Shown: positions 1-64,000 of the stretch, one piece after another
Numbering within the stretch: the first letter of the stretch is position 1
How the letters are laid out: each line of letters begins with the position of its first letter
Assembly: GCA_040776885.1 (NCBI GenBank)
Contig: JAXGZR010000004.1
Location: 240,320 to 304,319, forward strand
Direction: 5' to 3'
Length of the DNA: 64,000 nucleotides
DNA from: Desulfobulbus sp.
GTDB taxonomy: Bacteria > Desulfobacterota > Desulfobulbia > Desulfobulbales > Desulfobulbaceae
Notes under the pieces: model-generated
What the model saw: the letters and a program-made list of their open reading frames with translations, nothing else
What the model was told of the DNA's origin: nothing
The model's database searches: none
Translations under genes and position numbers: made by a program

Positions 1-84
1 GCTGAGGTGGAAAAATGGTTCCATCGTCATGGCAGCTAAACAATACGCAATGTTTGATTTGCGATGCCTAAACCAGGTTGTTGC

Positions 85-243
85 ATGCAGAAGAGAAGAA
101 GATCGCCGGTGCATATTCGTGTGCCAGTGGCACAGAAACCGGGTCAGGTGTTTCGTGGCCTCAAAGGCAGGGGCAGTTATCAGCGCCAGCGACTGAAAAA
201 GCAATTACGACGAGAAGTACAAGAAGGGCGGGGAGATGAGTAG
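85..243 (+). CDS. Small basic protein, ArfA-like (alternative ribosome-rescue factor) candidate, 52 aa
   Basis: Hand translation MQKRRRSPVHIRVPVAQKPGQVFRGLKGRGSYQRQRLKKQLRREVQEGRGDE*. KGRGSYQR resembles the ArfA core KGKGSYxR. Below the ORF-track cutoff; weak RBS. Confidence 0.5.
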   Translation: MQKRRRSPVHIRVPVAQKPGQVFRGLKGRGSYQRQRLKKQLRREVQEGRGDE

Positions 244-385
244 GGGCTACAGTTTGGGGGCCGGAGCAGCGTGCTGTGGTGTCTTTCTTTTACCATTTTT
301 CCGGTTTTACTTGTGGGAGCGCGTCTGTTTTTTTATTGTCCATTAGTGTAGAGATTTTTTTGAATAGACAACAAGGTAGGTGATA

Positions 386-664
386 ATGCTTGGCGAGGGA
401 GTGAAGTTGATGGTGCTTGGCATGGGGGTTGTTTTTGTTTTTTTAACCCTTTTGGTCGTAGTTATACAGATTAATGCCAGATTGCTCCGCGGTGTAACCG
501 CGCGGGAAATGGGGGAGCCTTTAAATTTACGTGCGAATCCACGTACGGAAAAAAGGAAGCAGATGGCACCGTCCAAGGAGAAGGAGGGACAGGCAGAAGA
601 GAAGCGGCGTCTGGTGGCAGTTATTGCCGCTGCCGTGGCAACGCACCGGGCAAAACAACAATGA
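386..664 (+). CDS. Na+-translocating decarboxylase small membrane subunit (OadG/MmdD/GcdD family)
   Basis: N-terminal TM GMGVVFVFLTLLV, charged linker, C-terminal VAVIAAAVA. Sits before the biotin carrier and beta subunit. ATG386 chosen by RBS. Confidence 0.85.
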   Translation: MLGEGVKLMVLGMGVVFVFLTLLVVVIQINARLLRGVTAREMGEPLNLRANPRTEKRKQMAPSKEKEGQAEEKRRLVAVIAAAVATHRAKQQ

Positions 665-741
665 AATGATGGTGTGTTGGTCGCTTGGGGTAACTGTTTT
701 CATTTAGAGCAACCGATGTGCATTCAGAAAGGAGAGGCGTT

Positions 742-1137
742 ATGGGCAAGGTTTCACGATACAAGATCCAGGTGGACGGGATTACCTATCGAGTGAGCGT
801 GGAGGATGAAAGCGGTGAGGTGAGCGAAGTGAGTAGGGAGGTCTCGGCGCAGGAGGTAGAAGAGGCACAGGAACTACAGGAGGCCGAAGCGTCTGCACCT
901 GCTGCTTCTGTATCTGGGCGTGAGCGTATCGCTGTAACCTCCCTTCTTCCTGGCAATGTCTGTGATGTGCTCTGCAAGGTTGGGGATGAGGTCAAGGTGG
1001 GCGACACCCTGTTGATGCTGGAGGCCATGAAAATGCAGTCGCCGGTGTATGCACCGGACGACGGTGTGGTCGATGCGGTGGAGATAAAAACAGGAGATGT
1101 TGTCCGTTCCGGACAGGCGCTGGTCTACCTAGCCTGA
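742..1137 (+). CDS. Biotin carboxyl carrier protein of the decarboxylase (MmdC/GcdC-like)
   Basis: EAMKM biotinylation motif, [16 protein letters not shown]-terminus, Ala/Glu linker; GGAGA RBS before ATG742. Confidence 0.9.
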
Positions 1138-1172
1138 GCACTTTAACGTATAACGGGGACATGGGGGACGCA

Positions 1173-2459
1173 ATGAAATATGCTGTTTCTATGCGGGCAG
1201 TTTTGCTCTTGGTGGCAAGCCTGCTGTGCGCTGATTTGGCCATGGCCGCCGTTTCTCCGGATGGGCAGGCTGCCATGCCGCCCATGCTGGATATGCTGCG
1301 CAGTTTTTTTACCTCGACCGGCTTGATGGGGTTTCTTTTTCCTGCAGACGGTGGCTGGGCAAACGGTATCGGCCGTATACTCATGATCGGGGTTGGCCTT
1401 GTGTTGCTGTATCTGGCCATTGCCCGTGAGTTTGAACCCCTTTTGCTCTTACCCATTGGTTTTGGCACCATATTAACCAACATTCCCATGGCCGGCATGA
1501 ATGATCCCGGCGGTATGCTGCACCATATCTACGTAGTGGGGATCCAATCCGGTGCTTTTCCGCTGATCATCTTTATGGGCATTGGCGCATTGACCGATTT
1601 CGGGCCCATGTTGGCCAATCCCAAAACCGCCTTTCTCGGGGCTGCGGCCCAGTTTGGTATCTTTTCCACCCTGATTGGTGCACTGCTGCTCACCGATTTC
1701 GTCCCGGGTATCAGTTTTAATCTGCTGGAGGCCGCATCCATCGGTATTATTGGCGGGGCAGACGGGCCCACCGCCATTTTTCTGTCCAGCCAACTCGCAC
1801 CGCACCTTTTGGGCTCCATTGCCGTGGCTGCCTATTCGTACATGGCGCTGGTGCCCATCATTCAGCCGCCGATTATGCGCGCCCTGACCACCGAATCTGA
1901 ACGCCGCATCCGCATGGAACAGATGCGGCCAGTGGGTAAGGTGGAGAAGATTGTTTTCCCCTTGGTGGTGCTGGGACTCTGTGCCCTGCTCATACCTACG
2001 GCAGCACCATTGATCGGTTTTTTCATGTTTGGCAATCTCATGCGTGAATGTGGGGTGGTTAACCGTCTCAACGACACTGCCCAGAATGCTCTGCTCAACG
2101 CAGTGACTATTTTTCTCGGGCTTGGCGTGGGGGCACAGATGTCAGCCAGCCAATTTTTATCTGCCTCGACCCTTGGCATCCTTGTTCTGGGGGTTATTGC
2201 CTTCAGTATCGGCACTGCCTCTGGGGTGCTCATGGCCAAGTTGATGAACCTCTTCCCCGGGTCCAAGATCAACCCGCTCATTGGTTCGGCCGGGGTTTCG
2301 GCAGTGCCCATGGCCGCGCGGGTCAGCCACAAGCTGGGAATGGAGGCCGATCCCACCAATATGCTGATCATGCATGCCATGGGCCCAAATGTTGCGGGAG
2401 TTATCGGCTCGGCAGTGGCAGCCGGTGTGCTGCTCACCCTAAAGGGCCTTGCCGGTTAG
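1173..2459 (+). CDS. Na+-translocating decarboxylase beta subunit (OadB/MmdB/GcdB family)
   Basis: [27 protein letters not shown] and [18 protein letters not shown] motifs; multi-TM. Start may be 1161. Confidence 0.95.
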
Positions 2460-2540
2460 GAGAAGGTGCACTGACCGGCCCTTCCACAGAAAGCAGGACA
2501 ATGATGCGAAACAGGGGAGAACACAGGTATGGGAGGAGAC

Positions 2541-2885
2541 ATGGTGGCGGCAAAGGGAGATGACGAAAAATACTGCCGGGAATGTGGGACGCTCATTAAG
2601 GCAAAGGCGGAGATTTGTCCCAAGTGCGGGGTGCGGCAGCATCCACTGCCCGGCATGTTTTCCGGCACAGCACCCAATGGCAAGAACAAGCTGGCAGCTG
2701 CGCTCTTTGCCATTTTCCTGGGCGGCTTTGGTATCCACAAGTTCTACCTGGGTCGTATCGGCTGGGGCTTGGTTTACCTCTGCCTGTGCTGGACCTTTAT
2801 TCCCTCTCTTTTGGGATTTATCGAAGGCATCATCTATCTGACCATGAGCGATGAGTCTTTTGTTCGTAAATACGGTCAGCTGTAG
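2541..2885 (+). CDS. Zinc-ribbon + TM2 domain membrane protein
   Basis: CRECG...CPKCG ribbon; KNKLAAALFAIFLGGFGIHKFYLG TM2 signature; GGAGGAG RBS. Confidence 0.85.
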   Translation: MVAAKGDDEKYCRECGTLIKAKAEICPKCGVRQHPLPGMFSGTAPNGKNKLAAALFAIFLGGFGIHKFYLGRIGWGLVYLCLCWTFIPSLLGFIEGIIYLTMSDESFVRKYGQL

Positions 2886-2911
2886 AAAGAGACATGAAGG
2901 GTGGCGGAGCT

Positions 2912-4228
2912 ATGGATGGCATGGTGCGGATAGATAGATTGGACTCTGCCGAGGGTGGCGCGGCGGCACAGCGCCTCTGCAGTCGCTTGAGTGACGAGGC
3001 AGCCGACTGCCAGGGCACGGTGCGTGATATCCTGGCGCAGGTGCGCCAGGAGGGCGATGCGGCACTGTTGGACTACTGCCGCCGTTTTGACGCGCCCAGC
3101 ATGGAGCTGGGAGACTTACAGGTGAGTACGGCGGAATTTGCCGAGGCAGAAGGCCAGGTCGACAGCGGTCTGCGGGCAAGTATTACCTTTGCTGCCGAGC
3201 GTATCCGCAGCTTTCACGAGCGGGAACTACCCGATTCCTGGATGCTCACCCGGGAGGAGGGGATTATCACCGGACGACTGGTGCGGCCAGTGGATGCGGC
3301 GGGCCTTTACGTGCCTGGTGGTCAGGAGGGTTCGACTCCACTGGTTTCCTCGGTACTGATGAACGGTATCCCTGCAGGTATAGCCGGGGTGCGGCGGCGG
3401 GTGATGGTGACTCCGCCCAACCGGGAAGGCAAGGTGCATCCCGCCCTGCTGGTGGCGGCCCGCACCATTGGCATCAACGAGGTCTACAAGCTGGGCTCGG
3501 CCTGGGCCATTGCCGCCCTGGCCTTTGGCACAAAACGCATTGCACCGGTGGAGGTGATTGCCGGGCCAGGCAATCAGTATGTGGCAGAGGCCAAGCGCCA
3601 GGTCATGGGCCGGGTACGCATCGATATGCTGGCCGGGCCAAGCGAGGTGCTGATCGTGGCTGACCAGTCTGCCAACCCTGTCTTGATCGCTGCTGATATG
3701 CTGGCCCAGGCCGAACACGATCCGCAGGCCCTGGCCCTGGCCATTGTGTGCAGTGCGGCGCAGGCAGAGGCGGTGCAGCAGGAGTTGGCCCGTCAGTTAC
3801 CCAGCTTGGGCCGGGCGGGCATAGCCCGTAAATCCTTGGAGGAGTACGGGCATATCTTTATTGCAGAGACTGTTGAGGCAGCCATTGCGCTGGCCAACGA
3901 GATTGCCATTGAACACCTGGAACTGCATCTCGCTGATCCCTGGCACTGGCTGCCCGCCATTCGCCACGCAGGCGCGGTTTTCCTCGGTCATTACAGCCCC
4001 GAGGCTGCCGGCGACTATGTGGCTGGACCCAACCACGTGCTACCCACCATGGGCACAGCCAAGATGGCCTCGGCCCTGGGAGTGGAGACCTTTCTCAAAC
4101 AGATTTCCCTTATCCACTACACTCCTGAGGCGCTTCAAGGCGATGCTGGACATATCCGTTTGCTGGCAGAACTCGAAGGACTGGATGCCCATGCCAGATC
4201 GGTGTTGTTGCGTCTGAATGAAGGTTGA
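2912..4228 (+). CDS. hisD: Histidinol dehydrogenase
   Basis: GLYVPGG, GPGNQYV, IDMLAGPSE, AQAEHD, EHLEL, GDYVAGPNHVLPT. Start 2894 or 2912. Confidence 0.95.
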   Translation: MDGMVRIDRLDSAEGGAAAQRLCSRLSDEAADCQGTVRDILAQVRQEGDAALLDYCRRFDAPSMELGDLQVSTAEFAEAEGQVDSGLRASITFAAERIRSFHERELPDSWMLTREEGIITGRLVRPVDAAGLYVPGGQEGSTPLVSSVLMNGIPAGIAGVRRRVMVTPPNREGKVHPALLVAARTIGINEVYKLGSAWAIAALAFGTKRIAPVEVIAGPGNQYVAEAKRQVMGRVRIDMLAGPSEVLIVADQSANPVLIAADMLAQAEHDPQALALAIVCSAAQAEAVQQELARQLPSLGRAGIARKSLEEYGHIFIAETVEAAIALANEIAIEHLELHLADPWHWLPAIRHAGAVFLGHYSPEAAGDYVAGPNHVLPTMGTAKMASALGVETFLKQISLIHYTPEALQGDAGHIRLLAELEGLDAHARSVLLRLNEG

Positions 4229-4916
4229 GAGCCTGCTGGCAGATGGTGCGGCAGCCCTCGCCTTTCCACTGAGCAGTGATCAGCTCGAACGGCTTGTCCA
4301 CTACCATGCCGAACTGAGCAGGTGGATGCGCCGTATCAACCTGGTGGCCCGGGAAACCAGTGCTGAACAGCTCGTTGAGTTGCATTTCCTTGATTCCTTG
4401 ACCATGGCTCCGCTGGTGCTGGGGCACCCAGCCCAGTGTCTTCTGGATATCGGCAGTGGTGCAGGCTTTCCAGGTTTGGTGCTGGCCGCCCTTTTTCCCA
4501 CGGTTCCCGTTACCTTGCTGGAACCGCGCCAGAAACGGGCAACCTTTTTGCGTCATGTGGTGCGCCTGCTGGCCCTGGACCAGGTACAGGTTGTCGAGGA
4601 GCGGGCTGAGCAATTCAGTGGGAAAGAAAGTCGCATCTACAGCCATATCACCGGTCGGGCCGTGGCTGACCCGGCAACGTTTCTGTACCTGGCCGAGCCC
4701 TTGGCTGCCCCGGATACCGAGGTGGTACTCTTCCTTGCCCGCCAGCAAAGTCTGGCTGCCCTGCCGCAGGAACTGCAGCTACGCTGGTGCTTGCATGCCC
4801 AACAAGAGGTGGAGCTGCCCTTTTCCCGTGCGCCCCGTTTTTTGGCCAGTATGCGCCGGATAGGCAGCGTATCTGCTGTAACACCCCACTCCGGGTTTCC
4901 TCCCAACGGCTCTTAA
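4218..4916 (+). CDS. rsmG: 16S rRNA m7G527 methyltransferase
   Basis: INLVA, HFLDSL, LDIGSGAGFPG, LLEPRQKRATFL; overlaps the hisD end by 11 bp. Confidence 0.9.
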   Translation: MKVESLLADGAAALAFPLSSDQLERLVHYHAELSRWMRRINLVARETSAEQLVELHFLDSLTMAPLVLGHPAQCLLDIGSGAGFPGLVLAALFPTVPVTLLEPRQKRATFLRHVVRLLALDQVQVVEERAEQFSGKESRIYSHITGRAVADPATFLYLAEPLAAPDTEVVLFLARQQSLAALPQELQLRWCLHAQQEVELPFSRAPRFLASMRRIGSVSAVTPHSGFPPNGS

Positions 4917-5003
4917 CGGGCCAATCACCAATCTACCCCTGTGCCCAACTGGTTGCAGGTATTTACCTGAATCAAGACTTGTCATTCTGAACCTTGAAAT
5001 ACA

Positions 5004-6285
<1,282 letters not shown>

Positions 6286-6304
6286 CATGGCTTGACAGGT
6301 TTTC

Positions 6305-7261
6305 ATGCACTACTGCGGGCGCAAACAACCCATCATCATTGCCAATCGCGCCAGCCGGGAGATGGCAGCCCAGGTGGCTCCGCTCTTGGGCCTGGAACTG
6401 ACCGAGATGGATATCCGCGAGTTTGCCGACGGGGAAATCTACCATGCCTTCCCCTGCAGCCTGAGCGGACATGACTTGATTCTGATCGCTGCAACGCCGG
6501 ATGACAGCAGCTTCCAGGAGTTGTTGGATTTGATCGCCGGCGCCCGTTACTGGAACGCGCTCAGCGTCAATGTGGTCATTCCCTATCTGGGCTATTCCAC
6601 CATGGAACGGGCCAAACCGGAATCCGGCGAGATTCCCAAGGGGATTACCCGTGCCCGGCAACTTTTCCGCGCGCGACCGGATTATGTGGCCTTCATCGAC
6701 CTGCACGATGAGGCGGTCATGCATACGCATTCCGGCGAGGTGCGTATTCGTCATTTGTGGACGGAGCGTCTGGCAGCAGAAGAGATCCGCAAGTTGCACT
6801 GCGGAACGAGCGGAATAAACGAAAGCATGGTGCTGGTTTCGCCGGATTATGGCTTTTCCAAGCGGGTGGGTAGACTGGCCAGCCTGCTTGACTGCCCGCA
6901 CACTGCAGCCAACAAGGATCGCTACGGCCAGGATAAAACCATTGTTGGCCAGCTGTCCAGTGTGCTGCAGGGTCGCACTGCCATCATTTGCGATGATATG
7001 ATCCGCACCGGCGGCTCCATGCTGCAGACAGTGGACCGCTGCCTTGAAGCTGGTGCCGTAGAGGTGCTGGTGATGGCTACACATCTGGTGCTGGCCGGCG
7101 AGGCCAGGCAGGCCTTTATCGCCAAGGGCATCCGGCGAATTCTTGGTGCCAATACCTATCCGGGCAGGAAGAGCGACGATTTGCTCCAGGTGTTTTCCGT
7201 GGCACCACTGATTGCCGGGGAACTGAAAAATTATCTTGGTCTTGAGCCGAATATGGCTTGA
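6305..7261 (+). CDS. Divergent ribose-phosphate pyrophosphokinase (Prs-like)
   Basis: FADGE, PYLGYSTMER, DLHD, VSPDYG, IICDDMIRTGGSM (PRPP-binding loop), ATHLVL. Confidence 0.85.
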   Translation: MHYCGRKQPIIIANRASREMAAQVAPLLGLELTEMDIREFADGEIYHAFPCSLSGHDLILIAATPDDSSFQELLDLIAGARYWNALSVNVVIPYLGYSTMERAKPESGEIPKGITRARQLFRARPDYVAFIDLHDEAVMHTHSGEVRIRHLWTERLAAEEIRKLHCGTSGINESMVLVSPDYGFSKRVGRLASLLDCPHTAANKDRYGQDKTIVGQLSSVLQGRTAIICDDMIRTGGSMLQTVDRCLEAGAVEVLVMATHLVLAGEARQAFIAKGIRRILGANTYPGRKSDDLLQVFSVAPLIAGELKNYLGLEPNMA

Positions 7262-7297
7262 ACCAGTAGATACGGTAGAAACAAACAGGGAGAAGAT

Positions 7298-8425
7298 ATG
7301 CGTAAGGTGGCGATTGTTGGCTGGCGCGGCATGGTGGGTTCAGTGCTGATGGAGCGGCTGCGGCAGGAAGATGATTTTAAGGGCTTTGAAGCCTCTTTTT
7401 TTTCCACCTCGCAGGTGGGCCAGGCCGGGCCGGAGATCAATGGCAGGGTGTATGAGCTCAAAGATGGCAAGGATGCCAAGTTGCTGGCTGAAGCAGACAT
7501 CATTGTCACCTGCCAGGGTGGCGACTACACGGCAGAGATGCATCCGCAGTTGCGGCGTCTGGGTTGGCAGGGGTACTGGATCGACGCAGCCTCTACCCTG
7601 CGCATGCATGAAGATGCACTGATCGTGCTCGACCCGGTCAACCGGCAGCTGATCGACGCGGCCCTTGCAGGCGGGGTAAAGGACTTCATCGGCGGCAACT
7701 GCACAGTGTCGCTCATGCTCATGGCCCTGGGCGGCCTCTTACAAAAGGGCTGGGTGGAGTGGATCAGCAGCCAGACCTACCAGGCCGCATCCGGTGCAGG
7801 CGCAAAAAACATGCGAGAGCTAGTGGCGCAGATGGGGGTTATTGCCGGGGCCTCGGCCGATGTCCTGACCAATCCGGCTGCAAATATCCTTGAGTTGGAT
7901 ACAAAGGTCATCAGCACCATGCGGGAAGATGCTTTTCCTGTCACAAACTTCGGCGCGCCGCTGGCCGGTAGCCTCATCCCCTGGATCGACCGCGCCATGG
8001 AAAACGGCCAGACCCGCGAGGAGTGGAAGGGCGCTACCGAGGCCAACAAGATTTTGGGGAACAGCCCGGAGATGGGCAACTATGTTCCGGTGGACGGTTG
8101 CTGCGTACGTGTTGGTGCCATGCGCTGCCACAGTCAGGCCTTTACCATCAAACTGAACCGTGATGTGCCACTCCATGAAATAGAGACAGCCATTGCTGGG
8201 CACAACGACTGGGTCTATTTGGTGGAGAACAGTAAAGAGGCCACCCTGCGTGAGCTGACGCCTGCACGGGTCACCGGCACCCTGGACATTCCCGTGGGCC
8301 GGGTGCGCAAGATGCTCCTGGGGCCGGAGTATGTCAGTGCCTTTACCGTGGGCGATCAGTTGCTCTGGGGTGCAGCGGAACCGGTACGGCGCATGCTCGG
8401 TATTGCCCTTGCGTATATGGGCTGA
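7298..8425 (+). CDS. asd: Aspartate-semialdehyde dehydrogenase
   Basis: [53 protein letters not shown]. Confidence 0.97.
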
Positions 8426-8454
8426 GCCTGCATAGGTAGGGATGCCAGGCAGCT

Positions 8455-10035
8455 CTACAGCAGCCACTTGATGGGCAAAAGCGAGAAAAAATCCACCCCC
8501 AAACGCTGCCACCAGCTGGTGTAGGGTTCTTTGTCGTGGCGAATCAGCCCGCCGTCTTCACGGCGCTCCAGCCAGTACAGGGAACCCTCTGGTGAAAGAT
8601 GTACCTCGTAGGCAGAGTACGGAATGGTGAGCAGAAAGGTCTCCTCCACCAGTGAGGCCATTTCTTCACTGTGTATGATAAAGCCGCATTCGGTGTTGAG
8701 ACGGATGGAGCGGGGGTCGTAGTTAAAGGAGCCCACAAAAAGGAATTTGCCATCAATGGCAAAGGTTTTGGCATGCAGGCTTGAGGAAGAGCTTTGTCCA
8801 AGGCCTTTGCGGTGGACCATGAAATGCTTTGGCATCTGGTGGCGCCACTCGTAGAGGCTGATGCCCGCCTTGAGCAGGGGTTTGCGGCTGCCGACATAGC
8901 CGGAATGCACCAGAGGCACATCTGTTGCCATCAAGGAGTTGGTGAGGATGTGGACTTTTGTCCCTTGGCCGGCCAGCTTGGTCAGCCGGGTAATATCTTT
9001 TTTCCTGGGCACAAAATACGGGGTGACCATCTCCATGCTTTTTTCCGGCATACCGGCGAGATAGAAGAGTTTTGCCGGCAGCATGTCTTCTGATTTGGCC
9101 TTGCCCAATCCCTTGGCCGGCGGATCGCTGATCATCCGTACCGGTGCCCAGTGCCATTCCAGGGTATTGTCCAGCAGGCGCCGCACAGCCCCAGACCCTT
9201 TCAGTGCCTGGATGTACATGCCGGCTGCTGGATTACTTTCATAGCCCAGGGCCTGCACATGCAGGTTTTCAATGTCTTCTTCCCGGGCCGCAGGTAAAAT
9301 CAGTTCTGCCGGATAGGCCGACCGGCTGGCCCAGTAGCGATCAAAATCCCTGGAACTTTCCCGCACCACCGGGCCAATCCCCAGCAGGTCGGCGTCGATA
9401 AAGGCGGTTTGCACCGGTACATCAAAATACTCGTCGCCAATGTTGCGGCCGCCGACAATGGCGGCCTGGTTGTCCACCACGTAGAGTTTGTTGTGCATGC
9501 GCCGATTCAGACGCGGAAAATCGGTAAGAAAACCGAACCAACGTGCATTTCTATGCAAAAACGGGTTGAACAGCCGGATTTCGATGTTTGGGTGGGCGTT
9601 GAGTGCGGCGAGCAGGCGGTCGATGCCCTGGGTACCATTGTCGTCCAGCAGGAGGCGCACCCGCACGCCGCGTTCCGCTGCCTTGTACAGCGCCTCGAAC
9701 AGCAGGGTACCGGAGATATCCCCATGCCAGATATAGTACTGTGCATCAATGGAGCGCTCAGCTGCCTGGGCAAGGAGTATCCTGGCGGCCAGGGCTTCGT
9801 ACGGATCGAAGAGTAGCTGTATGCCGGAGATGTTTTCCTCTTGCCCGGCCAGTTTCGGGGCAATGGCACGGCCGAGTGGCGTCTTGTCGGTATCGATGTA
9901 GGCGCTGGAAACACTGCGCCCCTTTAAGGATGGCAGAGAGCAGGCAGAAGTGAACATGAGGGGAGCGGCAATGCAGATCTGGGCGATGCAGCTGATGAGG
10001 CGTTTCCAGACGCCGGTGCGAAGTGCAGTGGTCAT
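8455..10035 (-). CDS. Phospholipase D family protein, ClsC/YmdC-like cardiolipin synthase
   Basis: Two HKD motifs (HNKLYVVD, HAKTFAID), GGRNIGDEYF, GSFNYDPRS; lipobox-like FTSAC. Confidence 0.88.
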   Translation of the reverse strand: MTTALRTGVWKRLISCIAQICIAAPLMFTSACSLPSLKGRSVSSAYIDTDKTPLGRAIAPKLAGQEENISGIQLLFDPYEALAARILLAQAAERSIDAQYYIWHGDISGTLLFEALYKAAERGVRVRLLLDDNGTQGIDRLLAALNAHPNIEIRLFNPFLHRNARWFGFLTDFPRLNRRMHNKLYVVDNQAAIVGGRNIGDEYFDVPVQTAFIDADLLGIGPVVRESSRDFDRYWASRSAYPAELILPAAREEDIENLHVQALGYESNPAAGMYIQALKGSGAVRRLLDNTLEWHWAPVRMISDPPAKGLGKAKSEDMLPAKLFYLAGMPEKSMEMVTPYFVPRKKDITRLTKLAGQGTKVHILTNSLMATDVPLVHSGYVGSRKPLLKAGISLYEWRHQMPKHFMVHRKGLGQSSSSSLHAKTFAIDGKFLFVGSFNYDPRSIRLNTECGFIIHSEEMASLVEETFLLTIPYSAYEVHLSPEGSLYWLERREDGGLIRHDKEPYTSWWQRLGVDFFSLLPIKWLL

Positions 10036-10101
10036 GATGCTCTTATACCAAGGGTCTGCCTTCCCCGCTTAAGGTTATTAGCCGCTGGGATGTGGATGCT
10101 G

Positions 10102-10797
10102 TTATGGATTGTGCTGCACTGGCCTCAGAACACCGCCCACCAGGGTTAGGCAGCGGTCCATGGCTGCAGCCAGTTCCAGATTATGGGTAACCATTACCAC
10201 GGCCAGACCCTGGCTGTGGCTCAACTCTTTGAGCAGGGAAAAGACGCGCTGACCACTGTCTGCATCCAGGTTGCCAGTGGGTTCATCTGCCAAAAGCAGG
10301 GCTGGTTCCATGACCAGGGCACGGGCCAGGGCCACGCGCTGCTGCTCACCACCGGAGAGTTCGCCACTGCGATGGTGCAGGCGTTCACCCAACCCGACCT
10401 GCTCAAGCAGGGTGCAGGCGCGTCGTTCAAGTTTCGGGCCAAGGATACCTGCGATGCGGCCCGGCATCATCACGTTTTCCAGGGCACTGAATTCTGGCAA
10501 AAGATGATGAAATTGGAAAATAAAACCAAGCTCGCTGTTGCGGTGCCTGGAGAGTTCGGTTTCAGAGAGCTCCAAAAGGTTCCTGCCCTTGAACATCAAC
10601 TGCCCGCTATCCGGTGCATCCAGGGTGCCGAGAATCTGCAGCAAGGTGGTTTTTCCCGATCCCGAGGCGCCGACAATGGCGCACATTTCGCGGCGCTGCA
10701 GGCTGAAGTCCAGCTCATCCAGGACGGTAATGAGATTGTCACCACTGAGGTAGCGTTTGCTCAGCGCCTGGGCGGAAAGGAGTACGTTGTCACTCAT
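10102..10797 (-). CDS. lolD: Lipoprotein-releasing ABC transporter ATPase
   Basis: [45 protein letters not shown]; follows lolE. Confidence 0.9.
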
Positions 10798-12019
10798 AGC
10801 TGAGCGCCTCGGCAGGACGAACCCGCGCAGCTTTCCAGGATGGATAGAGTGTGGCTGCCAGGGTGATGAGGAGGGCGGAGATCACGATGATGCTGACATC
10901 CGCGGGTACCACCTTGATCGGGATGGTGGACATGGGGTAGACATTGCTGGGCAGCTCAATGATTTTGTAGCGCTTGAGCAGGGAGCAAACAGCCAAACCG
11001 CTGCAGAGGCCAAGGATGGTGCCGACCACACCGATGACCAGACCCTGGTAGAAGAAGATGCGCATGATGGAGGAGGTTGTTGCCCCCATGGACTTGAGGA
11101 TGGCGATATCACGGGTTTTTTCCATCACTACCATGATGAGCGCGCTGATGATATTCAAGGCGGCCACAAGAATGATAAGATCCAGGGCGATGAAGAGGCC
11201 CAATTTTTCCAGCTTCAGGGCAGCGAACAGGTTTTGGTTGAGCTGCATCCAGTCGCGCACCGCATAGGAGGGACCCAGCCTCTCCCTGATGGCTGCAGCC
11301 ACACTATCGGCCGCTTCCACGTTGTGTACCCGCACCTCAATGGCGTGCACACTCTCCTGGTCAAGTCCGGCCAGACTGCGGGCCATATCCAGGCCCAGGT
11401 AGCCCATGTTGGAATCGAACTCGTTCATACCGGTGCTAAAGGTGCCCGAAACCATCCCTACCCGTACTCGGGGCAGTACCCCCATGGGAGAAAGTGGTCC
11501 GTCCGGGGCCAGCAGCTGTACCCGTTCGCCCGGAAACACTTGCAACTGCCGGGCCAGATCTTCGCCCAAAACAATGGCAGGTGGATTGGTGGTGACTTGC
11601 AGGCTGTCGAGGCTGCCGTTGGTCATTTTTTCGGCAATGGTGACCACCTTGGCAGCACTGTTTGGATCAATGCCCCGCAGTACCACGCCGCTGGAGCCTC
11701 CAGCAGCGGTGATCAGTGCCTGGGTATAGATCATCGGTGTTTGTGCCACCACCCCGGGCACAGTGGCGGTCTTGGCCATGACCGCATCTGCATCGTCGAT
11801 GGCACCGTTGTAGCTTTGGATGATGAGGTGCGAATTCACCCCGATGATTTGATCGCGCAGTCCCTCGGTAAAGCCGGTGAACACGGACAGCACCACAATC
11901 AGCGCCATAACCCCCACGGCCACGCCCAGAATGGAAATCAGGGTGATCAGTGAGATGAATTTCTGCTTGCGTTTGGCCCGCAGGTAACGCAGGCTGACAA
12001 ACCATTCAAAGGAGGCCAT
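10790..12019 (-). CDS. lolE: Lipoprotein-releasing ABC transporter permease (LolC/E)
   Basis: [62 protein letters not shown]. Confidence 0.9.
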   Translation of the reverse strand: MASFEWFVSLRYLRAKRKQKFISLITLISILGVAVGVMALIVVLSVFTGFTEGLRDQIIGVNSHLIIQSYNGAIDDADAVMAKTATVPGVVAQTPMIYTQALITAAGGSSGVVLRGIDPNSAAKVVTIAEKMTNGSLDSLQVTTNPPAIVLGEDLARQLQVFPGERVQLLAPDGPLSPMGVLPRVRVGMVSGTFSTGMNEFDSNMGYLGLDMARSLAGLDQESVHAIEVRVHNVEAADSVAAAIRERLGPSYAVRDWMQLNQNLFAALKLEKLGLFIALDLIILVAALNIISALIMVVMEKTRDIAILKSMGATTSSIMRIFFYQGLVIGVVGTILGLCSGLAVCSLLKRYKIIELPSNVYPMSTIPIKVVPADVSIIVISALLITLAATLYPSWKAARVRPAEALSYE

Positions 12020-12027
12020 GCTGAATC

Positions 12028-13515
12028 TTATTCGCCGCTTTCCGGCTTGAGCAGGGGAAAGAGGATCACGTCACGGATGGAGGCCGAATCGGTGAGCAAC
12101 ATCACCAGGCGATCAATGCCGATGCCTTCGCCAGCCGCAGGCGGCATGCCGTATTCCAGGGCGCGGATGTAGTCGTTGTCGAGCACTGGATGGATTTCTT
12201 CGTCATTGCCACGCTCATCGATTTGTTTTTGAAAACGCAGTCGCTGGTCAATGGGATCGTTGAGCTCGGAAAAGGCATTGGCAATCTCCCGGCCGGTGAT
12301 GAACAGTTCGAAACGGTCGGTTATGCTGGGGTCATCCTCGTTGCGTCGTGCCAAAGGCGACACTTCGGTGGGATATGAGGTGATGAAGGTGGGATCAACC
12401 AGCTTTTCCTCGACCAAGAGCTCGAAGAGTTCTGTCTTGGCCTTGCCTGCGCCGGCATCTGGCTGCAGAACAATACCCTTGGTTCTGGCCAGTTCCAACA
12501 GGGCCTGCTCGTTGGCAAGCAGGCCTGCATCCAGGCCGCCAATGCGCACCAAAGCCTCGTCCATGCTCAGCCGCCTCCAAGGCGGTGTCAGGTTGACTTC
12601 CCTGCCCTGGTAGACAATCTCCATGGAGCCGCAGACCATTTCCGCCAGCCAGGAAATGAGTTCTTCGGTGAGGTCCATCAGGTCGTGGTAGGTTACATAG
12701 GTCTGGTAAAACTCCAGCATGGTAAATTCCGGATTGTGCCGGGTGGAGATACCTTCGTTACGAAAGTTGCGGTTGATTTCAAACACCTTGTCAAAACCGC
12801 CCACGAGCAAGCGCTTGAGGTAGAGTTCCGGGGCGATGCGCAGGTACAGGTCCATGTCCAGCGCCTTGTGGTGGGTCATGAAGGGCTTGGCCGTGGCCCC
12901 GCCGGGTACGGGTTGCATCATAGGTGTTTCCACCTCAAGAAAGCCCCGGTCGCACAGAAATTCGCGGGTAAGGCGGATGATTTCCACCCGCTTGCGAAAC
13001 ACAGTGCTCACCTCGGGGTTGACAATCATATCCAGATAACGCTGACGATAACGGATTTCGACATCGGTCAGACCATGGAATTTTTCCGGCAAAGGTCTGA
13101 GTGACTTGGTGACCATGGTCAGCTTGGCAGCCTCCAGCGACAACTCGCCGGTCTTGGTTTTGAAGAGTCGGCCTTCAACACCGACAATGTCACCCACATC
13201 CCATTTTTTGAACAGTTCATAGGCTCCCTCGCCCAAAAGGTCACGGCGTGCATAGACCTGGATGTCGGCACTGGAGTCACGCAGGTGAAAAAAGGCAGCC
13301 TTGCCGAATTTACGCATGGACATGATCCGTCCGGCCACACGAAAAAGGGTGCCGGTCTCCTCATGCTCTTCGGCAACCAAGCTGGCTCCCAGGGGCAGTA
13401 GTTTGGTGATGCTTTGGGGATATTTGAAACGGTTACCATACAGGGGTACGCCTGCATCGGCTAGGGATTGGGCTTTTTCACGGCGTTGGGCTAGAAGACT
13501 GTTGAGATTGTCCAT
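12028..13515 (-). CDS. lysS: Lysyl-tRNA synthetase, class II
   Basis: YRQRYLD, LYLRIAPELYLKRL, RNFRNEG, HNPEFTMLEFY, YGMPPAAGEGIGIDRL. Start taken at MDNLNSLL (13515). Confidence 0.97.
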   Translation of the reverse strand: MDNLNSLLAQRREKAQSLADAGVPLYGNRFKYPQSITKLLPLGASLVAEEHEETGTLFRVAGRIMSMRKFGKAAFFHLRDSSADIQVYARRDLLGEGAYELFKKWDVGDIVGVEGRLFKTKTGELSLEAAKLTMVTKSLRPLPEKFHGLTDVEIRYRQRYLDMIVNPEVSTVFRKRVEIIRLTREFLCDRGFLEVETPMMQPVPGGATAKPFMTHHKALDMDLYLRIAPELYLKRLLVGGFDKVFEINRNFRNEGISTRHNPEFTMLEFYQTYVTYHDLMDLTEELISWLAEMVCGSMEIVYQGREVNLTPPWRRLSMDEALVRIGGLDAGLLANEQALLELARTKGIVLQPDAGAGKAKTELFELLVEEKLVDPTFITSYPTEVSPLARRNEDDPSITDRFELFITGREIANAFSELNDPIDQRLRFQKQIDERGNDEEIHPVLDNDYIRALEYGMPPAAGEGIGIDRLVMLLTDSASIRDVILFPLLKPESGE

Positions 13516-13595
13516 GTGATACTGTGCGGTTTTATTCTGCGGGTGAGGGTGAAAGTTTTGGCTGCGACTGTTCGCAGGCAATCCAGGAGCAAAAT

Positions 13596-14252
13596 CTATA
13601 GACCCAGATCCTGATTGATGAGCACGACTCGAATGCGCCCTTTGGGCCAGGATTTTTCGGTGATGGTCCAGGAGTTGCAAATGCGGTCCGGACTTTTGCA
13701 GTCCAGGCAGTGGCCGGTTTTTCTGCAGGGAGTTTTCATGTTGGTGTGGCGGAGGGCATTAATGGGGGCTGCGTAGTTCTTGATGCGCTCCATGGCTGTG
13801 GCCACATTGGTGGTAAGTTTGTTGCGGCCCACGCAGATCACCACATGCCTGGGACCAAAGGTGATCGCTGCAGTCCGATTGCCCACCATGTCCAGATTAA
13901 CCAGTTTGCCGTCTGCAGTGACTGCATTGCTGCCAGTGAAAAAGAGGTCGCAGAGCAGGGCGCGGCGACGGTTTTCCAAAAGTTCTTCCCTGGCCACACC
14001 GGGGATGAAGGTTTCGATCAGTTCAATGGCAGGGTTGTCCCGCAAGACCTCAAGAATGCCGGTGGCGCGCATGGTCAGGGAGTCGCCCCAGGAGGCACTG
14101 CGTACCGTGATGCCCGGCATGATCTCACCAAGGATAATCTCTTTGGCATCCTCTGCCGACTCGGCCTGGTACACGGCAAAATTGTTGGCGGCAAGTGCCT
14201 CGGCGCAGCGGCCAAGTCGCAGTTGCCAGTAGTTTTTTATGTCAACAGACAT
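13596..14252 (-). CDS. LUD-domain (LutC/DUF162-like) protein
   Basis: DLFFTGSNAVTADGKLVNLDMVGNRTAAITFGP, GRNKL, C-terminal PCRKTGHCLDCKSPDRIC. Confidence 0.85.
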   Translation of the reverse strand: MSVDIKNYWQLRLGRCAEALAANNFAVYQAESAEDAKEIILGEIMPGITVRSASWGDSLTMRATGILEVLRDNPAIELIETFIPGVAREELLENRRRALLCDLFFTGSNAVTADGKLVNLDMVGNRTAAITFGPRHVVICVGRNKLTTNVATAMERIKNYAAPINALRHTNMKTPCRKTGHCLDCKSPDRICNSWTITEKSWPKGRIRVVLINQDLGL

Positions 14253-14511
14253 GTTTGTTCCAGTGTGAAAGAAGAGCTGCCGTACAAGTATATCTACCTA
14301 GCATAGTTGCTGCATCGCTGCACGGTCAATTTTTTCCATGAAGATTGTTTGCTTCCGCCTCTGCAGGGCTGTCAACGCCTGGCATGGTTCCTGTTTTCTG
14401 GTGTCTTGGTGTGTCCATCTCCCAGGCCTGCTGCCTTTTTCAGTATCCCTGTTTGTGCTGGCGGGCAGTATACAAAACAAAAAAGCAAATAATTAGTGAT
14501 TGCAAAAAAAG

Positions 14512-14530
14512 TTAGGTTAGGCTAATTAAG
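14512..14530. promoter_or_regulatory. DtxR/MntR-type metal box upstream of feoA
   Basis: TTAGGTTAGGCTAATTAAG; the first 14 nt match 13/14 to the DtxR consensus TTAGGTTAGCCTAA. Lies 6 bp downstream of a TTGCAA -35-like hexamer (14500-14505). Confidence 0.6.
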
Positions 14531-14611
14531 GTGTAAAAAATGCTTCCTCCATAGGTATGCATAGGCATGGAGAAAGCACATCTGTTTTTTCTACATCAAA
14601 TGGAGCACAAC

Positions 14612-14872
14612 ATGTCTCTCCATCGACGCCAGCACGGCAAAAGAAGATGTTGCCGACTTACCGACCTGCAGCCCGGAGATCGGGCCCGCATCCGCTGCCA
14701 CCATACCCAGGGGGCCACCCGTCAACGCCTGCTGGATTTGGGTTTTGTCCCGCAGGTACAGGTAGATGTGATACGCCGGGCCCCCTTGGGTGACCCCATT
14801 GAGTGCCAGATAGACACCTTTAAAGTTGCCTTGCGCCTGGCTGAGGCCGCACTCATCGAAGTGGAACGATAA
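14612..14872 (+). CDS. feoA: Ferrous iron transport protein A
   Basis: RQRLLDLGFVPQVQVDVIRRAPLGDPIE...VALRLAEA; GGAG RBS. Confidence 0.93.
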   Translation: MSLHRRQHGKRRCCRLTDLQPGDRARIRCHHTQGATRQRLLDLGFVPQVQVDVIRRAPLGDPIECQIDTFKVALRLAEAALIEVER

Positions 14873-14921
14873 CCGCAGGACGTTAGCCATTTTTTAACTG
14901 CTCACCCTTAAGGATAGACTC

Positions 14922-17441
14922 ATGGTCTCTGTGCCTGTCTCAAAAAAAACGCTGTGCGTCGGCTTGGCCGGGCAGCAAAATGCCGGTAAATCAACGGTTT
15001 TTAATATGCTTACCGGAGCGAACCAGCATATTGCCAACTATCCCGGTGTGACGGTCGACAAAAAAACAGGGTATTGCATCTACCAGGGTGTGCGGATGGA
15101 GGTTGTCGATTTGCCCGGCACCTACAGCCTCACCTCTTTTTCCCTGGAAGAGCGGGTGGCGCGCGATTTTCTCATCCACGACAAGCCCGATCTTATTGTC
15201 AATGTGGTGGATGCCTCCACATTGAAGCGCAGTCTTTATTTTACTTTTCAAATCATGGAGATGGGTCTGCCGGTGGTGCTGGGCCTCAACATGATGGATG
15301 TGGCCCGAAAAAACGGCATCACCATCGATATTGCCAATCTGGAGCATCATTTGGGGGTGCGGGCCATTCCCCTGATCGGCCGGAAACGCATTGGTAAAAA
15401 GGAGTTGCAGGATGCTATTTTGGCCACGGCCGGGCAGTCGGAGCGCAGCATGCTCCGCATCTCCTACGAAGAGCTTGACGCGGATATTCACACCTTGCAG
15501 CAGCAGGTTGAAACAGCCGGGTTGAGTGTAACCTATCCTGGCCGCTGGCTGGCCATCAAGCTGCTTGAAGGCGACAACGAAGCCGAGCGGATCGTGAATG
15601 GGGCCCTGGGGCCGGACAATCAGCTTGTGCAGTCAGCCAGGCGCGCGCGAACCGCCTTTGCAGACGCACACTATATGGATGTGGCCGACTATATGGTCGG
15701 TTGCCGGGACAAGCTGGCCAGCACCATTGTGCAGTCCTGCGTCAAGGAAAGCCGCAAAGACCGGGTTTCCCTGTCTGACCGGATCGACATGGTTGTGTTG
15801 AACCGGCTGGCAGCGCCAATTTTCCTGATTGCCACGGTTTTTCTTATTTATCAGCTCTCTATTGTAAAGGGCTACGAACTGACCCAGTACTGGTGGCCTT
15901 TCCTGGCCAAGTTCAGGGCCCTGGTGGCCAGTATTCTGCCCGATGCCGGCATGTTGGAAGACAGCTACCTGCGATCCATGGGCCTGTGGATGGTGGATTC
16001 GGCCAATGCCCTGCTCAACTACATCCCAATTTTTCTGATCCTCTTCTCGTTGATCGCCATTCTCGAAGACAGCGGCTATATGGCAAGGATTGCCTTTATT
16101 TTAGATAAGCTGCTGCATTCCTTTGGTTTGCACGGCCAATCAACTCTGCCCTATATCCTGGGCGGCGTCTTTGCCGGCGGTTGCGCTGTGCCCGGGGTTA
16201 TGGCCACCAAGGGCATTCCTGATCATCGCTCCCGTATGGCCACGATCTTGACCGTTCCCTACATGAACTGCCTGGCCAAGATTCCCTTTTACACCCTGCT
16301 CATTAACGTCTTTTTTGCGCCGTACAAGTCATGGGCCATGCTGTTCTTATCCACCATCACCATCTTTGTGGCGCTTTTGGTGGCGCGTTTGCTCGCGGCC
16401 ACGGTGTTGAGAACCACCGAAACCGCTTCCTTTGTTATGGAACTGCCGCGCTACCATGCACCCACCCTGTTTGGCGTGGGCCAACGGGCCATTGAGCGCA
16501 CCTGGCAGTACATCAAGAAGGTGGGCACCATTGTGGTGGCTGTTTCGGTATGCGTTTTTACCCTGTTGCAGTTCCCCGGCATCGGCCAAGACAGGATGGC
16601 CGGATTCCAACAGCAGATGGATGAGGCAGTGGCCAAGTTTCGCAGGGATATTCAGACAGGCGGCTACAGCAGCCGGCTCCAAGATGACGAGGCTCTGCTC
16701 CGCCTGATCAATGTGCAGAGTGCCTACAGAGCCGCCAGGCTCACGGTGAGCGGTGCAGAGGGCGCCCGCAGGTTGGATGCCCGTTATGAAGCGAAATATC
16801 CGGATTTGTTTCCGCTGCTGAAGGCCAGGGGCGACAAGGAGGCACAAGTGGTGAACAGGGCCCTGCGGCAGCTGTCGTCCACACGCGAGCTGCTGCGCCG
16901 GCAGATCAAAGAGGCCCAGATCGAAGCCAGTTTTTTGGGGATGATCGGGCGCTCGCTTGAGCCACTCACCCACTGGGCCGGTTTCAACTGGAAGATCAAT
17001 GTGGCGATCCTTTCCTCCTTTGCCGCCAGAGAGTCCAGCGTCGCCACCATTGGCGTACTCTACCAGCAGGGTGCGGACGAAAGTAAGAGCCTGGAGGAGC
17101 GGATGGGCTCGGAGGCCAGTGACAGCAATTTTACGCCGCTGCATGCCTTGGCGATCATGGTCTTTTTTGCTCTGTACCCGCCCTGCCTGGCCACCACCAT
17201 CATGATCAAGGTGCAAACCGGTTCATATAAATGGATGCTCTTTTCCATTTTCTTTCCCACCGCCCTGGGTTTTATCGCGGCGGTTTTCATCTTTACCGGC
17301 GGTCGCGCCTTGGGGTTCAGCGGCATTCAGATGATGGGCGTGTTTTACGCGCTGGTGGTGCTGCTCACTCTTTTTACCGGGTTTTTCAAATCGTGGCGGG
17401 CCCAGCCGCACCAGGTGCAGGCCAAGATACCTGTAACCTGA
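14922..17441 (+). CDS. feoB: Ferrous iron transporter B
   Basis: G1 GQQNAGKS, NYPGVTVD, DLPGTYSL, NMMD; ILEDSGYMAR, FAARE, LYPPCLAT; large hydrophilic insertion between TM blocks. Confidence 0.96.
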   Translation: MVSVPVSKKTLCVGLAGQQNAGKSTVFNMLTGANQHIANYPGVTVDKKTGYCIYQGVRMEVVDLPGTYSLTSFSLEERVARDFLIHDKPDLIVNVVDASTLKRSLYFTFQIMEMGLPVVLGLNMMDVARKNGITIDIANLEHHLGVRAIPLIGRKRIGKKELQDAILATAGQSERSMLRISYEELDADIHTLQQQVETAGLSVTYPGRWLAIKLLEGDNEAERIVNGALGPDNQLVQSARRARTAFADAHYMDVADYMVGCRDKLASTIVQSCVKESRKDRVSLSDRIDMVVLNRLAAPIFLIATVFLIYQLSIVKGYELTQYWWPFLAKFRALVASILPDAGMLEDSYLRSMGLWMVDSANALLNYIPIFLILFSLIAILEDSGYMARIAFILDKLLHSFGLHGQSTLPYILGGVFAGGCAVPGVMATKGIPDHRSRMATILTVPYMNCLAKIPFYTLLINVFFAPYKSWAMLFLSTITIFVALLVARLLAATVLRTTETASFVMELPRYHAPTLFGVGQRAIERTWQYIKKVGTIVVAVSVCVFTLLQFPGIGQDRMAGFQQQMDEAVAKFRRDIQTGGYSSRLQDDEALLRLINVQSAYRAARLTVSGAEGARRLDARYEAKYPDLFPLLKARGDKEAQVVNRALRQLSSTRELLRRQIKEAQIEASFLGMIGRSLEPLTHWAGFNWKINVAILSSFAARESSVATIGVLYQQGADESKSLEERMGSEASDSNFTPLHALAIMVFFALYPPCLATTIMIKVQTGSYKWMLFSIFFPTALGFIAAVFIFTGGRALGFSGIQMMGVFYALVVLLTLFTGFFKSWRAQPHQVQAKIPVT

Positions 17442-17479
17442 CAGAAGCCGGCAAGCTTTGACGAATCTTACCGGAGGAC

Positions 17480-18373
17480 ATGATGCAAAAATTTTTACCA
17501 GGACCAGTATTGTTGCGGTCAAGGTTTTGGTGCCGCTTTTCCATATGGGGCATCATTGCGCTGCTGGTGCAGTGCCTCTTTGCCGGCCATGCTGCTGCGC
17601 ATTCATTGTTTATTCAATCCGGCAGGTTTCAGGTCAATCAGGGCAAGGCTTCGCCCCTCTTCTTCTGCTATGGTCACCACTTTCCGGTGGACGATGCCAT
17701 CCAGCGGGAAAAATTGGCCTATGTGCGGGTGGTTGCGCCTGATCAGAGCAAAAGCGATGTGGCTCTGCGCCCTGGGCGCTCCCTGCATTCATACCTGATT
17801 ACATACAAAGAACCCGGCACCTATGTGCTGGCTGCTGAAACTGTGCCGGGCTATTTTGCCATGTATCTGGATAAAAAAGGACGTCAACGCCATTCACTCA
17901 AACCCTTGAGCGCTTTTGTCGATGATGCCCAAGAAGTCCGCGCCAGCATGCGCAGCAGCCAGTGGGCCAAGGCCTATGTCTTTAGCGAGAAAGCTTCTGA
18001 ACCAGCCCCAGGCCCGCTTGGGCTGCCCCTGGAGCTGGTGCCTGCAGCCAACCTGGCAGAGCTTAAAGAGGGCGATAACCTGGCTTTTCAGGTGTATGCC
18101 CACAAGAAACCATACAGCGGCGAGGGTGTTTGGGATGCCACCTACATGGGGTTTTCCACTGAGCCGGAAGATATGTATATTCCGCAGACTAAGAGCGCAG
18201 ACGGCAGGTTCACGGTACCGGTTGATCATGCCGGCCGCTGGTTTGTGCGATTTTTTACCAAAAACCCTGCACCAGCCGCTGCCGCCGGTGAATACTTAAC
18301 CGAGAAGCAAACCACTACCTTTGTCTTTGAGGTGCGCAACACGCGCAAGCGGCCTCAAAGCGACAGCCATTAA
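17480..18373 (+). CDS. Periplasmic DUF4198-type (CbiK/NikM-associated) protein, paralog 1
   Basis: Signal peptide ending AAAH, YGHHFP, GLPLELVP, GRWFVR; directly after feoB with GGAGGA RBS. Confidence 0.7.
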   Translation: MMQKFLPGPVLLRSRFWCRFSIWGIIALLVQCLFAGHAAAHSLFIQSGRFQVNQGKASPLFFCYGHHFPVDDAIQREKLAYVRVVAPDQSKSDVALRPGRSLHSYLITYKEPGTYVLAAETVPGYFAMYLDKKGRQRHSLKPLSAFVDDAQEVRASMRSSQWAKAYVFSEKASEPAPGPLGLPLELVPAANLAELKEGDNLAFQVYAHKKPYSGEGVWDATYMGFSTEPEDMYIPQTKSADGRFTVPVDHAGRWFVRFFTKNPAPAAAAGEYLTEKQTTTFVFEVRNTRKRPQSDSH

Positions 18374-18546
18374 ATGTTAAGCGCTAAGAGCCCTGTCGCG
18401 CTGCGGCCTTGTTGGCTGGTGCCGGGCAGTATGATGCACTGCATATCTTTATAACTCCGTATATATCAGCATATATTTGCATGGGCCACGGTCAAGTCGG
18501 CCAGGCTGCAACTCAGCAAAATTAAGCGATGCCGTCAACAGGGTAT

Positions 18547-18677
18547 TTCCAGTTCCAGGTGAAAGGCATGAGGTAAAAAGGCGAGAAATTTGCAAGACCT
18601 GTGCTGGTGTGCGTCTGCTCTCTTTGCAACAGGCAGCCCTTGGAAACGTAAAAAGGTTCTTTGCCCTGGAACTGGAA
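18547..18677. repeat. Perfect 13-bp inverted repeat TTCCAGTTCCAGG / CCTGGAACTGGAA, 105 bp apart
   Basis: Arms at 18547-18559 and 18665-18677 in a 570-bp intergenic gap. Confidence 0.6.
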
Positions 18678-18797
18678 TGCCTCCCATGGCTGCAGCCCTT
18701 TGGCTCGTTTTTCAGACCGTATGTTTTATTTCGCCTACCTTCCTAATTATCTGAAGCTCTTTCCATTTTTTTAATTGCTGCGGGCAGGTAAAAAAGC

Positions 18798-18850
18798 TTG
18801 ACAGAAGAATGCAGGTGTATCATGATGCTAATAATATTAGTCAAGTCTAA
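18798..18850 (+). promoter_or_regulatory. Sigma70-like promoter (TTGACA-17-CATGAT) followed by a second TTAG-N6-CTAA box
   Basis: TTGACA 18798-18803, CATGAT 18821-18826, TTAGTCAAGTCTAA 18837-18850 in AT-rich flanks. Confidence 0.55.
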
Positions 18851-18943
18851 ATAAATTAGCTCATCCTTTATCTTGGGCAGACAGGAAACAAAGAACAACC
18901 ATAAACAAGCAAAACAAAAACCACTGATGGAGGAGTTGTACTT

Positions 18944-19282
18944 ATGTGGCGAAGTAAGAAGTCAGCTGTCAAGAAACTGGGCTATGGGGCCTTGTTGTCG
19001 ATCTTTTTATGGGCCGGCCAGGCCTGGGCCCATACCCCCCTGTGCTCATGCTACGATAACGGTGACGGCAGCATAACCTGCGAAGGAGGTTATTCCGATG
19101 GCTCATCCGCAGCCGGCGTGAAGATGCGGGTTGAACAAGAGGATGGGGCTGTGCTGCAAGAAGGGCAGATGAATGCAACCAGCGAATTTACCTTTGATAA
19201 GCCGGCAGGTGCCTACAAGGTTGTATTTGACGGCGGCGAAGGCCACAGGATTGAAGTTAGCGGCAAGGATATTCTTGAATAA
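18944..19282 (+). CDS. Small exported protein (CbiL/NikL N-terminal-like, HTPLCSC motif)
   Basis: Signal peptide ending AWAH, HTPLCSCYDNGDGSITCEGGYSDGS, C-terminal GEGH; GGAGGAG RBS. Confidence 0.7.
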   Translation: MWRSKKSAVKKLGYGALLSIFLWAGQAWAHTPLCSCYDNGDGSITCEGGYSDGSSAAGVKMRVEQEDGAVLQEGQMNATSEFTFDKPAGAYKVVFDGGEGHRIEVSGKDILE

Positions 19283-19361
19283 GGCACGATGGTTTGTGCA
19301 GGACGCTCCATGCGCGGCTGTACAGGCAAGATGAATACAAGAGGACAAGAGGAGAAAGTAC

Positions 19362-20174
19362 ATGAAAAAGTTTGTGAGTGCCCTGGTCTGCCTGGCGTTC
19401 CTTGCGCCGGCCGCACCAGCATTGGCCCATTTTCAAATTATCTACACGCCGGAAATGGCCATGAAGGAGGGCGGGAAAATCGATTTGGCCCTGGTCTTTT
19501 CTCACCCCTTTGATGCCGGTCACACCATGGACATGGGCGAGCCGGAGCAATTTTTCGTTATTCGCAGCCGGGGTGAGAATCCGCCGCAGAAAACTGATTT
19601 GCTCAAAACGCTTAAACCCATCACCTGGGCCAGTCTGACCAATAGCGGCAAGGCCTGGGAGACCAACTATGCCGTCAGGGGGGGCGACTATATTTTTTGC
19701 CTGGTTCCCCAGCCCTACTATGAACCGGAAGAGGAGTCCTATATCAAGCAGAACACCAAGCTGATTGTCAATGTGGGCGGCGAGCCCGGAGCCTGGATGG
19801 AGCCGGTGGGCTTGCCTGCGGAAATTGTCCCCTTAAATAAACCGTATGACCGCTGGACCGGCAATGTGTTTCAAGGAAAGGTGCTTTTGCACGGCAAACC
19901 TGTAGCTGGCGCAGAAATTGAAATTGAATATCTGAACCACGAGCCCCTGCTCGACGAAAAGGCCTTTGCCAAAAAAGCGGCGGTGGCAGCGCCCCAGGAA
20001 GCCTTTGCCTTACAGACCATTTTTGCCGATGACAACGGCATCTTTACCTTTGGTATCCCCAAGGCCGGCTGGTGGGGCTTTGCCGCCCTGGATCTGGATC
20101 CTGCATACACCTATAAAGGCAAAAAATGCTCCCAAGATGCGGTCATCTGGATGAAGGCCGTTGATATGCAATAA
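19362..20174 (+). CDS. Periplasmic DUF4198-type protein, paralog 2
   Basis: ALAHFQ, FSHPF..GHTMDMG, PVGLPAEIVPL, FQGKVLLHGKPVAGAEIEIEY, GWWGFAAL. Confidence 0.85.
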   Translation: MKKFVSALVCLAFLAPAAPALAHFQIIYTPEMAMKEGGKIDLALVFSHPFDAGHTMDMGEPEQFFVIRSRGENPPQKTDLLKTLKPITWASLTNSGKAWETNYAVRGGDYIFCLVPQPYYEPEEESYIKQNTKLIVNVGGEPGAWMEPVGLPAEIVPLNKPYDRWTGNVFQGKVLLHGKPVAGAEIEIEYLNHEPLLDEKAFAKKAAVAAPQEAFALQTIFADDNGIFTFGIPKAGWWGFAALDLDPAYTYKGKKCSQDAVIWMKAVDMQ

Positions 20175-20373
20175 ATTTTTCAGCTCCTCCAGGAGGCGTC
20201 ACCGGGCATTTTCTCGCACTCACCTTTTGCCACCTGTGCCCGGTGGCGTATTTGTTCCCAACTCTTTACCAGAGGAATAGAAGCTATTACGCGGGGCTGC
20301 AAAGATACGCTTTGTGGTCCTTGCGCAGGTGAGAGGGATATTTTTTTATCAAATTTCATGAGGCTTGTGCACG

Positions 20374-20568
20374 ATGAGTTCTACCCTGCAAATCATCATT
20401 GTGGCCGCCATCGTAGCCGGTGCCGGCTGGTATTTGTACCGCCGCTTTAAACGCATGCTCGACCCAAACCAGCCTGCATGCGGTTGCGGCTGCGGGAAAA
20501 GCTGCGCGGCACAGCCCCCTGCTGAAGCAGAGGAAAATAAGGCCCACATTACGCCTGGGCACAACTAA
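20374..20568 (+). CDS. FeoB-associated Cys-rich small membrane protein
   Basis: Single TM (QIIIVAAIVAGAGWYLYRR) followed by ACGCGCGKSC. Confidence 0.85.
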   Translation: MSSTLQIIIVAAIVAGAGWYLYRRFKRMLDPNQPACGCGCGKSCAAQPPAEAEENKAHITPGHN

Positions 20569-20592
20569 ATTTTTTCAACAACGGAGGTAACG

Positions 20593-21375
20593 ATGCATCG
20601 GCTGATGAGCATTTTTGTCTTGGCGTTTTCCCTGGTCTTGCCCTGGCAGGCCTTTGCCCATGATTTTTGGGTGAATGCGTCCTACGAGGTCGCAACCCAG
20701 CAAGTTACTGCCCAAATTGGCTATGGTCATGGTTTCCCTGCTCCGGAAGCAATTGCTGCAGACCGGTTGCACATTTTCAAGCCGCTTCGCCTGCTGAGCA
20801 GTGAAGGCACCACCGAAATGCACCAAAAGGGAGAAAATTATGCCTATGAGCTGGCGGCAGCATTGGAAAAAGGCAGCTATCTTGTGCTGGGAGACTATAC
20901 ACCCACCTTCTGGTCCAAAAATGCAGCCGGCTGGAAACAGGCCAACCGTACCCAGATGCCGGACGCCAGCTATTGCGAAGAAGCGGTGATGAGTGCCAAA
21001 GCCATCTTGAATGTGGATGGCAGCATTGCTAGCGAACTGGTCACCCAAGCGGTCGGCCAGCCGCTCGAGATTGTCCCCCAGGTGGATCCCGCCACTGTAC
21101 AGCCCGGAGAAGTCTTTCCCGTACAAGTGCTGTATGAGGGGAAGCCCGTTAAAACCGCCGAACTGACGGCCACCTTCGAGGGATTTTCCGAAAAGGAAAG
21201 TAAGGTCTTTTATGGCCGAACTGACCTCAATGGCATGATTGACATTATTCCGCTCAAGGCGGGCTACTGGCTGGCCAAGGTACAGCACAAAGTTCCCTAT
21301 ACAGCAGATACCAAGGTGTGCGACGAGATTGTTGCGGTAGCCACCCTGAGCTTCCACATTGGGGAACAAAGGTAA
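20593..21375 (+). CDS. Periplasmic DUF4198-type protein, paralog 3
   Basis: AFAHDFWV, IGYGHGFP, GQPLEIVP, VQVLYEGKPV, GYWLAKVQH; ACGGAGG RBS. Confidence 0.85.
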   Translation: MHRLMSIFVLAFSLVLPWQAFAHDFWVNASYEVATQQVTAQIGYGHGFPAPEAIAADRLHIFKPLRLLSSEGTTEMHQKGENYAYELAAALEKGSYLVLGDYTPTFWSKNAAGWKQANRTQMPDASYCEEAVMSAKAILNVDGSIASELVTQAVGQPLEIVPQVDPATVQPGEVFPVQVLYEGKPVKTAELTATFEGFSEKESKVFYGRTDLNGMIDIIPLKAGYWLAKVQHKVPYTADTKVCDEIVAVATLSFHIGEQR

Positions 21376-21510
21376 AATTTATGCAGGAGTTGTCGGTTGG
21401 ACAAGTGGATGCTAGTCCTGTGGCCAGCATCCACTACAGGAAAAAGTGCTTGCCTGCGCAGCAAAACAACACGATCGCTGATCGACTGCTTTTTTGCTAC
21501 CAAACTGTGC

Positions 21511-22293
21511 TCAATCTGCCTTTTTGAAGCTGATTAACGGACAGTTCTTACAGATATCAGCGCCAGGGAAGGGATTACCCAGGCGGGTAATGGCCACTCC
21601 ACCCTTGTCTTCTATGCGCTTTTGCATGCGGGTGATCATGGCATTGAGATGTGCAAAGGGGATGGAAACGTTGATTTCGCCCCGCTCTGTTTTGCCGGAA
21701 TTGTAACTGCCGCTGCAGGCCAGGTATAGATTGGCCTGCTGGCTGTTGTGGCTGTACACGTTGCCGCCGCAGGCCGCCGAGTTGATGGTCAACGCGGGGC
21801 GAAGTGGGTGGATGTCTTGGGTGGCCATCCAGTCGCCAAGCAGGTGGTAGGCTTGCATGGTGTCACAGTAGAAATGCACCACATCCGGTGTCATGGTCGC
21901 CGCTGCCAAGGGAACAACCGCAACTGCCAGCAAGGTGTTTTCCGGTAGGCGGGGTTTGCTTTGTACAAAGCGGGCAGATTGCTCCATGTCCTGGCAATAC
22001 TTAAGGTGGCTTTTCACTTCTGCCTCGTCAAACTCCTTCCAGCCAAACACGTAACGGGCGTTGCTGCAGCCCAGTTTGTTGCGCTCCAGTAAAACAGGCA
22101 GATTTTCCATACGTGCGCCGATTTCCACCTGACAAAAAGTAATGGCTTTAACCGGGCTATAGTACTCGGCATTGTTGCGAAAACTGTCGAGTTCTTCCTG
22201 TTTGAAAAAGTACTTGATGGCAATGGGCGAAGTCATGAGCCGTAATTCTTGCATGAGAAATTGTTCGGCTTCGGGGTAGGTCAAGTTGGTCAT
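21511..22293 (-). CDS. DUF169 (COG2043) family Cys-rich protein
   Basis: PIAIKYF, TFCQ, LGCSNA, PDVVHFYC, SAACGG, LACSGS...K...E..V.IP pattern; AAGGAGG RBS before ATG22293. Confidence 0.8.
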   Translation of the reverse strand: MTNLTYPEAEQFLMQELRLMTSPIAIKYFFKQEELDSFRNNAEYYSPVKAITFCQVEIGARMENLPVLLERNKLGCSNARYVFGWKEFDEAEVKSHLKYCQDMEQSARFVQSKPRLPENTLLAVAVVPLAAATMTPDVVHFYCDTMQAYHLLGDWMATQDIHPLRPALTINSAACGGNVYSHNSQQANLYLACSGSYNSGKTERGEINVSIPFAHLNAMITRMQKRIEDKGGVAITRLGNPFPGADICKNCPLISFKKAD

Positions 22294-22375
22294 CGGTGTC
22301 CTCCTTGGTTGTCTATTGACAGGTATGTTTTCAAGATGACGGACGGCTGCCAGCAGAGCACTGTTGGAGCCAGCC

Positions 22376-22482
22376 GGAACAGTAGATAGGGTTGCAGCAA
22401 GGGTATGTGCTTCCGTAAAGGCAGTAAAAATATCAGCGCGAGCAAGGAACAGTAGATAGGGTTGCAGCAAGGGTATGTGCTT
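22376..22482. repeat. Two identical 37-bp direct repeats separated by 33 bp
   Basis: GGAACAGTAGATAGGGTTGCAGCAAGGGTATGTGCTT at 22376-22412 and 22446-22482; period 70 bp. Confidence 0.9.
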
Positions 22483-22556
22483 GGCAAAAGGTCCAAAAAA
22501 TCTGGTGCCTGCTCTTTGTCATTTTTTGGGCAGGAAAGTGCGCTAATCATAACAGA

Positions 22557-22588
22557 TTTTCGATATGGTTAATAAACTATATCGAAAA
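22557..22588. promoter_or_regulatory. 32-bp near-perfect palindrome (operator-like)
   Basis: TTTTCGATATGGTTAATAAACTATATCGAAAA; 28/32 identical to its reverse complement. Confidence 0.6.
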
Positions 22589-22976
22589 GGCAAGAAAAAA
22601 GGAGCCAAAGCAGTTGATTCTGAACAAGGCTTTGGTAATGTGCGGATTTTTGTCAGCAATATCAGCCTGCTGCACAATTCGGGCTACACAAAAAACCACC
22701 AGTAGCTCAGCAAAAAAGAAGTCAGATCCCCCTTCAATTCCTTGCGACAAGGAGGAATTACCTGTTTAGGGCTGCCTACCAGTCATCAGCAAAGAGCAAA
22801 TTTCGGTTCTTGTCCTGTCGGGTGACACAGGGAGGGAGTGGGGTAGAGCCCGGCAGATGGGGCTCAGGGCTAGAATTTGTTTATTATGCTTGTAGATCAG
22901 GCAAAACTAAAACTCAAGCCCAGGCATCTGCATCTGGCCCCACGAGCAGCAGGATAAAAGAGACATTCAGTGCAGG

Positions 22977-23013
22977 CCATGGATACCCGCTTGAATGAAG
23001 CGGATATCCATGG
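22977..23013. terminator. Long stem-loop downstream of the cytochrome c gene
   Basis: CCATGGATACCCGCTT-GAATG-AAGCGGATATCCATGG, 15/16 paired; no clear U tract. Confidence 0.4.
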
Positions 23014-23065
23014 AAGAAGTGATCGGCTACTTCACCTTATATCCAGGTTATAGCCCTGGGTCTAA

Positions 23066-23527
23066 TCAGTATTTAGCCTTGATTTTTTCCAATTGTTCCT
23101 TGGAGATACCGGGCACTTCATTGCGAGCCCGCCAGCGATTCATATTCCAGGCTCCTTCACCAAGCCATTCTTTGATGATCTGCAGGTTCTTGCCGCGTTC
23201 CTCGTCGCTGTCGCCAAGGTACTGATACATGTTACCGGCTTTGCCGCTGGTTTTGCCGTCATCCAGCCGCCGCATCATGGCGCCCGTGGCCGGCCAGACA
23301 ACATAGCTCATGAAATGTGGATAGGTATCCATGCGTGGCGGTGTTTCATCCTTAACTTTTTCGTCCAACAACTCCCAGTCATTGTACTCTGGGGCGGTCG
23401 CTTCATGGCACTGAATGCACTTGGCGTCAAACAGAGGTTTGACATCACTGCGCCAGGTGCGCTCCTGAGCCACGGCTGGCACGGCCAGGACTACCAACAT
23501 CAGGGTCAACGCAATCTGTTTAGTCAT
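23066..23527 (-). CDS. Periplasmic monoheme c-type cytochrome
   Basis: Signal peptide, single CIQCH, RMDTYPHF..WPATGAMMRRLDDG..GNMYQYLG; GGGAGG RBS. Confidence 0.85.
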   Translation of the reverse strand: MTKQIALTLMLVVLAVPAVAQERTWRSDVKPLFDAKCIQCHEATAPEYNDWELLDEKVKDETPPRMDTYPHFMSYVVWPATGAMMRRLDDGKTSGKAGNMYQYLGDSDEERGKNLQIIKEWLGEGAWNMNRWRARNEVPGISKEQLEKIKAKY

Positions 23528-23558
23528 GATGTTCCTCCCTAGGTCTGATTGGGGTTAA

Positions 23559-25048
23559 CAGCCCGTTGAATAATCCGCAGTTTTGAATACCGTAAACAAC
23601 GGCTGGTTGTCAGATTTGCCAGCCGATGCAGACAATTATGGGATAATCCGGCTGTTCGGTGGCATTTGGCACCCAAATGACCAATATGAGCAGGCCCAAC
23701 TCGCCGATGCGGGCAAAAATCAGCCATGCCGGTGCATCGGCCAGGCCTTTGGGCGTGCCCAAACCGAATAATGCGCGCAGCAGTACCCCCAAATTGAACC
23801 CGGCGACATGGATGATGTAGCGCTTCTCTATATTCTCGATCCCCCGCAAAAAACTGCGGCGCATACCGCCCCGGTCAAGGCAAAGGGCAAAACTGCGCTC
23901 CACTTTCTCGCCCCGCGCACGCAAAAGCGCCTTGCCCTTGCAGGATTTCAGCCGGGTACGGTTCCCGTACACCGCTGCCCGCGCTTTTATATCGCCATAC
24001 CAGCGCAAATGTCCCTTTGCTTTCGGCTCACTGATCCGGCTGCGGCAACAATCCGGCAAACTTTTCAAGACCTCCCGGCTATGATAGCCCTTATCCGCCA
24101 CCAGATCAAAGGGCTCGTCAATACCGGGCGCTTCTTCCTCCTCCCTGATCGCACACAGCTTGGCCTGAGCATCTGTAAGCGTGTCCGCAACAGTCTTGGT
24201 ATCGCCCTGATCCGCAGGATGTATCACCGCAGCAACTATCGCTCCAGATTCCAGATCAACCACATGCTCGGGCTTGTACGCCATGTGCGTGCGGCCATCC
24301 TTGAGTCTGGCTATGCAAGACTCCTCATCCGTGCTCGATTGCCACTCCTTGTTAGAGGCTTTCTTCCCCTTGCGCTTGCGGTCAAAGGCCACAAGCTCGG
24401 CCTGAGTTGGCGTTTTGATGCCGCTTTCTTCAGCCAATCGCTCAAGCATCTCCTGATAGGTCTCGCCCGTGTCCCTGCGTACAATGCTCTTCATGGCTGC
24501 ATTGGCCTCCATGGTCGAGGCGTCGATTCCCAGGTATTTTCCACCCAGCAGGTTGGCCTGCTCCAAAAGCTTGAGCACAAAGACAAACATTTCGTGATGG
24601 ACTTCAAGCGGCAGGCGCTGGCGGATACGGCACAAAGAGGAGTGATCGGGCACGGTTTCGGTGGGTGCAAGGCCGAGGAATTCGCGCAAAGACAGGGAAT
24701 CGCTGCAGCGCCAGCAGATGCCGCGCTCCGAGTCGATGCCCTCAAAATAGCCGATCAAAAGCATGCGGAAATAGCGGCCCGGCGGGATAGATTTGCGGCC
24801 GAGCTTTTCGGCGTAGAACGGAGCACACAGGTTTTCGACGTGGCTGTCAAAGCCGCCCTGGCGCAGGATTTTCTGCAGCCGCTCATAAAAGACATGCCCC
24901 TTGCTTTGGGGAAACTGATCATACGAAAGCCACATGCTGCGCTGCTGTTCCTTGCGCCGGCCAAGACTCATGACAATCTCCGTAAAAATATCAACCTGCT
25001 ATTCAGCTTTCCTATTATGCCCTGACTGGTGAGTTTTTCAACAGGCTG
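23559..25048 (-). mobile_element. IS1182-like insertion sequence (1490 bp)
   Basis: Ends CAGCCCGTTGAATAATC and (reverse complement) CAGCCTGTTGAAAAACT; both flanked by TTAA (23555-23558, 25049-25052). Confidence 0.85.
23610..24971 (-). CDS. DDE transposase, IS1182-like
   Basis: GRKSIPPGRYFRMLLIGYFEGIDSERGI, PDHSSL, GIDASTMEANAA, VADKGY, VERSFA. Confidence 0.9.
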   Translation of the reverse strand: MSLGRRKEQQRSMWLSYDQFPQSKGHVFYERLQKILRQGGFDSHVENLCAPFYAEKLGRKSIPPGRYFRMLLIGYFEGIDSERGICWRCSDSLSLREFLGLAPTETVPDHSSLCRIRQRLPLEVHHEMFVFVLKLLEQANLLGGKYLGIDASTMEANAAMKSIVRRDTGETYQEMLERLAEESGIKTPTQAELVAFDRKRKGKKASNKEWQSSTDEESCIARLKDGRTHMAYKPEHVVDLESGAIVAAVIHPADQGDTKTVADTLTDAQAKLCAIREEEEAPGIDEPFDLVADKGYHSREVLKSLPDCCRSRISEPKAKGHLRWYGDIKARAAVYGNRTRLKSCKGKALLRARGEKVERSFALCLDRGGMRRSFLRGIENIEKRYIIHVAGFNLGVLLRALFGLGTPKGLADAPAWLIFARIGELGLLILVIWVPNATEQPDYPIIVCIGWQI

Positions 25049-25179
25049 TTAAAGGTGGGCTGTATTTTAAATGTAACCCACCACAATGTAGCTACCTTAT
25101 CCCATAATGGTAGAAAAGGGGAGCGGTTGTTTTTGTTGATACTCTCCTCCCCCCAGTTTCCTGAGGTCAAGGTGAATTT

Positions 25180-25195
25180 TGTGACCAGTTTCGCA
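25180..25195. promoter_or_regulatory. Crp/Fnr-family (CRP/HcpR-like) site
   Basis: TGTGA-CCAGTT-TCGCA, 9/10 to TGTGA-N6-TCACA. Confidence 0.35.
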
Positions 25196-25421
25196 CAAGG
25201 GCGTATCAAATCTGTCGCCCAACTCGCGTGTCACCCAAAAGGGAGCCAGCTGGATAACTGACGATAGTTGCGATCAAGTTTGCCGTCTGCTTTCAACTGC
25301 CCGCTTATCGGTTCAATCATATGGCATTGGCCCAGCCCCTTGTGTAATCACCTACACTTCTTATTGTGCACAAATATATACAAATAAAGCAGCCCACGCA
25401 TATTCAATACAGGTTGATACA

Positions 25422-26327
25422 ATGACGAACACAAACCCTCAGACTAGTGAACGCCCCCGCAAGGAGGTGGCCGGAATCTACACTGCCCCGCCCGCCCACT
25501 GGGTGGGCAATGGTTTTCACGTGCGCAGCATGTTCAGCTATGCAGACGCCTTTCAGGGCAGCGACCCCTTTGTGCTTTTGGACTATGCGGCAGAAGAGCA
25601 GTTCAGTCCCAACCCAGGCGCGCCCCGGGGCGTGGGCCCGCATCCGCACAAGGGTTTTGAGACCGTGACCATTGCCTACCAGGGCGAGGTGGCCCATCGC
25701 GATTCCAGCGGTGGCGGCGGCACCATTCAGGCGGGTGATGTCCAGTGGATGACCGCAGGCCGGGGCATAGTCCATGAGGAGTTCCACTCACGGGAGTTCA
25801 GTGAGCAGGGCGGCCCTTTTGAGATGGTGCAACTCTGGGTGAACCTGCCTGCCAAAGACAAGGATACCCCGGCTGCCTACCAGCCCATCCGCAAGGAGGA
25901 GATTCCAGTGCTGAGCTTGCCGGATGATGCGGGTAGCCTGCGCCTGATTGCGGGCAGCTATCAGGGTAAACAGGGCCCGGCCAAGACCTTCACGGCAATG
26001 AATGTGTGGGATGTGGTGCTGCACGCAGGTGCGAGCACGGCTTTTATTCTACCGGCTACACACAACCTGAGCCTGGCCATCCTGCGTGGTGAGGTACGCA
26101 TCAATGAGGGTGAGAGCGCTCAGGCAGACGATTTGGTGCGCTTTCAAGCGGGCGGGGAAGTGCTGGAGTTGCAGGCAGGGGAAGAAGGTGCAACCCTGCT
26201 GCTGCTTTCCGGGGTACCCCTTGATGAGCCGGTGGTGGGCTATGGCCCCTTTGTCATGAACTCCATGGATGAGATCCGCCAGGCCTTTGCCGATTACGAA
26301 CGGGGCAAATTCGGCAAGCTCGTTTAG
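25422..26327 (+). CDS. Pirin family protein
   Basis: DPFVLLD, HPHKGFETVT, HRDS, VQWMTAGRGIVHEE, QLWVNLP, YGPFVMN. Confidence 0.93.
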   Translation: MTNTNPQTSERPRKEVAGIYTAPPAHWVGNGFHVRSMFSYADAFQGSDPFVLLDYAAEEQFSPNPGAPRGVGPHPHKGFETVTIAYQGEVAHRDSSGGGGTIQAGDVQWMTAGRGIVHEEFHSREFSEQGGPFEMVQLWVNLPAKDKDTPAAYQPIRKEEIPVLSLPDDAGSLRLIAGSYQGKQGPAKTFTAMNVWDVVLHAGASTAFILPATHNLSLAILRGEVRINEGESAQADDLVRFQAGGEVLELQAGEEGATLLLLSGVPLDEPVVGYGPFVMNSMDEIRQAFADYERGKFGKLV

Positions 26328-26405
26328 ACAATTATGCTCGCACGGGCGATGCGCAGCTGCGCAGCTATAGGCAGTGCATTGCCCGGCTTGCATCTTCAAA
26401 TCATT

Positions 26406-27725
26406 TCAAAGGAGTTCTTGCGGGTTCTCGTCCGCCTCCGGCTCCAGCAGGCGGCTGGCCAGCACCTTGTCGATGCGGTTGCCGTCCAGATCCACCACTT
26501 CCAGCCGCCATCCCTCCCATTCAGTGATATCACCGGTATGGGGCACCCGGCCCACCAGCCACATTACCATGCCGCTGAGGGTATGGTAGCGGCCTTTTTC
26601 TTCCTCTGGCACGGTTTTCAAATCAAGCCGGTCTTTCAGCTCCGGAATGGGGATGAGTCCGTCCAATAGCCAGGAACCATCTGCACGCTGCACAGCCCAG
26701 ACATCTTCCGGGTCACGCGGCCTGAATTCGCCAGCCAAGGCCTCGAGCAGGTTCTGCAGGGTTACAAGGCCAAGAATTTCTCCATACTCGTCAACCACAA
26801 AAACCATCTGCACCCCTGATTCACGGAACTGCTCCAGGAGCTTCATGCCTGTGAGGGATTCCGGCACATAGACAGCGGGCTGCAGGTAATCGACGATCTT
26901 TTCCTGCGGTTCACCTTGCAAGTGCTGTTTCAATAACCGCTTGGCACTGATCACCCCCAAAACCGCATGCAGGCCGCCCTGGCAAACCGGAAAACGGGAA
27001 TGATCCGAGGCCGTGAGCTTATCCAGGCCTTCTTCAAGGGGTGCGTCCATATCCAGCCAGACAATATCGCTGCGTGGCGTCATCAGGGAGGCAATCTGAC
27101 GGTCATCAAGCCGGAACACATTGCGCACCATGTCGTGCTCGTGCTTTTCAATCACCCCCGCCTGCGAGCCTTCCACCAGAATGGCGTGGATGTCTTCTTC
27201 TGTCAGGTTGGCGCTGCTCAGCTCTTTTTTGCCCAAAAGACGCAAAAGGCCATCGGTGGACACGGTCAGCAGGGCAACAAAGGGGCGCGACAACTGCGCC
27301 AAAAACGCTATGGGCCGAGCCATCAGCCGCGCAATTCCTTCTGCGTTGAACTGGGCGATGCGCTTGGGTACCAGTTCCCCCACCACAATGGAAAAATAGG
27401 TGACAGTCACTACCACAAGGGTGGTTGCGCCGATGGCACTGATCCTCTCATCAACACCCCAACCGTAGAGCAGCCCAGCAAGAGGACCGGCAAGCGCGGC
27501 CTCGCCGACAATACCGTTGAGGATACCGATGGCAGTGATACCTATTTGGATTGTGGAAAGAAACTGGGTGGGCTCCTCACCAAGGTGGATGGCAACAGCG
27601 GCGGAGTGATCTCCATCTTCGGCCAGCTTTTGCAGGCGGCTTTTGCGGGCCGTAATCAGGGCGATTTCCGACATGGCAAAAATACCGTTAAGCACGATCA
27701 GGGCAACCAGTATGGCAAGTTCCAA
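26406..27725 (-). CDS. CNNM/HlyC-CorC family membrane protein (DUF21-CBS-CorC)
   Basis: LNGIFAMSEIA, FLSTIQIGIT, VVGELVPKRIA, HSRFPV, VVDEYG, WLLDG; TTG start with CAGGAG RBS. Confidence 0.9.
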   Translation of the reverse strand: MELAILVALIVLNGIFAMSEIALITARKSRLQKLAEDGDHSAAVAIHLGEEPTQFLSTIQIGITAIGILNGIVGEAALAGPLAGLLYGWGVDERISAIGATTLVVVTVTYFSIVVGELVPKRIAQFNAEGIARLMARPIAFLAQLSRPFVALLTVSTDGLLRLLGKKELSSANLTEEDIHAILVEGSQAGVIEKHEHDMVRNVFRLDDRQIASLMTPRSDIVWLDMDAPLEEGLDKLTASDHSRFPVCQGGLHAVLGVISAKRLLKQHLQGEPQEKIVDYLQPAVYVPESLTGMKLLEQFRESGVQMVFVVDEYGEILGLVTLQNLLEALAGEFRPRDPEDVWAVQRADGSWLLDGLIPIPELKDRLDLKTVPEEEKGRYHTLSGMVMWLVGRVPHTGDITEWEGWRLEVVDLDGNRIDKVLASRLLEPEADENPQELL

Positions 27726-27745
27726 GTGTGTTCTCCTGTATCTAG

Positions 27746-28050
27746 TTGTCCTTGAAAAAGGTCCTTCTCAGTTTGTAGCCTGTACGAGTCAATCTCTACC
27801 TTTTGTCATCTCGGGTCACACAAGAACTCCACAAGTTATCCAACGAAAAAGAAGCAGCATTTTCCTTAACTTCTTGAGGATAAGGTAGATATTGTGCCCG
27901 GTTCCGTTCAAAAGTGCATTGATTTTATCGACCAACTCGTCCCAGCGAAGGGTGTCGGTGAGTAGCCGCTGTTAATGGTTGTAGCCAAGCTTGCCTTTAG
28001 CCTTTGTATGCCGATCACCGGATCACCTACGTTGCGTTTTTCTCTGCCAT
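27746..28050 (-). pseudogene. Decayed 3' fragment of an IS5-family transposase and probable IS end
   Basis: Minus strand reads PVIG(-1 shift)HTKAKGKLGYNH*...DKINALLNGTGHNIYLILKKLR, resembling IS5 EPVIGHMK..GRL.RNYL..GD.INA.L...G.N. Boundaries approximate. Confidence 0.55.
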
Positions 28051-28728
28051 GCGTTTGGAGCAATGGCTGGGCGAGGCTGGGTCAAGGGCACCCCACAGAA
28101 GAAGCAGTTTTTGCCGCAGAAAAACTGTGTACGGGTTTTTCAGCCAGCGCTGCACGGTTGGTTGAGCGAATGCCTTGAGATATGTGCAGGCAAGTAAAAT
28201 TGATCATCAGGCAGAGGAAAATACCGGGGCAGCCATTTGCCCAAAACAGTGCACCGAATTCGCGTGCAAAGAACGGACTGCCAGTTAATGCAATGGATTC
28301 TGTCAAACGGTACAGTTCGTGGCCATGGTCACAGGATATGTTCCAGACGGTTGCGGAACAGATCTAGCTGGGGAATAGGACCCGGCTTTTTTACTACACT
28401 AGAAATTACTAGGAATTGCAGAGGAACAGTGCAACATTCTGCACTCAGGTGCTCTGCCTTCTAGTTTTATGAGAATATTTCATCTGGTTGGGAGATTTTT
28501 TGAAGGGGTGACTGCTGTATCGGTCGATTCGTTTCCAAGAGCACAGCATCTAGGTGTGGCTGCTTTAATTATACGTTCGGAAATGACGTTCGGAAATCCG
28601 TAAAATTTGGGCTGAGACAACAAAAGAGAGTAAAAAAGAGTCAAACCAGGGAGCGAATTGATGGTGCTGATTTGGGATTGAACAAGAAATACCGGTGCCT
28701 GTTCAGATGCGCGTCGTGCAGGCCTTTC

Positions 28729-29109
28729 TTACAAAGATTCCTGTTCGATCCAGTACTGAAAATGTTCGCTGATGCGGTAAAAGTCGGTAAGGGCACGTTC
28801 GCCAGCATTGGTCAGCCAGGCACCGCCACCCCGGGCTCCGCCTGTCTGCTTTTCCACCAGGGGTTCCGGGGCCAGCGTATTCATATCTTCCACCAAACGC
28901 CAGGCATGGCTGAAACTCATGCGCATGGATTTAGCTGCGGCCGAAACCGAGCCATGCTCCTTGATGCGCTCCAGCAGAATGATTCGGCCCCAGGAAAGAT
29001 AGGTCTGCTGATTTTTTTCAATCCATATGCGGCCTTTGAGCTGGAAGCCACCTTGCACTTGCCCGACGGCCATGGCATTTTCTTTACTTGTCTTTTTTAT
29101 TTTGGGCAT
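28729..29109 (-). CDS. ModE-like winged-helix regulator (DNA-binding domain only, 126 aa)
   Basis: YLSWGRIILLERIKEHGSVSAAAKSMRMSFSHAW..V..MN, GGARGGGAWLT; GGGAG RBS before ATG29109; no TOBE domains. Confidence 0.85.
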   Translation of the reverse strand: MPKIKKTSKENAMAVGQVQGGFQLKGRIWIEKNQQTYLSWGRIILLERIKEHGSVSAAAKSMRMSFSHAWRLVEDMNTLAPEPLVEKQTGGARGGGAWLTNAGERALTDFYRISEHFQYWIEQESL

Positions 29110-29137
29110 TGGTGCTCCCTTGCCTGCAAACGCAAAA

Positions 29138-29165
29138 ATCACTGTATATGCCGCAGTATAACGAA
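29138..29165. promoter_or_regulatory. ModE-box-like site upstream of the modE-like gene
   Basis: ATCACTGTATA-TGCCGC-AGTATAACGAA, 15/20 defined positions of ATCGNTATATA-N6-TATATANCGAT; 29 bp from the ATG. Confidence 0.55.
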
Positions 29166-29276
29166 TCTTTCTCCGGAAAAAAGAATAACGGATCAGGCTG
29201 CTGCTGGCAAGGAGGAAGCCCGTGCTGATCGATGCAGGCACATGGAAAAGGAGGCTGTCACCCGTGAAGTTGCAGT

Positions 29277-30620
29277 TTAAGAACGCTTGGTTTTGTCGAG
29301 TATGGCCAGCATTTCAATATGATGTGTTTGCGGGAACATGTCCAGTGGCAGGATGTTGTTGAGGGTATATCCACCAGTGAGCATGAGGCGCAAGTCGCGG
29401 GCATGGGTGGCTGGGTCGCAGGAGATGGAAACAATGCGTTGGGGCGCAAGTTGTGGCAAAAGGGCTGCGGCCTTGCCCAAGCCTTGGCGTGGCGGATCAA
29501 GCAGGATGATATCAAAGCGTTCCTGCCTGCGCACGAGGCGATTCAGTTCCGTCACTGCATCTGTGCTGCGAAAGCGAATTTGGCTCAGTCCAGCAAGTTG
29601 GCTGTTCATTTGTGCCCAGGCACAACTTTCCTTGCTGTATTCAACGCCAAGAACATGCGCACCCAACAGTGCAAGGGGAATGGTAAAATTGCCGGCCCCG
29701 CAAAACAGGTCCAGGGCCCTTGCTGGGGTAGCGGCGGCCTCCATGGCCAAGGCCACCAATCTGGCGTTTTGTTGGCAGTTCACCTGAAAAAACGAGCCAG
29801 GAGAGTAGCGCAGTTCATAATTGAGCCTGGAGTGGCTGAAGTGCTGGCACAGATATGCTGCTGTATGTTCGACATCTTCGCCTACTGCCTGCGGATGCAC
29901 GCCCTGGCCCTTGTGGGTGAGGACGAAGTCTGCCTGGGGGGCGAGCATGCGCGTCACTGTCTGTAGAATATTTGTGCCTGCTTGTTTTTTTGTGTGCAGC
30001 ATTAAAAAAATACGACCACTTGCCGGGCATTGAGACAGGGTAAGCGCAGTGGCAATGTGGGCAAGCAGGGCCAGATCTATTTTTTGGGCCAGGTGTGAAA
30101 GGGTGCTATTGATGCCATCTGTGGCCAGTAGGCAGCGCGTGACCGGGACAACGCTCCTGCTGCGGCGGCGGTAAAAACCCAGCAGCCCACCTTCTTGCAG
30201 GTGCAGGCGCAATCGGTGACGGTAGCCAAACTGTTGCGGCGAGGGTAGGGTAGGGGCAAGACAGTCCTGTGACAGCACAAGGCCAGCGCGCTGCAGGTTT
30301 TCCGCCACAATGGCCGCCTTCATGCGCAACTGGGTAGCATACTCGGTATGCTGTAGATTACAGCCACCGCAGTCCGCATAGTACGGACAGGGTGGCTCCA
30401 CCCGCTCCGGGCTGGCAACGAGCAGGGTGTCGATTGTTGCTTCCACATGGCCCCCAGCCTCGCGCAGCAGGCGAATACGCACCTCTTCGCCGGGCAACGC
30501 TTCTGCCACCAGTGCCACCTTGCCTCCGGCCAGACGGCCCAGGCCCCAGCCACCGTGCACCAGTTTTTCTATGCGCACAGAATCATTTGCGTTAAGTTGT
30601 TTTGGACGCTGCGTTTGCAT
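29277..30620 (-). CDS. RlmD/TrmA-family RNA m5U methyltransferase
   Basis: TRAM domain, CPYYADCGGC Fe-S motif, SFFQVN, DLFCGAGNF, LDPPRQG, SCDPAT, DMFPQTHHIE. Confidence 0.9.
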   Translation of the reverse strand: MQTQRPKQLNANDSVRIEKLVHGGWGLGRLAGGKVALVAEALPGEEVRIRLLREAGGHVEATIDTLLVASPERVEPPCPYYADCGGCNLQHTEYATQLRMKAAIVAENLQRAGLVLSQDCLAPTLPSPQQFGYRHRLRLHLQEGGLLGFYRRRSRSVVPVTRCLLATDGINSTLSHLAQKIDLALLAHIATALTLSQCPASGRIFLMLHTKKQAGTNILQTVTRMLAPQADFVLTHKGQGVHPQAVGEDVEHTAAYLCQHFSHSRLNYELRYSPGSFFQVNCQQNARLVALAMEAAATPARALDLFCGAGNFTIPLALLGAHVLGVEYSKESCAWAQMNSQLAGLSQIRFRSTDAVTELNRLVRRQERFDIILLDPPRQGLGKAAALLPQLAPQRIVSISCDPATHARDLRLMLTGGYTLNNILPLDMFPQTHHIEMLAILDKTKRS

Positions 30621-30904
30621 CGGTTTTTTGCAGATAAAGCTCAGGCCGGGCCCTGTTGGTGGTGCAGGCCTTCCACAGCAGAGGCGTGCAGATGATGCGG
30701 TGGGTGGAAGCCTATTTTTTTCTGTTGCTTGCGGTGTGGGAGTAAAATGCCTACCTTTGTGCGCAAGTGACAAGGTCTGTTGTTGGCAGAGTTGTGTCCA
30801 TGCACGGTTGCCGTTGTCTCTGCCAGCCAAAGCCAATGAACCTGGCAGGTTCTATTCCAGAACCGTATAACACGACTACTATCCATAATCTGGCGGAGAA
30901 GATC

Positions 30905-31204
30905 ATGCGGAAATATAATGACAGTTCTACCTCTACGTATAGGTACGGAGAATTGCAGCAGCTCATAGACAGGGCACAGCTTTTGGTGGATGCCACTGCC
31001 GACAAGCTGGATGAAGGTGTACAAAGTGCCCGCGATGCCCTGCTTGGTGGCCTGGAAGACGCGCGCTGGAAGGCAATTGATCTGGAAGACGAGCTGCGCG
31101 ACAGGGCGGAGCAGGCCCAAACCTTTGTGCAGGAAAACCCGTACCAGGCGGTGGGTTTTTCCTTTGTGGCCGGGCTTTTTGTTGGCTGGATTTTGAGCAA
31201 GTAG
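30905..31204 (+). CDS. ElaB/YqjD/DUF883 tail-anchored membrane protein
   Basis: Helical N-terminus; FVQENPYQAVGFSFVAGLFVGWIL C-terminal TM. Confidence 0.85.
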   Translation: MRKYNDSSTSTYRYGELQQLIDRAQLLVDATADKLDEGVQSARDALLGGLEDARWKAIDLEDELRDRAEQAQTFVQENPYQAVGFSFVAGLFVGWILSK

Positions 31205-31213
31205 CACGGCTGT

Positions 31214-32320
31214 TCAAGGCGTTTTACATGCAGGGCTTGGTGTTCTGTTGTCTAGTGTCAATGCAGGGCGGCAGGTATCTGTTTTGCCGGCCAGCTGTCC
31301 GCAGGCAGCGGAGATGTCACTGCCCCTGCTCTGGCGGATGAACACGGTGTAGCCTTGCTGGCGTAGGATCTCCTGGAAACGTAGGATCCTCTCCATGTCA
31401 GGGCTGCGGAAGGTGCTGTCTGCCACTGGGTTGACTGCCAACAGGTTGATTTTGCAGCGCACGTTGTGTAGGAGCCGAGCAAGTGCTCGGGCGTCCTGGT
31501 CGGAATCATTGATACCAGCGAGCAGGGTGTATTCAAACATCACCCGCTTGCGCCGTTTCTGCCGGTACTGGCGGGCAGCCTCAATGAGCGTTTTCAAAGG
31601 GTAGCTGCGGTTAACTGGCATGAGCCGACTGCGGGTGGCGTCATCTGCTGCATGCAGAGAAATGGCCAGGTTGACCTCGCTCTCCTCACCCAGTCGTAGC
31701 ATCTGTGGCACCAGGCCGCAGGTGGATACCGTAATGCGCCGGTTGGAGAAATCCAGACCACGCTGCTCGGTGAACAGCGAGATGGCGTCCAGCACCCTGT
31801 CGAGATTGGCCAGGGGCTCGCCCATGCCCATGAACACCAGGTTGGTGAGTGGCGACATGTTGCGCTCCAGCATCCAGTCGCGCACTGCGCACACCTGGTT
31901 GACCATTTCCGCCACGTTCAGGTTGCGGCCAAACCCCATGGTGCCAGTGAGGCAGAAGCTGCAACCCATGGCGCAGCCAACCTGGCTGGAGAGGCACAGG
32001 GTGTTTCGATCTTCTTCGGGTATGAGTACCGATTCTATTGTTCGTCCATCTTCCAGGCAAAAGGCGAATTTGACTGCACCATCACGTGACTGCTCCACTG
32101 CAGAGGGCACAAGCGAGCTGATGCGCGCGTGCTGGGCCAAAAGTGCGCGGAACTCCTTGGCCAGGTCGGTCATATCGGCAAAGGTTATTGGGCCAGGCTT
32201 GTAGAGCCACGGCAACAGTTGTTTGCCGCGGAAGGCTGGTTGGCCGAGCTCCACCACAAAGCGAATAAGCTTTTCCTGGGTGAGCGCCCGGAGATCAACA
32301 GGGCTTGAAAATACAGTCAT
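31214..32320 (-). CDS. rlmN: Dual-specificity rRNA/tRNA m2A radical-SAM methyltransferase
   Basis: IESVLIP, LCLSSQVGCAMGCSFC, VFMGMGEP, SLHA, FEYTLL, DISAACGQL. Confidence 0.95.
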   Translation of the reverse strand: MTVFSSPVDLRALTQEKLIRFVVELGQPAFRGKQLLPWLYKPGPITFADMTDLAKEFRALLAQHARISSLVPSAVEQSRDGAVKFAFCLEDGRTIESVLIPEEDRNTLCLSSQVGCAMGCSFCLTGTMGFGRNLNVAEMVNQVCAVRDWMLERNMSPLTNLVFMGMGEPLANLDRVLDAISLFTEQRGLDFSNRRITVSTCGLVPQMLRLGEESEVNLAISLHAADDATRSRLMPVNRSYPLKTLIEAARQYRQKRRKRVMFEYTLLAGINDSDQDARALARLLHNVRCKINLLAVNPVADSTFRSPDMERILRFQEILRQQGYTVFIRQSRGSDISAACGQLAGKTDTCRPALTLDNRTPSPACKTP

Positions 32321-32420
32321 ACCAGGAGAACAGGATCTGTGCAGACAGGGAAAGATGGCGCAGGGGGATAACCCAATCCTGCGCCACACTCACAAATGGT
32401 AGCTGGATCAGGTAGTTGGA

Positions 32421-32678
32421 TCAACGGCCGCGGCCAAAGCGGCGATAGAGCAGGAGCAGTAAAATAGCGCCAGCAGTGGCGATGAAAATATTGCCGATGC
32501 TGATTCTGTCCACTGGGCCCAGGTTGAACAGCAGTGAGCCGAGAAAGCCACCAACAAAGGCACCGGCAATACCAATCAGGATGGTGACGATACAGCCGCC
32601 TGGATCCTTGCCCGGCATAATCAGCTTGGCCAAGGTGCCAACGATAAGACCCATAACAATCCACGATAAAATACCCAT
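32421..32678 (-). CDS. GlsB/YeaQ/YmgE transglycosylase-associated membrane protein
   Basis: WIVMGLIVGTLAKLIMPGKDPGG..TILIGIAGAFVGG. Confidence 0.92.
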   Translation of the reverse strand: MGILSWIVMGLIVGTLAKLIMPGKDPGGCIVTILIGIAGAFVGGFLGSLLFNLGPVDRISIGNIFIATAGAILLLLLYRRFGRGR

Positions 32679-32880
32679 TTTTTCTCCTTGTAACCTGGTG
32701 TTTGTTCTGTTGCTTATACAAGATTGGATTGAAAACAGCCTGTGCTATTTGGGAGTGGGTCTTGTTTCCCTTCCCGTATGCATGCAAGATACGACGTGCC
32801 TTTGCTTGCCGCAACTGCTTTGTATGGTGCTGTGGCTTGTATCCTAACTCTTTGTTCCTTGGCTTTGGCAGGAACTGACC

Positions 32881-34269
32881 ATGTCGGAGGTTGATCTCAA
32901 GGTCATGCTCACACGCAGTAGAAAAGAAAGATCTATTACCATTATCGGTGCTGGATTGGCAGGCTGCGAGGCAGCCTGGCAGGCGGCACAGCGGGGAGTG
33001 CAGGTTTTTTTGTACGAGATGAAGCCGCAGCGTTTCAGCCCGGCGCATGAAAATCCGAACCTGGCAGAACTGGTGTGTTCCAATTCCCTGCGGGCTGCGC
33101 GTATCGATTCGGCGGTGGGCTTGCTCAAGGAAGAGATGCGACGGCTGGGATCACTGATCATGCAGGCGGCAGATGCCACAGCTGTACCCGCAGGGAAGGC
33201 CCTGGCAGTGGATCGTAACCGCTTTGCCGCCTGGACCACCGAAAAGATCGAACAGCATCCAGCCATCACGGTGCGGCGCCAGGAGCTACATACTTTGCCT
33301 GCGGCAGAGGCACACCACCCCCTGATCGTCGCTGCTGGACCGCTGGCCAGCGCAGAGCTGGCCAGTGCGCTGCAACGCATCACCGGCACGGAACACCTGG
33401 CCTTTTACGACGCCATTGCCCCCATTGTTGCGGCCGAAAGTCTGGATATGCAGGTGCTGTACCGCAAGTCCCGTTGGGACGAAGAAACAGCCGGGGATTA
33501 TCTGAACTGTCCATTGAATCGGGAGCAGTATCAGCGCTTTGTTGCTGAGCTGGTTGCCGCCGAAAAGGTACCGCTCAAAAGTTTTGAAGAGGCGCGCTAT
33601 TTTGAAGGCTGCCTGCCAGTTGAAGTGATGGCACAGCGCGGTCCCGAGACCCTGCGTTTTGGTCCGCTCAAGCCGGTGGGTCTGGCCCACCCGCACAGCG
33701 GCGAGCGTTTTTATGCCGTGGTGCAGCTGCGGGCAGAAAATGCCGGACAAAGCGCCTATAACCTGGTGGGTTTGCAAACCAAACTCACCTACAGCGAGCA
33801 GAAGCGCGTCTTTCGTCTGCTGCCAGGGCTTGAGCAGGCAGAGTTTTTGCGGTTGGGCTCTATCCACCGTAACACCTTTGTCTGTGCGCCGGCTGTTTTG
33901 CAGGAAGATCTCAGCCTGCGCGTTGCTCCCCATATGTATGTTGCCGGGCAGTTGGCCGGAGTGGAAGGCTATGTGGAATCAGCCGCAGCTGGCCTTTTGG
34001 CCGGCATAAATGCCAGTCGCAAGGCCCTGGGGCAGGCCTTTTCAGCGCCACCTGCAGCAAGTGCCCATGCAGCACTGCTGCGCCATCTCAACCAGAGCGA
34101 TCCGGCCCATTTCCAGCCATCGAATATCAACTTCTCGCTCTTTGCCCCGCTTGCGGGCCGCATCCCCAAAAAACAGCGGGGCATCCTGCGGGCGCAAGCC
34201 GCGCTTGCCGCAGTGGATGCCTGGCGGCATCAATTGGTGGAAGAGGCAGATATCAAGGCATTTCAATAA
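32881..34269 (+). CDS. trmFO: Folate/FAD-dependent tRNA m5U54 methyltransferase
   Basis: IIGAGLAGCEAA, AELVCSNS, FYDAIAP, YLNCP, FEGCLPVE, GSIHRNTF, GQLAGVEGY. Confidence 0.95.
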   Translation: MSEVDLKVMLTRSRKERSITIIGAGLAGCEAAWQAAQRGVQVFLYEMKPQRFSPAHENPNLAELVCSNSLRAARIDSAVGLLKEEMRRLGSLIMQAADATAVPAGKALAVDRNRFAAWTTEKIEQHPAITVRRQELHTLPAAEAHHPLIVAAGPLASAELASALQRITGTEHLAFYDAIAPIVAAESLDMQVLYRKSRWDEETAGDYLNCPLNREQYQRFVAELVAAEKVPLKSFEEARYFEGCLPVEVMAQRGPETLRFGPLKPVGLAHPHSGERFYAVVQLRAENAGQSAYNLVGLQTKLTYSEQKRVFRLLPGLEQAEFLRLGSIHRNTFVCAPAVLQEDLSLRVAPHMYVAGQLAGVEGYVESAAAGLLAGINASRKALGQAFSAPPAASAHAALLRHLNQSDPAHFQPSNINFSLFAPLAGRIPKKQRGILRAQAALAAVDAWRHQLVEEADIKAFQ

Positions 34270-36070
34270 AGCCCCAAAAGGGATAGTCGAGCTGATACTC
34301 GGCCACCTTGCCCGGCGGATGTTCGCGGCTGGCCACCAGCCACAGCTCATTGATGCGGCGTTCCGGTGCCTGTTTGACAAAGGGATCCCACTGGGTACTC
34401 AACACCAGGGCATTGTCGGCGGAATAGCCGATATCCCCTGATCCCTTGAAGGAGCCCAGCTGTGGATGCTGTTCAAATTGGCCATCCTGACCGCGTTCCA
34501 GCTCGGAAATGACTAGGAAGCTGGCACCAAGCTCATCACGGATGGCCTCCAGCTGCCGCAGCCAGCCGTCGATACCGGAACGTTTCTGGCTGATATCCTT
34601 GAATGGTAGCTTGTGCAGGCTGTCGATCACCACCACCGTGTAGTCGGCCTTGGTCTCGTGACGGATGAAATCAATGTGACGGCGCATGATTTCCGGCGAG
34701 AGTTTACGGTCATTCACCACCCTAAGCCAGTGCAGGCTCTGCTCCAGTTGCTGGCTGGCCTGTGCCAACCGGGCCTGTTCTTCGCTGTGCAGCTGTTTGC
34801 TGCGAATCTGCTCTGTGCGCAGGCGACTTATGCGGCTCAAGATGCGCAGATAGATTTTCTGGCGGCTGTTTTCAAAATCATAGTAGATGACCGGAATACG
34901 GCGCAGGGCCATATTGGCGGCTGCCTGGATGAAGAAGGTGGATTTGCCTGCCTTGGGGGTGCCACCCAGGATATTGATACCATGGATGCCGCCGACTGCC
35001 GCATCGAGGCGCGCAAAGCCACTGTGCAGCTGTTGATAGGCACTGCTGCTTTCCTGGTGCAGGCGCTGGTTGAAGCGGTGAAATTCAAGTGCAGGGCTGG
35101 GAAAGGGGGAAAAGGCCCGGGCTGCGCGGATCATGGCGGCAACCCTTTGGGGCAGGGCTGTCGGGTCTTCGGCGGCCAGACTGGCCAGTTCCATGTTGCG
35201 TGGGGTATCCTCGGGCCAGTGGAGAATACGCACCTTGAAACCGATTCTGGTGGCAAAGGTGCGGGCCATGGCTGCAGACTCCACGTTGTGGCGCATCAGC
35301 AGAAAAATGGTACGCACCCAGCGCAGTCGCTCTGCCTCCAGCTCGTCGAGTAGCGCAGCATTGGGCACGGCTATGCCCGGAAAACCGAGCTGCTTGAGCA
35401 CCAGCAGGTTGCGCTCGCCCTCCACCACAAAAAGTGAGCCGTTTTCGCAACGGTCGATTTCCTCCACATTGAAAAACTGGAATGGGTTGTCAAAAAACGC
35501 CTCATTACCGTACCAGAAGCTGTCTTCCGACTTGTGGGGATGCACGCAGCGGGCAGCATAGCAGCTGCCGTTTGCCTGCACATACGGATAGAGGAGGTAA
35601 CGGCCATTGTAGCCGATTTGTAACTCCGCCAAGGTCTCTTCGAGGATACCTTCCTGCTGGAACTGTTGCTTGAGTTCCTGGGTGAGTTTGTTGGCAAAAC
35701 TAATGAGTTCTTGGTTCAGGTTGTTTGCTGGATAGTGCGTTTCCCAGCCAAAATATTCGCGATCCAGTTCAAAACCAGGCACTGTGGCCAGCGGTATGCC
35801 CAATGCGCGGGCAAAATGCAGGGGGAAGCCACCGGGAATGCAGCGTTTGCGGCAGCGGAAGTAGCCGTGGAAAAAACTCTCCGGATTCAGGAGAACAATT
35901 AAACCTGCTGTTTGCTGGCCGGAGAATTGATTGCCGCTTTGAGTGCTGCCTGTGGCCGTACAGAAGGGGCAAGGTGCCTGCAGGATGGTATTTTTTAAGC
36001 TGCCGCCCGGGAGATGCTGCAGATAGAAGCGGCTGATTGCATCGTTGCCAGAGTTGCCAGCGGCCGTCAT
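34253..36070 (-). CDS. T7 gp4/Twinkle-like Zn-finger + degenerate TOPRIM + DnaB-type helicase
   Basis: CPFC...CRKRC; LFVVEGERN; Walker A GTPKAGKST; YYDFEN; VIDSLH; LVISEL; KGSGDIGYSAD. Confidence 0.8.
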   Translation of the reverse strand: MTAAGNSGNDAISRFYLQHLPGGSLKNTILQAPCPFCTATGSTQSGNQFSGQQTAGLIVLLNPESFFHGYFRCRKRCIPGGFPLHFARALGIPLATVPGFELDREYFGWETHYPANNLNQELISFANKLTQELKQQFQQEGILEETLAELQIGYNGRYLLYPYVQANGSCYAARCVHPHKSEDSFWYGNEAFFDNPFQFFNVEEIDRCENGSLFVVEGERNLLVLKQLGFPGIAVPNAALLDELEAERLRWVRTIFLLMRHNVESAAMARTFATRIGFKVRILHWPEDTPRNMELASLAAEDPTALPQRVAAMIRAARAFSPFPSPALEFHRFNQRLHQESSSAYQQLHSGFARLDAAVGGIHGINILGGTPKAGKSTFFIQAAANMALRRIPVIYYDFENSRQKIYLRILSRISRLRTEQIRSKQLHSEEQARLAQASQQLEQSLHWLRVVNDRKLSPEIMRRHIDFIRHETKADYTVVVIDSLHKLPFKDISQKRSGIDGWLRQLEAIRDELGASFLVISELERGQDGQFEQHPQLGSFKGSGDIGYSADNALVLSTQWDPFVKQAPERRINELWLVASREHPPGKVAEYQLDYPFWGFIEMP

Positions 36071-36372
36071 GTGTACACACCATGTTCTGGAGGATAGAAG
36101 GAAAGAGCAACAAGCGCCTGGCAGACCGGTAGATGCAGCTGGACTACAACAGGGTTTGGGAACGGATTGCGAAAGGCACGTAGTGGAAAATGCAGCCCAG
36201 TCTGGAGAAGCATGTCGGACTGCGGCTGGCTCTCACCATGAAAACCCACACAATATACTACTTTACAGGAAATAAATGATCTGTGATATTCGGGAACAGA
36301 AAGTGGGTTTTTCGTCCAGAAAACCAGTTGAAATGCCTCGTTATGATGATTGTATAGGGTGCTGGAACCAGG

Positions 36373-38763
36373 ATGGCGCAGATGAAAAGCACAATGGCTG
36401 AACGGTTGGAAAGCCTTGGTCGAACAATTCATTCATTTTTTTGTGCCTATGATCAGTATGTTCTTGCCTGTACTGTTTTACTGTTTTGGTGTTTTATTTT
36501 TCAGGAATATTTTTTGTTTGGCAAGCTGTTTTTGTTTGAACAAACAGCCTGGGATACACTGGTACAGTGCTATCCAATAGAATATTTCCGTATAAACAAT
36601 GTAAAAAATTTTGTTTTTCCTTTTTGGTCTTTCCAGTTTGGCTTTGGGAAAAATATTTATCATGAGATGATAAATATAAGCCCCTTTGACGTTATTTATT
36701 TATTTTTTCAGGGGAAAAGTTATACAGAGGCAATTCCGACAGTATTTTTTTTACAATTCCTTGCTGCATCTCTTATATTTCAAGCATTTCTTAAAAAAAT
36801 CGGTTTATCTCCACTCGTTTCCTTTGTTGGTTCGATTTTATATTCCTTTAGCGGCTATATGGTATTGAATGCTCATTGGTACCATTACTTGAATTATCCG
36901 ATATTTGTAGCCTTATTCTTATTTTTCTTTGAAAAATGGTATAGAGATGGGTTTTGGTTTCCCCTGGTCGTCCTGGTGGGACTCGTTTCTTTAAAGAACG
37001 AACTGCATCTTTACCAAATGGCAACTTTCGGATTTTTTTACATTGTCTTTCGGTACATAAATGATTTTGGATTGAATAGACAAATTATTCGCCTATATAC
37101 TCGCTTAATGCTTCTTATTTTGTTTGGTTTGCTGCTGGGGGCATATTTTTATCTTCCAGATATGTATATCTTACTCTCTTCATCAAGAGTGCATGGCGCT
37201 GTACAGGGTGATTCCCTCTTGTCTCTTTTTCAGAAAATTCTGCATCCCATAGAATTCAACGCATTTTTAACTGTTCTTCTGCGTACCATATCTCCAGATC
37301 TGCTCAACTCTTGGCTCTTGTATCGAGGGTCTTTGAATTATCTTGAAGCATCTACGTTCTATGTAGGTCTTTTTCCCTTTGTGGTCTTTCTTTCTGTTTT
37401 CTTTGTTAAAAATAAAAAATATAAATTGCTGTGGATTTTCCCGGTTGTTTTTTGGATGGTCGTATTTTTTCCTTATTTTACCAGGGCGTTGAATCTGTTT
37501 GTCAGTAGTACTTTGAAATATATTTCTTTTTATTTGGGATTTTTTATCCTTTTTCCATTTTTATTGGTGATGGATTCATTGCGCGAGCAAGAACATCTGC
37601 AGCGATTAAACAGATTTTCCATATTTTTATTTTTGTTGGTCTTGTTGGGAATTTTGTTGGCATCGTTATGGTATCCTGATTTTTTCAACCCAATAAACAG
37701 AAAAGTTTTTCGCTTGTCTTTCTCTTTTTTCACTCTATATGTTGTTTGTCTCTCTATCTGGAACAGAGGAATCCATGTTGTTAGATATGGGTTGCTTGTT
37801 GTTGTCGTTATTGAAGCTGCAATTTTTGCAAGGATGACAGTGAGCACGGCTCCTGGAGCACTGTATCCGTTTTTCCATGAGCGTGGGGAAAAATATTTTC
37901 GTGAAGATACGCGCAAGGCAGTAGACTTTATTCGGGAAAGAGATCCTGGTTTTTTCAGGATAGAAAAAGACTACAGAGATGTGTATTTGAACGATGCTCT
38001 TGTGCAAAATTATTTTGGTACTGAGTCATATTTGGGTTTCATCAATACTGGTATGAAGGATTTTTATGATCAATTTAAGCTTTCAACAAATTCACCCAAT
38101 CTGAATTCCTACAGATATGGCCTGGAAAAGGAAGCAAGCCTGCAATCACTTCTGTTGGTCAAGTATTTTCTCTGTAAAGATGCGCAGTCCTGTGATGGCC
38201 TGCACGGCTTTTCTCTTGTGCATGTGGTCGATGGCCTCCGTATCTACCAGAACGACCATGTCCATCCCTTTGGCCAGGTCTTTCGCCGGCAAATCGGCCC
38301 GCAGTTTTTTCAGCAGCTTTCCCTTGCAGAAAAACTGGCACTTGTAGAGCATACGGTGGTCAGTTCTGCGGTGTTGCCAGGTATTCCCCAGTATGGTCAT
38401 GATGGCAGTGGTGGACATGACGAGCAAGCTGTCCCATCTGAACGAGGTGCAAACGACACCTTTACCCTTACGCATTGGGATCAACAGCATTTCGCGGGTT
38501 CTGTCGACCTGGATCAGCCTGGGGTCCTCTTTTTTCCCACACCTTTTGACCGTGGCTGGCGCGTTCAGGTCAATGACCAAGAGGCAGAGCTACTGCAGCT
38601 TGATTTTGGTTTTTCCGGAATTCTTCTCTCCAGCCCTGGGCAGTATACCGTTGAACTCCGTTATATTCCGCCCTTGCTGCGGACGGGTTTTGCGCTGACA
38701 ATCCTGTGTTTGCCCCTGGCGCTGTACCTACGCTGGCGTTATCCTACGTTTGCAGCCTACTGA
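36373..38763 (+). CDS. YfhO-like multi-TM (GT-C type) glycosyltransferase
   Basis: WSFQFGFG, GSILYSFSGY, many TM segments, DPGFFRIEK, PFDRGWRVQVNDQ, G..GILL..G.YTVELRY.PP C-terminus. Confidence 0.8.
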   Translation: MAQMKSTMAERLESLGRTIHSFFCAYDQYVLACTVLLFWCFIFQEYFLFGKLFLFEQTAWDTLVQCYPIEYFRINNVKNFVFPFWSFQFGFGKNIYHEMINISPFDVIYLFFQGKSYTEAIPTVFFLQFLAASLIFQAFLKKIGLSPLVSFVGSILYSFSGYMVLNAHWYHYLNYPIFVALFLFFFEKWYRDGFWFPLVVLVGLVSLKNELHLYQMATFGFFYIVFRYINDFGLNRQIIRLYTRLMLLILFGLLLGAYFYLPDMYILLSSSRVHGAVQGDSLLSLFQKILHPIEFNAFLTVLLRTISPDLLNSWLLYRGSLNYLEASTFYVGLFPFVVFLSVFFVKNKKYKLLWIFPVVFWMVVFFPYFTRALNLFVSSTLKYISFYLGFFILFPFLLVMDSLREQEHLQRLNRFSIFLFLLVLLGILLASLWYPDFFNPINRKVFRLSFSFFTLYVVCLSIWNRGIHVVRYGLLVVVVIEAAIFARMTVSTAPGALYPFFHERGEKYFREDTRKAVDFIRERDPGFFRIEKDYRDVYLNDALVQNYFGTESYLGFINTGMKDFYDQFKLSTNSPNLNSYRYGLEKEASLQSLLLVKYFLCKDAQSCDGLHGFSLVHVVDGLRIYQNDHVHPFGQVFRRQIGPQFFQQLSLAEKLALVEHTVVSSAVLPGIPQYGHDGSGGHDEQAVPSERGANDTFTLTHWDQQHFAGSVDLDQPGVLFFPTPFDRGWRVQVNDQEAELLQLDFGFSGILLSSPGQYTVELRYIPPLLRTGFALTILCLPLALYLRWRYPTFAAY

Positions 38764-38767
38764 AGCA

Positions 38768-39412
38768 TTATTTGTTGCCATCGGCTTTTTTGGCCCTGAT
38801 CCAGGCATTGATCCAGCTTTTCCCGATCAACAGAAAAAGTATTTCAAGGCCTACGCCCAAAAGGGCAAAAATCTTGAAGCCAAAAACCACATTGGGCCAG
38901 ATTCTCTCCTGCTTAGGTGTGCTCAGCGCTGGTTGGAATGCCAAGGCGATGTGTGGATCGCCTGCCTGTGGACTGCTCTGCATAAGCAGGCTCTCACCGT
39001 GCTGCTGGAGGGATGTTGTCTGGTATGTTGTAAACTGCGCTGCAGAAAAACTTGCTGCCAGCTGTGCGCCAAATGGCTCTAATATGGCCAGATTAGAGAT
39101 GCGTACCCTGCCGGGGCCGTCGAGGTAATCCAGGCGCAGGGCATGAATGGAGGAGGCTGGCAGATGTGCCTGGATAGCTTTGGGGATAGCCCTTTCCGGT
39201 AAAACCGCCCGGATACTCTCCTGTTCCCGGAATCCCTTGCCTGTGTCATAATAGATCTGCAGCACTGGCGGGCGGTTGCGGTTTTCTTCCACAGCGATGT
39301 CAAAGGAGACAATCAGCCTGGTGCTTGCCTGGTAACGGCCAGCCGCATGGGGTAGGGCAAAAAGGGCGGCCAGACAGAGGGAAACAAGCCATGAGTAGTT
39401 GCGCGGTTGCAT
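38768..39412 (-). CDS. Membrane-anchored protein with YYDTGxGFxExES beta-sandwich-like domain (214 aa)
   Basis: N- and C-terminal hydrophobic helices; LQIYYDTGKGFREQES, LRLDY; convergent with the YfhO-like gene, 4-bp gap. Confidence 0.65.
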   Translation of the reverse strand: MQPRNYSWLVSLCLAALFALPHAAGRYQASTRLIVSFDIAVEENRNRPPVLQIYYDTGKGFREQESIRAVLPERAIPKAIQAHLPASSIHALRLDYLDGPGRVRISNLAILEPFGAQLAASFSAAQFTTYQTTSLQQHGESLLMQSSPQAGDPHIALAFQPALSTPKQERIWPNVVFGFKIFALLGVGLEILFLLIGKSWINAWIRAKKADGNK

Positions 39413-39562
39413 TGTTGAGACACTCCATGAATCGGGCGGTGCGAGGCGTTTGCTGGATTGCCCCTGGTGAGAGTAATAAAAAATGAAACCTGCGGATACA
39501 CAAGGAAAATGTGCAGCGCAGGTATAGCCAATTGTGTGCCCAAGTGACAGAGAGGAAACACC

Positions 39563-41998
39563 ATGACAGCACCTGAGACCTACGAACAGCTGGATCTTTT
39601 TTATCTTGGCCGTGAGCTGGATCCCACAAGCGGCAAGGAGAGTGCCATTCCGCTGTTGGTGAAAAATCGGCACCTGACCACCCATGCCGCCATCATCGGC
39701 ATGACAGGTAGTGGTAAGACCGGGCTGGGCATTGCGCTCTTGGAAGAGGCTGCCATCGACGGTATTCCGGCCATTGTCATCGATCCCAAGGGCGATATGG
39801 GTAATCTTTTGCTCACTTTTCCAGATTTGGCTCCAACGGATTTCGAGCCCTGGGTTGATCCCGAAGCAGCGGCCCGTAAAAAAATGACGATACAGGAATG
39901 GGCCGCGCACACTGCCACCAGCTGGCAACAGGGTCTGACCAGTTGGGATCAGGATGGCAGCCGTATCCGCCGTCTGCGGGAGAGCGCCGATTTTGCCGTG
40001 TACAGTCCGGGTAGTTCCGCTGGTCGCATGGTATCCATTGTCGACAGCCTGGCGGCGCCACCTGCGGATGTGCTGGCTGATCAGGATATGCTTACGGAAC
40101 TGGTCAATGTTTCGGTTTCTTCCCTGCTGGGGCTGCTCGGTATCGAGGCCGATCCGATCAAGAGCCGGGAGCATGTGCTCCTGGCCACCATTTTACTCAA
40201 TGCCTGGGAAAGGGGAGAATCCCTGAATTTTGCCTCCCTGATTGGGGCGGTGGCGCAGCCGCCTTTTGCCCAAATTGGTGTTTTCCCGGTGGATGCCTTT
40301 TATCCTCCCAACAAGCGTATGGAGTTGGCCATGCAGTTCAATACACTGGTGGCGAGCCCCTCCTTCAACAACTGGATGCAGGGAGAGCCGTTGCAGATTG
40401 AAAATTTTCTGTACACCGCTAGCGGCAAACCGCGCATCAGTATTTTTTCCATTGCCCACCTCAGTGATGGGGAACGCATGTTTTTTGTCACCCTGCTGCT
40501 GGGCCGCTTGCTTGGCTGGATGCGGCGGCAGGAGGGCAGTACCGGCCTGCGCGCCATGTTGTATATGGACGAAATCTTTGGCTACTTTCCGCCAACAGCC
40601 AACCCACCCTCCAAAAAACCCATGCTGCTTTTGCTCAAGCAGGCGCGCGCCTTTGGCCTGGGGGTGGTGTTGTCCACGCAAAATCCGGTTGACCTGGATT
40701 ACAAAGGCCTGGCAAACATTGGCACCTGGTTTGTTGGTCGTCTGCAAACCAGGCAGGATCAAGATCGGGTGGTGGCCGGCATGGGCGGTGGCAGCGCCAA
40801 ATTTGATGCCAACAGGATCCGCAACCTGCTGGCCGGCCTTAAGGAGCGCTCGTTTCTTTTATATTCGGCCCACCGGAACGAACCAGTCCTGTTTACCACC
40901 CGCTGGGTGATGTCGTATCTTAAGGGCCCCATCTCCCTGGTCGAACTGGCCCGTTTGGCACCTGGCGCGGCACAGCCGGCCGCAGCCGAACAAACAGCAA
41001 CAACTCCTGTTGGAGCAAGCATGGATGGGACACTTTCCTTTAGCGCGGTCAGGCCGCCTCTTGCCGGCAGTATCATACAATACTATGTGCCCTCGCCCAT
41101 GCCAGCGGCAGAACAGCAGTACAGCGCCTCTCTTTTGGGGCTGGCTGCGGTGCGCAATGTGGATCAACGCAGGGGAATTGACCAAATTACGGAAATCCGC
41201 CTGCAAGTGGCCCTGCCCCAGGCCGGCGAAGGGGCAAGCTGGGAAAGGGCGCAGGCCTTTCCCATCACAGTTGAGCAGTTGCAGAGCGAGGCACCAGAGT
41301 CAGTACTTTTTGCCGATCTTCCGGCAGATATGAAGGTGCGTAAAAATTTCAACGACGAGGAAAAACGCCTGGCTGATCATCTTTACCGTACCCAATTGCT
41401 GCGTATTTTTCGGGTAAAGGAGCTGGGGCTGGAATCTGCACCAGAGGAGGCAGAGCAGGACTTCAGGCAGCGTATCGCCAGCGCGTTGGCAGCCAAAAAA
41501 GAAGCTGCCATCACCACCCTGGAGCAGGTCTATGGTAAAAAGCAGCAACAACTGCAAGATCGACTGCAACGGGCTGAGGCCAGGCTCGATAAGGAGCAAA
41601 GCGATGTGCGGGCCAAGGGCATGGAAACGGCCATCTCTGTTGGTTCGGCTATTCTGGGAGCCTTTTTGGGAAGAAAGGCGCTGAGCTCCACCACGGCCAA
41701 TAAATCGGTGCGGGGAGTACGCAATGCCGGCCAGTTGTTGAAGGAGCGGCAGGATGTGCAGTTGGCCCAGAATGAGGTGTCGCGCCTGGAGCAAGAGTTA
41801 CAAACCATGGTGGCCGAGTTGCAACAAAAGGTGCAGGAACTTAGCACTGGTTGGGATCCCGCCTTGGTCGAGCTTGAAACCGTGGCGATAGCACCCAGGA
41901 AAAGCGATATTTATGATGTTCGTGTCTGCCTGCTCTGGGAGCCAGTGCTGGATTTTTCGCCCAAGGAAGGCGCGCAGTTGCCGGTGCAGAGCGCCTGA
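39563..41998 (+). CDS. HerA-like (DUF87/DUF853-type) P-loop ATPase with C-terminal coiled coil
   Basis: THAAIIGMTGSGKT, VIDPKGD, YMDEIFG, KQARAFGLG..LSTQNPVDLDYK; GAGG RBS. Confidence 0.85.
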   Translation: MTAPETYEQLDLFYLGRELDPTSGKESAIPLLVKNRHLTTHAAIIGMTGSGKTGLGIALLEEAAIDGIPAIVIDPKGDMGNLLLTFPDLAPTDFEPWVDPEAAARKKMTIQEWAAHTATSWQQGLTSWDQDGSRIRRLRESADFAVYSPGSSAGRMVSIVDSLAAPPADVLADQDMLTELVNVSVSSLLGLLGIEADPIKSREHVLLATILLNAWERGESLNFASLIGAVAQPPFAQIGVFPVDAFYPPNKRMELAMQFNTLVASPSFNNWMQGEPLQIENFLYTASGKPRISIFSIAHLSDGERMFFVTLLLGRLLGWMRRQEGSTGLRAMLYMDEIFGYFPPTANPPSKKPMLLLLKQARAFGLGVVLSTQNPVDLDYKGLANIGTWFVGRLQTRQDQDRVVAGMGGGSAKFDANRIRNLLAGLKERSFLLYSAHRNEPVLFTTRWVMSYLKGPISLVELARLAPGAAQPAAAEQTATTPVGASMDGTLSFSAVRPPLAGSIIQYYVPSPMPAAEQQYSASLLGLAAVRNVDQRRGIDQITEIRLQVALPQAGEGASWERAQAFPITVEQLQSEAPESVLFADLPADMKVRKNFNDEEKRLADHLYRTQLLRIFRVKELGLESAPEEAEQDFRQRIASALAAKKEAAITTLEQVYGKKQQQLQDRLQRAEARLDKEQSDVRAKGMETAISVGSAILGAFLGRKALSSTTANKSVRGVRNAGQLLKERQDVQLAQNEVSRLEQELQTMVAELQQKVQELSTGWDPALVELETVAIAPRKSDIYDVRVCLLWEPVLDFSPKEGAQLPVQSA

Positions 41999-42111
41999 TC
42001 AACCAGAGATGATTTTGAGCTATTCTTCTACCATCAGTTCCAGCACGTGGCAGCCAAAAAGGACGGAGTAGTTGGATCAGGGAGTTGGTGGGATAGAGCA
42101 ATTGTGTCAGG

Positions 42112-42729
42112 TTAGGCTGTGTCTGGAAGCGGTGCACTGCCCGGCCGAATGAACCGATGCGCCAACAAGCTGTGAACGATGGCCTGGACAGGCAGACCAA
42201 TGACATTGGTGCAGGAACCATCTATCGAGGCAACCAGAAAGGCGCCCGCTCCCTGAATGGCATAGGCACCAGCTTTGTCCAGCGGTTCCTTGGTGTTGGC
42301 GTAGGCCGCCAGGGTGTCCTGGTTGAAATGACCGAAACGAACACGGGTCGTCGCATGGTCATGCAGCAGCACGCCGTGGCCCCGAGCCTGGAGCGCATAG
42401 CCGGTAATGACGCTATGGGTCTTGCCGTTGAGTAGTTCAAGAAAGCGCAGAGCTTCCCTATGGTTGGCCGGTTTACCCAGGATGCGGCCGTCAATGGTGA
42501 CCACGGTATCTGCGCCAATGACACAGGCTGCTGCATCCTGCGTAGTTGCAACCTCTGCGGCCTTGGCCTCTGCCATGCGTACGGCAAAGGCTGCGGGTGT
42601 CTCGCCGACCAACGGGGTCTCATCAATGGTGGCGGGAATACACGTACAGTGCAGGCCAAGGGCTGCAAATAGTTGCTGCCTTCTGGGCGAGGCAGAAGCA
42701 AGGATGAGCGGGCAGGTGGCAATAAACAT
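42112..42729 (-). CDS. maf: Maf family nucleoside triphosphate pyrophosphatase
   Basis: ILASASPRR, IDET, KA, IGADTVV, LGKP, DKAGAYAIQG, NVIGLP. Confidence 0.93.
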   Translation of the reverse strand: MFIATCPLILASASPRRQQLFAALGLHCTCIPATIDETPLVGETPAAFAVRMAEAKAAEVATTQDAAACVIGADTVVTIDGRILGKPANHREALRFLELLNGKTHSVITGYALQARGHGVLLHDHATTRVRFGHFNQDTLAAYANTKEPLDKAGAYAIQGAGAFLVASIDGSCTNVIGLPVQAIVHSLLAHRFIRPGSAPLPDTA

Positions 42730-42747
42730 ACAAACAGGTTGTGTGGT

Positions 42748-43527
42748 CTAGGCAGAGAATGGATAATGGACCTCTTCCAGGAAAAGACCGCAGGCAGGTG
42801 CTGTCTGTCCAGCGGCCTTTCTATCCTTGGCTGCAAGGATCTGTGCCACGCTCTCTGGTGAACGTTTCCCTTGGCCGACTTCAATGATCGTACCGGCAAT
42901 GATGCGCACCATTTGCCGGAGGAAGCCATCGCCTTGCAGGCGGAGCGACCAGCCATATGCCATTTGCGTCATGGGCTGGCATTCTGCCTGCATCAGGGTG
43001 CGTACTGCGCCGCGGCCGCCGGGGTTTGACAGGTCGCGTGAGCCAGAGCGTTCGAAGCTGGAAAAATCGTGCGTACCCAGGAGTTGCCCCAGGGCTTGTC
43101 GGGCTGGTTCAGGATCAAAAGCACCTGGTAGGTGAGCCATGTACAGGCGGTGTGTGGGCAGCATTACCGGCTCTGTATAGAAATCGTAGCGGTAGGTTTT
43201 TGCCCAGGCGCTGAAGCGACTGTGGAAGCCGGTGGCTGCCTCCTGGGCGTTTAAGATGCGGATGTCTGGCGGTAGGAGGGAATTGAGGCCCTTGGAAAAG
43301 GCCGCAAGCGGATGGCCTACCGAGGTGTGGAAATGGGCCACCATGCCCTGGGCATGCACGCCTGCATCGGTGCGGCCAGCGCCATGCACGGTGGGGAAAT
43401 GGCCGCACAGGGTGTGCAGGCACTTTTCCAGGGTTGCTTGCACGGTTACCTCGCCCTGGCGTTGCCGCTGCCAACCGCAGTAAGCGCTGCCATCATAGGC
43501 GATCAGCAGTCGGATAATTCGCTTCAT
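42748..43527 (-). CDS. truA: tRNA pseudouridine(38-40) synthase
   Basis: AYDGSAYCGWQRQ, GAGRTDAGVHA, KTYRY, GFLRQMVR, TAPACGLFL. Confidence 0.95.
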   Translation of the reverse strand: MKRIIRLLIAYDGSAYCGWQRQRQGEVTVQATLEKCLHTLCGHFPTVHGAGRTDAGVHAQGMVAHFHTSVGHPLAAFSKGLNSLLPPDIRILNAQEAATGFHSRFSAWAKTYRYDFYTEPVMLPTHRLYMAHLPGAFDPEPARQALGQLLGTHDFSSFERSGSRDLSNPGGRGAVRTLMQAECQPMTQMAYGWSLRLQGDGFLRQMVRIIAGTIIEVGQGKRSPESVAQILAAKDRKAAGQTAPACGLFLEEVHYPFSA

Positions 43528-44567
43528 CAGGGGAAGAAGGCAGCTCCCATCAGGGCTGTTTCTTCGGCAAAACCATTCATCAGGTTCATGTTCTGCACGG
43601 CCTGGCCGGAAGCACCCTTGCCGATATTGTCAATAGCCGAGGTGATGATGATCCGCCCAGTGCGCGTATCGTGCTGCAGAGCGATATCGCAGCAGTTGGT
43701 GCCGCGCACATGCTGAGTGGCAGGCTGCTGTCCTGCGGGCAAAACCCGAACAAAAGGCTCGCTGCCATAGGTTTCGTTGTAGAGTTCCTGCAGGTCGGCT
43801 GCTTTGCCTGCCTCGCTCAAGGAGGCGTAGATGGTGCTGAGGATACCGCGTGAAATGGGCAAAAGGTGCGGGGTGAAGGAAATCCGTACAGCGCTTTGTG
43901 CGGCCAGGCTCAGCTCCTGCTCTATTTCCGGGATATGACGATGCACGCCGCCAACCTTGTAGGCTTTGAAGCTGTCGGCCACTTCACAGTAGAGGTTGGC
44001 CACACTCGCAGCGCGGCCGGCCCCAGAAGTGCCTGATTTGGCATCAGCAATAATGGTGGCTGGATCAATGAACCCGGCGCGCAACAGCGGTGCCAGGGCC
44101 AGAATGATGGAGGTGGGGTAGCAGCCCGGGTTGGCCACCAGGCGTGCGCGTCGGATATCGTCCCGGTAGAGTTCCGGCAGGCCATACACTGCCTCGGCCA
44201 GCAGTTGTGGGCTGCTATGCGGCTGATACCACTCTTCGTACAGTGCCTGGTCGTGGATGCGGTAGTCTGCACTGAGATCCACCACCTTTTTTCCAGCGGC
44301 CAGCAGCTGGGGTACGATGTCCATGGCGGTTTTATGGGGAACCGCGGTGAAGAAAAAATCAGCACGGTGGATCAGTTCATCTACGCCGAGATTTTCGCAA
44401 CGGATATCAATGCGCTTGTTCAGGCTGGGGAAGACTTCGGCAATGGTTTTGCCTGCGTATTGGCGTGAGGTCGCCACACAGAGTCGCACCTGCGGATGGC
44501 CGGCCAGGATGCGGATGAGTTCCACCCCGGTGTAGCCCGAAGCACCTATGATGCCAACATCTAACAT
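43527..44567 (-). CDS. argC: N-acetyl-gamma-glutamyl-phosphate reductase
   Basis: [47 protein letters not shown]. Confidence 0.96.
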
Positions 44568-44730
44568 AATTCTTTCCTCACAAAAAAATTGGTGGCGCGC
44601 CTGGCCTGTATGGAATTGGTGATTTTATCGACAAGGCAGTTATCTCTTTTGCATGACTTGATGTTCGACCGGCAGTGGGCTTATTTCCTGCATAGATGGA
44701 CTGCATTTGGCCAGCATACAAAAAAACACA

Positions 44731-44768
44731 AAAAAAGGAATAACGAGCACGCTCGTTATTCCTTTTTT
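44731..44768. terminator. Bidirectional intrinsic terminator after rpsI
   Basis: AAAAAAGGAATAACGAGC-AC-GCTCGTTATTCCTTTTTT perfect inverted repeat. Confidence 0.85.
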
Positions 44769-44809
44769 GGTCAGATAAAGAGTTCGCAGAAAGATGCGGT
44801 TCTTGCTGA

Positions 44810-45202
44810 TTAACGTTTGGAGAACTGGAAACGGGCGCGGGCACCGCGAAGTCCGTATTTTTTACGCTCCTTGGCCCGGGGGTCACGGGTGAGCAGGCCA
44901 GCCTTTTTGAGCGGCAGCCGCATCTCCGGATTGAGTTCTTGCAGAGCACGGGCAATGCCATGCACCAGTGCATCTACCTGGGCAGATTTACCGCCGCCCG
45001 TCATCGTGGCCACCACATCGAACTGATCCATTGTTTCAGTAACGACAAAGGGGTGGGCTACCTTGGGTTCAAAGTAGATGTTACCAAAATATTCGGCCAC
45101 CGGCATTTTATTGACCGTTACTTGCCCGCTGCCTGGGCTAATCCAAACACGGGCGGTCGCAGTCTTTCTTTTACCAGTTGCGTAGGTTTTTTCCTGAGCC
45201 AT
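44810..45202 (-). CDS. rpsI: 30S ribosomal protein S9
   Basis: TGKRKTATARV, GGGKSAQ, LTRDPRAKERKKYGLRGARARFQFSKR. Confidence 0.98.
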   Translation of the reverse strand: MAQEKTYATGKRKTATARVWISPGSGQVTVNKMPVAEYFGNIYFEPKVAHPFVVTETMDQFDVVATMTGGGKSAQVDALVHGIARALQELNPEMRLPLKKAGLLTRDPRAKERKKYGLRGARARFQFSKR

Positions 45203-45226
45203 GTATGTGCGCTCCCTTGAACAGGT

Positions 45227-45658
45227 TTAGCTGATCTCGTAGATTTCTGGTTTTTGCGCTTGGTGTGGGTGCTCTTTGCCAGCGTAAATTTTCAGCTTTT
45301 TCAGCTGAGCCCGGCCAAGTTTGTTTTTGGGCAACATGCCCTGCACCGCCTTGCGGATCAATTCCTCGGGCTTCTTGGTGAGTATTTCACGCGCAGTCTG
45401 CTCTTTAATACCGCCGGGATAGCCAGAGTGGCGGTAGTAGAATTTTTTGTCCAGCTTACCGCCTGTCAGGTGAACACGCTCGGCATTGACCACAATGACG
45501 AAATCGCCATTATCCTGAAAGTTGCAGAAAGTCGGTTTGTGCTTGCCCCGCAGAAGCGTGGCAATCTCGGTGGCGATACGTCCCAACACCTTGCCGTCGG
45601 CATCGGCCACATACCACTTCCGTTCAATTTCATCGACCGGTGTGTAATAGGTTTTCAT
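45227..45658 (-). CDS. rplM: 50S ribosomal protein L13
   Basis: [40 protein letters not shown]. Confidence 0.98.
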
Positions 45659-45678
45659 CTGCTTTGCATCCTGACTAG

Positions 45679-45708
45679 AAAAAAAGGCTCGAACAACGGT
45701 TCGAGCCT
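45679..45708 (-). terminator. Terminator-like hairpin between tRNA-Gly and rplM
   Basis: Minus strand AGGCTCGAAC-CGTT-GTTCGAGCCT followed by TTTTTT. Confidence 0.7.
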
Positions 45709-45719
45709 GGAACCTTTTA

Positions 45720-45794
<75 letters not shown>

Positions 45795-45819
45795 CTGCAA
45801 TGAAACATAGCAGAAGACG

Positions 45820-45849
45820 ACTATAGTCTTTTCTTTCTGGTGATGTCAA
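45820..45849 (-). promoter_or_regulatory. Sigma70 promoter of tRNA-Gly
   Basis: TTGACA-18-TATAGT on the minus strand with an A/T-rich upstream tract. Confidence 0.7.
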
Positions 45850-46098
45850 TAAAAAAGTTTATTTCGCATGCAAACAAGCTGTTCTTTTGCCAGCAATGCG
45901 GCCAGGGCAGAGGTCAAGCTGGAAAATATGCAGACCGCTATTCCTGGGTTATCCTGTGTACAAGACAGGCAGATATTGAATCCCGCCGAGAAATTCGCTA
46001 GAGTGCCAGGATATTCTGGAAGCGATGCATGGTCCAGCGCAGTGTCGGTCCATGGTTATGCCTTCCGTCCAATTGCCTGTAGAGTCCCAGGAGAATAT

Positions 46099-46698
46099 AT
46101 GAACGACCAGGCCCGGCGCAGCGCACGTGTAGAGCGAATCACCCGCGAAACCGATATTCGGCTCAGTCTTGCCCTTGATGGTAGCGGGCGGGCTGAAGTG
46201 GGCAGCGGTGTCGGCTTTATGGATCATATGCTGACGCTTCTGGTTGTGCACGGTTTTTTCGATTTGACGCTCCAGGTCCGTGGGGATACCCATATTGATG
46301 ACCACCACAGTGTGGAAGATTCGGGTATCTGTCTTGGCCAGGCCTTTGCCAAGGCCCTGGGCGATAAAGGGGGGATCTGCCGCTACGGTCATGCCTACGT
46401 GCCCATGGACGAGACCTTGGCCAGGGTGTGTCTTGATTTGTCCAATCGACCCTATTTGCACTACCAGACCCCGCCTTTACCAGAAAAAATAGGCACTTTT
46501 GACAGTTGCCTGGCTAGGGAGTTTTTGCGGGCCTTTTCCTTGCACGCAGGCTGTACCCTCCATGTGGACGTGCTCCACGGCGAGGATGGGCACCATATTA
46601 TTGAAGCTGTCTTCAAGGCCTTAGGTCAAGCCCTGCGTCAGGCAACCACGCTCCTGCCAGGCCTGGCAGGACAGCTTTCCTCCAAAGGAACACTATAA
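46099..46698 (+). CDS. hisB: Imidazoleglycerol-phosphate dehydratase
   Basis: RITRETDI, FMDHML, DDHHSVED, PMDETL, GHHIIEAVFKA, SSKGTL. Confidence 0.95.
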   Translation: MNDQARRSARVERITRETDIRLSLALDGSGRAEVGSGVGFMDHMLTLLVVHGFFDLTLQVRGDTHIDDHHSVEDSGICLGQAFAKALGDKGGICRYGHAYVPMDETLARVCLDLSNRPYLHYQTPPLPEKIGTFDSCLAREFLRAFSLHAGCTLHVDVLHGEDGHHIIEAVFKALGQALRQATTLLPGLAGQLSSKGTL

Positions 46699-46877
46699 GT
46701 GCCGCGTCTTCTATACAGGTGATGACCAGGTGACAAAGTAGATGTATAGTCCATGTACAGTCGGTCTACCTGCTGTGTCGTGGTATTGTATTGATATGTT
46801 TTGGTATACATTTGCAAAACAGGATTCCATTTCAGACCCATGCTTAGTACACCCCCACCTGGACAGGGAGGTCCACC

Positions 46878-47534
46878 GTGATAGCACAACGTTTCTTGCT
46901 TTTTGGCGCCATGCTAGGCGCCTTGATTTTGACCGCAGCCTGTGCCTCAACCACCGCTGATACGCAGCACCCGGCAGCTTCAGCAACAGGCAAGGCTGCA
47001 GCGCCTGTGGTGAGCTGTTTTGGCGTTTTGCCGGTGCAGGTGTCGTTGGCAGATGATGTCCTGCTCTCGGCTGATGAAGAAAAAAATCTTACGGCCGGGG
47101 CTACGGTGGTGGATACCGTCCTGCACGAGGTCCTCAGCAACAACAGCAAGGCGCGTTTTCTTGAGGCAGAACAGGTGATCGGGTTGCAATCGCCCGAGGC
47201 AGTAGTCAAACTTGCGGCCTCCCGTGAGGTGGCGCACAGTATAGGCTGCAACGCCATTCTGGAAACATCACTCAGCCGCTATATCGAGCGCGAAGGTGGG
47301 CCCTATGGCGTGCAGCAGCCAGCGGCAGTCACCTTGAGCTATCGTCTTTATGAAGTGGATAACGGCACGGTACTCTGCCATGGTCGTTTTGAAGAAGAGC
47401 AGCAGGCTTTGATGGACAATCTTTTTTCCATCGGTAAAGCCGGCCGCCGCGGTATGGCTTGGCTAACTGCAGAAGAGCTGACCCGTGATGGTTTGACCAG
47501 TAAACTGCACGAGTGCACGCATCTGGCCAAATAG
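46878..47534 (+). CDS. Putative lipoprotein
   Basis: Lipobox LTAAC; CsgG/penicillin-binding-activator-like fold guessed from YIEREGGPYGVQQPAAVT. GTG start after GGAGG. Confidence 0.7.
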   Translation: MIAQRFLLFGAMLGALILTAACASTTADTQHPAASATGKAAAPVVSCFGVLPVQVSLADDVLLSADEEKNLTAGATVVDTVLHEVLSNNSKARFLEAEQVIGLQSPEAVVKLAASREVAHSIGCNAILETSLSRYIEREGGPYGVQQPAAVTLSYRLYEVDNGTVLCHGRFEEEQQALMDNLFSIGKAGRRGMAWLTAEELTRDGLTSKLHECTHLAK

Positions 47535-47538
47535 CTCT

Positions 47539-48327
47539 GTGACGCAACACATACGGCTGCCGGACAAAACCAACCGGCTGGTGGGGCAGGCCATGCACGA
47601 CTATGGTATGCTCGCCAATGGCGACCGCGTGCTGGTGGCTGTTTCCGGTGGGGTGGATTCGCTGGTTCTGGTGCACCTGCTCCATGCCTGGCAACGTAAA
47701 GCGCCGATCAGCTACCAGCTTGTCGCTGTGCATGTAGATATGGACGCTTCCGAGCAGGGGCCAAGTGCGTTTGCCTGTGCCATCCGAGCGCAGTTGGCTA
47801 AAAATGGTCTTGAACTGAGTATTGTGGCGGCAAAGCGTCCACCTGTCCGCACTGTGGTGGGCAGCGAGACAGACGCAGCAGGTGAGCGGGTCGATGCCGG
47901 TGTTTGCTTTGTCTGCGCCCGTACCCGGCGCCTGCGTCTCTTTGCCGAGGCTCGCCATTTGGCATGTAACAAGATCGCCTTTGGTCATCACCAGGACGAT
48001 CTGATTGAAACCTTTTTGTTGAACCTGACCTGCGCAGGCAACATCAGTACCATGCGGCCCAGGCAGGATCTTTTTGAGGGACGACTGGCTCTGATCCGGC
48101 CACTTGCCTATGTAGAAAAACAAGATATCGAGCAGGTAGCCCTGATTAATGGGCTGGAAGCCATCCCGTCCAGCTGTCCACTGGGAGAAAGAACCCGGCG
48201 TAGTGACATGCGGCATTTGGCTGCTGAAATTTACAAGCGCATTCCCGGCTCCAAAAAAAATATGTTCGCTGCCCTGGGCAATGTGCGCAATGCCTATTTG
48301 CTCAACAACGGACGGATGGCTCGATGA
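47539..48327 (+). CDS. ttcA: tRNA 2-thiocytidine biosynthesis protein (TtcA family)
   Basis: VAVSGGVDS PP-loop, CFVCAR, GHHQDDLIET, IRPLAY, SCP. Confidence 0.8.
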   Translation: MTQHIRLPDKTNRLVGQAMHDYGMLANGDRVLVAVSGGVDSLVLVHLLHAWQRKAPISYQLVAVHVDMDASEQGPSAFACAIRAQLAKNGLELSIVAAKRPPVRTVVGSETDAAGERVDAGVCFVCARTRRLRLFAEARHLACNKIAFGHHQDDLIETFLLNLTCAGNISTMRPRQDLFEGRLALIRPLAYVEKQDIEQVALINGLEAIPSSCPLGERTRRSDMRHLAAEIYKRIPGSKKNMFAALGNVRNAYLLNNGRMAR

Positions 48328-48420
48328 AAAAGACAAGGGCACAGTGGCTGACTGCTGGAGCCTACCCGGGGCGGCATGCACGGCCAGCCTGCTGAGAAAT
48401 TTTTGCAACCAGGATGAGCC

Positions 48421-48894
48421 ATGGAACTTCTCCCAATAGCCCACCTCTTTCTGACCCAGGCCCAGAGTGCGGAAAACGCCTGCCGCCATGTGGAGCGTTT
48501 TCTCACCAATAATCCGCTGCTCAGCTATGATCGCCTGCATATTCTGGAGGAAGAGGCGAACCGGGCCGATGAAGAGGCCTTTTGGGATGCCATGGATGAG
48601 GGTTTGCTTGCCAACCGTTCCTTTGCCCACCGCATGGTCAGCCACCTGGAACAGGAGGGAGTGGAGAACCTGCGTCAGCTGGTGGACCTGCAACGCGGCT
48701 ATACCACCAAGGTGTTGCACACCTTGGTGCATTTGCTGGACGGCTTTATTGGTATAGATTCTGTCTTGTATAATCTGGTTGACGATAGCCACGATGTCAG
48801 TCATACCCTGCGTCGGACCATGCGCGACAACCCTTCCCGCTACTGGCTGGTGCGGGTGCGGGCGGGCAAAGTACGGGTCTCTGTCTTTAGTTGA
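48421..48894 (+). CDS. Hypothetical protein
   Basis: 157-aa ORF between co-oriented genes, protein-like composition; family not recognised. Confidence 0.75.
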   Translation: MELLPIAHLFLTQAQSAENACRHVERFLTNNPLLSYDRLHILEEEANRADEEAFWDAMDEGLLANRSFAHRMVSHLEQEGVENLRQLVDLQRGYTTKVLHTLVHLLDGFIGIDSVLYNLVDDSHDVSHTLRRTMRDNPSRYWLVRVRAGKVRVSVFS

Positions 48895-48943
48895 GCAAAA
48901 AAAATGCGATTGTAATGATGGTACGCTAAAGGGAAAAAAGATC

Positions 48944-49387
48944 ATGAATACAATTCGTCTCTGTTTGGGTTGCGGAGCAAAAAACCGGGTGCCGCAAGAC
49001 AAGGCGCACCTCCGCTCCAAGTGCGGCAAATGCGGCGCATCCCTGATGGGTGCGCCCCTTGCCGATCAAGTGAATGCACTCGGCGACAGCGAATTTACCG
49101 AGCACGTACAGCAAAGCACCCTCCCTGTACTGGTGGATTTTTATTCACCCACCTGCGGTCCCTGTCAGATGCTGGCGCCTGTGCTAGACTCGCTTGCCGC
49201 ACGCTTTGCCGGTCGCTTAATCTTTTACAAAGTAAATACTGCTATCCATCAGGCCAATGCCGCGCGTTTTGGCATTCAGGGCGTACCCACTCTTATTTTC
49301 TTCCGGCAGGGCCATGAGGCAGACCGGCTTGTCGGTGCCATACCAGAGGCTGATTTGGCTCGCCGCATTGCGGCCTTTCTCGGCTGA
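48944..49387 (+). CDS. Thioredoxin with N-terminal Zn finger (TrxC type)
   Basis: CLGCGAKNRV...CGKCG; DFYSPTCGPC; IQGVPTL. Confidence 0.9.
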   Translation: MNTIRLCLGCGAKNRVPQDKAHLRSKCGKCGASLMGAPLADQVNALGDSEFTEHVQQSTLPVLVDFYSPTCGPCQMLAPVLDSLAARFAGRLIFYKVNTAIHQANAARFGIQGVPTLIFFRQGHEADRLVGAIPEADLARRIAAFLG

Positions 49388-49824
49388 TCCGACGTGGCTC
49401 CACAAATCACAAATATGATAACCTGCCTGGCTGGGCCGCAACATGCGCGGGTGACTTGGGCCCAAGGCTGCTTTGGCACATTCACATCCCACAACAAACC
49501 TGTGGGCAGGCAGTGCAACAGCTTTGACCCTGTGGCTGTACCTTTCTCCTCTGATCCACTTTCGGCCTATACCGTCCGGAGCTATTTTGTCCGGCGGCAG
49601 AGCCCCGTGTTTTCTGAGGCTGTTTTTTATCCCCGAATATCACTATGCCCATCTCCATGCTCTTCGAGCTCTACCTGGGGCGACGCGGCAGGTCTGTTTG
49701 AAGCAGAGGCAGGCCTTATCTGCCAGGACCGGGACGCGAACGCCCAAGACGATATGTGGGGTAAACATGAGACCTTCTTGGAAGAGAGAAAGCTGGTCAG
49801 GATACTGAAGGGACAGCAGAGATA

Positions 49825-50313
49825 ATGGCTACTATCCGCCGTTCCCAAACCGTAGAGCAGCAAAGGGCGCAACACAAGGGTGGTGGTCGTCCGCCCGCCG
49901 TGTTCCTATGGAACCCGACGATGGCAGTGTTGCTGAGCCTTCTTTTTACACCGGTGTTTGGCTCTCTGATGCAGATGTTGAACTGGCGAACCCTGGAAGA
50001 GCCCAATCTGGAAAAACAGTCGCAGTGGTGGTGTCTGGCCGGAGTGGGTATCTTGCTGGGCAGCCATGTCTTTTCCGCACTGTATCCCGAAGCCAGGGTG
50101 GTCGATACTTTTTCCGTCAGCTTGCTGGTGTTGTACGGCTGCGGTTGGCTTCTGCTGGCTGCACGGACACAGACGCTGTATGTGCGGGAGCGTTTTCCCA
50201 AGGGCTATGGCCGCAAGCCTTGGCATCTGGTGCTGCTTGTGGCCATAGCCGCCAGTGTGAGCTATGTGTTGCTGGGTTTTGCCTTGTCCTGCCTGGCGGA
50301 TCTGTTCCGCTGA
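49825..50313 (+). CDS. Hypothetical membrane protein
   Basis: LWNP..A.LLSLLFTPVFG...NWR.L pattern, 4 hydrophobic segments. Confidence 0.7.
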   Translation: MATIRRSQTVEQQRAQHKGGGRPPAVFLWNPTMAVLLSLLFTPVFGSLMQMLNWRTLEEPNLEKQSQWWCLAGVGILLGSHVFSALYPEARVVDTFSVSLLVLYGCGWLLLAARTQTLYVRERFPKGYGRKPWHLVLLVAIAASVSYVLLGFALSCLADLFR

Positions 50314-50429
50314 AAGTAGGGAGACGCAATGGGGCAGCGTGCATCCTTGCTGGAGCGTCTGCCGGAGAGCCTGCGCTCTGCGTTGGGCAGTTCCCTTATT
50401 ATCCTCAAGTTTGTCGTACCTTTTTATGT

Positions 50430-51755
50430 GGCTCCTCGTCATTTGGTGTGGATTTGGAGTATAAAGGGATCAAATCCACACCAAATGATGAGCAGTAGCA
50501 TGAACGGCAACGATATCATAGCATTGGGTCTGGGGCTGCAGACTCCTTGGGAGGTTACCGGGCAACTGCTCGACACATCCACAAGTCCGCATGAACTTCG
50601 GCTCACGATAGCTGCCGGGCGTGGTACGCTTTTCCCTTGTCCTGTATGCGGGAAGCTCTGTCAAGCCCATGATTTCAAGGAGATGACCTGGCGACATCTC
50701 AATTTCTTTCAGCACCATTGTTATATTACCGCCTCGGTTCCTCGTGTTCGCTGCCCAGAACATAAGGTCAAACAAGTCACGGTTCCCTGGGCGCGCAAAG
50801 GCAGCAGTTTCACCTTGCTGTTTGAGCAGGCCGCCATGCTCCTGGTCCGGGAAATGCCGGTCTTGACCACCGCAAAGCTCTTGGAAATGAATGACAAAAG
50901 ACTGTGGCGCATCGTGATGCATTATGTGAAGACCGCCATGAGCCGCCTGGATCTCAGTAGCCTGAAGGCATTCAGTCTTGATGAAACCAAATCCCGCAAG
51001 GGTCATCGGTATGTCACCGTCTTTATTGACCTTGACCGGGTCGATAAGCCGGTCGTTTTCGCGGTTGCCGGCAAAGGCAAACAGACCCTGGAATCATTCG
51101 AAAAACACCTGACCGCACACGGTGGCAAAGCCGAACAAGTCATCGAGGTGTCCGATATGTCTGCCGCCTTCATTGCCGGGGTGAGAGCCCACTTTCTCAA
51201 CAGTAGTCACACCGTTGACTGGTTTCATGTGGTGCAACTGTTCACCAAGGCGGTAGATGAGGTCCGACGCGCCGAGGCCAAGGAAACAGGGTTTCCCAAA
51301 GCCACCAGATGGGCGACCCTGAAAAATGCCGATGGTCCATTAACGGAGAAGCAGATCAATGCCTTGGCGGAACTGATGAGCATGGATATGCAGACCGTAA
51401 AGGCATGGCGTATCAAGGAGATGTTTCGCTGGGTGCGCAAGGCAACTTCGATGCGAGGCGCACAATGGCGATTGACCAATTTCATCAATGTTGCCTTGAA
51501 GCTGACTGCGGATATCGATCTGCTCAAACCAGTTCGCAAGGCTCTAAAAACAGTAGGGAAGCATCGGGAAGCCATCTTGGCGCGCTGGATATCAGGTCAC
51601 AACAATGCCAGGATCGAAGCACTCAATGGCATCTTCCAGGCAGCCAAATGCAGAGCTAGAGGATATAGAAACGATGACACGTTCGTCAGCATGATCTACC
51701 TGCTGGCTGCCCCGATACAATACTTGCTCAAATCCACTTGATTCGACGAAGAGCC
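50430..51755 (+). mobile_element. ISL3-family insertion sequence (1326 bp)
   Basis: Ends GGCTCCTCGTCATTTGGTGTGGATTTG and (rc) GGCTCTTCGTCGAATCAAGTGGATTTG (20/27); 8-bp target duplication TTTTATGT at 50422-50429 and 51756-51763. Confidence 0.95.
50500..51741 (+). CDS. ISL3 transposase
   Basis: CPVCG, WRHLNFFQH, VPRVRC, VPWARKGSSFT, LDET, DMS, DWFHVVQ, NARIEALN, ARGYRN. Confidence 0.92.
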   Translation: MNGNDIIALGLGLQTPWEVTGQLLDTSTSPHELRLTIAAGRGTLFPCPVCGKLCQAHDFKEMTWRHLNFFQHHCYITASVPRVRCPEHKVKQVTVPWARKGSSFTLLFEQAAMLLVREMPVLTTAKLLEMNDKRLWRIVMHYVKTAMSRLDLSSLKAFSLDETKSRKGHRYVTVFIDLDRVDKPVVFAVAGKGKQTLESFEKHLTAHGGKAEQVIEVSDMSAAFIAGVRAHFLNSSHTVDWFHVVQLFTKAVDEVRRAEAKETGFPKATRWATLKNADGPLTEKQINALAELMSMDMQTVKAWRIKEMFRWVRKATSMRGAQWRLTNFINVALKLTADIDLLKPVRKALKTVGKHREAILARWISGHNNARIEALNGIFQAAKCRARGYRNDDTFVSMIYLLAAPIQYLLKST

Positions 51756-52656
51756 TTTTATGTTCTCTCCGATATCCTGCTCTACTTTGATTTGCTCAGA
51801 CCGCTGGGGATATTCCTTGCGCCGTTGACCACTCTCCTGCACCTGCCGGCGGAGGCGGGGCCTGCCTTGATCGGGGGGGGGGTACTGCTCAATGTCTATA
51901 CTGCCATTGCCTTTGCTGCACCCATTGGGCTCACGCTTCATCAGTGGACGATCTTGGGTGTTTTTATCGGCATCTGTCACTCCCTACTGGTGGAGTGCGC
52001 TATCATGGCACGGCTGGGGATCGCCACCCTGTACTCTGTGCTGCTCCGACTACTCGGTGCCTTTGCCGCAACCATGCCCCTCGTCTTTTTACCCATCTCC
52101 TTGGGCAGCAACACAGGTGGCTATCAGGCGCAAGTAATCAGCAGACAGTTCAACAGTTTTACAGACATGCTGCTCAAGTCAACTGCTGAAGCCCTGATTC
52201 TTTCTGCCAAGGTAATTGTGCTGGTGTGTACGCTTGCCCTGCTCATGGACTGGATCAAATCCATTCCTGCAGTGAAGACGCATATCGAACGGGTGAACAC
52301 CACTTTTTCTATCATTGTTGGCCAACTTTTGGGCATCACCTATGGGGCGGGCATTTTGCTGCGCGAGGCCAACCGCGGCACGCTCAGCCGCCGCGATATT
52401 TTTTTTATTGGCACCTTTTTGATGATTTGCCACTCTTCCATTGAGGATATTCTTGTGTTCGTACTTTTTGGTGCGAATTGTTGGATTATTTTATTATTTT
52501 ACTTACGCGGCTTATTGCGGCGCTTGTGTTCAGTTATGTGCTCATGCGAGTGTTCCGGGGAAGAGCGCTTGATTTGGTGGTGCGCAGATAACAGGGAATA
52601 CCACGGAAAGTAGTTCCCTCCACGCTCTAACAATGCCCTCAACAAGGAGGCCTGTT

Positions 52657-53835
52657 GTGCAGAAAATGATTGTCCGTCAGTTCAGTGGAAATCTGGCAAA
52701 AATTTACTTCTGCACGGTACTCGCCTTTTGTTCCCTCTATGCGGCCCAGCCCATCCAGCCGGTTTTTCAGCAGGAATTTGCTTTAACCTCTTTGCAGGCC
52801 ATTCTCTTCACCACCCTGATGATGCTGCCGCTGGGCTTTGCCCCCATGTTCTATGGCTTTTTGCTCGAAGCCTTTTCCGTGCGTATCATCCTGCGTCTGG
52901 CCGTGCTCTTTCTGGGCGTACTTGAGCTGATTTTCTGCTGTACCAGCAACTATCTGCTCCTTCTGGTCATACGGGCCCTGCAGGGGCTCGCCATCCCTGC
53001 CATTTTTACCTCCTTGGTCAGCTACATCTCCTTTACCGCCCCAAGGGACGAAGTGCAGGCCGCAGTGGCACGCTATATTGCAGCCACTATTTTGGGTGGT
53101 TTTCTTGGTCGTTTCCTCTCCGGACTGTTCACCGAATTGGTGGGCTGGCGTTTTTTCTTTTTCCTGCTGGGGGTGCTGCTGGTGCTGGGCTACTATCAGT
53201 TGCGCAGCCTGGAGAAGGATGCCAATCTGCAGTACAGTCGGCCCCGACCTGCAGAGGTTTTCACCCTTATCCGCGAGGGACAGATCTTTTGGCTCTATCT
53301 CACCATTTTTTCTGTTTTTTTCGTGTTCGCCGGCCTGCTCAACTTTTTGCCCTTTGAGTTGAAGCGTCTCGACCCCGCCTTTGGAGAAACCGGTATTGGC
53401 TTTATGTATTTTGGCTATGTGATGGGAATTGCGGTGTCCCTCAATATTCGTCGCCTCATTACCTGGCTAGGCTCGGAATTTGCCGTGGCAGCAACAGGGC
53501 TGTGTATCTATGCCTTGGGGGTCTTTGGTTTCATGGTGCAGCAGCCTGCGGCCATGTTTGCCATCATGTTTGTCTTCTGCACCGGCATGTTCATGGTGCA
53601 CGCACTTCTCTCTGGCTATGTCAACACCTTGGCGCAGCAGAACAAGGCCATTGCCAATGGTGTCTACATCTCCTTCTACTACCTGGGCGGCACTATCGGC
53701 TCCTTTGCGCCCGGGGTTATTTATGAATATTTTGGCTGGCGAATTTTTCTTGCCTGTTTGCTGGCTATGGTTGGCGGAGCCATGTTCTGCCTGCTGCGCC
53801 TGCACGGCGCGGTTGTAGCGAACAGGGCCAGGTGA
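52657..53835 (+). CDS. MFS transporter (YnfM-like)
   Basis: SLYAAQPI, RALQGLAIP, YIAATILGGFLGR, YISFYYLGG; GTG start after AAGGAGG. Confidence 0.9.
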   Translation: MQKMIVRQFSGNLAKIYFCTVLAFCSLYAAQPIQPVFQQEFALTSLQAILFTTLMMLPLGFAPMFYGFLLEAFSVRIILRLAVLFLGVLELIFCCTSNYLLLLVIRALQGLAIPAIFTSLVSYISFTAPRDEVQAAVARYIAATILGGFLGRFLSGLFTELVGWRFFFFLLGVLLVLGYYQLRSLEKDANLQYSRPRPAEVFTLIREGQIFWLYLTIFSVFFVFAGLLNFLPFELKRLDPAFGETGIGFMYFGYVMGIAVSLNIRRLITWLGSEFAVAATGLCIYALGVFGFMVQQPAAMFAIMFVFCTGMFMVHALLSGYVNTLAQQNKAIANGVYISFYYLGGTIGSFAPGVIYEYFGWRIFLACLLAMVGGAMFCLLRLHGAVVANRAR

Positions 53836-53897
53836 GAAGACGATGGTAGGAAGTAGGGAAAGAGCGAGGTTGACGCACCTTCACCTGTGCCTGTCAT

Positions 53898-54434
53898 TTA
53901 AAACCAGAATTCCGGATACCTGCGATTTGGTGCCACATTGTTGACCAACAGGGCGATAACGAGCAGGACAATGGCTCCCAGGGCTGTTGGCATGAGGACA
54001 TACCAATACCCCAGTTGATGGATGCTTTCTCCGCCCATCACCGCAATGAGCGCTGTTGCACCTCCGGGAGGGTGGAGGGTTTTGGTGAGGTGCATGAGTG
54101 CTATGGCAATGGAAACAGCGAGCGCTGCGGCCAGCCAGGGGTAGTGACCAAGCCACTGGGCGGCTGCCACTCCCACAATGGCGGAAAACACATGGCCGCC
54201 CAGGAGATTCCTCGGTTGCGCCAGTGGGCTGCGTGTTGCTCCGTACAGCAGCACAGCAGATGCCCCAAATGAGCCGATAAGCATGGTCAGACCCTGCTGA
54301 TCAACAAGATTGTAATGCAGAAGGGCTACTGCCGTTATGCCAAGAAAACTGCCCAACCAAGACCAGCCTACCTCCACCAAACTCACCCCGGGCGGACTCT
54401 GTCCGCCGCCCTTCATTTTCTGCCAGTATTTCAT
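53898..54434 (-). CDS. HPP family membrane protein
   Basis: SWLGSFLGI, GSFGASAVLLYG..SPLAQPRN..GGH, LHPPGGATAL. Confidence 0.92.
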   Translation of the reverse strand: MKYWQKMKGGGQSPPGVSLVEVGWSWLGSFLGITAVALLHYNLVDQQGLTMLIGSFGASAVLLYGATRSPLAQPRNLLGGHVFSAIVGVAAAQWLGHYPWLAAALAVSIAIALMHLTKTLHPPGGATALIAVMGGESIHQLGYWYVLMPTALGAIVLLVIALLVNNVAPNRRYPEFWF

Positions 54435-55048
54435 GGGCGACCTCCAGTGGACAGACAGTGCAATTGCACAAGATTGGTACGGGTCACAATACCTACAGGA
54501 CGTCCTTCGGCATCTACGATTGGCAGGCGATTGATTTTTTTTTCCGTGAACAGCGTAGAAATCGCTCCCACTGTAATGTCGGGGCCTGCAGTGATGGGCG
54601 GGGCGCTCATGATCTCCCCTACAACATGGTTGCGCAGATTCATAACCATGCATCCCTTGTTACTCAGGCAATGGGTGGCTACCTGCATCATTGAAACATG
54701 CTGGCCAACTCCCATTTTTTGAAGAAAATCTTTTTCTGAAACCACGCCTACAACTCTGCCGGATTCGTCGATCACCGGTCCACCAGAAAAATGTTGATCT
54801 GCCAGGAATTTTGCCGCCAGCACCAGATCGGTGTTGACGGGCAAACAATGGGCAGGAGCTGTCATGATGTCTTTGGCTGTACGTGATTCCATGAGCCGTT
54901 GCAGGGCATGAGCATAGGCAACGCGGAACACCTCCTTGAAATCTCCAGGGGTGATGTCGATATACCCAGGAATTTCCTTCATGGCGGCAATGACATCAAA
55001 TTCGGAGAGCTCAATGGTCGTGCAGCAGACTGCATTCACCTGTTTCAT
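54431..55048 (-). CDS. Tandem CBS domain protein
   Basis: Two CBS repeats (GPVIDESGRVVGVVSEKDF, LPIVDAEGRPVGIVTRTNL); 4-bp overlap with HPP gene. Confidence 0.9.
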   Translation of the reverse strand: MKQVNAVCCTTIELSEFDVIAAMKEIPGYIDITPGDFKEVFRVAYAHALQRLMESRTAKDIMTAPAHCLPVNTDLVLAAKFLADQHFSGGPVIDESGRVVGVVSEKDFLQKMGVGQHVSMMQVATHCLSNKGCMVMNLRNHVVGEIMSAPPITAGPDITVGAISTLFTEKKINRLPIVDAEGRPVGIVTRTNLVQLHCLSTGGRP

Positions 55049-55063
55049 TGGATAACCTGTACG

Positions 55064-56353
55064 TTATTTTTTGTGTCGTAACAGAACATGCTCCAGCAGC
55101 AGCACCATCAGCGTACCCATCACAAAACCATTGCTGGCCACTGGAATAAGAATGCGAGGAAAGGAAGCTGCCACCTCTGGTGGCAAATAGGACACCAGCA
55201 CACTGGTCATTACTGGGATGCTGATTATGAGCGCGTCTTGAAAGGTAAAGCCATTGGCGCCAAAGGCCACCATCAAACCGGCAGCCAGTTGCAGGCTCAT
55301 GATGTGCAGAAGAATGGTGCCAACCACCACGGCAGGCACATTCCAGACAAAGGCCACCACTGGCGGCATGAAGGCCACCACAAGCATGACCAGGGCAGCG
55401 GGTAAAAAGCTGTAGCGGGAGGCATTGCCGTTGGAGGCGATGATGCCTGCGGTCAGGGAAAAATTTACCAGGCCGATGACGCCAAGAAAACCGGTCAGTA
55501 TGTTGGCAAGCCCAGTGAGGATCATGCCCCGCGTCAGTCGGCTCTCCATGCCTGGTGGGTGCAACAGTTTGCCAATGGATTCAATGGAGCCAAGGTCATT
55601 GATGGCCAGGGCAATGAAGCAGATGGAAAAAGAGAGAACCAGGCCCACATCCCAACTGAGGGTAGTGGTGCAGTCTCTGAAGAGCGAAGAGAAGAGTGGC
55701 AAAGTAGTCTGTTGCTGGGGAGCAGAGGAGGGGAGCAAAAGGATGCTGGCAACACTGCCACCCAAAAGCGCCCACACCAGCAGGGTCGAACGCCAGGCAC
55801 CCTTGAGCAGCCGGTCTGCTGCCAACATGCCCAAGAGCAGGATCAGGGCAAAGAGGAGACTGGCTGGTACCTGCTGCGGACTGGGCGCAGTGAGCAGAAG
55901 CTTGAGGATGGTGGGGGTAATGGTCAGGGCAATAAGTATCAGGATGGTGGCCACCACCCTGGGGGTAAACAGTTTTGCCACGTGGCGAAAGAGACCTGTG
56001 GCACAGAGCAGGCTCAGAAAGAAACCGCCTGCCATGATGCTTGTATAGATGGTGTTGATATCCTGGGTGCCGCTGGAAATGATGCCCACCAGTAAAATGA
56101 CTGCCGGCCCAACCACCAGGGGGAGGCGGTGGCCAATGGTGATTTGGGCGATCAGGGTCACGGCGATGGCAAAGAACACCTTTTGCATGTAAAGAAACTG
56201 TGCGGCAGACTCGGTGAAGTGCAGGGCCGCCACTACCTTGCCCATGATAATGGCCGAGACAGCCATCACCGCCAACCATTGCAGACCAAAGAGCAACAGG
56301 GTCGGTAGCGGTGGGCGCTCATCAATGCCGTAACGAATAAAGGGTAAGGTCAT
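55064..56353 (-). CDS. NCS2 (xanthine/uracil permease) family transporter, divergent
   Basis: YGIDERPP, GHRLPLVVGP, FTPRVVATILILI, about 13 TM segments. Confidence 0.85.
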   Translation of the reverse strand: MTLPFIRYGIDERPPLPTLLLFGLQWLAVMAVSAIIMGKVVAALHFTESAAQFLYMQKVFFAIAVTLIAQITIGHRLPLVVGPAVILLVGIISSGTQDINTIYTSIMAGGFFLSLLCATGLFRHVAKLFTPRVVATILILIALTITPTILKLLLTAPSPQQVPASLLFALILLLGMLAADRLLKGAWRSTLLVWALLGGSVASILLLPSSAPQQQTTLPLFSSLFRDCTTTLSWDVGLVLSFSICFIALAINDLGSIESIGKLLHPPGMESRLTRGMILTGLANILTGFLGVIGLVNFSLTAGIIASNGNASRYSFLPAALVMLVVAFMPPVVAFVWNVPAVVVGTILLHIMSLQLAAGLMVAFGANGFTFQDALIISIPVMTSVLVSYLPPEVAASFPRILIPVASNGFVMGTLMVLLLEHVLLRHKK

Positions 56354-56360
56354 AATTTTA

Positions 56361-57342
56361 AGTGGTTCTTAATGAAACTCAGCAATTTTCACTGGCCCAT
56401 GAGCCAGGCAGGCATTGAGCAGGCGCAAGGGAAGCTCTGGTTCCCAAAACCTGCGGTTAAAACGGTAGCAAAACTCATCAAGATATTCCTGGAGATAGTG
56501 CGAAGAAACACCGTGAAAAGTTCCGTTGATGAATTTCTTCATGTTGCCAATCATGATATGCACCAAAGGCAACCAGGTTTTGGCCTCTTCCGGCGGTGTC
56601 GCTTTCTTGAGGTGCTCATGCTCTTTGCCAACAGCGTTCAGCGCAGGCAAGGCGTCGGTCTTCACTGTCTGAGCAGTTAGTAAATGCCGGGCAAGGAAGG
56701 CTTCAACGCTTTTGTGACACACGCTGTCCACCGCCTGCATGGCAAGAAAGCCGGCTCCCTTTGCCCTGGTTTCAACTGCGACCAGCACAGGCCGTTTGCC
56801 GCCTGCTCCCCGGCCCCGTTTACCACAACGCTTGCCACCGACAAAGGCATCATCAAGTTCAATCAGATTGGAAAGCCTGTACATACTGTCTCTATGGGCC
56901 ATGGCTTGCCGGATTTTCCGCAACATGCTGCGGGCAGTGGGCCAGGAAACACCCAGGTGTTTGGATGCCCGCAGGGCAGAGATGCCGCCTTTATCAGAAG
57001 CCATGAGGTAAATGGCCCAGAACCATTTGACCAGGGATATCTTGGTGGCATGAAACAGAGTTCCGGCAGTTATGGAGACTTGATGTCGGCAGCGTGCACA
57101 TTGGTAGAGCCTGCGCGAGGCAATGAGGTATGCTTTTGTGTTGCCGCACGCAGGACATTGAAAACCGTTTGGCCATCGCACTGTGACCAGAGCCTTGGCG
57201 CAGGCCTGTTCCGTGCCGAATCGTTTCTGCCATTGTATCAAACTGAGTGCCGGCATTCGCATAGCAAGACCTCGCATTTGAAATATCAATCTGATCTTGC
57301 GTACAAATATAAGTATTAGGCTGAAGATTGTTAAGAACCACT
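56361..57342 (-). mobile_element. IS1595-family insertion sequence (about 982 bp)
   Basis: Ends AGTGGTTCTTAATGAAACTCAGC and (rc) AGTGGTTCTTAACAATCTTCAGC; flanking TAATTTT(A/T) duplication. End position uncertain by 1-2 bp. Confidence 0.88.
56369..57262 (-). CDS. IS1595 transposase
   Basis: RWPNGFQCPACG, YQCARCRHQVSITAGTLFH, IELDDAFVGG, KTD, HGVSSHYLQEYLDEFCYRFNRR. Confidence 0.92.
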   Translation of the reverse strand: MRMPALSLIQWQKRFGTEQACAKALVTVRWPNGFQCPACGNTKAYLIASRRLYQCARCRHQVSITAGTLFHATKISLVKWFWAIYLMASDKGGISALRASKHLGVSWPTARSMLRKIRQAMAHRDSMYRLSNLIELDDAFVGGKRCGKRGRGAGGKRPVLVAVETRAKGAGFLAMQAVDSVCHKSVEAFLARHLLTAQTVKTDALPALNAVGKEHEHLKKATPPEEAKTWLPLVHIMIGNMKKFINGTFHGVSSHYLQEYLDEFCYRFNRRFWEPELPLRLLNACLAHGPVKIAEFH

Positions 57343-57454
57343 TAATTTTTTGCTCATGTTCATGGGGGCAAAGGAGGGAAAAACAACGGCCTGGCCCCTA
57401 GGATAGGGGAAAGGTCTGTACTGCAGGATGCCTTCAAGCGTACTGTATACCATC

Positions 57455-58759
57455 CTACATTACAAGACCGCCTTCCCGCACTGGCATGAGCGAGGGGAGC
57501 CAGGTACTCAGGCTCGGAAAAAAGATAATGAGTGCCAAGAAGAAAGCCATGATCATGATAAAAGGGGTTACCCCACGAATGACCATGCCCAGGGTGATGT
57601 CATCTCGCAGGCTCTTGATCACATAGAGATCCATACCCACTGGTGGGGTAATCAGGGCAATGGCCATGTTTATGGTCAGAACCACGCCGTACCAGATGGG
57701 ATCGATGTTCAGGGTGAGCATGATGGGCAGCACCAGCGGTGTGGTCAGGAGCACCACGGAGACGGTCTCCAGAATCGCCCCCAAAAACAGCAGCACCAGG
57801 TTGATGGCCAAGATGAACATGAGGGGACTGAAGTTGTGCTCCATCACCAGGACGGTAAGCTGCTGGGGAATGCCCAAGATGGTCATGATCTTGCCAAAGA
57901 AATGGGCGCCGATGATGATCATGCCGATCATGCAGGAGGTGGTGAGTCCTTCCAGGCACACTTTGGGGATCTGCCGGATCGACAGAGAGCGGTAGAGCAC
58001 CATGGTGATGAACAGGCTGTACACCAGGCCAACTGCTGCCGCCTCGGTGGGTGTAAAGATGCCGGTGTAGATGCCACCGATGACCAGTATCGGTAAGAGC
58101 AAGCCGGGTAGGTTGCGTAGTGTCAGGCGTATGCGTTCTGGCCAGCCAGCCTTGGGCATGGGCTCGAAGGCGCCGCGCCGGCTGCGCCACACCGCATAGG
58201 CAGAGAGCAGCAGGGTCAGGAGCAGCCCGGGAATGACCCCGGCGATAAAAAGCCTGTCCAGCGAGGCATCGGTGATGGATGAATAGAGGATCATAGGGAT
58301 GCTGGGCGGAATCAGAATACCTAGGGTGCCGCCGCAGGCAAGCAAACCCAAGGTGAACTTCTGATCATAGCTGCGGCTGACCATAGCAGGATAGGCCACG
58401 GTGCCGATGGTGGCGGCTGTGGCCGCGCCAGAGCCGGTAATGGCGGCAAAGACAGCGCAGGACAATACCGTGGCAACACTCAGACCGCCGGGCAGATGCC
58501 GCACCCAGGTATTGACCGTTTCAAAAAGCTGGTCGCCCACTCGACCGATGAGCAGAACCTGACTCATGAAGATGAACAGTGGTACAGCCATGAGGGTGGT
58601 GCTGTTCAAGGATTCCAGTACCGTGATACCGATAAAACTTAAGGGGATACCGTTGATCAGGGCCAAGATGATCGCCGTGAGTCCGAGGCCAAAGGCAACA
58701 GGCAGGCCGGTGAGCAGGATGATGAGCAGTAGCCCGACAACAATGGCCAGCTCAAACAT
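57455..58759 (-). CDS. TRAP transporter large permease (DctM)
   Basis: AVPLFIFM, AITGSGAATA, GGTLGILIPPSI, GIFTPTE, ITPPVGMDLYV. Confidence 0.93.
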   Translation of the reverse strand: MFELAIVVGLLLIILLTGLPVAFGLGLTAIILALINGIPLSFIGITVLESLNSTTLMAVPLFIFMSQVLLIGRVGDQLFETVNTWVRHLPGGLSVATVLSCAVFAAITGSGAATAATIGTVAYPAMVSRSYDQKFTLGLLACGGTLGILIPPSIPMILYSSITDASLDRLFIAGVIPGLLLTLLLSAYAVWRSRRGAFEPMPKAGWPERIRLTLRNLPGLLLPILVIGGIYTGIFTPTEAAAVGLVYSLFITMVLYRSLSIRQIPKVCLEGLTTSCMIGMIIIGAHFFGKIMTILGIPQQLTVLVMEHNFSPLMFILAINLVLLFLGAILETVSVVLLTTPLVLPIMLTLNIDPIWYGVVLTINMAIALITPPVGMDLYVIKSLRDDITLGMVIRGVTPFIMIMAFFLALIIFFPSLSTWLPSLMPVREGGLVM

Positions 58760-59309
58760 GGACTGTCTCCTTGTTTTGTTCCAGGGTCGCTGTCCCCTGA
58801 CCGCGGCCCGCCTGCCCGTTTCCCAGCATGGCATCACAGGCCAAAAGCGCAAACTGCATGGCCAAGAGAGCAAAGGAGAGGAAGACTGGCAATTCAATGA
58901 TCCACAGGGGCACCCGCAGGGCAGTGGCCGTGGTTTCTCCGGTCTGGAGGGCATCTTGAAAATGTTGCCAACCGCTGATGGCAACCAACACGCAGAAAGC
59001 CATGCCAGCCAGCGAGGTGCAGGCATCCAGCCCCCGGTTGCATGCAGCAGGCAAATGCATTTGCAATAACTCCACCCGCACATGCCGCCCGCGCATCAGA
59101 GTGTAGGCAGCGCCGCCCACCATGGCCCAGCTGAACAGGTAGCCGCTCCATTCTGGTAGCCACTCGGAGGGTTGGCCACTGGCCCGCAGGAATACCTCGC
59201 AGAACACCATGCCGCCAATCAGGAGCAGGGCCAAGCCGCTGACCAGACCGGCAGCAAGGTTGATGCTTTCAATGCCTTTGCGCAGTGAGCGGCAGAAAAA
59301 CATGAACAT
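58752..59309 (-). CDS. TRAP transporter small permease (DctQ)
   Basis: 4 TM, E..GY..SW, RGRHVRVE, PLW. Confidence 0.9.
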   Translation of the reverse strand: MFMFFCRSLRKGIESINLAAGLVSGLALLLIGGMVFCEVFLRASGQPSEWLPEWSGYLFSWAMVGGAAYTLMRGRHVRVELLQMHLPAACNRGLDACTSLAGMAFCVLVAISGWQHFQDALQTGETTATALRVPLWIIELPVFLSFALLAMQFALLACDAMLGNGQAGRGQGTATLEQNKETVHV

Positions 59310-59325
59310 GATGGTGCTTTACGTT

Positions 59326-60363
59326 TTATTTTGGCAGTTGGTCGGCAATGGGCATGAGCTTTGCGCCCAATTCCCCGCTTTTTGCCAGATAACTGTCTCG
59401 CAAGGCCGCAGTTGCTTGCACAAAATCCCGGCGCTCCTCGCTGCTGAGCTCGTGTACCATCAGACCCGCAGCCCGAATGGCGGCCAGGGCCTCGTCTTCA
59501 GCCTTGGCCACTTCCTGGCGGATAAAGGCTTCGGCATCCTGCGAGGCTTTGGCCAGAATCTCCTGCTGGTCGTTGTCCAGGCCGTTCCACCACTTTTGAT
59601 TGGCCTGCACCAAGAATTCGGCGGTGCTGTAGTTGGCCAAGGTCATGTATTTTTGTACTTCAGTGACCTTGCGTGCCACAGCCGCGGGCATGCCGGTGGT
59701 GGTGCCGTCAATGGTGCCGCGCTGCAAGGCCATGTATAATTCAGAGGAGCTGATGATGGTGGGGGCAGCGCCCAAGGCTTTCAGGATTTCGGCATCACCA
59801 GCTGAAAAGGCGCGCATGGTCAGGCCGTTGAAATCAGCAGGAGCTCTGAGCGGCCGCTTACTATTGAAAAACTGCACATACCCGTAATCCACCCAAAAGA
59901 GGACCTTGGCCCCGTATTTGGCAAAGGCTTCATCAAAGAGTGGGGCTGCGCCGCTGTTTAAGAACTGCTCAAGCGATTGCAGGTTGGTAAAGGTGAATGG
60001 GACTTCAAAAATATCGACTGCCGGCAGAATACCCGACCACTTGTTCACTGGCACCAGACCAATTTCCGTACTGCCATTGCGGATGGCCTTAACGATTTCG
60101 GCATCGCGAAAGAGGGAGCCAGAGTCAAAAATTTTCACCTCCATCTCGCCATTGGAGTATTCTTTCACCTTGTCGGCAAAGACCTGCAACCCCTTGGATA
60201 CATGGTGCTGGGGCGGGAATTGATTGGAGAGTTTGATGGCAGCGGCGGCCGTCGCGTTTCCTGCGTTCAAAAGAAGGCAAAGGCAGAGCGCCGCCACCCA
60301 AAGGGAAGTAGCTCGGAAGCTTGAAATCCGGCGGATCGTCGCACCAGTCAGAAAGGCATGCAT
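59326..60363 (-). CDS. TRAP substrate-binding protein (DctP family)
   Basis: Signal peptide, FDSGSLF, PLRAPADFNGLTMRAF, ELYMALQRGTIDG. Confidence 0.92.
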   Translation of the reverse strand: MHAFLTGATIRRISSFRATSLWVAALCLCLLLNAGNATAAAAIKLSNQFPPQHHVSKGLQVFADKVKEYSNGEMEVKIFDSGSLFRDAEIVKAIRNGSTEIGLVPVNKWSGILPAVDIFEVPFTFTNLQSLEQFLNSGAAPLFDEAFAKYGAKVLFWVDYGYVQFFNSKRPLRAPADFNGLTMRAFSAGDAEILKALGAAPTIISSSELYMALQRGTIDGTTTGMPAAVARKVTEVQKYMTLANYSTAEFLVQANQKWWNGLDNDQQEILAKASQDAEAFIRQEVAKAEDEALAAIRAAGLMVHELSSEERRDFVQATAALRDSYLAKSGELGAKLMPIADQLPK

Positions 60364-60459
60364 GTGTTATTCTCCTAAAAAACGGGTTGAGGCAAGTTGT
60401 AACAGTAGTTGTTGCGTTGCTGTTGGACTGTAAAAAAACAAAAGAGAAACATATCGTAA

Positions 60460-60475
60460 AGCCAGGTGAAAGCCA
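60460..60475 (-). promoter_or_regulatory. Possible sigma54 -24/-12 element for the TRAP operon
   Basis: Minus strand TGGCTTTCACCTGGCT keeps GG-N10-GC spacing but is otherwise an imperfect match. Confidence 0.25.
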
Positions 60476-60612
60476 AGGGTAATGCGACGCAGGAGGGAGC
60501 GTATCCCGCAGGTATTTTTTCTGATGCACAGGACTGAACGCTGCTTTGGAGATTATAGAGCACTTGTGGTATACTGCTTGGTTTGAAAGATTAGAGGAGT
60601 GGGGCTCAGGAT

Positions 60613-61962
60613 ATGAGTGCAAAAAAGTTGAAAGTGCTGGTGGTGGATGACGAGCGGGTGCACCGTTTTGCCTTGTCTTCTCTTTTTGCTGACTGGGGTT
60701 GGGAGACAGAAGAGGCAGACGACGGCGTGGCCGCAGTGGCTGCAGTGGAGGCCGGTCCTTTTGACGCCATCCTCATGGATGTGCGTATGGCGCGCATGGA
60801 CGGCATGGAGGCCCTGCGCCGTATCCGCGCGATCAATCCTGCAATTCCGGTCATTATCATGACCGCCTTTTCTTCGGTGGATTCGGCAGTGGCTGCCATC
60901 AAGCAGGGAGCGCAGGATTATCTGACCAAACCGTTGGATTTTGAGCGCCTGCGCACCACAATGGAAGTGGCCATGGGACACCGTCAACCAGAGGAAGATA
61001 CTCCGTTGCAGGGACTGGACATCGAGGGGGATATGCGCATGATTGGCCAGTCTCCGCCCATGCTTGCCCTGTGGGAGATGATTGTGCAGGTGGCGCCCAC
61101 CATGGCCACGGTGCTGATTACCGGCGAGTCGGGTACGGGCAAGGAACTGGTTGCTGCGGCCCTGCACCACAAAAGTACCCGCGCCAAAGGTCCTTTCATC
61201 AAGATCAACTGTGCAGCTTTAACGGAAACGCTTTTGGAATCAGAACTTTTTGGGCACGAGCGTGGTGCCTTCACTGGCGCGGATCGTCGTCGTGAAGGTC
61301 GCTTTGTTCAGGCCCAGGGCGGCACTCTTTTTCTCGATGAAATCGGCGACACTTCACCGGCCATGCAGGTCAAACTGCTCAGGGCCTTGCAGGAGCACGA
61401 GGTGCAGCGGGTGGGTGGGCAAGAGACCATCCAGGTGGATGCCCGCATTCTGGCCGCCACCAACCGCAATCTGGAAGAAGCGGTGCAGCAGGGTATGTTC
61501 CGCGAAGATCTGTACTACCGTCTCAAGGTGGTGGAGTTGGAGGTGCCGCCCCTGCGGGAGCGTCGGGGAGACGTACCACTTTTAACCTCTTACTTTGTGC
61601 AGAAGTTCGCCAATCAAAACAAACGCGAAGTTAAGGGACTTACACCAGATTGCATGGATCTGTTCAACCGCTATCCCTGGCCAGGCAACGTGCGCGAGCT
61701 AGAGCACGCTATTGAGCGCGGGGTTATCCTCATGCGCGGTGACTATCTGGATGACTCTGTTCTGCCGCTGGCGTTGCAGCGTTGGGCGGGTTTGCACGGG
61801 GAGGAAATCGACGAAGAGCCCGCCACCTTGAAGGAGGCGGAAAAGGCACTCATTCTCAAAACCCTGGAGGAAACCGGCGGCAATCGCAGTGAAGCAGCCC
61901 GCCGTTTGCAGATTACGCGAAAAACCCTGTTCAACAAGCTGAAGAGTTACGATCTTGCCTAA
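60613..61962 (+). CDS. Sigma54-dependent response regulator (NtrC/ZraR family)
   Basis: REC (VVDDE, MDVRM), [29 protein letters not shown], Fis-type HTH. Confidence 0.95.
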
Positions 61963-62005
61963 TCCCCATGGCCTATCCATGCCATTTGTTAAATGGACAA
62001 CTCTG

Positions 62006-62089
62006 TTGACTCTCGCGTTTATTTGTGTATAAAATAATCTCTCTGTGCGCCTGCCGAATAGTCTTTTCCGGCAGGCTTCCTTTTTCTTT
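62006..62089 (+). promoter_or_regulatory. Sigma70-like promoter immediately followed by a terminator-like hairpin, upstream of the aminotransferase
   Basis: TTGACT 62006-62011, TATAAA 62028-62033; GCCTGCCG-12nt-CGGCAGGC 62049-62076 then TTCCTTTTTCTTT. Confidence 0.5.
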
Positions 62090-62102
62090 GTAGGCCTTAA
62101 CG

Positions 62103-63437
62103 ATGCGAACAGATATTTTACATGCCGGTGCTGGTGTCCTGACCTATGAAATCCGTAATATTGTTGCGGTGGCCGAGCAGCTCGAGCGGTTGGGTGTGCA
62201 GGTGTATTACGAAAACATCGGTGATCCGGTGGCCAAGGGTGAAGAGATACCTGATTGGATGAAAGATATCGTGGCCGATGCAGTGCGCGACAACGCCACC
62301 TACGCCTATAGCCCCACCAAAGGTATGCTGGAAGCGCGTGAGTTTGTTGCCAAAATCACCAACAGCAAGGGTGGTGCGCAGATCGATGCCGAGGATGTTA
62401 TTTTTTTCAACGGTCTGGGCGACGCCATTTCCAAAGTGTATGGCTTTCTCAAACGCACTGCCAGGGTAATCGTGCCCACACCGAGTTACACTACCCACTC
62501 TTCGGCCGAAGCGGCCCATGCCGGAGCCGAGCCTGTTACCTATATCCTCGACCCCAACCATCTCTGGTATCCGGATTTGGAGGATATAGAAAACCATATT
62601 AAGTACAATCCGGCGGTGGCAGGCATTCTTGTCATCAATCCAGACAACCCCACCGGCGCAGTGTATCCTGCCGAGGTGATGCGGGCTATTGTCGACATCT
62701 GCGAGAAGAATGATCTCTTCATCATCTGTGATGAAGTGTACCAGAATATGACCTTCAACGACACGGTGTGTACGCCCCTGTGCACAGTGATCGACAACAA
62801 GGTGCCAGCCATATGTATGCGTGGTATTTCTAAGGAAATGCCCTGGCCCGGCAGTCGCTGCGGCTGGATTGAAGTGTACAACCGCAAGCGCGATCCAATG
62901 TTTGCCACCTATGTGCAGTCCATCCTTAACGCCAAGATGCTGGAGGTGTGCTCCGCCACCCTGCCGCAGGTGGTTATGCCGCGCATCAAGGCGCATCCGC
63001 AGTACTGGCCTTATCTCCAACAGCGCATTCGCCTCTATGAGCGTAACTCCAATATTGCCTACGATACCCTAAAGGGGCTAAAGGGAGTGTTGGTGAATCG
63101 CACCAATGGCGCTTTTTACATGAGCGTGGTTTTTGAGGAGGGTGTGCTCAATCACATGCAGTCACTGCCCATTGCCAATGATGCGGTGCGCGCCACTGTG
63201 GAGCATCTGGTTACCGGTGCAGGCGTGCAGCCGGACAAGCGCTTTGTCTATCATTTGCTGGCTTCCACTGGTATCTGCGTGGTGCCGCTCTCCTCGTTTG
63301 CCACCGACCTGCAGGGCTTCCGTATTACCCTGCTTGAGAGCGACGAGGCCAAGTGCATCAGTATTTTCAACACCATTGCCCAAAGTATTGAGCAGTACAT
63401 CAGTTCATACGAAAACGGTCGTCGCTGCGACCTGTAG
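62103..63437 (+). CDS. PLP-dependent aminotransferase class I/II
   Basis: ENIGDP, FFNG, INPDNPTG, CDEVY, RGISKEMPWPGSRCGW. Confidence 0.92.
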   Translation: MRTDILHAGAGVLTYEIRNIVAVAEQLERLGVQVYYENIGDPVAKGEEIPDWMKDIVADAVRDNATYAYSPTKGMLEAREFVAKITNSKGGAQIDAEDVIFFNGLGDAISKVYGFLKRTARVIVPTPSYTTHSSAEAAHAGAEPVTYILDPNHLWYPDLEDIENHIKYNPAVAGILVINPDNPTGAVYPAEVMRAIVDICEKNDLFIICDEVYQNMTFNDTVCTPLCTVIDNKVPAICMRGISKEMPWPGSRCGWIEVYNRKRDPMFATYVQSILNAKMLEVCSATLPQVVMPRIKAHPQYWPYLQQRIRLYERNSNIAYDTLKGLKGVLVNRTNGAFYMSVVFEEGVLNHMQSLPIANDAVRATVEHLVTGAGVQPDKRFVYHLLASTGICVVPLSSFATDLQGFRITLLESDEAKCISIFNTIAQSIEQYISSYENGRRCDL

Positions 63438-63455
63438 ACCGTCTGGAAGAAGGAC

Positions 63456-63485
63456 CATGCTGCATGCACTCAGTCATGCAGCATG
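63456..63485. terminator. Stem-loop after the aminotransferase
   Basis: CATGCTGCATG-8nt-CATGCAGCATG perfect 11-bp stem, T-rich downstream. Confidence 0.5.
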
Positions 63486-63651
63486 ATTGTCTTTACTGCA
63501 CTTATTTTCTTGTACTATCTGCCACACCGCTTCCCCCACCACCACACACGCAAGCGATCCCCGCAAACGATCGGTCAAAATTGGTTCCCGCCGGGTATCA
63601 CGACTGTCCGTACCGACTCGGCCCTCCGGTCTTGATGGCAAGTGCATCAAC

Positions 63652-63675
63652 TAATCATACAATTAATCATACAAT
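63652..63675. repeat. Tandem 12-bp repeat TAATCATACAAT x2
   Basis: Exact copies at 63652-63663 and 63664-63675. Confidence 0.7.
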
Positions 63676-64000
63676 TTCGTAGCAATACATATCTATGGAA
63701 ACGGTTTGTCGTTTCACTGGCAAGAACACCTGCCCACCAGCGTCTTGAAGACCACTCTACGCCTGCTCTGGTTCTTTTGTTATGCTTTGTTTTTGGCCAG
63801 TAATATTTTTTTGTTTTTTGTGGGAAAATTGGTTGAAAATAGCGCTGGGCCTGTTAGTTTGTTACGTATTCGAAGTGAGTGTTATTCTCTGGTGTGCCGT
63901 GGCCAAGAGACAAGGTGCCACCACAGTAAGGTGCCACCGCAGGTGGCAGGCGCTGCCTGCCCTTAAAAGATGCAAGAGCGCGGATAAAGCAAGCCTTTGT

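Follow-up and report, generated by a model that had tools for sequence, protein, structure and literature searches.

Two promoters of an iron-uptake locus in Desulfobulbus sp. each carry the palindrome TTAG-N6-CTAA, which raises the question of whether the locus is controlled by a DtxR/MntR-type repressor rather than by Fur, as an earlier note on this DNA had proposed. The window (i.e., the whole stretch of DNA analyzed, 64 kb) contains the palindrome only twice, and reading of the sequence confirmed both boxes where they had been placed, at 14512-14525 (box 1, TTAGGTTAGGCTAA) and 18837-18850 (box 2, TTAGTCAAGTCTAA). Box 1 lies 5' of a feoA-feoB-DUF4198 operon and box 2 lies 5' of a second operon (Table 1). 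Both boxes appear to be real, conserved operators of the DtxR/MntR repressor family, which here seems to fill the role held by Fur in other sulfate reducers.

The feoA reading frame is open from 14567, and comparison of relatives led to the ATG at 14613, behind GGAG, as the likely start. The feoB orthologs were 53-79% identical. The first product of the second operon, a small exported His/Cys protein, has weak similarity to the N-terminal half of NikL. A scan of 14000-19500 for RNA elements in Rfam, with E up to 1, gave no match.

Table 1. Boxes, promoter-like elements and genes of the locus (positions are those of the window)
Feature	Position	Strand	Details
Possible weak second box	14493..14506	.	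TTAGTGATTGCAAA, one core mismatch; begins 19 bp 5' of box 1
Weak promoter-like element toward feoA	14500..14528	+	TTGCAA, 17-nt spacer, TAATTA
Stronger promoter-like element	14509..14537	-	TTTACA, 17-nt spacer, TAACTT
Box 1	14512..14525	.	TTAGGTTAGGCTAA, predicted one-dimer DtxR-family operator, 88 nt 5' of likely feoA start codon
feoA	14613..14872	+	Pfam FeoA, 3.7e-20
feoB, long type, 839 aa	14922..17441	+	Pfam FeoB_N, Gate, FeoB_Cyto, FeoB_C
DUF4198 periplasmic protein, last gene of feoAB operon	17480..18373	+	Pfam DUF4198, 1.8e-40
Promoter-like element of second operon	18798..18826	+	TTGACA, 17-nt spacer, CATGAT; consensus scan, 10/12 matches
Box 2	18837..18850	.	TTAGTCAAGTCTAA, predicted operator, best PWM score in genome
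112-aa exported His/Cys protein	18944..19282	+	NCBIfam NF058648, 3.5e-15, under its cut-off
DUF4198 protein	19362..20174	+	Pfam, 6.5e-59
DUF4198 protein	20593..21375	+	Pfam, 4.1e-39

Sequence and Genomic Placement of the Boxes

Iron boxes of IdeR/DtxR in Actinobacteria are 19-bp sites, TTAGGTTAGSCTAACCTAA, and TTAGGNNNNCCTAA was proposed as the consensus for one dimer (Marcos-Torres et al., 2021; PMC8464063). Both boxes in the window fit the one-dimer consensus, in which the inverted half-sites, TTAG(G) and (C)CTAA, are spaced by 10 bp. Box 1 is the genome's best match to the 19-bp DtxR/IdeR consensus, with four mismatches that all fall within the last five bases, and box 2 has seven mismatches; the two-dimer site was therefore rejected and each box was taken as a 14-bp site for one dimer. 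The 13/14 identity of box 1 to the DtxR core that had been claimed was borne out against bases 1-14 of the DtxR 19-mer of PMC7762939, and identity to the IdeR iron box of PMC4598388 and PMC8464063 was 14/14. Box 1 has G5 and, at position 10, G rather than C; box 2 has neither G5 nor C10, and these two positions were not conserved across 42 related sites. The possible second box upstream of feoA overlaps the plus-strand -35-like hexamer and ranks seventh by PWM among intergenic matches; it is not conserved elsewhere, and its role as a box is speculative.

The bare pattern is not over-represented genome-wide; its placement is the non-random part. The 2.7-Mb Desulfobulbus genome contains nine sites vs. 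about 14 expected under a Markov model, of which six are intergenic (3.3 expected across the whole genome), and shuffled windows contained a mean of 0.31 matches, with two or more in 5 of 100 shuffles. In three related genomes, the pattern was 4-8 times rarer than the reversed control. The high-scoring sites occur only at metal loci: of the six intergenic sites, five lie in four promoter regions of two such loci, and these five have the highest PWM scores in the genome, box 1 ranking third. One-mismatch boxes were rejected as marking further regulon members because their PWM scores are sharply lower than those of the five exact matches; the candidates next in rank sit either between two convergent genes or beside unrelated ones.

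The second metal locus is on contig C3, outside the window, and has three boxes. It encodes a porin of the LbtU family of siderophore porins (NF033652, 1.8e-80), a DUF2325 protein, a DtxR-family regulator (P0001, C3:254332-254787) and a ferrosome-type (fez) cluster, in which the P0001 gene is directly 5' of genes for a small membrane protein, a FezB-like P1B-6-type ATPase and a FeoA-domain protein. The ATPase has an arginine-rich N-terminus (RIRLR), and its motifs are HNIST, in agreement with the fez signature HNxxT, and DYSCV, in which the last residue of D[Y/F]SCA is Val rather than Ala. A second feoAB of the genome, of the standard type and on contig C6, has no box, an observation that was counted against the proposal.

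Promoter Elements and Transcription

Overlap of the boxes with the core promoter, either the -10 region or the transcription start, was predicted from consensus hexamers, of which those at feoA are weak. Box 1 occupies the spacer of the plus-strand element and overlaps its -10. This element scored under the threshold of the consensus scanner, and its geometry (-35, 6 nt, box) was found again in relatives. The minus-strand element faces a LUD-domain gene and is overlapped by box 1 as well; read in the minus orientation, the box (C4:254831) has a -35-like hexamer at a distance of 6 nt. The weakness of the plus-strand feoA promoter, with better hexamers facing the opposite way, was also counted against the proposal. 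Box 2 follows the -10-like hexamer at a distance of 11 nt and covers the position where transcription is expected to start. Among related sites, 12 have a -35-like hexamer exactly 6 nt from the box, compared to about one at any other distance. The earlier view that both boxes are positioned to block transcription is to be read as a prediction from consensus promoter hexamers. Metatranscriptome contigs revealed low-level transcription of both operons; their use for mapping transcript starts was rejected because they are too sparse, one beginning at 18855, five bases past box 2, and another spanning box 2.

Conservation among Relatives

All 4-N(0-12)-4 inverted repeats upstream of 44 orthologous feoAB loci were counted in an unbiased dyad scan. 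TTAG-N6-CTAA was the top-ranked dyad, present at 19 of the 44 loci vs. 0.4 expected (P about 2e-27), and the loci that carry it are spread across Desulfobulbales and Desulfobacterales. None of 14 Chromatiaceae loci had the pattern. The motif is thus conserved in orthologous promoters, as the earlier note had asked of it. A counterpart to box 2, downstream of feoB, was detected at L073, L078, L089, L090, L100, and L108. Desulfobulbus rhabdoformis DSM 8777 (G007), a relative available in culture, also has these boxes.

The relative with the most similar FeoB (L073, 79% identical) has both metal loci fused into one cluster, in the order efp, boxes, porin, box, DUF2325, small gene, dtxR, feoA, feoB, DUF4198, box and two DUF4198 genes. 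The product of its dtxR gene, just 5' of feoA, is 57.5% identical to P0001, and the two proteins are sisters in a 15-member clade (clade C; SH-aLRT 98), of which 10 members adjoin long-type feoAB. Nine of the 15 clade-C genes have a box within 1.5 kb; for four more (P0001, L073, L008, and L013) the boxes are 1.8-3.4 kb away in the same gene cluster. Around clade-C genes there are 16 boxes in 51 kb vs. about one per 300 kb of genome.

Absence of a Fur Box

A consensus scan of both promoters for E. coli Fur, dFUR and PerR boxes detected none above the intergenic background. The best matches had 4-8 mismatches and were equaled or bettered in 6% to 76% of 909 intergenic regions, depending on consensus and promoter, so the earlier statement that no Fur box is seen here stands. 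The host lineage is Desulfobulbus and not Desulfovibrio, the genus named in its Fur comparison. Two Fur-family genes are present in the genome; all model scores are under the cut-offs, so that an iron-sensing Fur may still be among them. One precedes the desulfoferrodoxin gene and has its highest scores with PerR models, a PerR-like context; the other is transcribed divergently from a ZnuA-like gene, a Zur-like context. Desulfotalea psychrophila is a member of the Desulfobulbales, and the one representative of that order in the 2004 reconstruction of delta-proteobacterial regulons. In that study, a dFUR box was found 5' of feoAB in every delta-proteobacterium studied except D. psychrophila, which is also without a FUR_Delta ortholog (Rodionov et al., 2004; PMC545781).

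DtxR-Family Regulators

The genome contains two members of the DtxR/MntR protein family, P0001 and P0002. Both are encoded outside the window, where the earlier note had expected the regulator to be, and the P0001 locus is the one on contig C3 with three more boxes. Each has the winged-helix domain PF01325 and the dimerization/metal-binding domain PF02742 (1.1e-13 and 1.5e-17 for P0001; 3.3e-16 and 1.5e-21 for P0002) and, at 152 and 164 aa, no third domain. DtxR and IdeR have a C-terminal SH3-like third domain and the primary-site ligands Met10, Cys102, Glu105, and His106. The MntR proteins of Bacillus subtilis and E. coli, members of the DtxR family that sense Mn(II), have two domains and the ligands D8, E11, H77, E99, E102, and H103. 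In MntR numbering, the proteins studied here have D8, E11 (Lys in P0001), H77, C99, E102, and H103, and position 99 is Cys in 69 of the 69 Desulfobacterota proteins aligned. This predicted ligand set is closer to that of MntR than to that of DtxR, in which the first position is Met.

The best PDB matches were MntR and a Deinococcus Mn sensor, and the best NCBIfam matches were MntR models, all under their equivalog cut-offs (77.7 and 91.2 bits vs. cut-offs of 153 and 138); the DtxR model gave 43.6 bits vs. a cut-off of 290. DtxR/IdeR in the strict sense was rejected by the lack of the SH3-like domain and by Asp in place of Met10, although Cys, Glu and His are kept. MntR in the strict sense was rejected by Cys at position 99, Lys at position 11 of P0001 and the scores under the equivalog cut-offs. 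Of the earlier assignment, the family is retained; instead of being of the three-domain DtxR/IdeR type, the proteins have two domains, the length of MntR and a hybrid set of ligands.

P0002 belongs to clade A and has a Cys-rich C-terminal tail; clades A and B share an uncharacterized Cys-rich C-terminal module (CPxGG...GFGYYC...C...C). Autoregulation of P0002 was rejected as there is no box near its gene. The genome G009 was rejected as a clean case of clade A only because its boxed feo-porin-DUF2325 contig stops exactly where the regulator gene is expected.

Proposed Regulation and Alternatives

We propose that each 14-bp box is an operator for a single dimer of a DtxR/MntR-family metalloregulator. 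With metal bound, the repressor would sit on TTAG-N6-CTAA over the spacer and -10 region at feoA and over the transcription start at the second operon. The metal sensed would most likely be Fe(II). When metal is sufficient, both the feoA-feoB-DUF4198 operon and the operon of the NikL-like protein and two DUF4198 proteins would be turned off, and the same regulator would control the porin, DUF2325, P0001 and fez genes on contig C3. This explanation of the window boxes and the C3 locus as a whole is probable. The earlier proposal of a DtxR-family regulon for metal uptake is supported, and the results on DtxR genes, conservation and a Fur box, each named as a possible refutation, did not go against it.

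The binding protein may instead be P0002, alone or with P0001, so that P0001 would not be the master regulator. At seven loci of Desulfocapsaceae and Desulfobulbaceae, a P0002 ortholog (64-68% identical) comes immediately 3' of the long-type feoB, and boxes lie within 1.5 kb of 4 of the 17 clade-A genes. The predicted box type is generic for the DtxR family in the genus and common to all clades. The complete genome G018 has a clade-B protein as its sole DtxR-family regulator and tandem boxes 5' of a standard feoAAB, and P0002 could therefore bind the same sites. Yet neither box nor metal genes were found at the P0002 locus, whereas P0001 is inside a boxed cluster and its ortholog is inside the fused cluster of L073, and box linkage is stronger for clade C. 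We infer that P0001 rather than P0002 is the binding protein and consider binding by P0002, alone or with P0001, unlikely, though deserving some weight.

A second alternative accepts the boxes as DtxR-family operators and supposes that Mn(II) is sensed, with the long-type FeoB a manganese importer and the regulators MntR-like Mn sensors. Manganese import has been reported for some FeoB paralogs. MntR-like residues are present at five of the six ligand positions (D8, E11, H77, E102, and H103), and the two-domain length and the best PDB and NCBIfam matches agree with an Mn sensor. Neither Nramp nor MntABC or mntH was found in the genome, and the single ZnuA-type binding protein adjoins the Zur-like gene, so that no classical Mn importer is available as a target and an Mn importer would otherwise be absent; the second, boxless feoAB could serve iron. 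However, the co-regulated genes are iron-typed (the FezB-like P1B-6 ATPase cluster, the LbtU-family porin and the FeoA-domain proteins), Glu99 of MntR is replaced in every member by Cys, as in Cys102 of DtxR/IdeR, and the standard feoAAB of G018 carries the same boxes with a clade-B protein as the only regulator of the family. The lineage is also without the FUR_Delta iron regulon and thus needs some iron sensor. Sensing of Mn(II) is improbable on this evidence; the putative target genes point to Fe(II), while the metal-ligand residues of the sensors appear nearer to those of MntR.

That the window boxes are chance palindromes in AT-rich promoters with no regulatory role would agree with the genome-wide count and the shuffled windows, but is hardly credible given the cross-species dyad enrichment, the density of boxes around clade-C genes and the fixed spacing to -35-like hexamers.

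Repression by a DtxR/MntR-family protein may be part of a wider pattern, which we put forward tentatively and with the balance slightly against it. The Desulfobulbales would be without an iron-sensing Fur and would use two-domain DtxR/MntR-like paralogs (at least three clades in Desulfobulbus) with an MntR-type site changed from Glu99 to Cys and 14-bp one-dimer operators in all clades. The P0001 clade would control one iron-starvation regulon, in which ferrous-iron import by long-type FeoAB and the DUF4198 proteins of the periplasm would be joined with a porin of the outer membrane, a DUF2325 protein and the formation of ferrosomes.

Implications

The proposed mechanism, in which a metal-loaded repressor occupies a palindrome in the promoter, is textbook, and the finding extends a known kind of regulation in a solid but unsurprising way. 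It provides a candidate for the iron regulator and operator missing from D. psychrophila in the 2004 reconstruction. The candidate regulon comprises feoAB, three DUF4198 proteins, the NikL-like protein, the LbtU-like porin, the DUF2325 protein and the fez cluster; it offers hints to the function of DUF4198 and DUF2325 in anaerobes and a suggestion of how this group controls its ferrosome genes. The Desulfobulbales include the cable bacteria, and the motif offers a means of annotating iron regulons in metagenome-assembled genomes of the order, those of cable bacteria among them.

Comparison with Known Systems

The boxes resemble those of IdeR/DtxR in their TTAG...CTAA half-sites 10 bp apart, box 1 being the first 14 bases of the IdeR consensus, in a predicted location over the -10 or start site that would suit repression by occlusion, and in their iron-uptake targets. 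They differ in being single 14-bp one-dimer units rather than 19-bp two-dimer sites, with the inner G5 and C10 unconserved; their putative regulators, in a Desulfobacterota anaerobe, are without the SH3-like domain and have Asp for Met10. The likeness to MntR is in the two domains, the length of about 150 aa, the best PDB and NCBIfam similarity and the retention of D8, H77, E102, and H103, with E11 kept in P0002. Unlike MntR, all members have Cys for Glu99, P0001 has Lys for Glu11, scores are far under the equivalog cut-offs, and the predicted targets are feoAB, fez and the porin rather than mntH or mntABC, which are absent from the genome.

The FUR_Delta regulon of Desulfovibrio and Geobacter, with the dFUR box WTGAAAATNATTTTCAW (Rodionov et al., 2004; PMC545781), has the same predicted role: with iron sufficient, feoAB would be repressed together with hypothetical porins and a P-type ATPase. 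The regulator family and the operator are different, and the promoters studied here have no dFUR box. FeoA, FeoB and DtxR are frequent neighbors of fez, and Fur and DtxR genes are among its common neighbors (Grant et al., preprint, 10.1101/2020.01.10.902569). In the C3 cluster, the regulator gene is followed by those for the small membrane protein, the FezB-like ATPase of P1B-6 type and the FeoA-domain protein; the ATPase and the FeoA-domain protein agree with the description of fez in that preprint, except that the FezB motif is DYSCV rather than D[Y/F]SCA. Whereas Grant et al. described the neighborhood only, an operator motif and a regulon of fez, feoAB, DUF4198, porin and DUF2325 are proposed here.

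Palindromic boxes and promoter geometry in the window

The palindrome TTAG-N6-CTAA occurs only twice in the 64-kb window, at the two promoters where the earlier note had placed it: box 1 in the 314-bp gap 5' of feoA, and box 2 ahead of a second operon encoding a NikL-like protein and two DUF4198 proteins. Shuffled versions of the window contained a mean of 0.31 matches, and two were reached in 5 of 100 shuffles. Both operons were present in contigs of anaerobic-digester metatranscriptomes, which do not resolve transcription starts, and the genes are therefore expressed in situ.

A promoter-like element of operon 2 (TTGACA-17-CATGAT) ends 11 nt before box 2, which thus lies over the expected start site. 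The plus-strand hexamers of feoA are weak (TTGCAA-17-TAATTA); the better pair, TTTACA-17-TAACTT, is on the opposite strand and points toward the LUD-domain gene. Box 1 overlaps both pairs. In 12 site-orientations the distance between the box and a -35-like hexamer (TTGACA, zero or one mismatch) was exactly 6 nt, and every other distance had about one case, so that the box covers the spacer and the -10 element opens with the distal TAA of the box. Judged by consensus hexamers, it is plausible that the boxes are placed so as to block transcription, which the earlier note had taken as seen.

Between box 1 and the feoA start codon is a loopless 19-nt inverted repeat (TGCTTCCTCCATAGGTATG / CATAGGCATGGAGAAAGCA, 79% complementary) that could be an RNA hairpin or a further protein-binding site. 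In operon 2, the DUF4198 genes are separated by a 418-bp gap with short ORFs only. An Rfam scan of the region gave no match.

Coordinates of the features discussed (C, contig; L, extracted locus)
Feature	Location	Description
Box 1	window 14512-14525	TTAGGTTAGGCTAA
Inverted repeat	window 14541-14578	feoA leader
feoA	window 14567/14613-14872	first gene of box 1 operon
feoB	window 14922-17441	long type, 839 aa; box 1 operon
DUF4198 gene	window 17480-18373	box 1 operon, after feoB
Box 2	window 18837-18850	TTAGTCAAGTCTAA
Exported protein	window 18944-19282	112 aa, weak similarity to NikL N-terminal half; operon 2
DUF4198 protein	window 19362-20174	operon 2
Gap	window 20175-20592	operon 2
DUF4198 protein	window 20593-21375	operon 2
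P0001	C3:254332-254787	minus-strand cluster; likely 152 aa; PF01325 and PF02742
Boxes of P0001 cluster	C3:256631, 258178, 258244	
Ferrosome-like (fez) cluster	L005 1088-4393 (C3:251087-254392)	minus strand
DUF2325 gene with preceding box	L005 5289-6614	minus strand
DUF2325 gene with preceding box	L073 3836-5167	
DUF2325 gene with preceding box	L174 571-1896	
DUF2325 gene with preceding box	L175 3141-4352	
P0002	C1:794325-794816	164 aa, Cys-rich tail
Second feoA-feoB operon	C6:158617-161429	standard length
G012 feoA box	L108 ~6575-6610	within 34-bp palindrome
G001 long-type feoB	L042, G001 C1:895274-897733	one in-frame TGA

Motif frequency and conservation

As a bare pattern the box is not enriched, since the whole source assembly, of 2.7 Mb on six contigs and with the window at C4:240320-304319, contains nine matches versus about 14 expected under a first-order Markov model; its intergenic DNA contains six versus 3.3 expected. 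The evidence lies in placement, not in pattern frequency. Two metal loci, with four promoter regions between them, account for five of the six intergenic matches, and these five sites have the top five scores, with a clear gap before the next match, under a PWM derived mostly from sites of other genomes. In the related genomes G009, G012 and G018, TTAG-N6-CTAA occurs 5-10 times per genome versus 40-47 for the reversed control (4-8 times rarer) and is strongly avoided outside functional sites.

The motif was conserved in orthologous promoters. When every 4-mer/N0-12/reverse-complement dyad was counted in 620-bp windows upstream of feoA-feoB at 44 Desulfobacterota loci, TTAG-N6-CTAA was the top dyad by far (19 loci versus 0.4 expected, P ~2e-27); it was found at none of 14 Chromatiaceae loci. 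The consensus was WWWW-n-TTAG-N6-CTAA-n-WWWW with the inner six bases unconserved.

The Desulfobulbus MAG G012 keeps both window boxes in the same layout. Its feoA box, with a core of 14 bp, lies inside a perfect 34-bp palindrome (AACAATAATA-TTAGACCAATCTAA-TATTATTGTT). Long-type feoB orthologues were detected in six of 40 related genomes searched, besides the source genome, and at 67 loci in the species collection. The orthologue of G001, which has no exact box upstream, may be a pseudogene or reflect a sequencing error. The second feoA-feoB operon of the source genome has neither a TTAG-N6-CTAA box nor a recognizable Fur box.

Candidate regulators

Two genes of the DtxR family and two of the Fur family are present in the source genome, all four outside the window, where the regulator had been predicted to be encoded. 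Scans with E. coli Fur, dFUR and PerR consensus sequences gave no match above background at either promoter, which confirms the earlier reading and agrees with Rodionov et al. 2004 (PMC545781), who reported a dFUR box ahead of feoAB in each delta-proteobacterium they studied but Desulfotalea psychrophila. One Fur-family gene is upstream of desulfoferrodoxin and scores best with PerR models; the second is transcribed divergently from a gene of ZnuA type. In the literature searched, no account of feo control by a DtxR-family protein in Desulfobulbales was found.

The DtxR-family protein P0001 is encoded in a cluster with three boxes, in the order box pair, LbtU-family porin (NF033652, 1.8e-80), box, DUF2325 protein, small membrane protein, P0001, 141-aa protein, P-type ATPase and FeoA-domain protein. 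The last three form a ferrosome-like cluster directly 3' of P0001; the 141-aa product is a membrane protein, the ATPase is of P1B-6 type, and the FeoA-domain protein has 272 aa. The DUF2325 protein (~440 aa, coiled coil in the middle and Cys-rich at the C-terminus) has a box 5' of its gene in four genomes, and its membership of the predicted regulon is conserved. The second paralog, P0002, has unrelated neighbors and no box nearby.

Both source loci are joined in one cluster at L073, a Desulfobulbaceae MAG locus whose FeoB is the most similar to that of the window (79% identity). Its order is efp, two boxes, porin, box, DUF2325, small gene, dtxR, feoA, feoB, DUF4198, box and two DUF4198 genes, and its dtxR product is 57.5% identical to P0001. 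The closest relative of P0001 in D. rhabdoformis and in G005 is encoded, together with its ATPase, 3 kb away from feoAB, and two boxes lie in the interval.

A tree of 71 sequences had three groups. Clade C (15 rows, SH-aLRT 98) places P0001 with its L073 sister, and the majority of its genes adjoin long-type feoAB. Clade A (18 rows) includes P0002, and its genes in Desulfocapsaceae are directly 3' of long-type feoB; clade B has 23 rows. A box was within 1.5 kb of 9/15 clade-C, 4/17 clade-A and 0/23 clade-B genes. This co-localization favors P0001 as the box-binding regulator, and P0002 may share the predicted sites. The complete genome G018, whose sole DtxR-family member is a clade-B protein, has tandem boxes upstream of feoA-feoA-feoB; within this genus, therefore, boxes of this type go with the DtxR family in general.

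Every clade-A and clade-B protein has a C-terminal extension (CPRGGITWESGFGYYCSNNCTDQDCSRCP; P0002 residues ~128-164) with four to six conserved Cys, which is absent from clade C, including P0001. It matched nothing in Pfam or PDB and may serve as an additional metal or Fe-S module.

Metal specificity

With position numbering taken from the alignment, MntR positions 8, 77, 99, 102 and 103 were Asp, His, Cys, Glu and His in all 69 aligned Desulfobacterota proteins. At position 11 most had Glu; P0001 and three further clade-C proteins had Lys, and a single clade-A protein had Val. The Cys at position 99 presumably is the counterpart of Cys102 in the DtxR primary site, and Asp stands where we take DtxR to have Met10. 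Apart from this Cys the ligand set is MntR-like, which makes Mn(II) a real rival as the metal sensed, but the predicted targets (feoAB, a FezB-like ATPase and an LbtU-type porin) are of iron type. The source genome has no Nramp gene, and its single ZnuA-type binding protein adjoins a Zur-like gene. Fe(II) is most likely the metal sensed.

Comparison with known systems

The earlier proposal of a DtxR-family regulon for metal uptake is supported, the regulator family being present, the motif conserved and a Fur box absent; from sequence, the predicted regulon is a DtxR/MntR-family regulon of ferrous-iron uptake in Desulfobulbus. Ferrosome formation is probably under the same predicted regulon. 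The motifs of the P0001-cluster ATPase (DYSCV, HNIST and N-terminal RIRLR) closely resemble the FezB (P1B-6) signatures of the ferrosome preprint (D[Y/F]SCA, HNxxT and an arginine-rich motif), in which FeoA, FeoB, Fur and DtxR are common neighbors of fez clusters.

The published consensus is TTAGGTTAGCCTAACCTAA in the case of DtxR (PMC7762939) and TTAGGTTAGGCTAACCTAA in that of IdeR (PMC4598388); bases 1-14 of the IdeR iron box are identical to box 1. Marcos-Torres et al. (PMC8464063) showed one CCTAA repeat to be read per monomer, with a half site able to take one dimer, and proposed the 14-bp consensus TTAGGNNNNCCTAA; the Desulfobulbus motif takes exactly this form, its outer four bases being fixed in each repeat. 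The P0001- and P0002-type proteins are without an SH3-like domain and score far below the cut-offs of the NCBIfam MntR and DtxR models. Metal-uptake control by the DtxR/MntR family is already known, and the predicted Desulfobulbus regulon adds a new case, for which the comparisons support operators taking one dimer each and regulators that have two domains and a hybrid ligand set.

Follow-up and report, generated by a model that had tools for sequence, protein, structure and literature searches.

A gp4-like SF4 helicase with a degenerate primase site, carried on the chromosomes of Desulfobulbales

The primase-helicase gp4 of phage T7 (e.g., structures 1nui, 1q57, 5ikn, and 6n9w) is ordered as a zinc ribbon, an RNA-polymerase-like/TOPRIM primase domain, a linker, and an SF4 helicase domain. 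In the cellular system, the N-terminal collar of the helicase DnaB docks the primase DnaG, and to our knowledge DnaB is near-universal in bacteria. Similar modules are also found in non-replicative, non-catalytic DNA-handling roles: RadA, which is used in recombination, joins a DnaB-like ring ATPase to a C4 zinc finger, and RecR has a TOPRIM fold that works without nucleotidyl-transfer catalysis. Capture of a phage or mobile-element primase-helicase by a cellular lineage, followed by loss of primase catalysis, is so far, as far as we know, a textbook story for mitochondria only. The product of that capture, Twinkle, serves mtDNA as its only replicative helicase and has lost the zinc-finger cysteines. 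[quoted passage not shown]

The 64-kb stretch of Desulfobulbus sp. DNA analyzed here (the window) contains a gene at positions 34253 to 36070 of the minus strand that starts with ATG and encodes a 605-aa protein. An earlier note on this DNA had described it as a chromosomal helicase with the layout of gp4 and Twinkle and a catalytically dead primase domain. Based on its open reading frame, PHROG, and Foldseek matches, we assign the gene as a gp4-like primase-helicase homologue with a degenerate primase site. PHROG 239, annotated "DNA primase/helicase," spans aa 27 to 560 (E 5e-22). The AlphaFold2 model of the protein (mean pLDDT 88.4) finds its best Foldseek matches in T7 gp4 primase-helicase chains, with both the primase and the helicase covered (E 3e-21, TM as high as 0.73, about 490 to 500 aligned columns). 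Structures of Twinkle also rank high in this search, and in a viral structure library the model matches phage primase/helicases. The domain order is that of gp4, although sequence identity to gp4 is only 15 to 17%. Each motif string quoted in the earlier note was located in the protein where it was expected.

The homology of the N-terminal half emerges through intermediates. Taken alone, the N-terminal 340 aa gave no Pfam match, neither Toprim nor DNAG_N, and a family-only N-terminal profile found nothing significant among PDB sequences. Searched against 1.8 billion representatives, however, the N-terminal profile retrieved genuine Zn_ribbon_DnaG+Toprim_2+DnaB_C proteins (E 1e-22 to 6e-10), and a profile that includes primase-intact relatives matched the T7 gp4 primase 1nui (E 6e-13), Aquifex DnaG (9e-10), Twinkle (1e-8), and Escherichia coli DnaG (2e-8). 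The primase homology of the N terminus thus reaches significance only once the profile is bridged through relatives with an intact primase. Together with the Foldseek match to gp4, this result bears out the earlier proposal that the N terminus has a TOPRIM primase fold.

The zinc-binding domain comprises aa 10 to 100 (positions 35771 to 36043, minus strand, as are all features of this gene) and is defined by family cysteine counts, by four ribbon-typical beta strands in the AlphaFold2 model, and by Pfam Zn_ribbon_DnaG at the equivalent place in primase-intact relatives. Its Cys4 ligands are C34 and C37 in CPFC (aa 34 to 37; nt 35960 to 35971) and C73 and C77 in CRKRC (aa 73 to 77; nt 35840 to 35854), all four of which are kept in at least 126 of 127 family members; between them, aa 41 to 53 form a variable loop of low model confidence. 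Alignment to gp4 1nui and conservation counts place the N-terminal subdomain of the RNA-polymerase-like primase domain at aa 101 to 205 (35456 to 35770). This subdomain includes the NGRYLxYPY and CYAARC motifs and the segment GILEETLAELQIGY..LLYPY..NG (aa 141 to 168). A TOPRIM fold follows at aa 206 to 300 (35171 to 35455), with a metal site that residue maps, family counts, and dN/dS mark as degenerate. The linker between the primase-like and helicase domains (aa 301 to 345; 35036 to 35170), drawn from the alignment and from model helices at 303 to 316 and 326 to 341, carries a conserved ARAFSPF motif.

The SF4 DnaB/gp4-type helicase domain occupies aa 346 to 605 (34256 to 35035) and is recognized by Pfam DnaB_C (aa 348 to 560, E 4e-26), by solved DnaB helicases (E about 1e-13), and by motif counts. 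Its motifs are Walker A GGTPKAGKST (aa 369 to 378; nt 34937 to 34966), H1a YYDFEN (aa 396 to 401; nt 34868 to 34885), Walker B VVVIDSLHK (nt 34610 to 34636; VIDSL at aa 481 to 485), H3 VISELER (nt 34493 to 34513), and H4 FKGSGDIGYSAD (nt 34415 to 34450; FKGSGDI at aa 541 to 547). Motif residues of H1, H1a, H2, H3, and H4 are invariant in all 127 members, as are the strings GTPKAGKS, DFEN, VIDSLHK, SELER, and FKGSGD. The motor has Lys376 in Walker A, Glu400 as the catalytic residue, Asp483 in Walker B, and Lys542 at the position of the arginine finger. By its motifs, then, the helicase motor is complete, as the earlier note had held for the DnaB/gp4 helicase, and the protein is predicted to be a ring-forming, ATP-driven SF4 helicase that assembles as a hexamer.

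Two residues of this motor depart from DnaB or gp4: the Gln of H3 in DnaB is Glu in the 605-aa protein, and the arginine finger is Lys. These changes could instead fit a RecA/KaiC/RadA-like ATPase that acts in strand exchange, branch migration, or signaling and does not unwind DNA, with the N-terminal half as a DNA-recognition module. Many members carry the JGI name "KaiC/GvpD/RAD55 family RecA-like ATPase," there are weak matches to NCBIfam RadA/Sms (E 2e-8) and to a UvsX-like PHROG, and RadA likewise joins a C4 zinc finger to a DnaB-like ring. However, the best sequence and structure matches over the entire domain are DnaB/gp4 helicases, and the same Glu and Lys occur in the primase-intact relatives, themselves presumably functional as replicative helicases. 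The RadA/Sms model TIGR00416 matches only partially (33 bits against a cutoff of 403), and the protein has neither the Lon-like domain nor the KNRFG motif of RadA/Sms. We regard a non-unwinding ATPase as quite improbable. We also detected no similarity to RecR.

The reference for the TOPRIM fold is the set of six acidic residues in the primase site of gp4 (E157, E159, D161, D207, D209, and D237), and four of the six are replaced in the 605-aa protein. The equivalents of E157 and E159, E217 and E219, are invariant across the family, whereas the equivalents of D161, D207, D209, and D237 are lost in 126 to 127 of the 127 members. In motif IV (VVEGERNLL, aa 215 to 223; nt 35402 to 35428), N221 replaces D161, as it does in 126/127 members. 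In motif V (FLLMRHNVESA, nt 35273 to 35305, with LMRHNVES at aa 258 to 265), R260 and N262 replace D207 and D209; elsewhere in the family the first of these positions is Asn, Gly, or Arg and also Ser or Lys, and the second is Asn, Thr, or Ser. E264 and S265 of the same motif are present in 124 and 122 of the 127 members, respectively. The motif VI region, PEDTPRNMELA (nt 35183 to 35215, with RNMEL at aa 291 to 295), stands where KDAND is expected; KDAND itself is gone, and the region is without any conservation across the 127 members. The canonical EGxxD and DxD motifs of DnaG are accordingly degenerate in the family. The replacements that the earlier note had read in this one sequence therefore hold residue by residue against both gp4 and primase-intact relatives, and the loss of the canonical aspartates extends throughout the family.

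Other parts of the primase-like domain are retained. R174, present in 117/127 members, corresponds to gp4 K122; K180 (Arg in the family consensus, Arg or Lys in 119/127) corresponds to K128; and R191 of the family consensus corresponds to K137. An acidic cluster, E182/D183/D189/E190 within PEDxFWYGDE, is conserved in and specific to the degenerate family; primase-intact relatives are Lys-rich at this place. Purifying selection acts on the degenerate primase domain as strongly as on the helicase: dN/dS is 0.03 to 0.26 over N-terminal segments (0.03 to 0.18 for TOPRIM) versus 0.06 to 0.13 for the helicase. The domain therefore still does something.

One candidate for that function is primer synthesis itself. 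Given the retained E217, E219, and E264 and the new acidic cluster, an altered metal site is conceivable, and the protein could still be bifunctional, with a site remodeled from E217/E219/E264 and E182/D183/D189/E190 and with Asn221, Asn260, and Asn262 in a second shell. Near-invariance of the replacing residues (N221, E264, and S265), the family-specific PEDxFWYGDE, the retained zinc finger and basic NTP/DNA-contact residues, and the strong selection over the whole domain are consistent with this idea. On the other hand, gp4, DnaG, and all of the intact relatives have canonical EGExD, DxD, and final Asp motifs, and in published mutagenesis of DnaG and gp4, changing these Asp residues abolishes primer synthesis. 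Moreover, position 260 varies among N, G, R, S, and K, position 262 is N, T, or S, and motif VI is not conserved; such variability at 260 and 262 is thus unlike that of metal ligands. We consider a bifunctional enzyme unlikely, and primer synthesis by the 605-aa protein has probably been lost; as judged from its sequence, the primase site may well be "catalytically dead."

The closest relatives outside the family (clusters P0174/P0253/P0254, P0161/P0257, and P0164/P0147) share 27 to 29% identity with it over their full length. The primase-intact relatives are rare, amounting to a handful of clusters, and reside in integrative elements, beside genes for an integrase or serine recombinase, for MCM, and for PolA. 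They have in common with the degenerate family FPY, FN, PVIYYDFENG, IDSLxKLP, ISELxR, FKESGDIEY, and a C-terminal YPYWxFxE, but their EGEKD, FDNDxxG, and DINDLY motifs are canonical and their zinc finger is of the CHC2 type. In a neighbor-joining tree, the degenerate family forms a single clade that is sister to the primase-intact mobile-element clade, and basal family members (P0131) keep some of the Asp residues. The proposed phage-type origin is therefore supported in the sense that the sister clade consists of integrative-element primase-helicases.

The gene itself has a different setting. We found relatives in 443 species genomes, the top 80 of which all belong to Desulfobulbales. The gene order argC-truA-maf-[DUF87]-gene-trmFO is conserved in Desulfobulbales, whose families share the chromosomal slot between maf/DUF87 and trmFO. 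In the window, the convergent neighbor trmFO (GIDA family; 32881 to 34269, plus strand) overlaps the 3' end of the gene by 17 nt; this partner is adjacent in most Desulfobulbaceae and Desulfocapsaceae loci. The divergent upstream neighbor is a DUF87 (HerA/FtsK-like) ATPase (39563 to 41998, plus strand), separated from the helicase gene in the window by a low-GC insertion and found as a neighbor in at least 17 related genomes. An obligate coupling to DUF87 can be rejected: of the roughly 45 loci whose flanks are long enough, about 17 have the two side by side, and the adjacency is absent in Desulfobulbus sensu stricto and cable bacteria. The gene is single copy and order-wide, and its divergence is similar to that of the neighboring trmFO, truA, and argC, i.e., it evolves at a core-gene rate. 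The neighbors trmFO, maf, truA, and era are uninformative on DNA repair or restart.

On the regulatory side, a promoter-like TTGAAY-N17-TTCAATA lies upstream of the gene in a subset of Desulfobulbus loci and is absent from the window. No other shared upstream site, such as an SOS box, was found across the loci searched, and a scan for consensus promoters and terminators was uninformative. Metatranscriptome runs contain only a few low-depth contigs with the gene, weak evidence of expression for which DNA carry-over is possible.

We considered whether the gene belongs to a mobile element, as a remnant or as a working part, or serves in defense against phages or plasmids, rather than being a domesticated housekeeping gene. 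Its nearest intact relatives do reside in integrative elements, a HerA-like ATPase often adjoins it, and PADLOC gives weak matches. However, no recombinase, phage, integrase, or defense genes lie within 10 kb on either side, as the earlier note had remarked for phage and integrase genes, and the GC content of the gene region is host-like (57% versus about 52 to 58% over most of the window). Searches of 2.9 million viral contigs, 50,697 phage records, and 72,556 plasmids turned up no member, and the chromosomal position is constant across the families of the order. The PADLOC 2.0 matches (mad8, E 7e-4; DRT primase-like model, E 0.017) are insignificant, partial, and limited to the P-loop region, and a defense assignment was rejected; for the DUF87 neighbor, which many lineages lack, PADLOC gave no credible defense assignment. 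The uniform presence and synteny of the gene therefore refute a mobile or defense identity, to which we give a very low probability. Synteny, order-wide spread, and absence from the viral, phage, and plasmid collections searched instead agree with a chromosomal, vertically inherited gene of free-living bacteria, in contrast to the phage gene for gp4, and with the chromosomal, host-like character described in the earlier note.

A single-copy, order-wide gene evolving at a core-gene rate could also encode the main replicative helicase of Desulfobulbales, with DnaB displaced and DnaG recruited in a noncanonical way, and some JGI records do name members "replicative DNA helicase." Like DnaB, the protein has a RecA-like SF4 domain, with its motifs, at the C terminus, but a primase-like domain stands where DnaB has its N-terminal collar. 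It scores 82 bits against the NCBIfam DnaB equivalog TIGR00665, far under the cutoff of 385, and no Pfam match to the DnaB N-terminal helical domain PF00772 lies N-terminal to aa 348; the protein is therefore without the canonical DnaG-docking collar. Nor does it have the C-terminal DnaB-binding domain of DnaG, as its C terminus is the helicase domain. Searches by tblastn and Pfam-labeled contexts found no dnaB or dnaG paralogue in the window or in retrieved loci totaling about 1 Mb, a result that is uninformative for the rest of the genome. The near-universality of DnaB speaks against its displacement. In addition, the gene for the dedicated DnaB operator, dciA, is recorded in Desulfobulbus propionicus, Desulfotalea psychrophila, and Desulfurivibrio alkaliphilus (PMC5109545, Supplementary Data 1), which points indirectly to a canonical DnaB pathway in the order. 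We judge displacement of DnaB to be highly improbable. An accessory fork helicase, rather than the main replicative one, is the most likely role, although this is a weaker inference than those concerning the motor and the primase site.

Taken together, these observations make it reasonably likely that the 605-aa protein is a domesticated, mobile-element-derived SF4 helicase with a dead primase site and an accessory role at the fork beside DnaB and DnaG. The gene would have been captured from an integrative-element replication module at or near the base of Desulfobulbales and thereafter inherited vertically as a single-copy, housekeeping-type gene. Its N-terminal half keeps the DnaG/gp4 primase fold and has lost four of the six metal-binding acidic residues; primer synthesis would have disappeared, while the zinc finger and the basic residues, which contact nucleic acid or NTP in gp4, are retained. 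The cellular role may lie in, e.g., replication restart or recombinational repair.

This history resembles that of Twinkle in that a gp4-type helicase was fixed in a cellular lineage with its primase-like domain kept and, as the residues here suggest, non-catalytic. Sequence matches to Twinkle are weak (E 8e-4 with the single sequence, 1e-8 with a profile), and orthology with eukaryotic Twinkle is ruled out by nearest relatives that are bacterial mobile-element proteins. Because the sister group is the bacterial mobile-element clade, the degeneration is independent of Twinkle. The parallel drawn in the earlier note thus stands for the kept domain and the probable loss of primase catalysis but not for the route of degeneration: the degenerate family keeps the Cys4 set and basic residues and has lost Asp residues, whereas Twinkle lost the zinc-finger cysteines and, in a non-significant alignment (E 0.57), appears to keep more of the TOPRIM Asp residues. 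The 605-aa protein also probably coexists with DnaB, whereas Twinkle works alone on mtDNA.

A bolder proposal, which we put forward tentatively and hold to be possible rather than probable, is that Desulfobulbales, the cable bacteria among them, depend for chromosome maintenance on a second, phage-derived ring helicase that loads itself. The zinc finger and dead-primase collar would then serve as an ssDNA reader, specific for sequence or structure, that chooses the loading site, e.g., stalled forks or a specific site; in the extreme form, the protein would replace DnaB at the fork. If true, the gp4-to-Twinkle transition would have its first counterpart in bacteria.

We found no curated family model (Pfam or NCBIfam) or paper describing the degenerate family, and nothing relevant in the literature on bacterial Twinkle-like proteins or inactive TOPRIM primases; a paper on the cell cycle of cable bacteria does not mention helicases. 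The family looks like an independent bacterial case of primase-helicase capture and primase loss, fixed across a whole order of environmentally important sulfate reducers that includes the cable bacteria. With selection acting on the domain and with intact relatives and partly degenerate basal members at hand, it is therefore a tractable system. It opens the questions of what use a "dead" primase domain is to a ring helicase, how replication proteins of mobile elements become domesticated, and whether bacteria can depend on another SF4 helicase in addition to DnaB.

The gene at 34253..36070 on the minus strand of the window is an ATG-started open reading frame of 605 amino acids (aa), within which every motif string quoted in the earlier note was located at its expected site: CPFC at aa 34-37, CRKRC at aa 73-77, the GILEETLAELQIGY..LLYPY..NG segment at aa 141-168, VVEGERNLL at aa 215-223, LMRHNVES at aa 258-265, RNMEL at aa 291-295, GGTPKAGKST at aa 369-378, YYDFEN at aa 396-401, VIDSL at aa 481-485, and FKGSGDI at aa 541-547. 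The overlap claimed at its 3' end is 17 nt long and involves convergent trmFO (GIDA family, 32881..34269). By sequence comparison, the C-terminal domain is beyond doubt the DnaB/gp4-type helicase previously proposed, with matches to Pfam DnaB_C at aa 348-560 (E 4e-26) and to solved DnaB structures (E ~1e-13). The motif residues K376, S377, D398, E400, D483, S522, E523, R526, K542, and D546 are invariant across 127 full-length members of the family. DnaB has a Gln in motif H3 and an Arg finger, whereas this protein has Glu and Lys at those positions; because both substitutions are also present in primase-intact relatives from a mobile element, we do not consider them signs of decay.

The N-terminal 340 aa searched alone gave zero Pfam matches, and a profile of close family members only gave no significant match in the PDB. 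PHROG 239 ("DNA primase/helicase"), however, spans aa 27 to 560 (E 5e-22). An exhaustive search of 1.8 billion representative proteins with an N-terminus profile returned 114 matches in all, the remoter of which (P0147, P0161, P0164, and P0174; E 1e-22 to 6e-10) have a bona fide Zn_ribbon_DnaG + Toprim_2 + DnaB_C architecture. When the family was widened by these primase-intact relatives, the resulting profile matched T7 gp4 primase (1nui, 6e-13), Aquifex DnaG (2au3, 9e-10), Twinkle (8e2l, 1e-8), and E. coli DnaG (1dd9, 2e-8). PHROG 239, the N-terminus profile, and the widened-profile PDB matches together establish, by homology, the N-terminal half as a primase domain. A 30-sequence alignment gave a confident AlphaFold2 model (mean pLDDT 88.4), in which only aa 1-8 and 41-53 fall below 50. 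Its top PDB matches were T7 gp4 primase-helicase chains (E 3e-21, ~490-500 aligned columns, TM up to 0.73 when normalised on gp4), followed by DnaB and human Twinkle, and its top matches in a viral structure library were full-length phage primase/helicases. The gp4/Twinkle layout read from the sequence in the earlier note thus agrees with the domain model, the profile, and the predicted structure.

We then mapped the gp4 primase site onto the protein through a HMMER alignment and counted residues over the 127 full-length members. Two of the acidic positions are kept: gp4 E157 corresponds to E217 (E in 125/127) and E159 to E219 (E in all 127). At the remaining positions, gp4 D161 is replaced by N221 (N in 126 of 127 members), D207 by R260 (N in 90, G in 18, and R in 9 members, and never D), and D209 by N262 (N in 79, T in 29, S in 18, and D in 1), and the KD237AN motif falls in the region of RNMEL (aa 291-295), where the motif VI positions have no conservation among the members. 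Four of the six primase acidic residues of gp4 are therefore lost. In these columns the primase-intact relatives still have the canonical motifs EGEKD, FDNDxxG, and DINDLY. The TOPRIM replacements described earlier hold up against gp4, against these relatives, and across the family. The protein has the layout of a gp4-type primase-helicase but lacks the intact primase catalytic site that defines this type.

Other features of the N-terminal half are retained. At least 126 of the 127 members have the four zinc-ligand cysteines. Of the basic gp4 residues, K122 has its equivalent (R174) in 117 and K128 (R/K180) in 119 of the 127; K137 is matched by R191 in most members, with Ala at 191 in the window. 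E264 and S265, directly after the former DxD motif, are nearly invariant, and an acidic cluster at aa 181-190 (consensus PEDxFWYGDE) is conserved and specific to the degenerate family. Mean identity to the window protein is 0.63 in the TOPRIM segment, 0.56 in the RNA-polymerase-like subdomain, 0.52 in the zinc domain, and 0.73 in the helicase. Pairwise Nei-Gojobori dN/dS values for seven pairs ranged from 0.07 to 0.26 in aa 10-300, from 0.03 to 0.18 in the TOPRIM segment, and from 0.06 to 0.13 in the helicase. Purifying selection therefore acts on the primase-like half at a strength comparable to that on the motor. The degenerate primase-like domain is not decaying.

The primase-intact relatives bear on the origin of the family. 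They are a small group, with 36 matches among 5.8 billion clusters (one match carries the name of a Bdellovibrionota bacterium), and in two independent contigs they lie inside an integrative element (L084 1-21695 and L097 1-14611) that encodes a tyrosine integrase or serine recombinases, an MCM-family helicase, the primase-helicase, a family-A DNA polymerase, PD-(D/E)XK proteins, and HTH regulators. This is a self-replicating mobile element carrying two different helicases; elements with the intact primase-helicase come from a Bdellovibrionota genome and from metagenomes. In a simple distance (neighbour-joining) tree, the degenerate family forms one clade, sister to the primase-intact proteins, that comprises Desulfobulbales and three outliers (P0124, P0126, and P0131). 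Degeneration is partial in the basal members of this clade. P0131 has EGEEN, RND, and YDL motifs in a chromosomal context of ETF/TRAP-transporter genes, and P0124 keeps maf/cNMP-PilZ synteny. The pattern fits a history in which a mobile element's replication gene was captured once and then lost its Asp ligands step by step.

Within its present hosts the gene behaves as a chromosomal one. Matching protein clusters number more than 1,000. The top 120 are full-length with 56-95% identity, and those that carry an organism name come from Desulfobulbus or Desulfobulbaceae. Relatives are encoded in 443 stretches (one genome per GTDB species); the best 80 of these are all from Desulfobulbales, including Desulfobulbus, Desulfocapsaceae, Desulfogranum, and the cable bacteria Ca. 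Electrothrix and Ca. Electronema. Across Desulfobulbaceae and Desulfocapsaceae the same arrangement, argC-truA-maf-(DUF87 ATPase, divergent)-gene-trmFO (convergent), is found repeatedly, and the gene diverges in step with its neighbours (55-66%, against 59-67% for trmFO, 51-67% for truA, and 64-79% for argC). Cable bacteria have a different context: in the one cable-bacterium-type context examined, the gene follows the era GTPase gene. In line with the earlier note, zero recombinase or phage genes lie within 10 kb on either side in the window. Nor are homologues confined to prophages: no family member was found in 2.9 million viral contigs (distant helicase-only matches at 20-28% alone), 50,697 phage records, or 72,556 plasmids.

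Several observations concern the surrounding DNA. In the window, transposase genes of the ISL3 family at 50329-51741 (+) and the IS1595 family at 56369-57289 (-), 14-20 kb from the helicase gene, were the only mobile-element genes seen. The DUF87 (HerA/FtsK-like) ATPase at 39563-41998 (+) has 811 aa, a long C-terminal coiled-coil-like tail, and only weak matches to HerA, mad8, and TraD models. Its gene lies next to the helicase gene, divergently, in 17 or more related genomes, but Desulfobulbus sensu stricto and cable bacteria lack it there. In the window, the two are separated by a YfhO-family membrane protein gene at 36373-38763 (+), beside a small ORF at 38768-39412 (-). This gene has a GC content of 38.5% versus ~55% around it, occurs among the fetched loci only in same-strain contigs, and looks like a recent horizontal insertion. 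A promoter-like TTGAAY-N17-TTCAATA lies ~40-90 nt 5' of the gene start (start ~8001/3217) in several Desulfobulbus genomes (loci L005, L006, and L010) and is missing upstream of the window copy, where the YfhO insertion replaced the upstream region. The CNNM/CorC gene (~26406-27725), intact in the window, is interrupted in a same-strain contig from another sample by an IS3-family transposase pair (HTH_Tnp_1 + rve; L083 12013-14590/L099 19920-22497), a strain-level insertion polymorphism. The stretch 14922-21400 (+) contains an expanded metal-uptake cluster, in which feoB precedes three DUF4198 paralogues and a FeoB-associated small protein; a PccH-like gene lies close by.

DnaB, DnaG, RadA, and a Twinkle orthologue were each considered as identities and rejected. 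The DnaB N-terminal domain is absent (Pfam) and the DnaB equivalog model scores 82 bits against a cut-off of 385, so the protein is not an orthologous DnaB. The N-terminal collar of DnaB docks DnaG, and without that domain the protein lacks the canonical DnaG-docking collar. One gene each for DciA, the DnaB operator, is listed in Desulfobulbus propionicus DSM 2032, Desulfotalea psychrophila, and Desulfurivibrio alkaliphilus (Brezellec et al. 2016, Supplementary Data 1, PMC5109545). Because dciA is listed in these three genomes, which hints indirectly at a DnaB pathway, and the protein is not an orthologous DnaB, we tentatively favour an accessory helicase that would work alongside DnaB and DnaG, with a task in chromosome maintenance such as restart or recombinational repair; that it has replaced DnaB seems less likely. 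A defence role was unsupported by PADLOC matches or gene neighbours. A few low-depth contigs in metatranscriptome runs are the only hint of expression.

The protein has the fold and motifs of an SF4 ring helicase and keeps the zinc finger and basic cleft residues. It would hydrolyse NTP at subunit interfaces, with K376, E400, and D483 acting in cis and K542 in trans, and by analogy with gp4 and DnaB would move 5'-3' along ssDNA. With its metal ligands lost, the N-terminal half probably no longer primes; it may instead serve as an ssDNA-binding and loading collar. Human Twinkle is the precedent: its N-terminal domain has no primase activity in vitro, yet replisome processivity, helicase activity, and efficient binding to ssDNA all depend on it (PMC2241861). 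Twinkle proteins from outside the metazoa still have primase activity, which metazoan ones have lost (PMC6299598). The parallel to Twinkle drawn in the earlier note would lie in a retained primase-like domain that has probably lost catalysis, but the route differs. Twinkle is reported to have lost its zinc-finger cysteines, whereas the degenerate family keeps Cys4 and has lost the Asp residues.

Pfam and NCBIfam have no model for the N-terminal domain or the family, whose members are named "DnaB-like helicase C-terminal domain-containing protein", "AAA family ATPase", or "KaiC/GvpD/RAD55 family ATPase" in databases, and literature searches for the degenerate family found nothing. Our results support the overall interpretation of a domesticated phage-type helicase, with catalytic death, biological role, and coexistence with dnaB and dnaG as its putative elements. 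The family is a domesticated bacterial helicase of the gp4-like kind, present throughout the order, probably primase-dead, and convergent on metazoan Twinkle.
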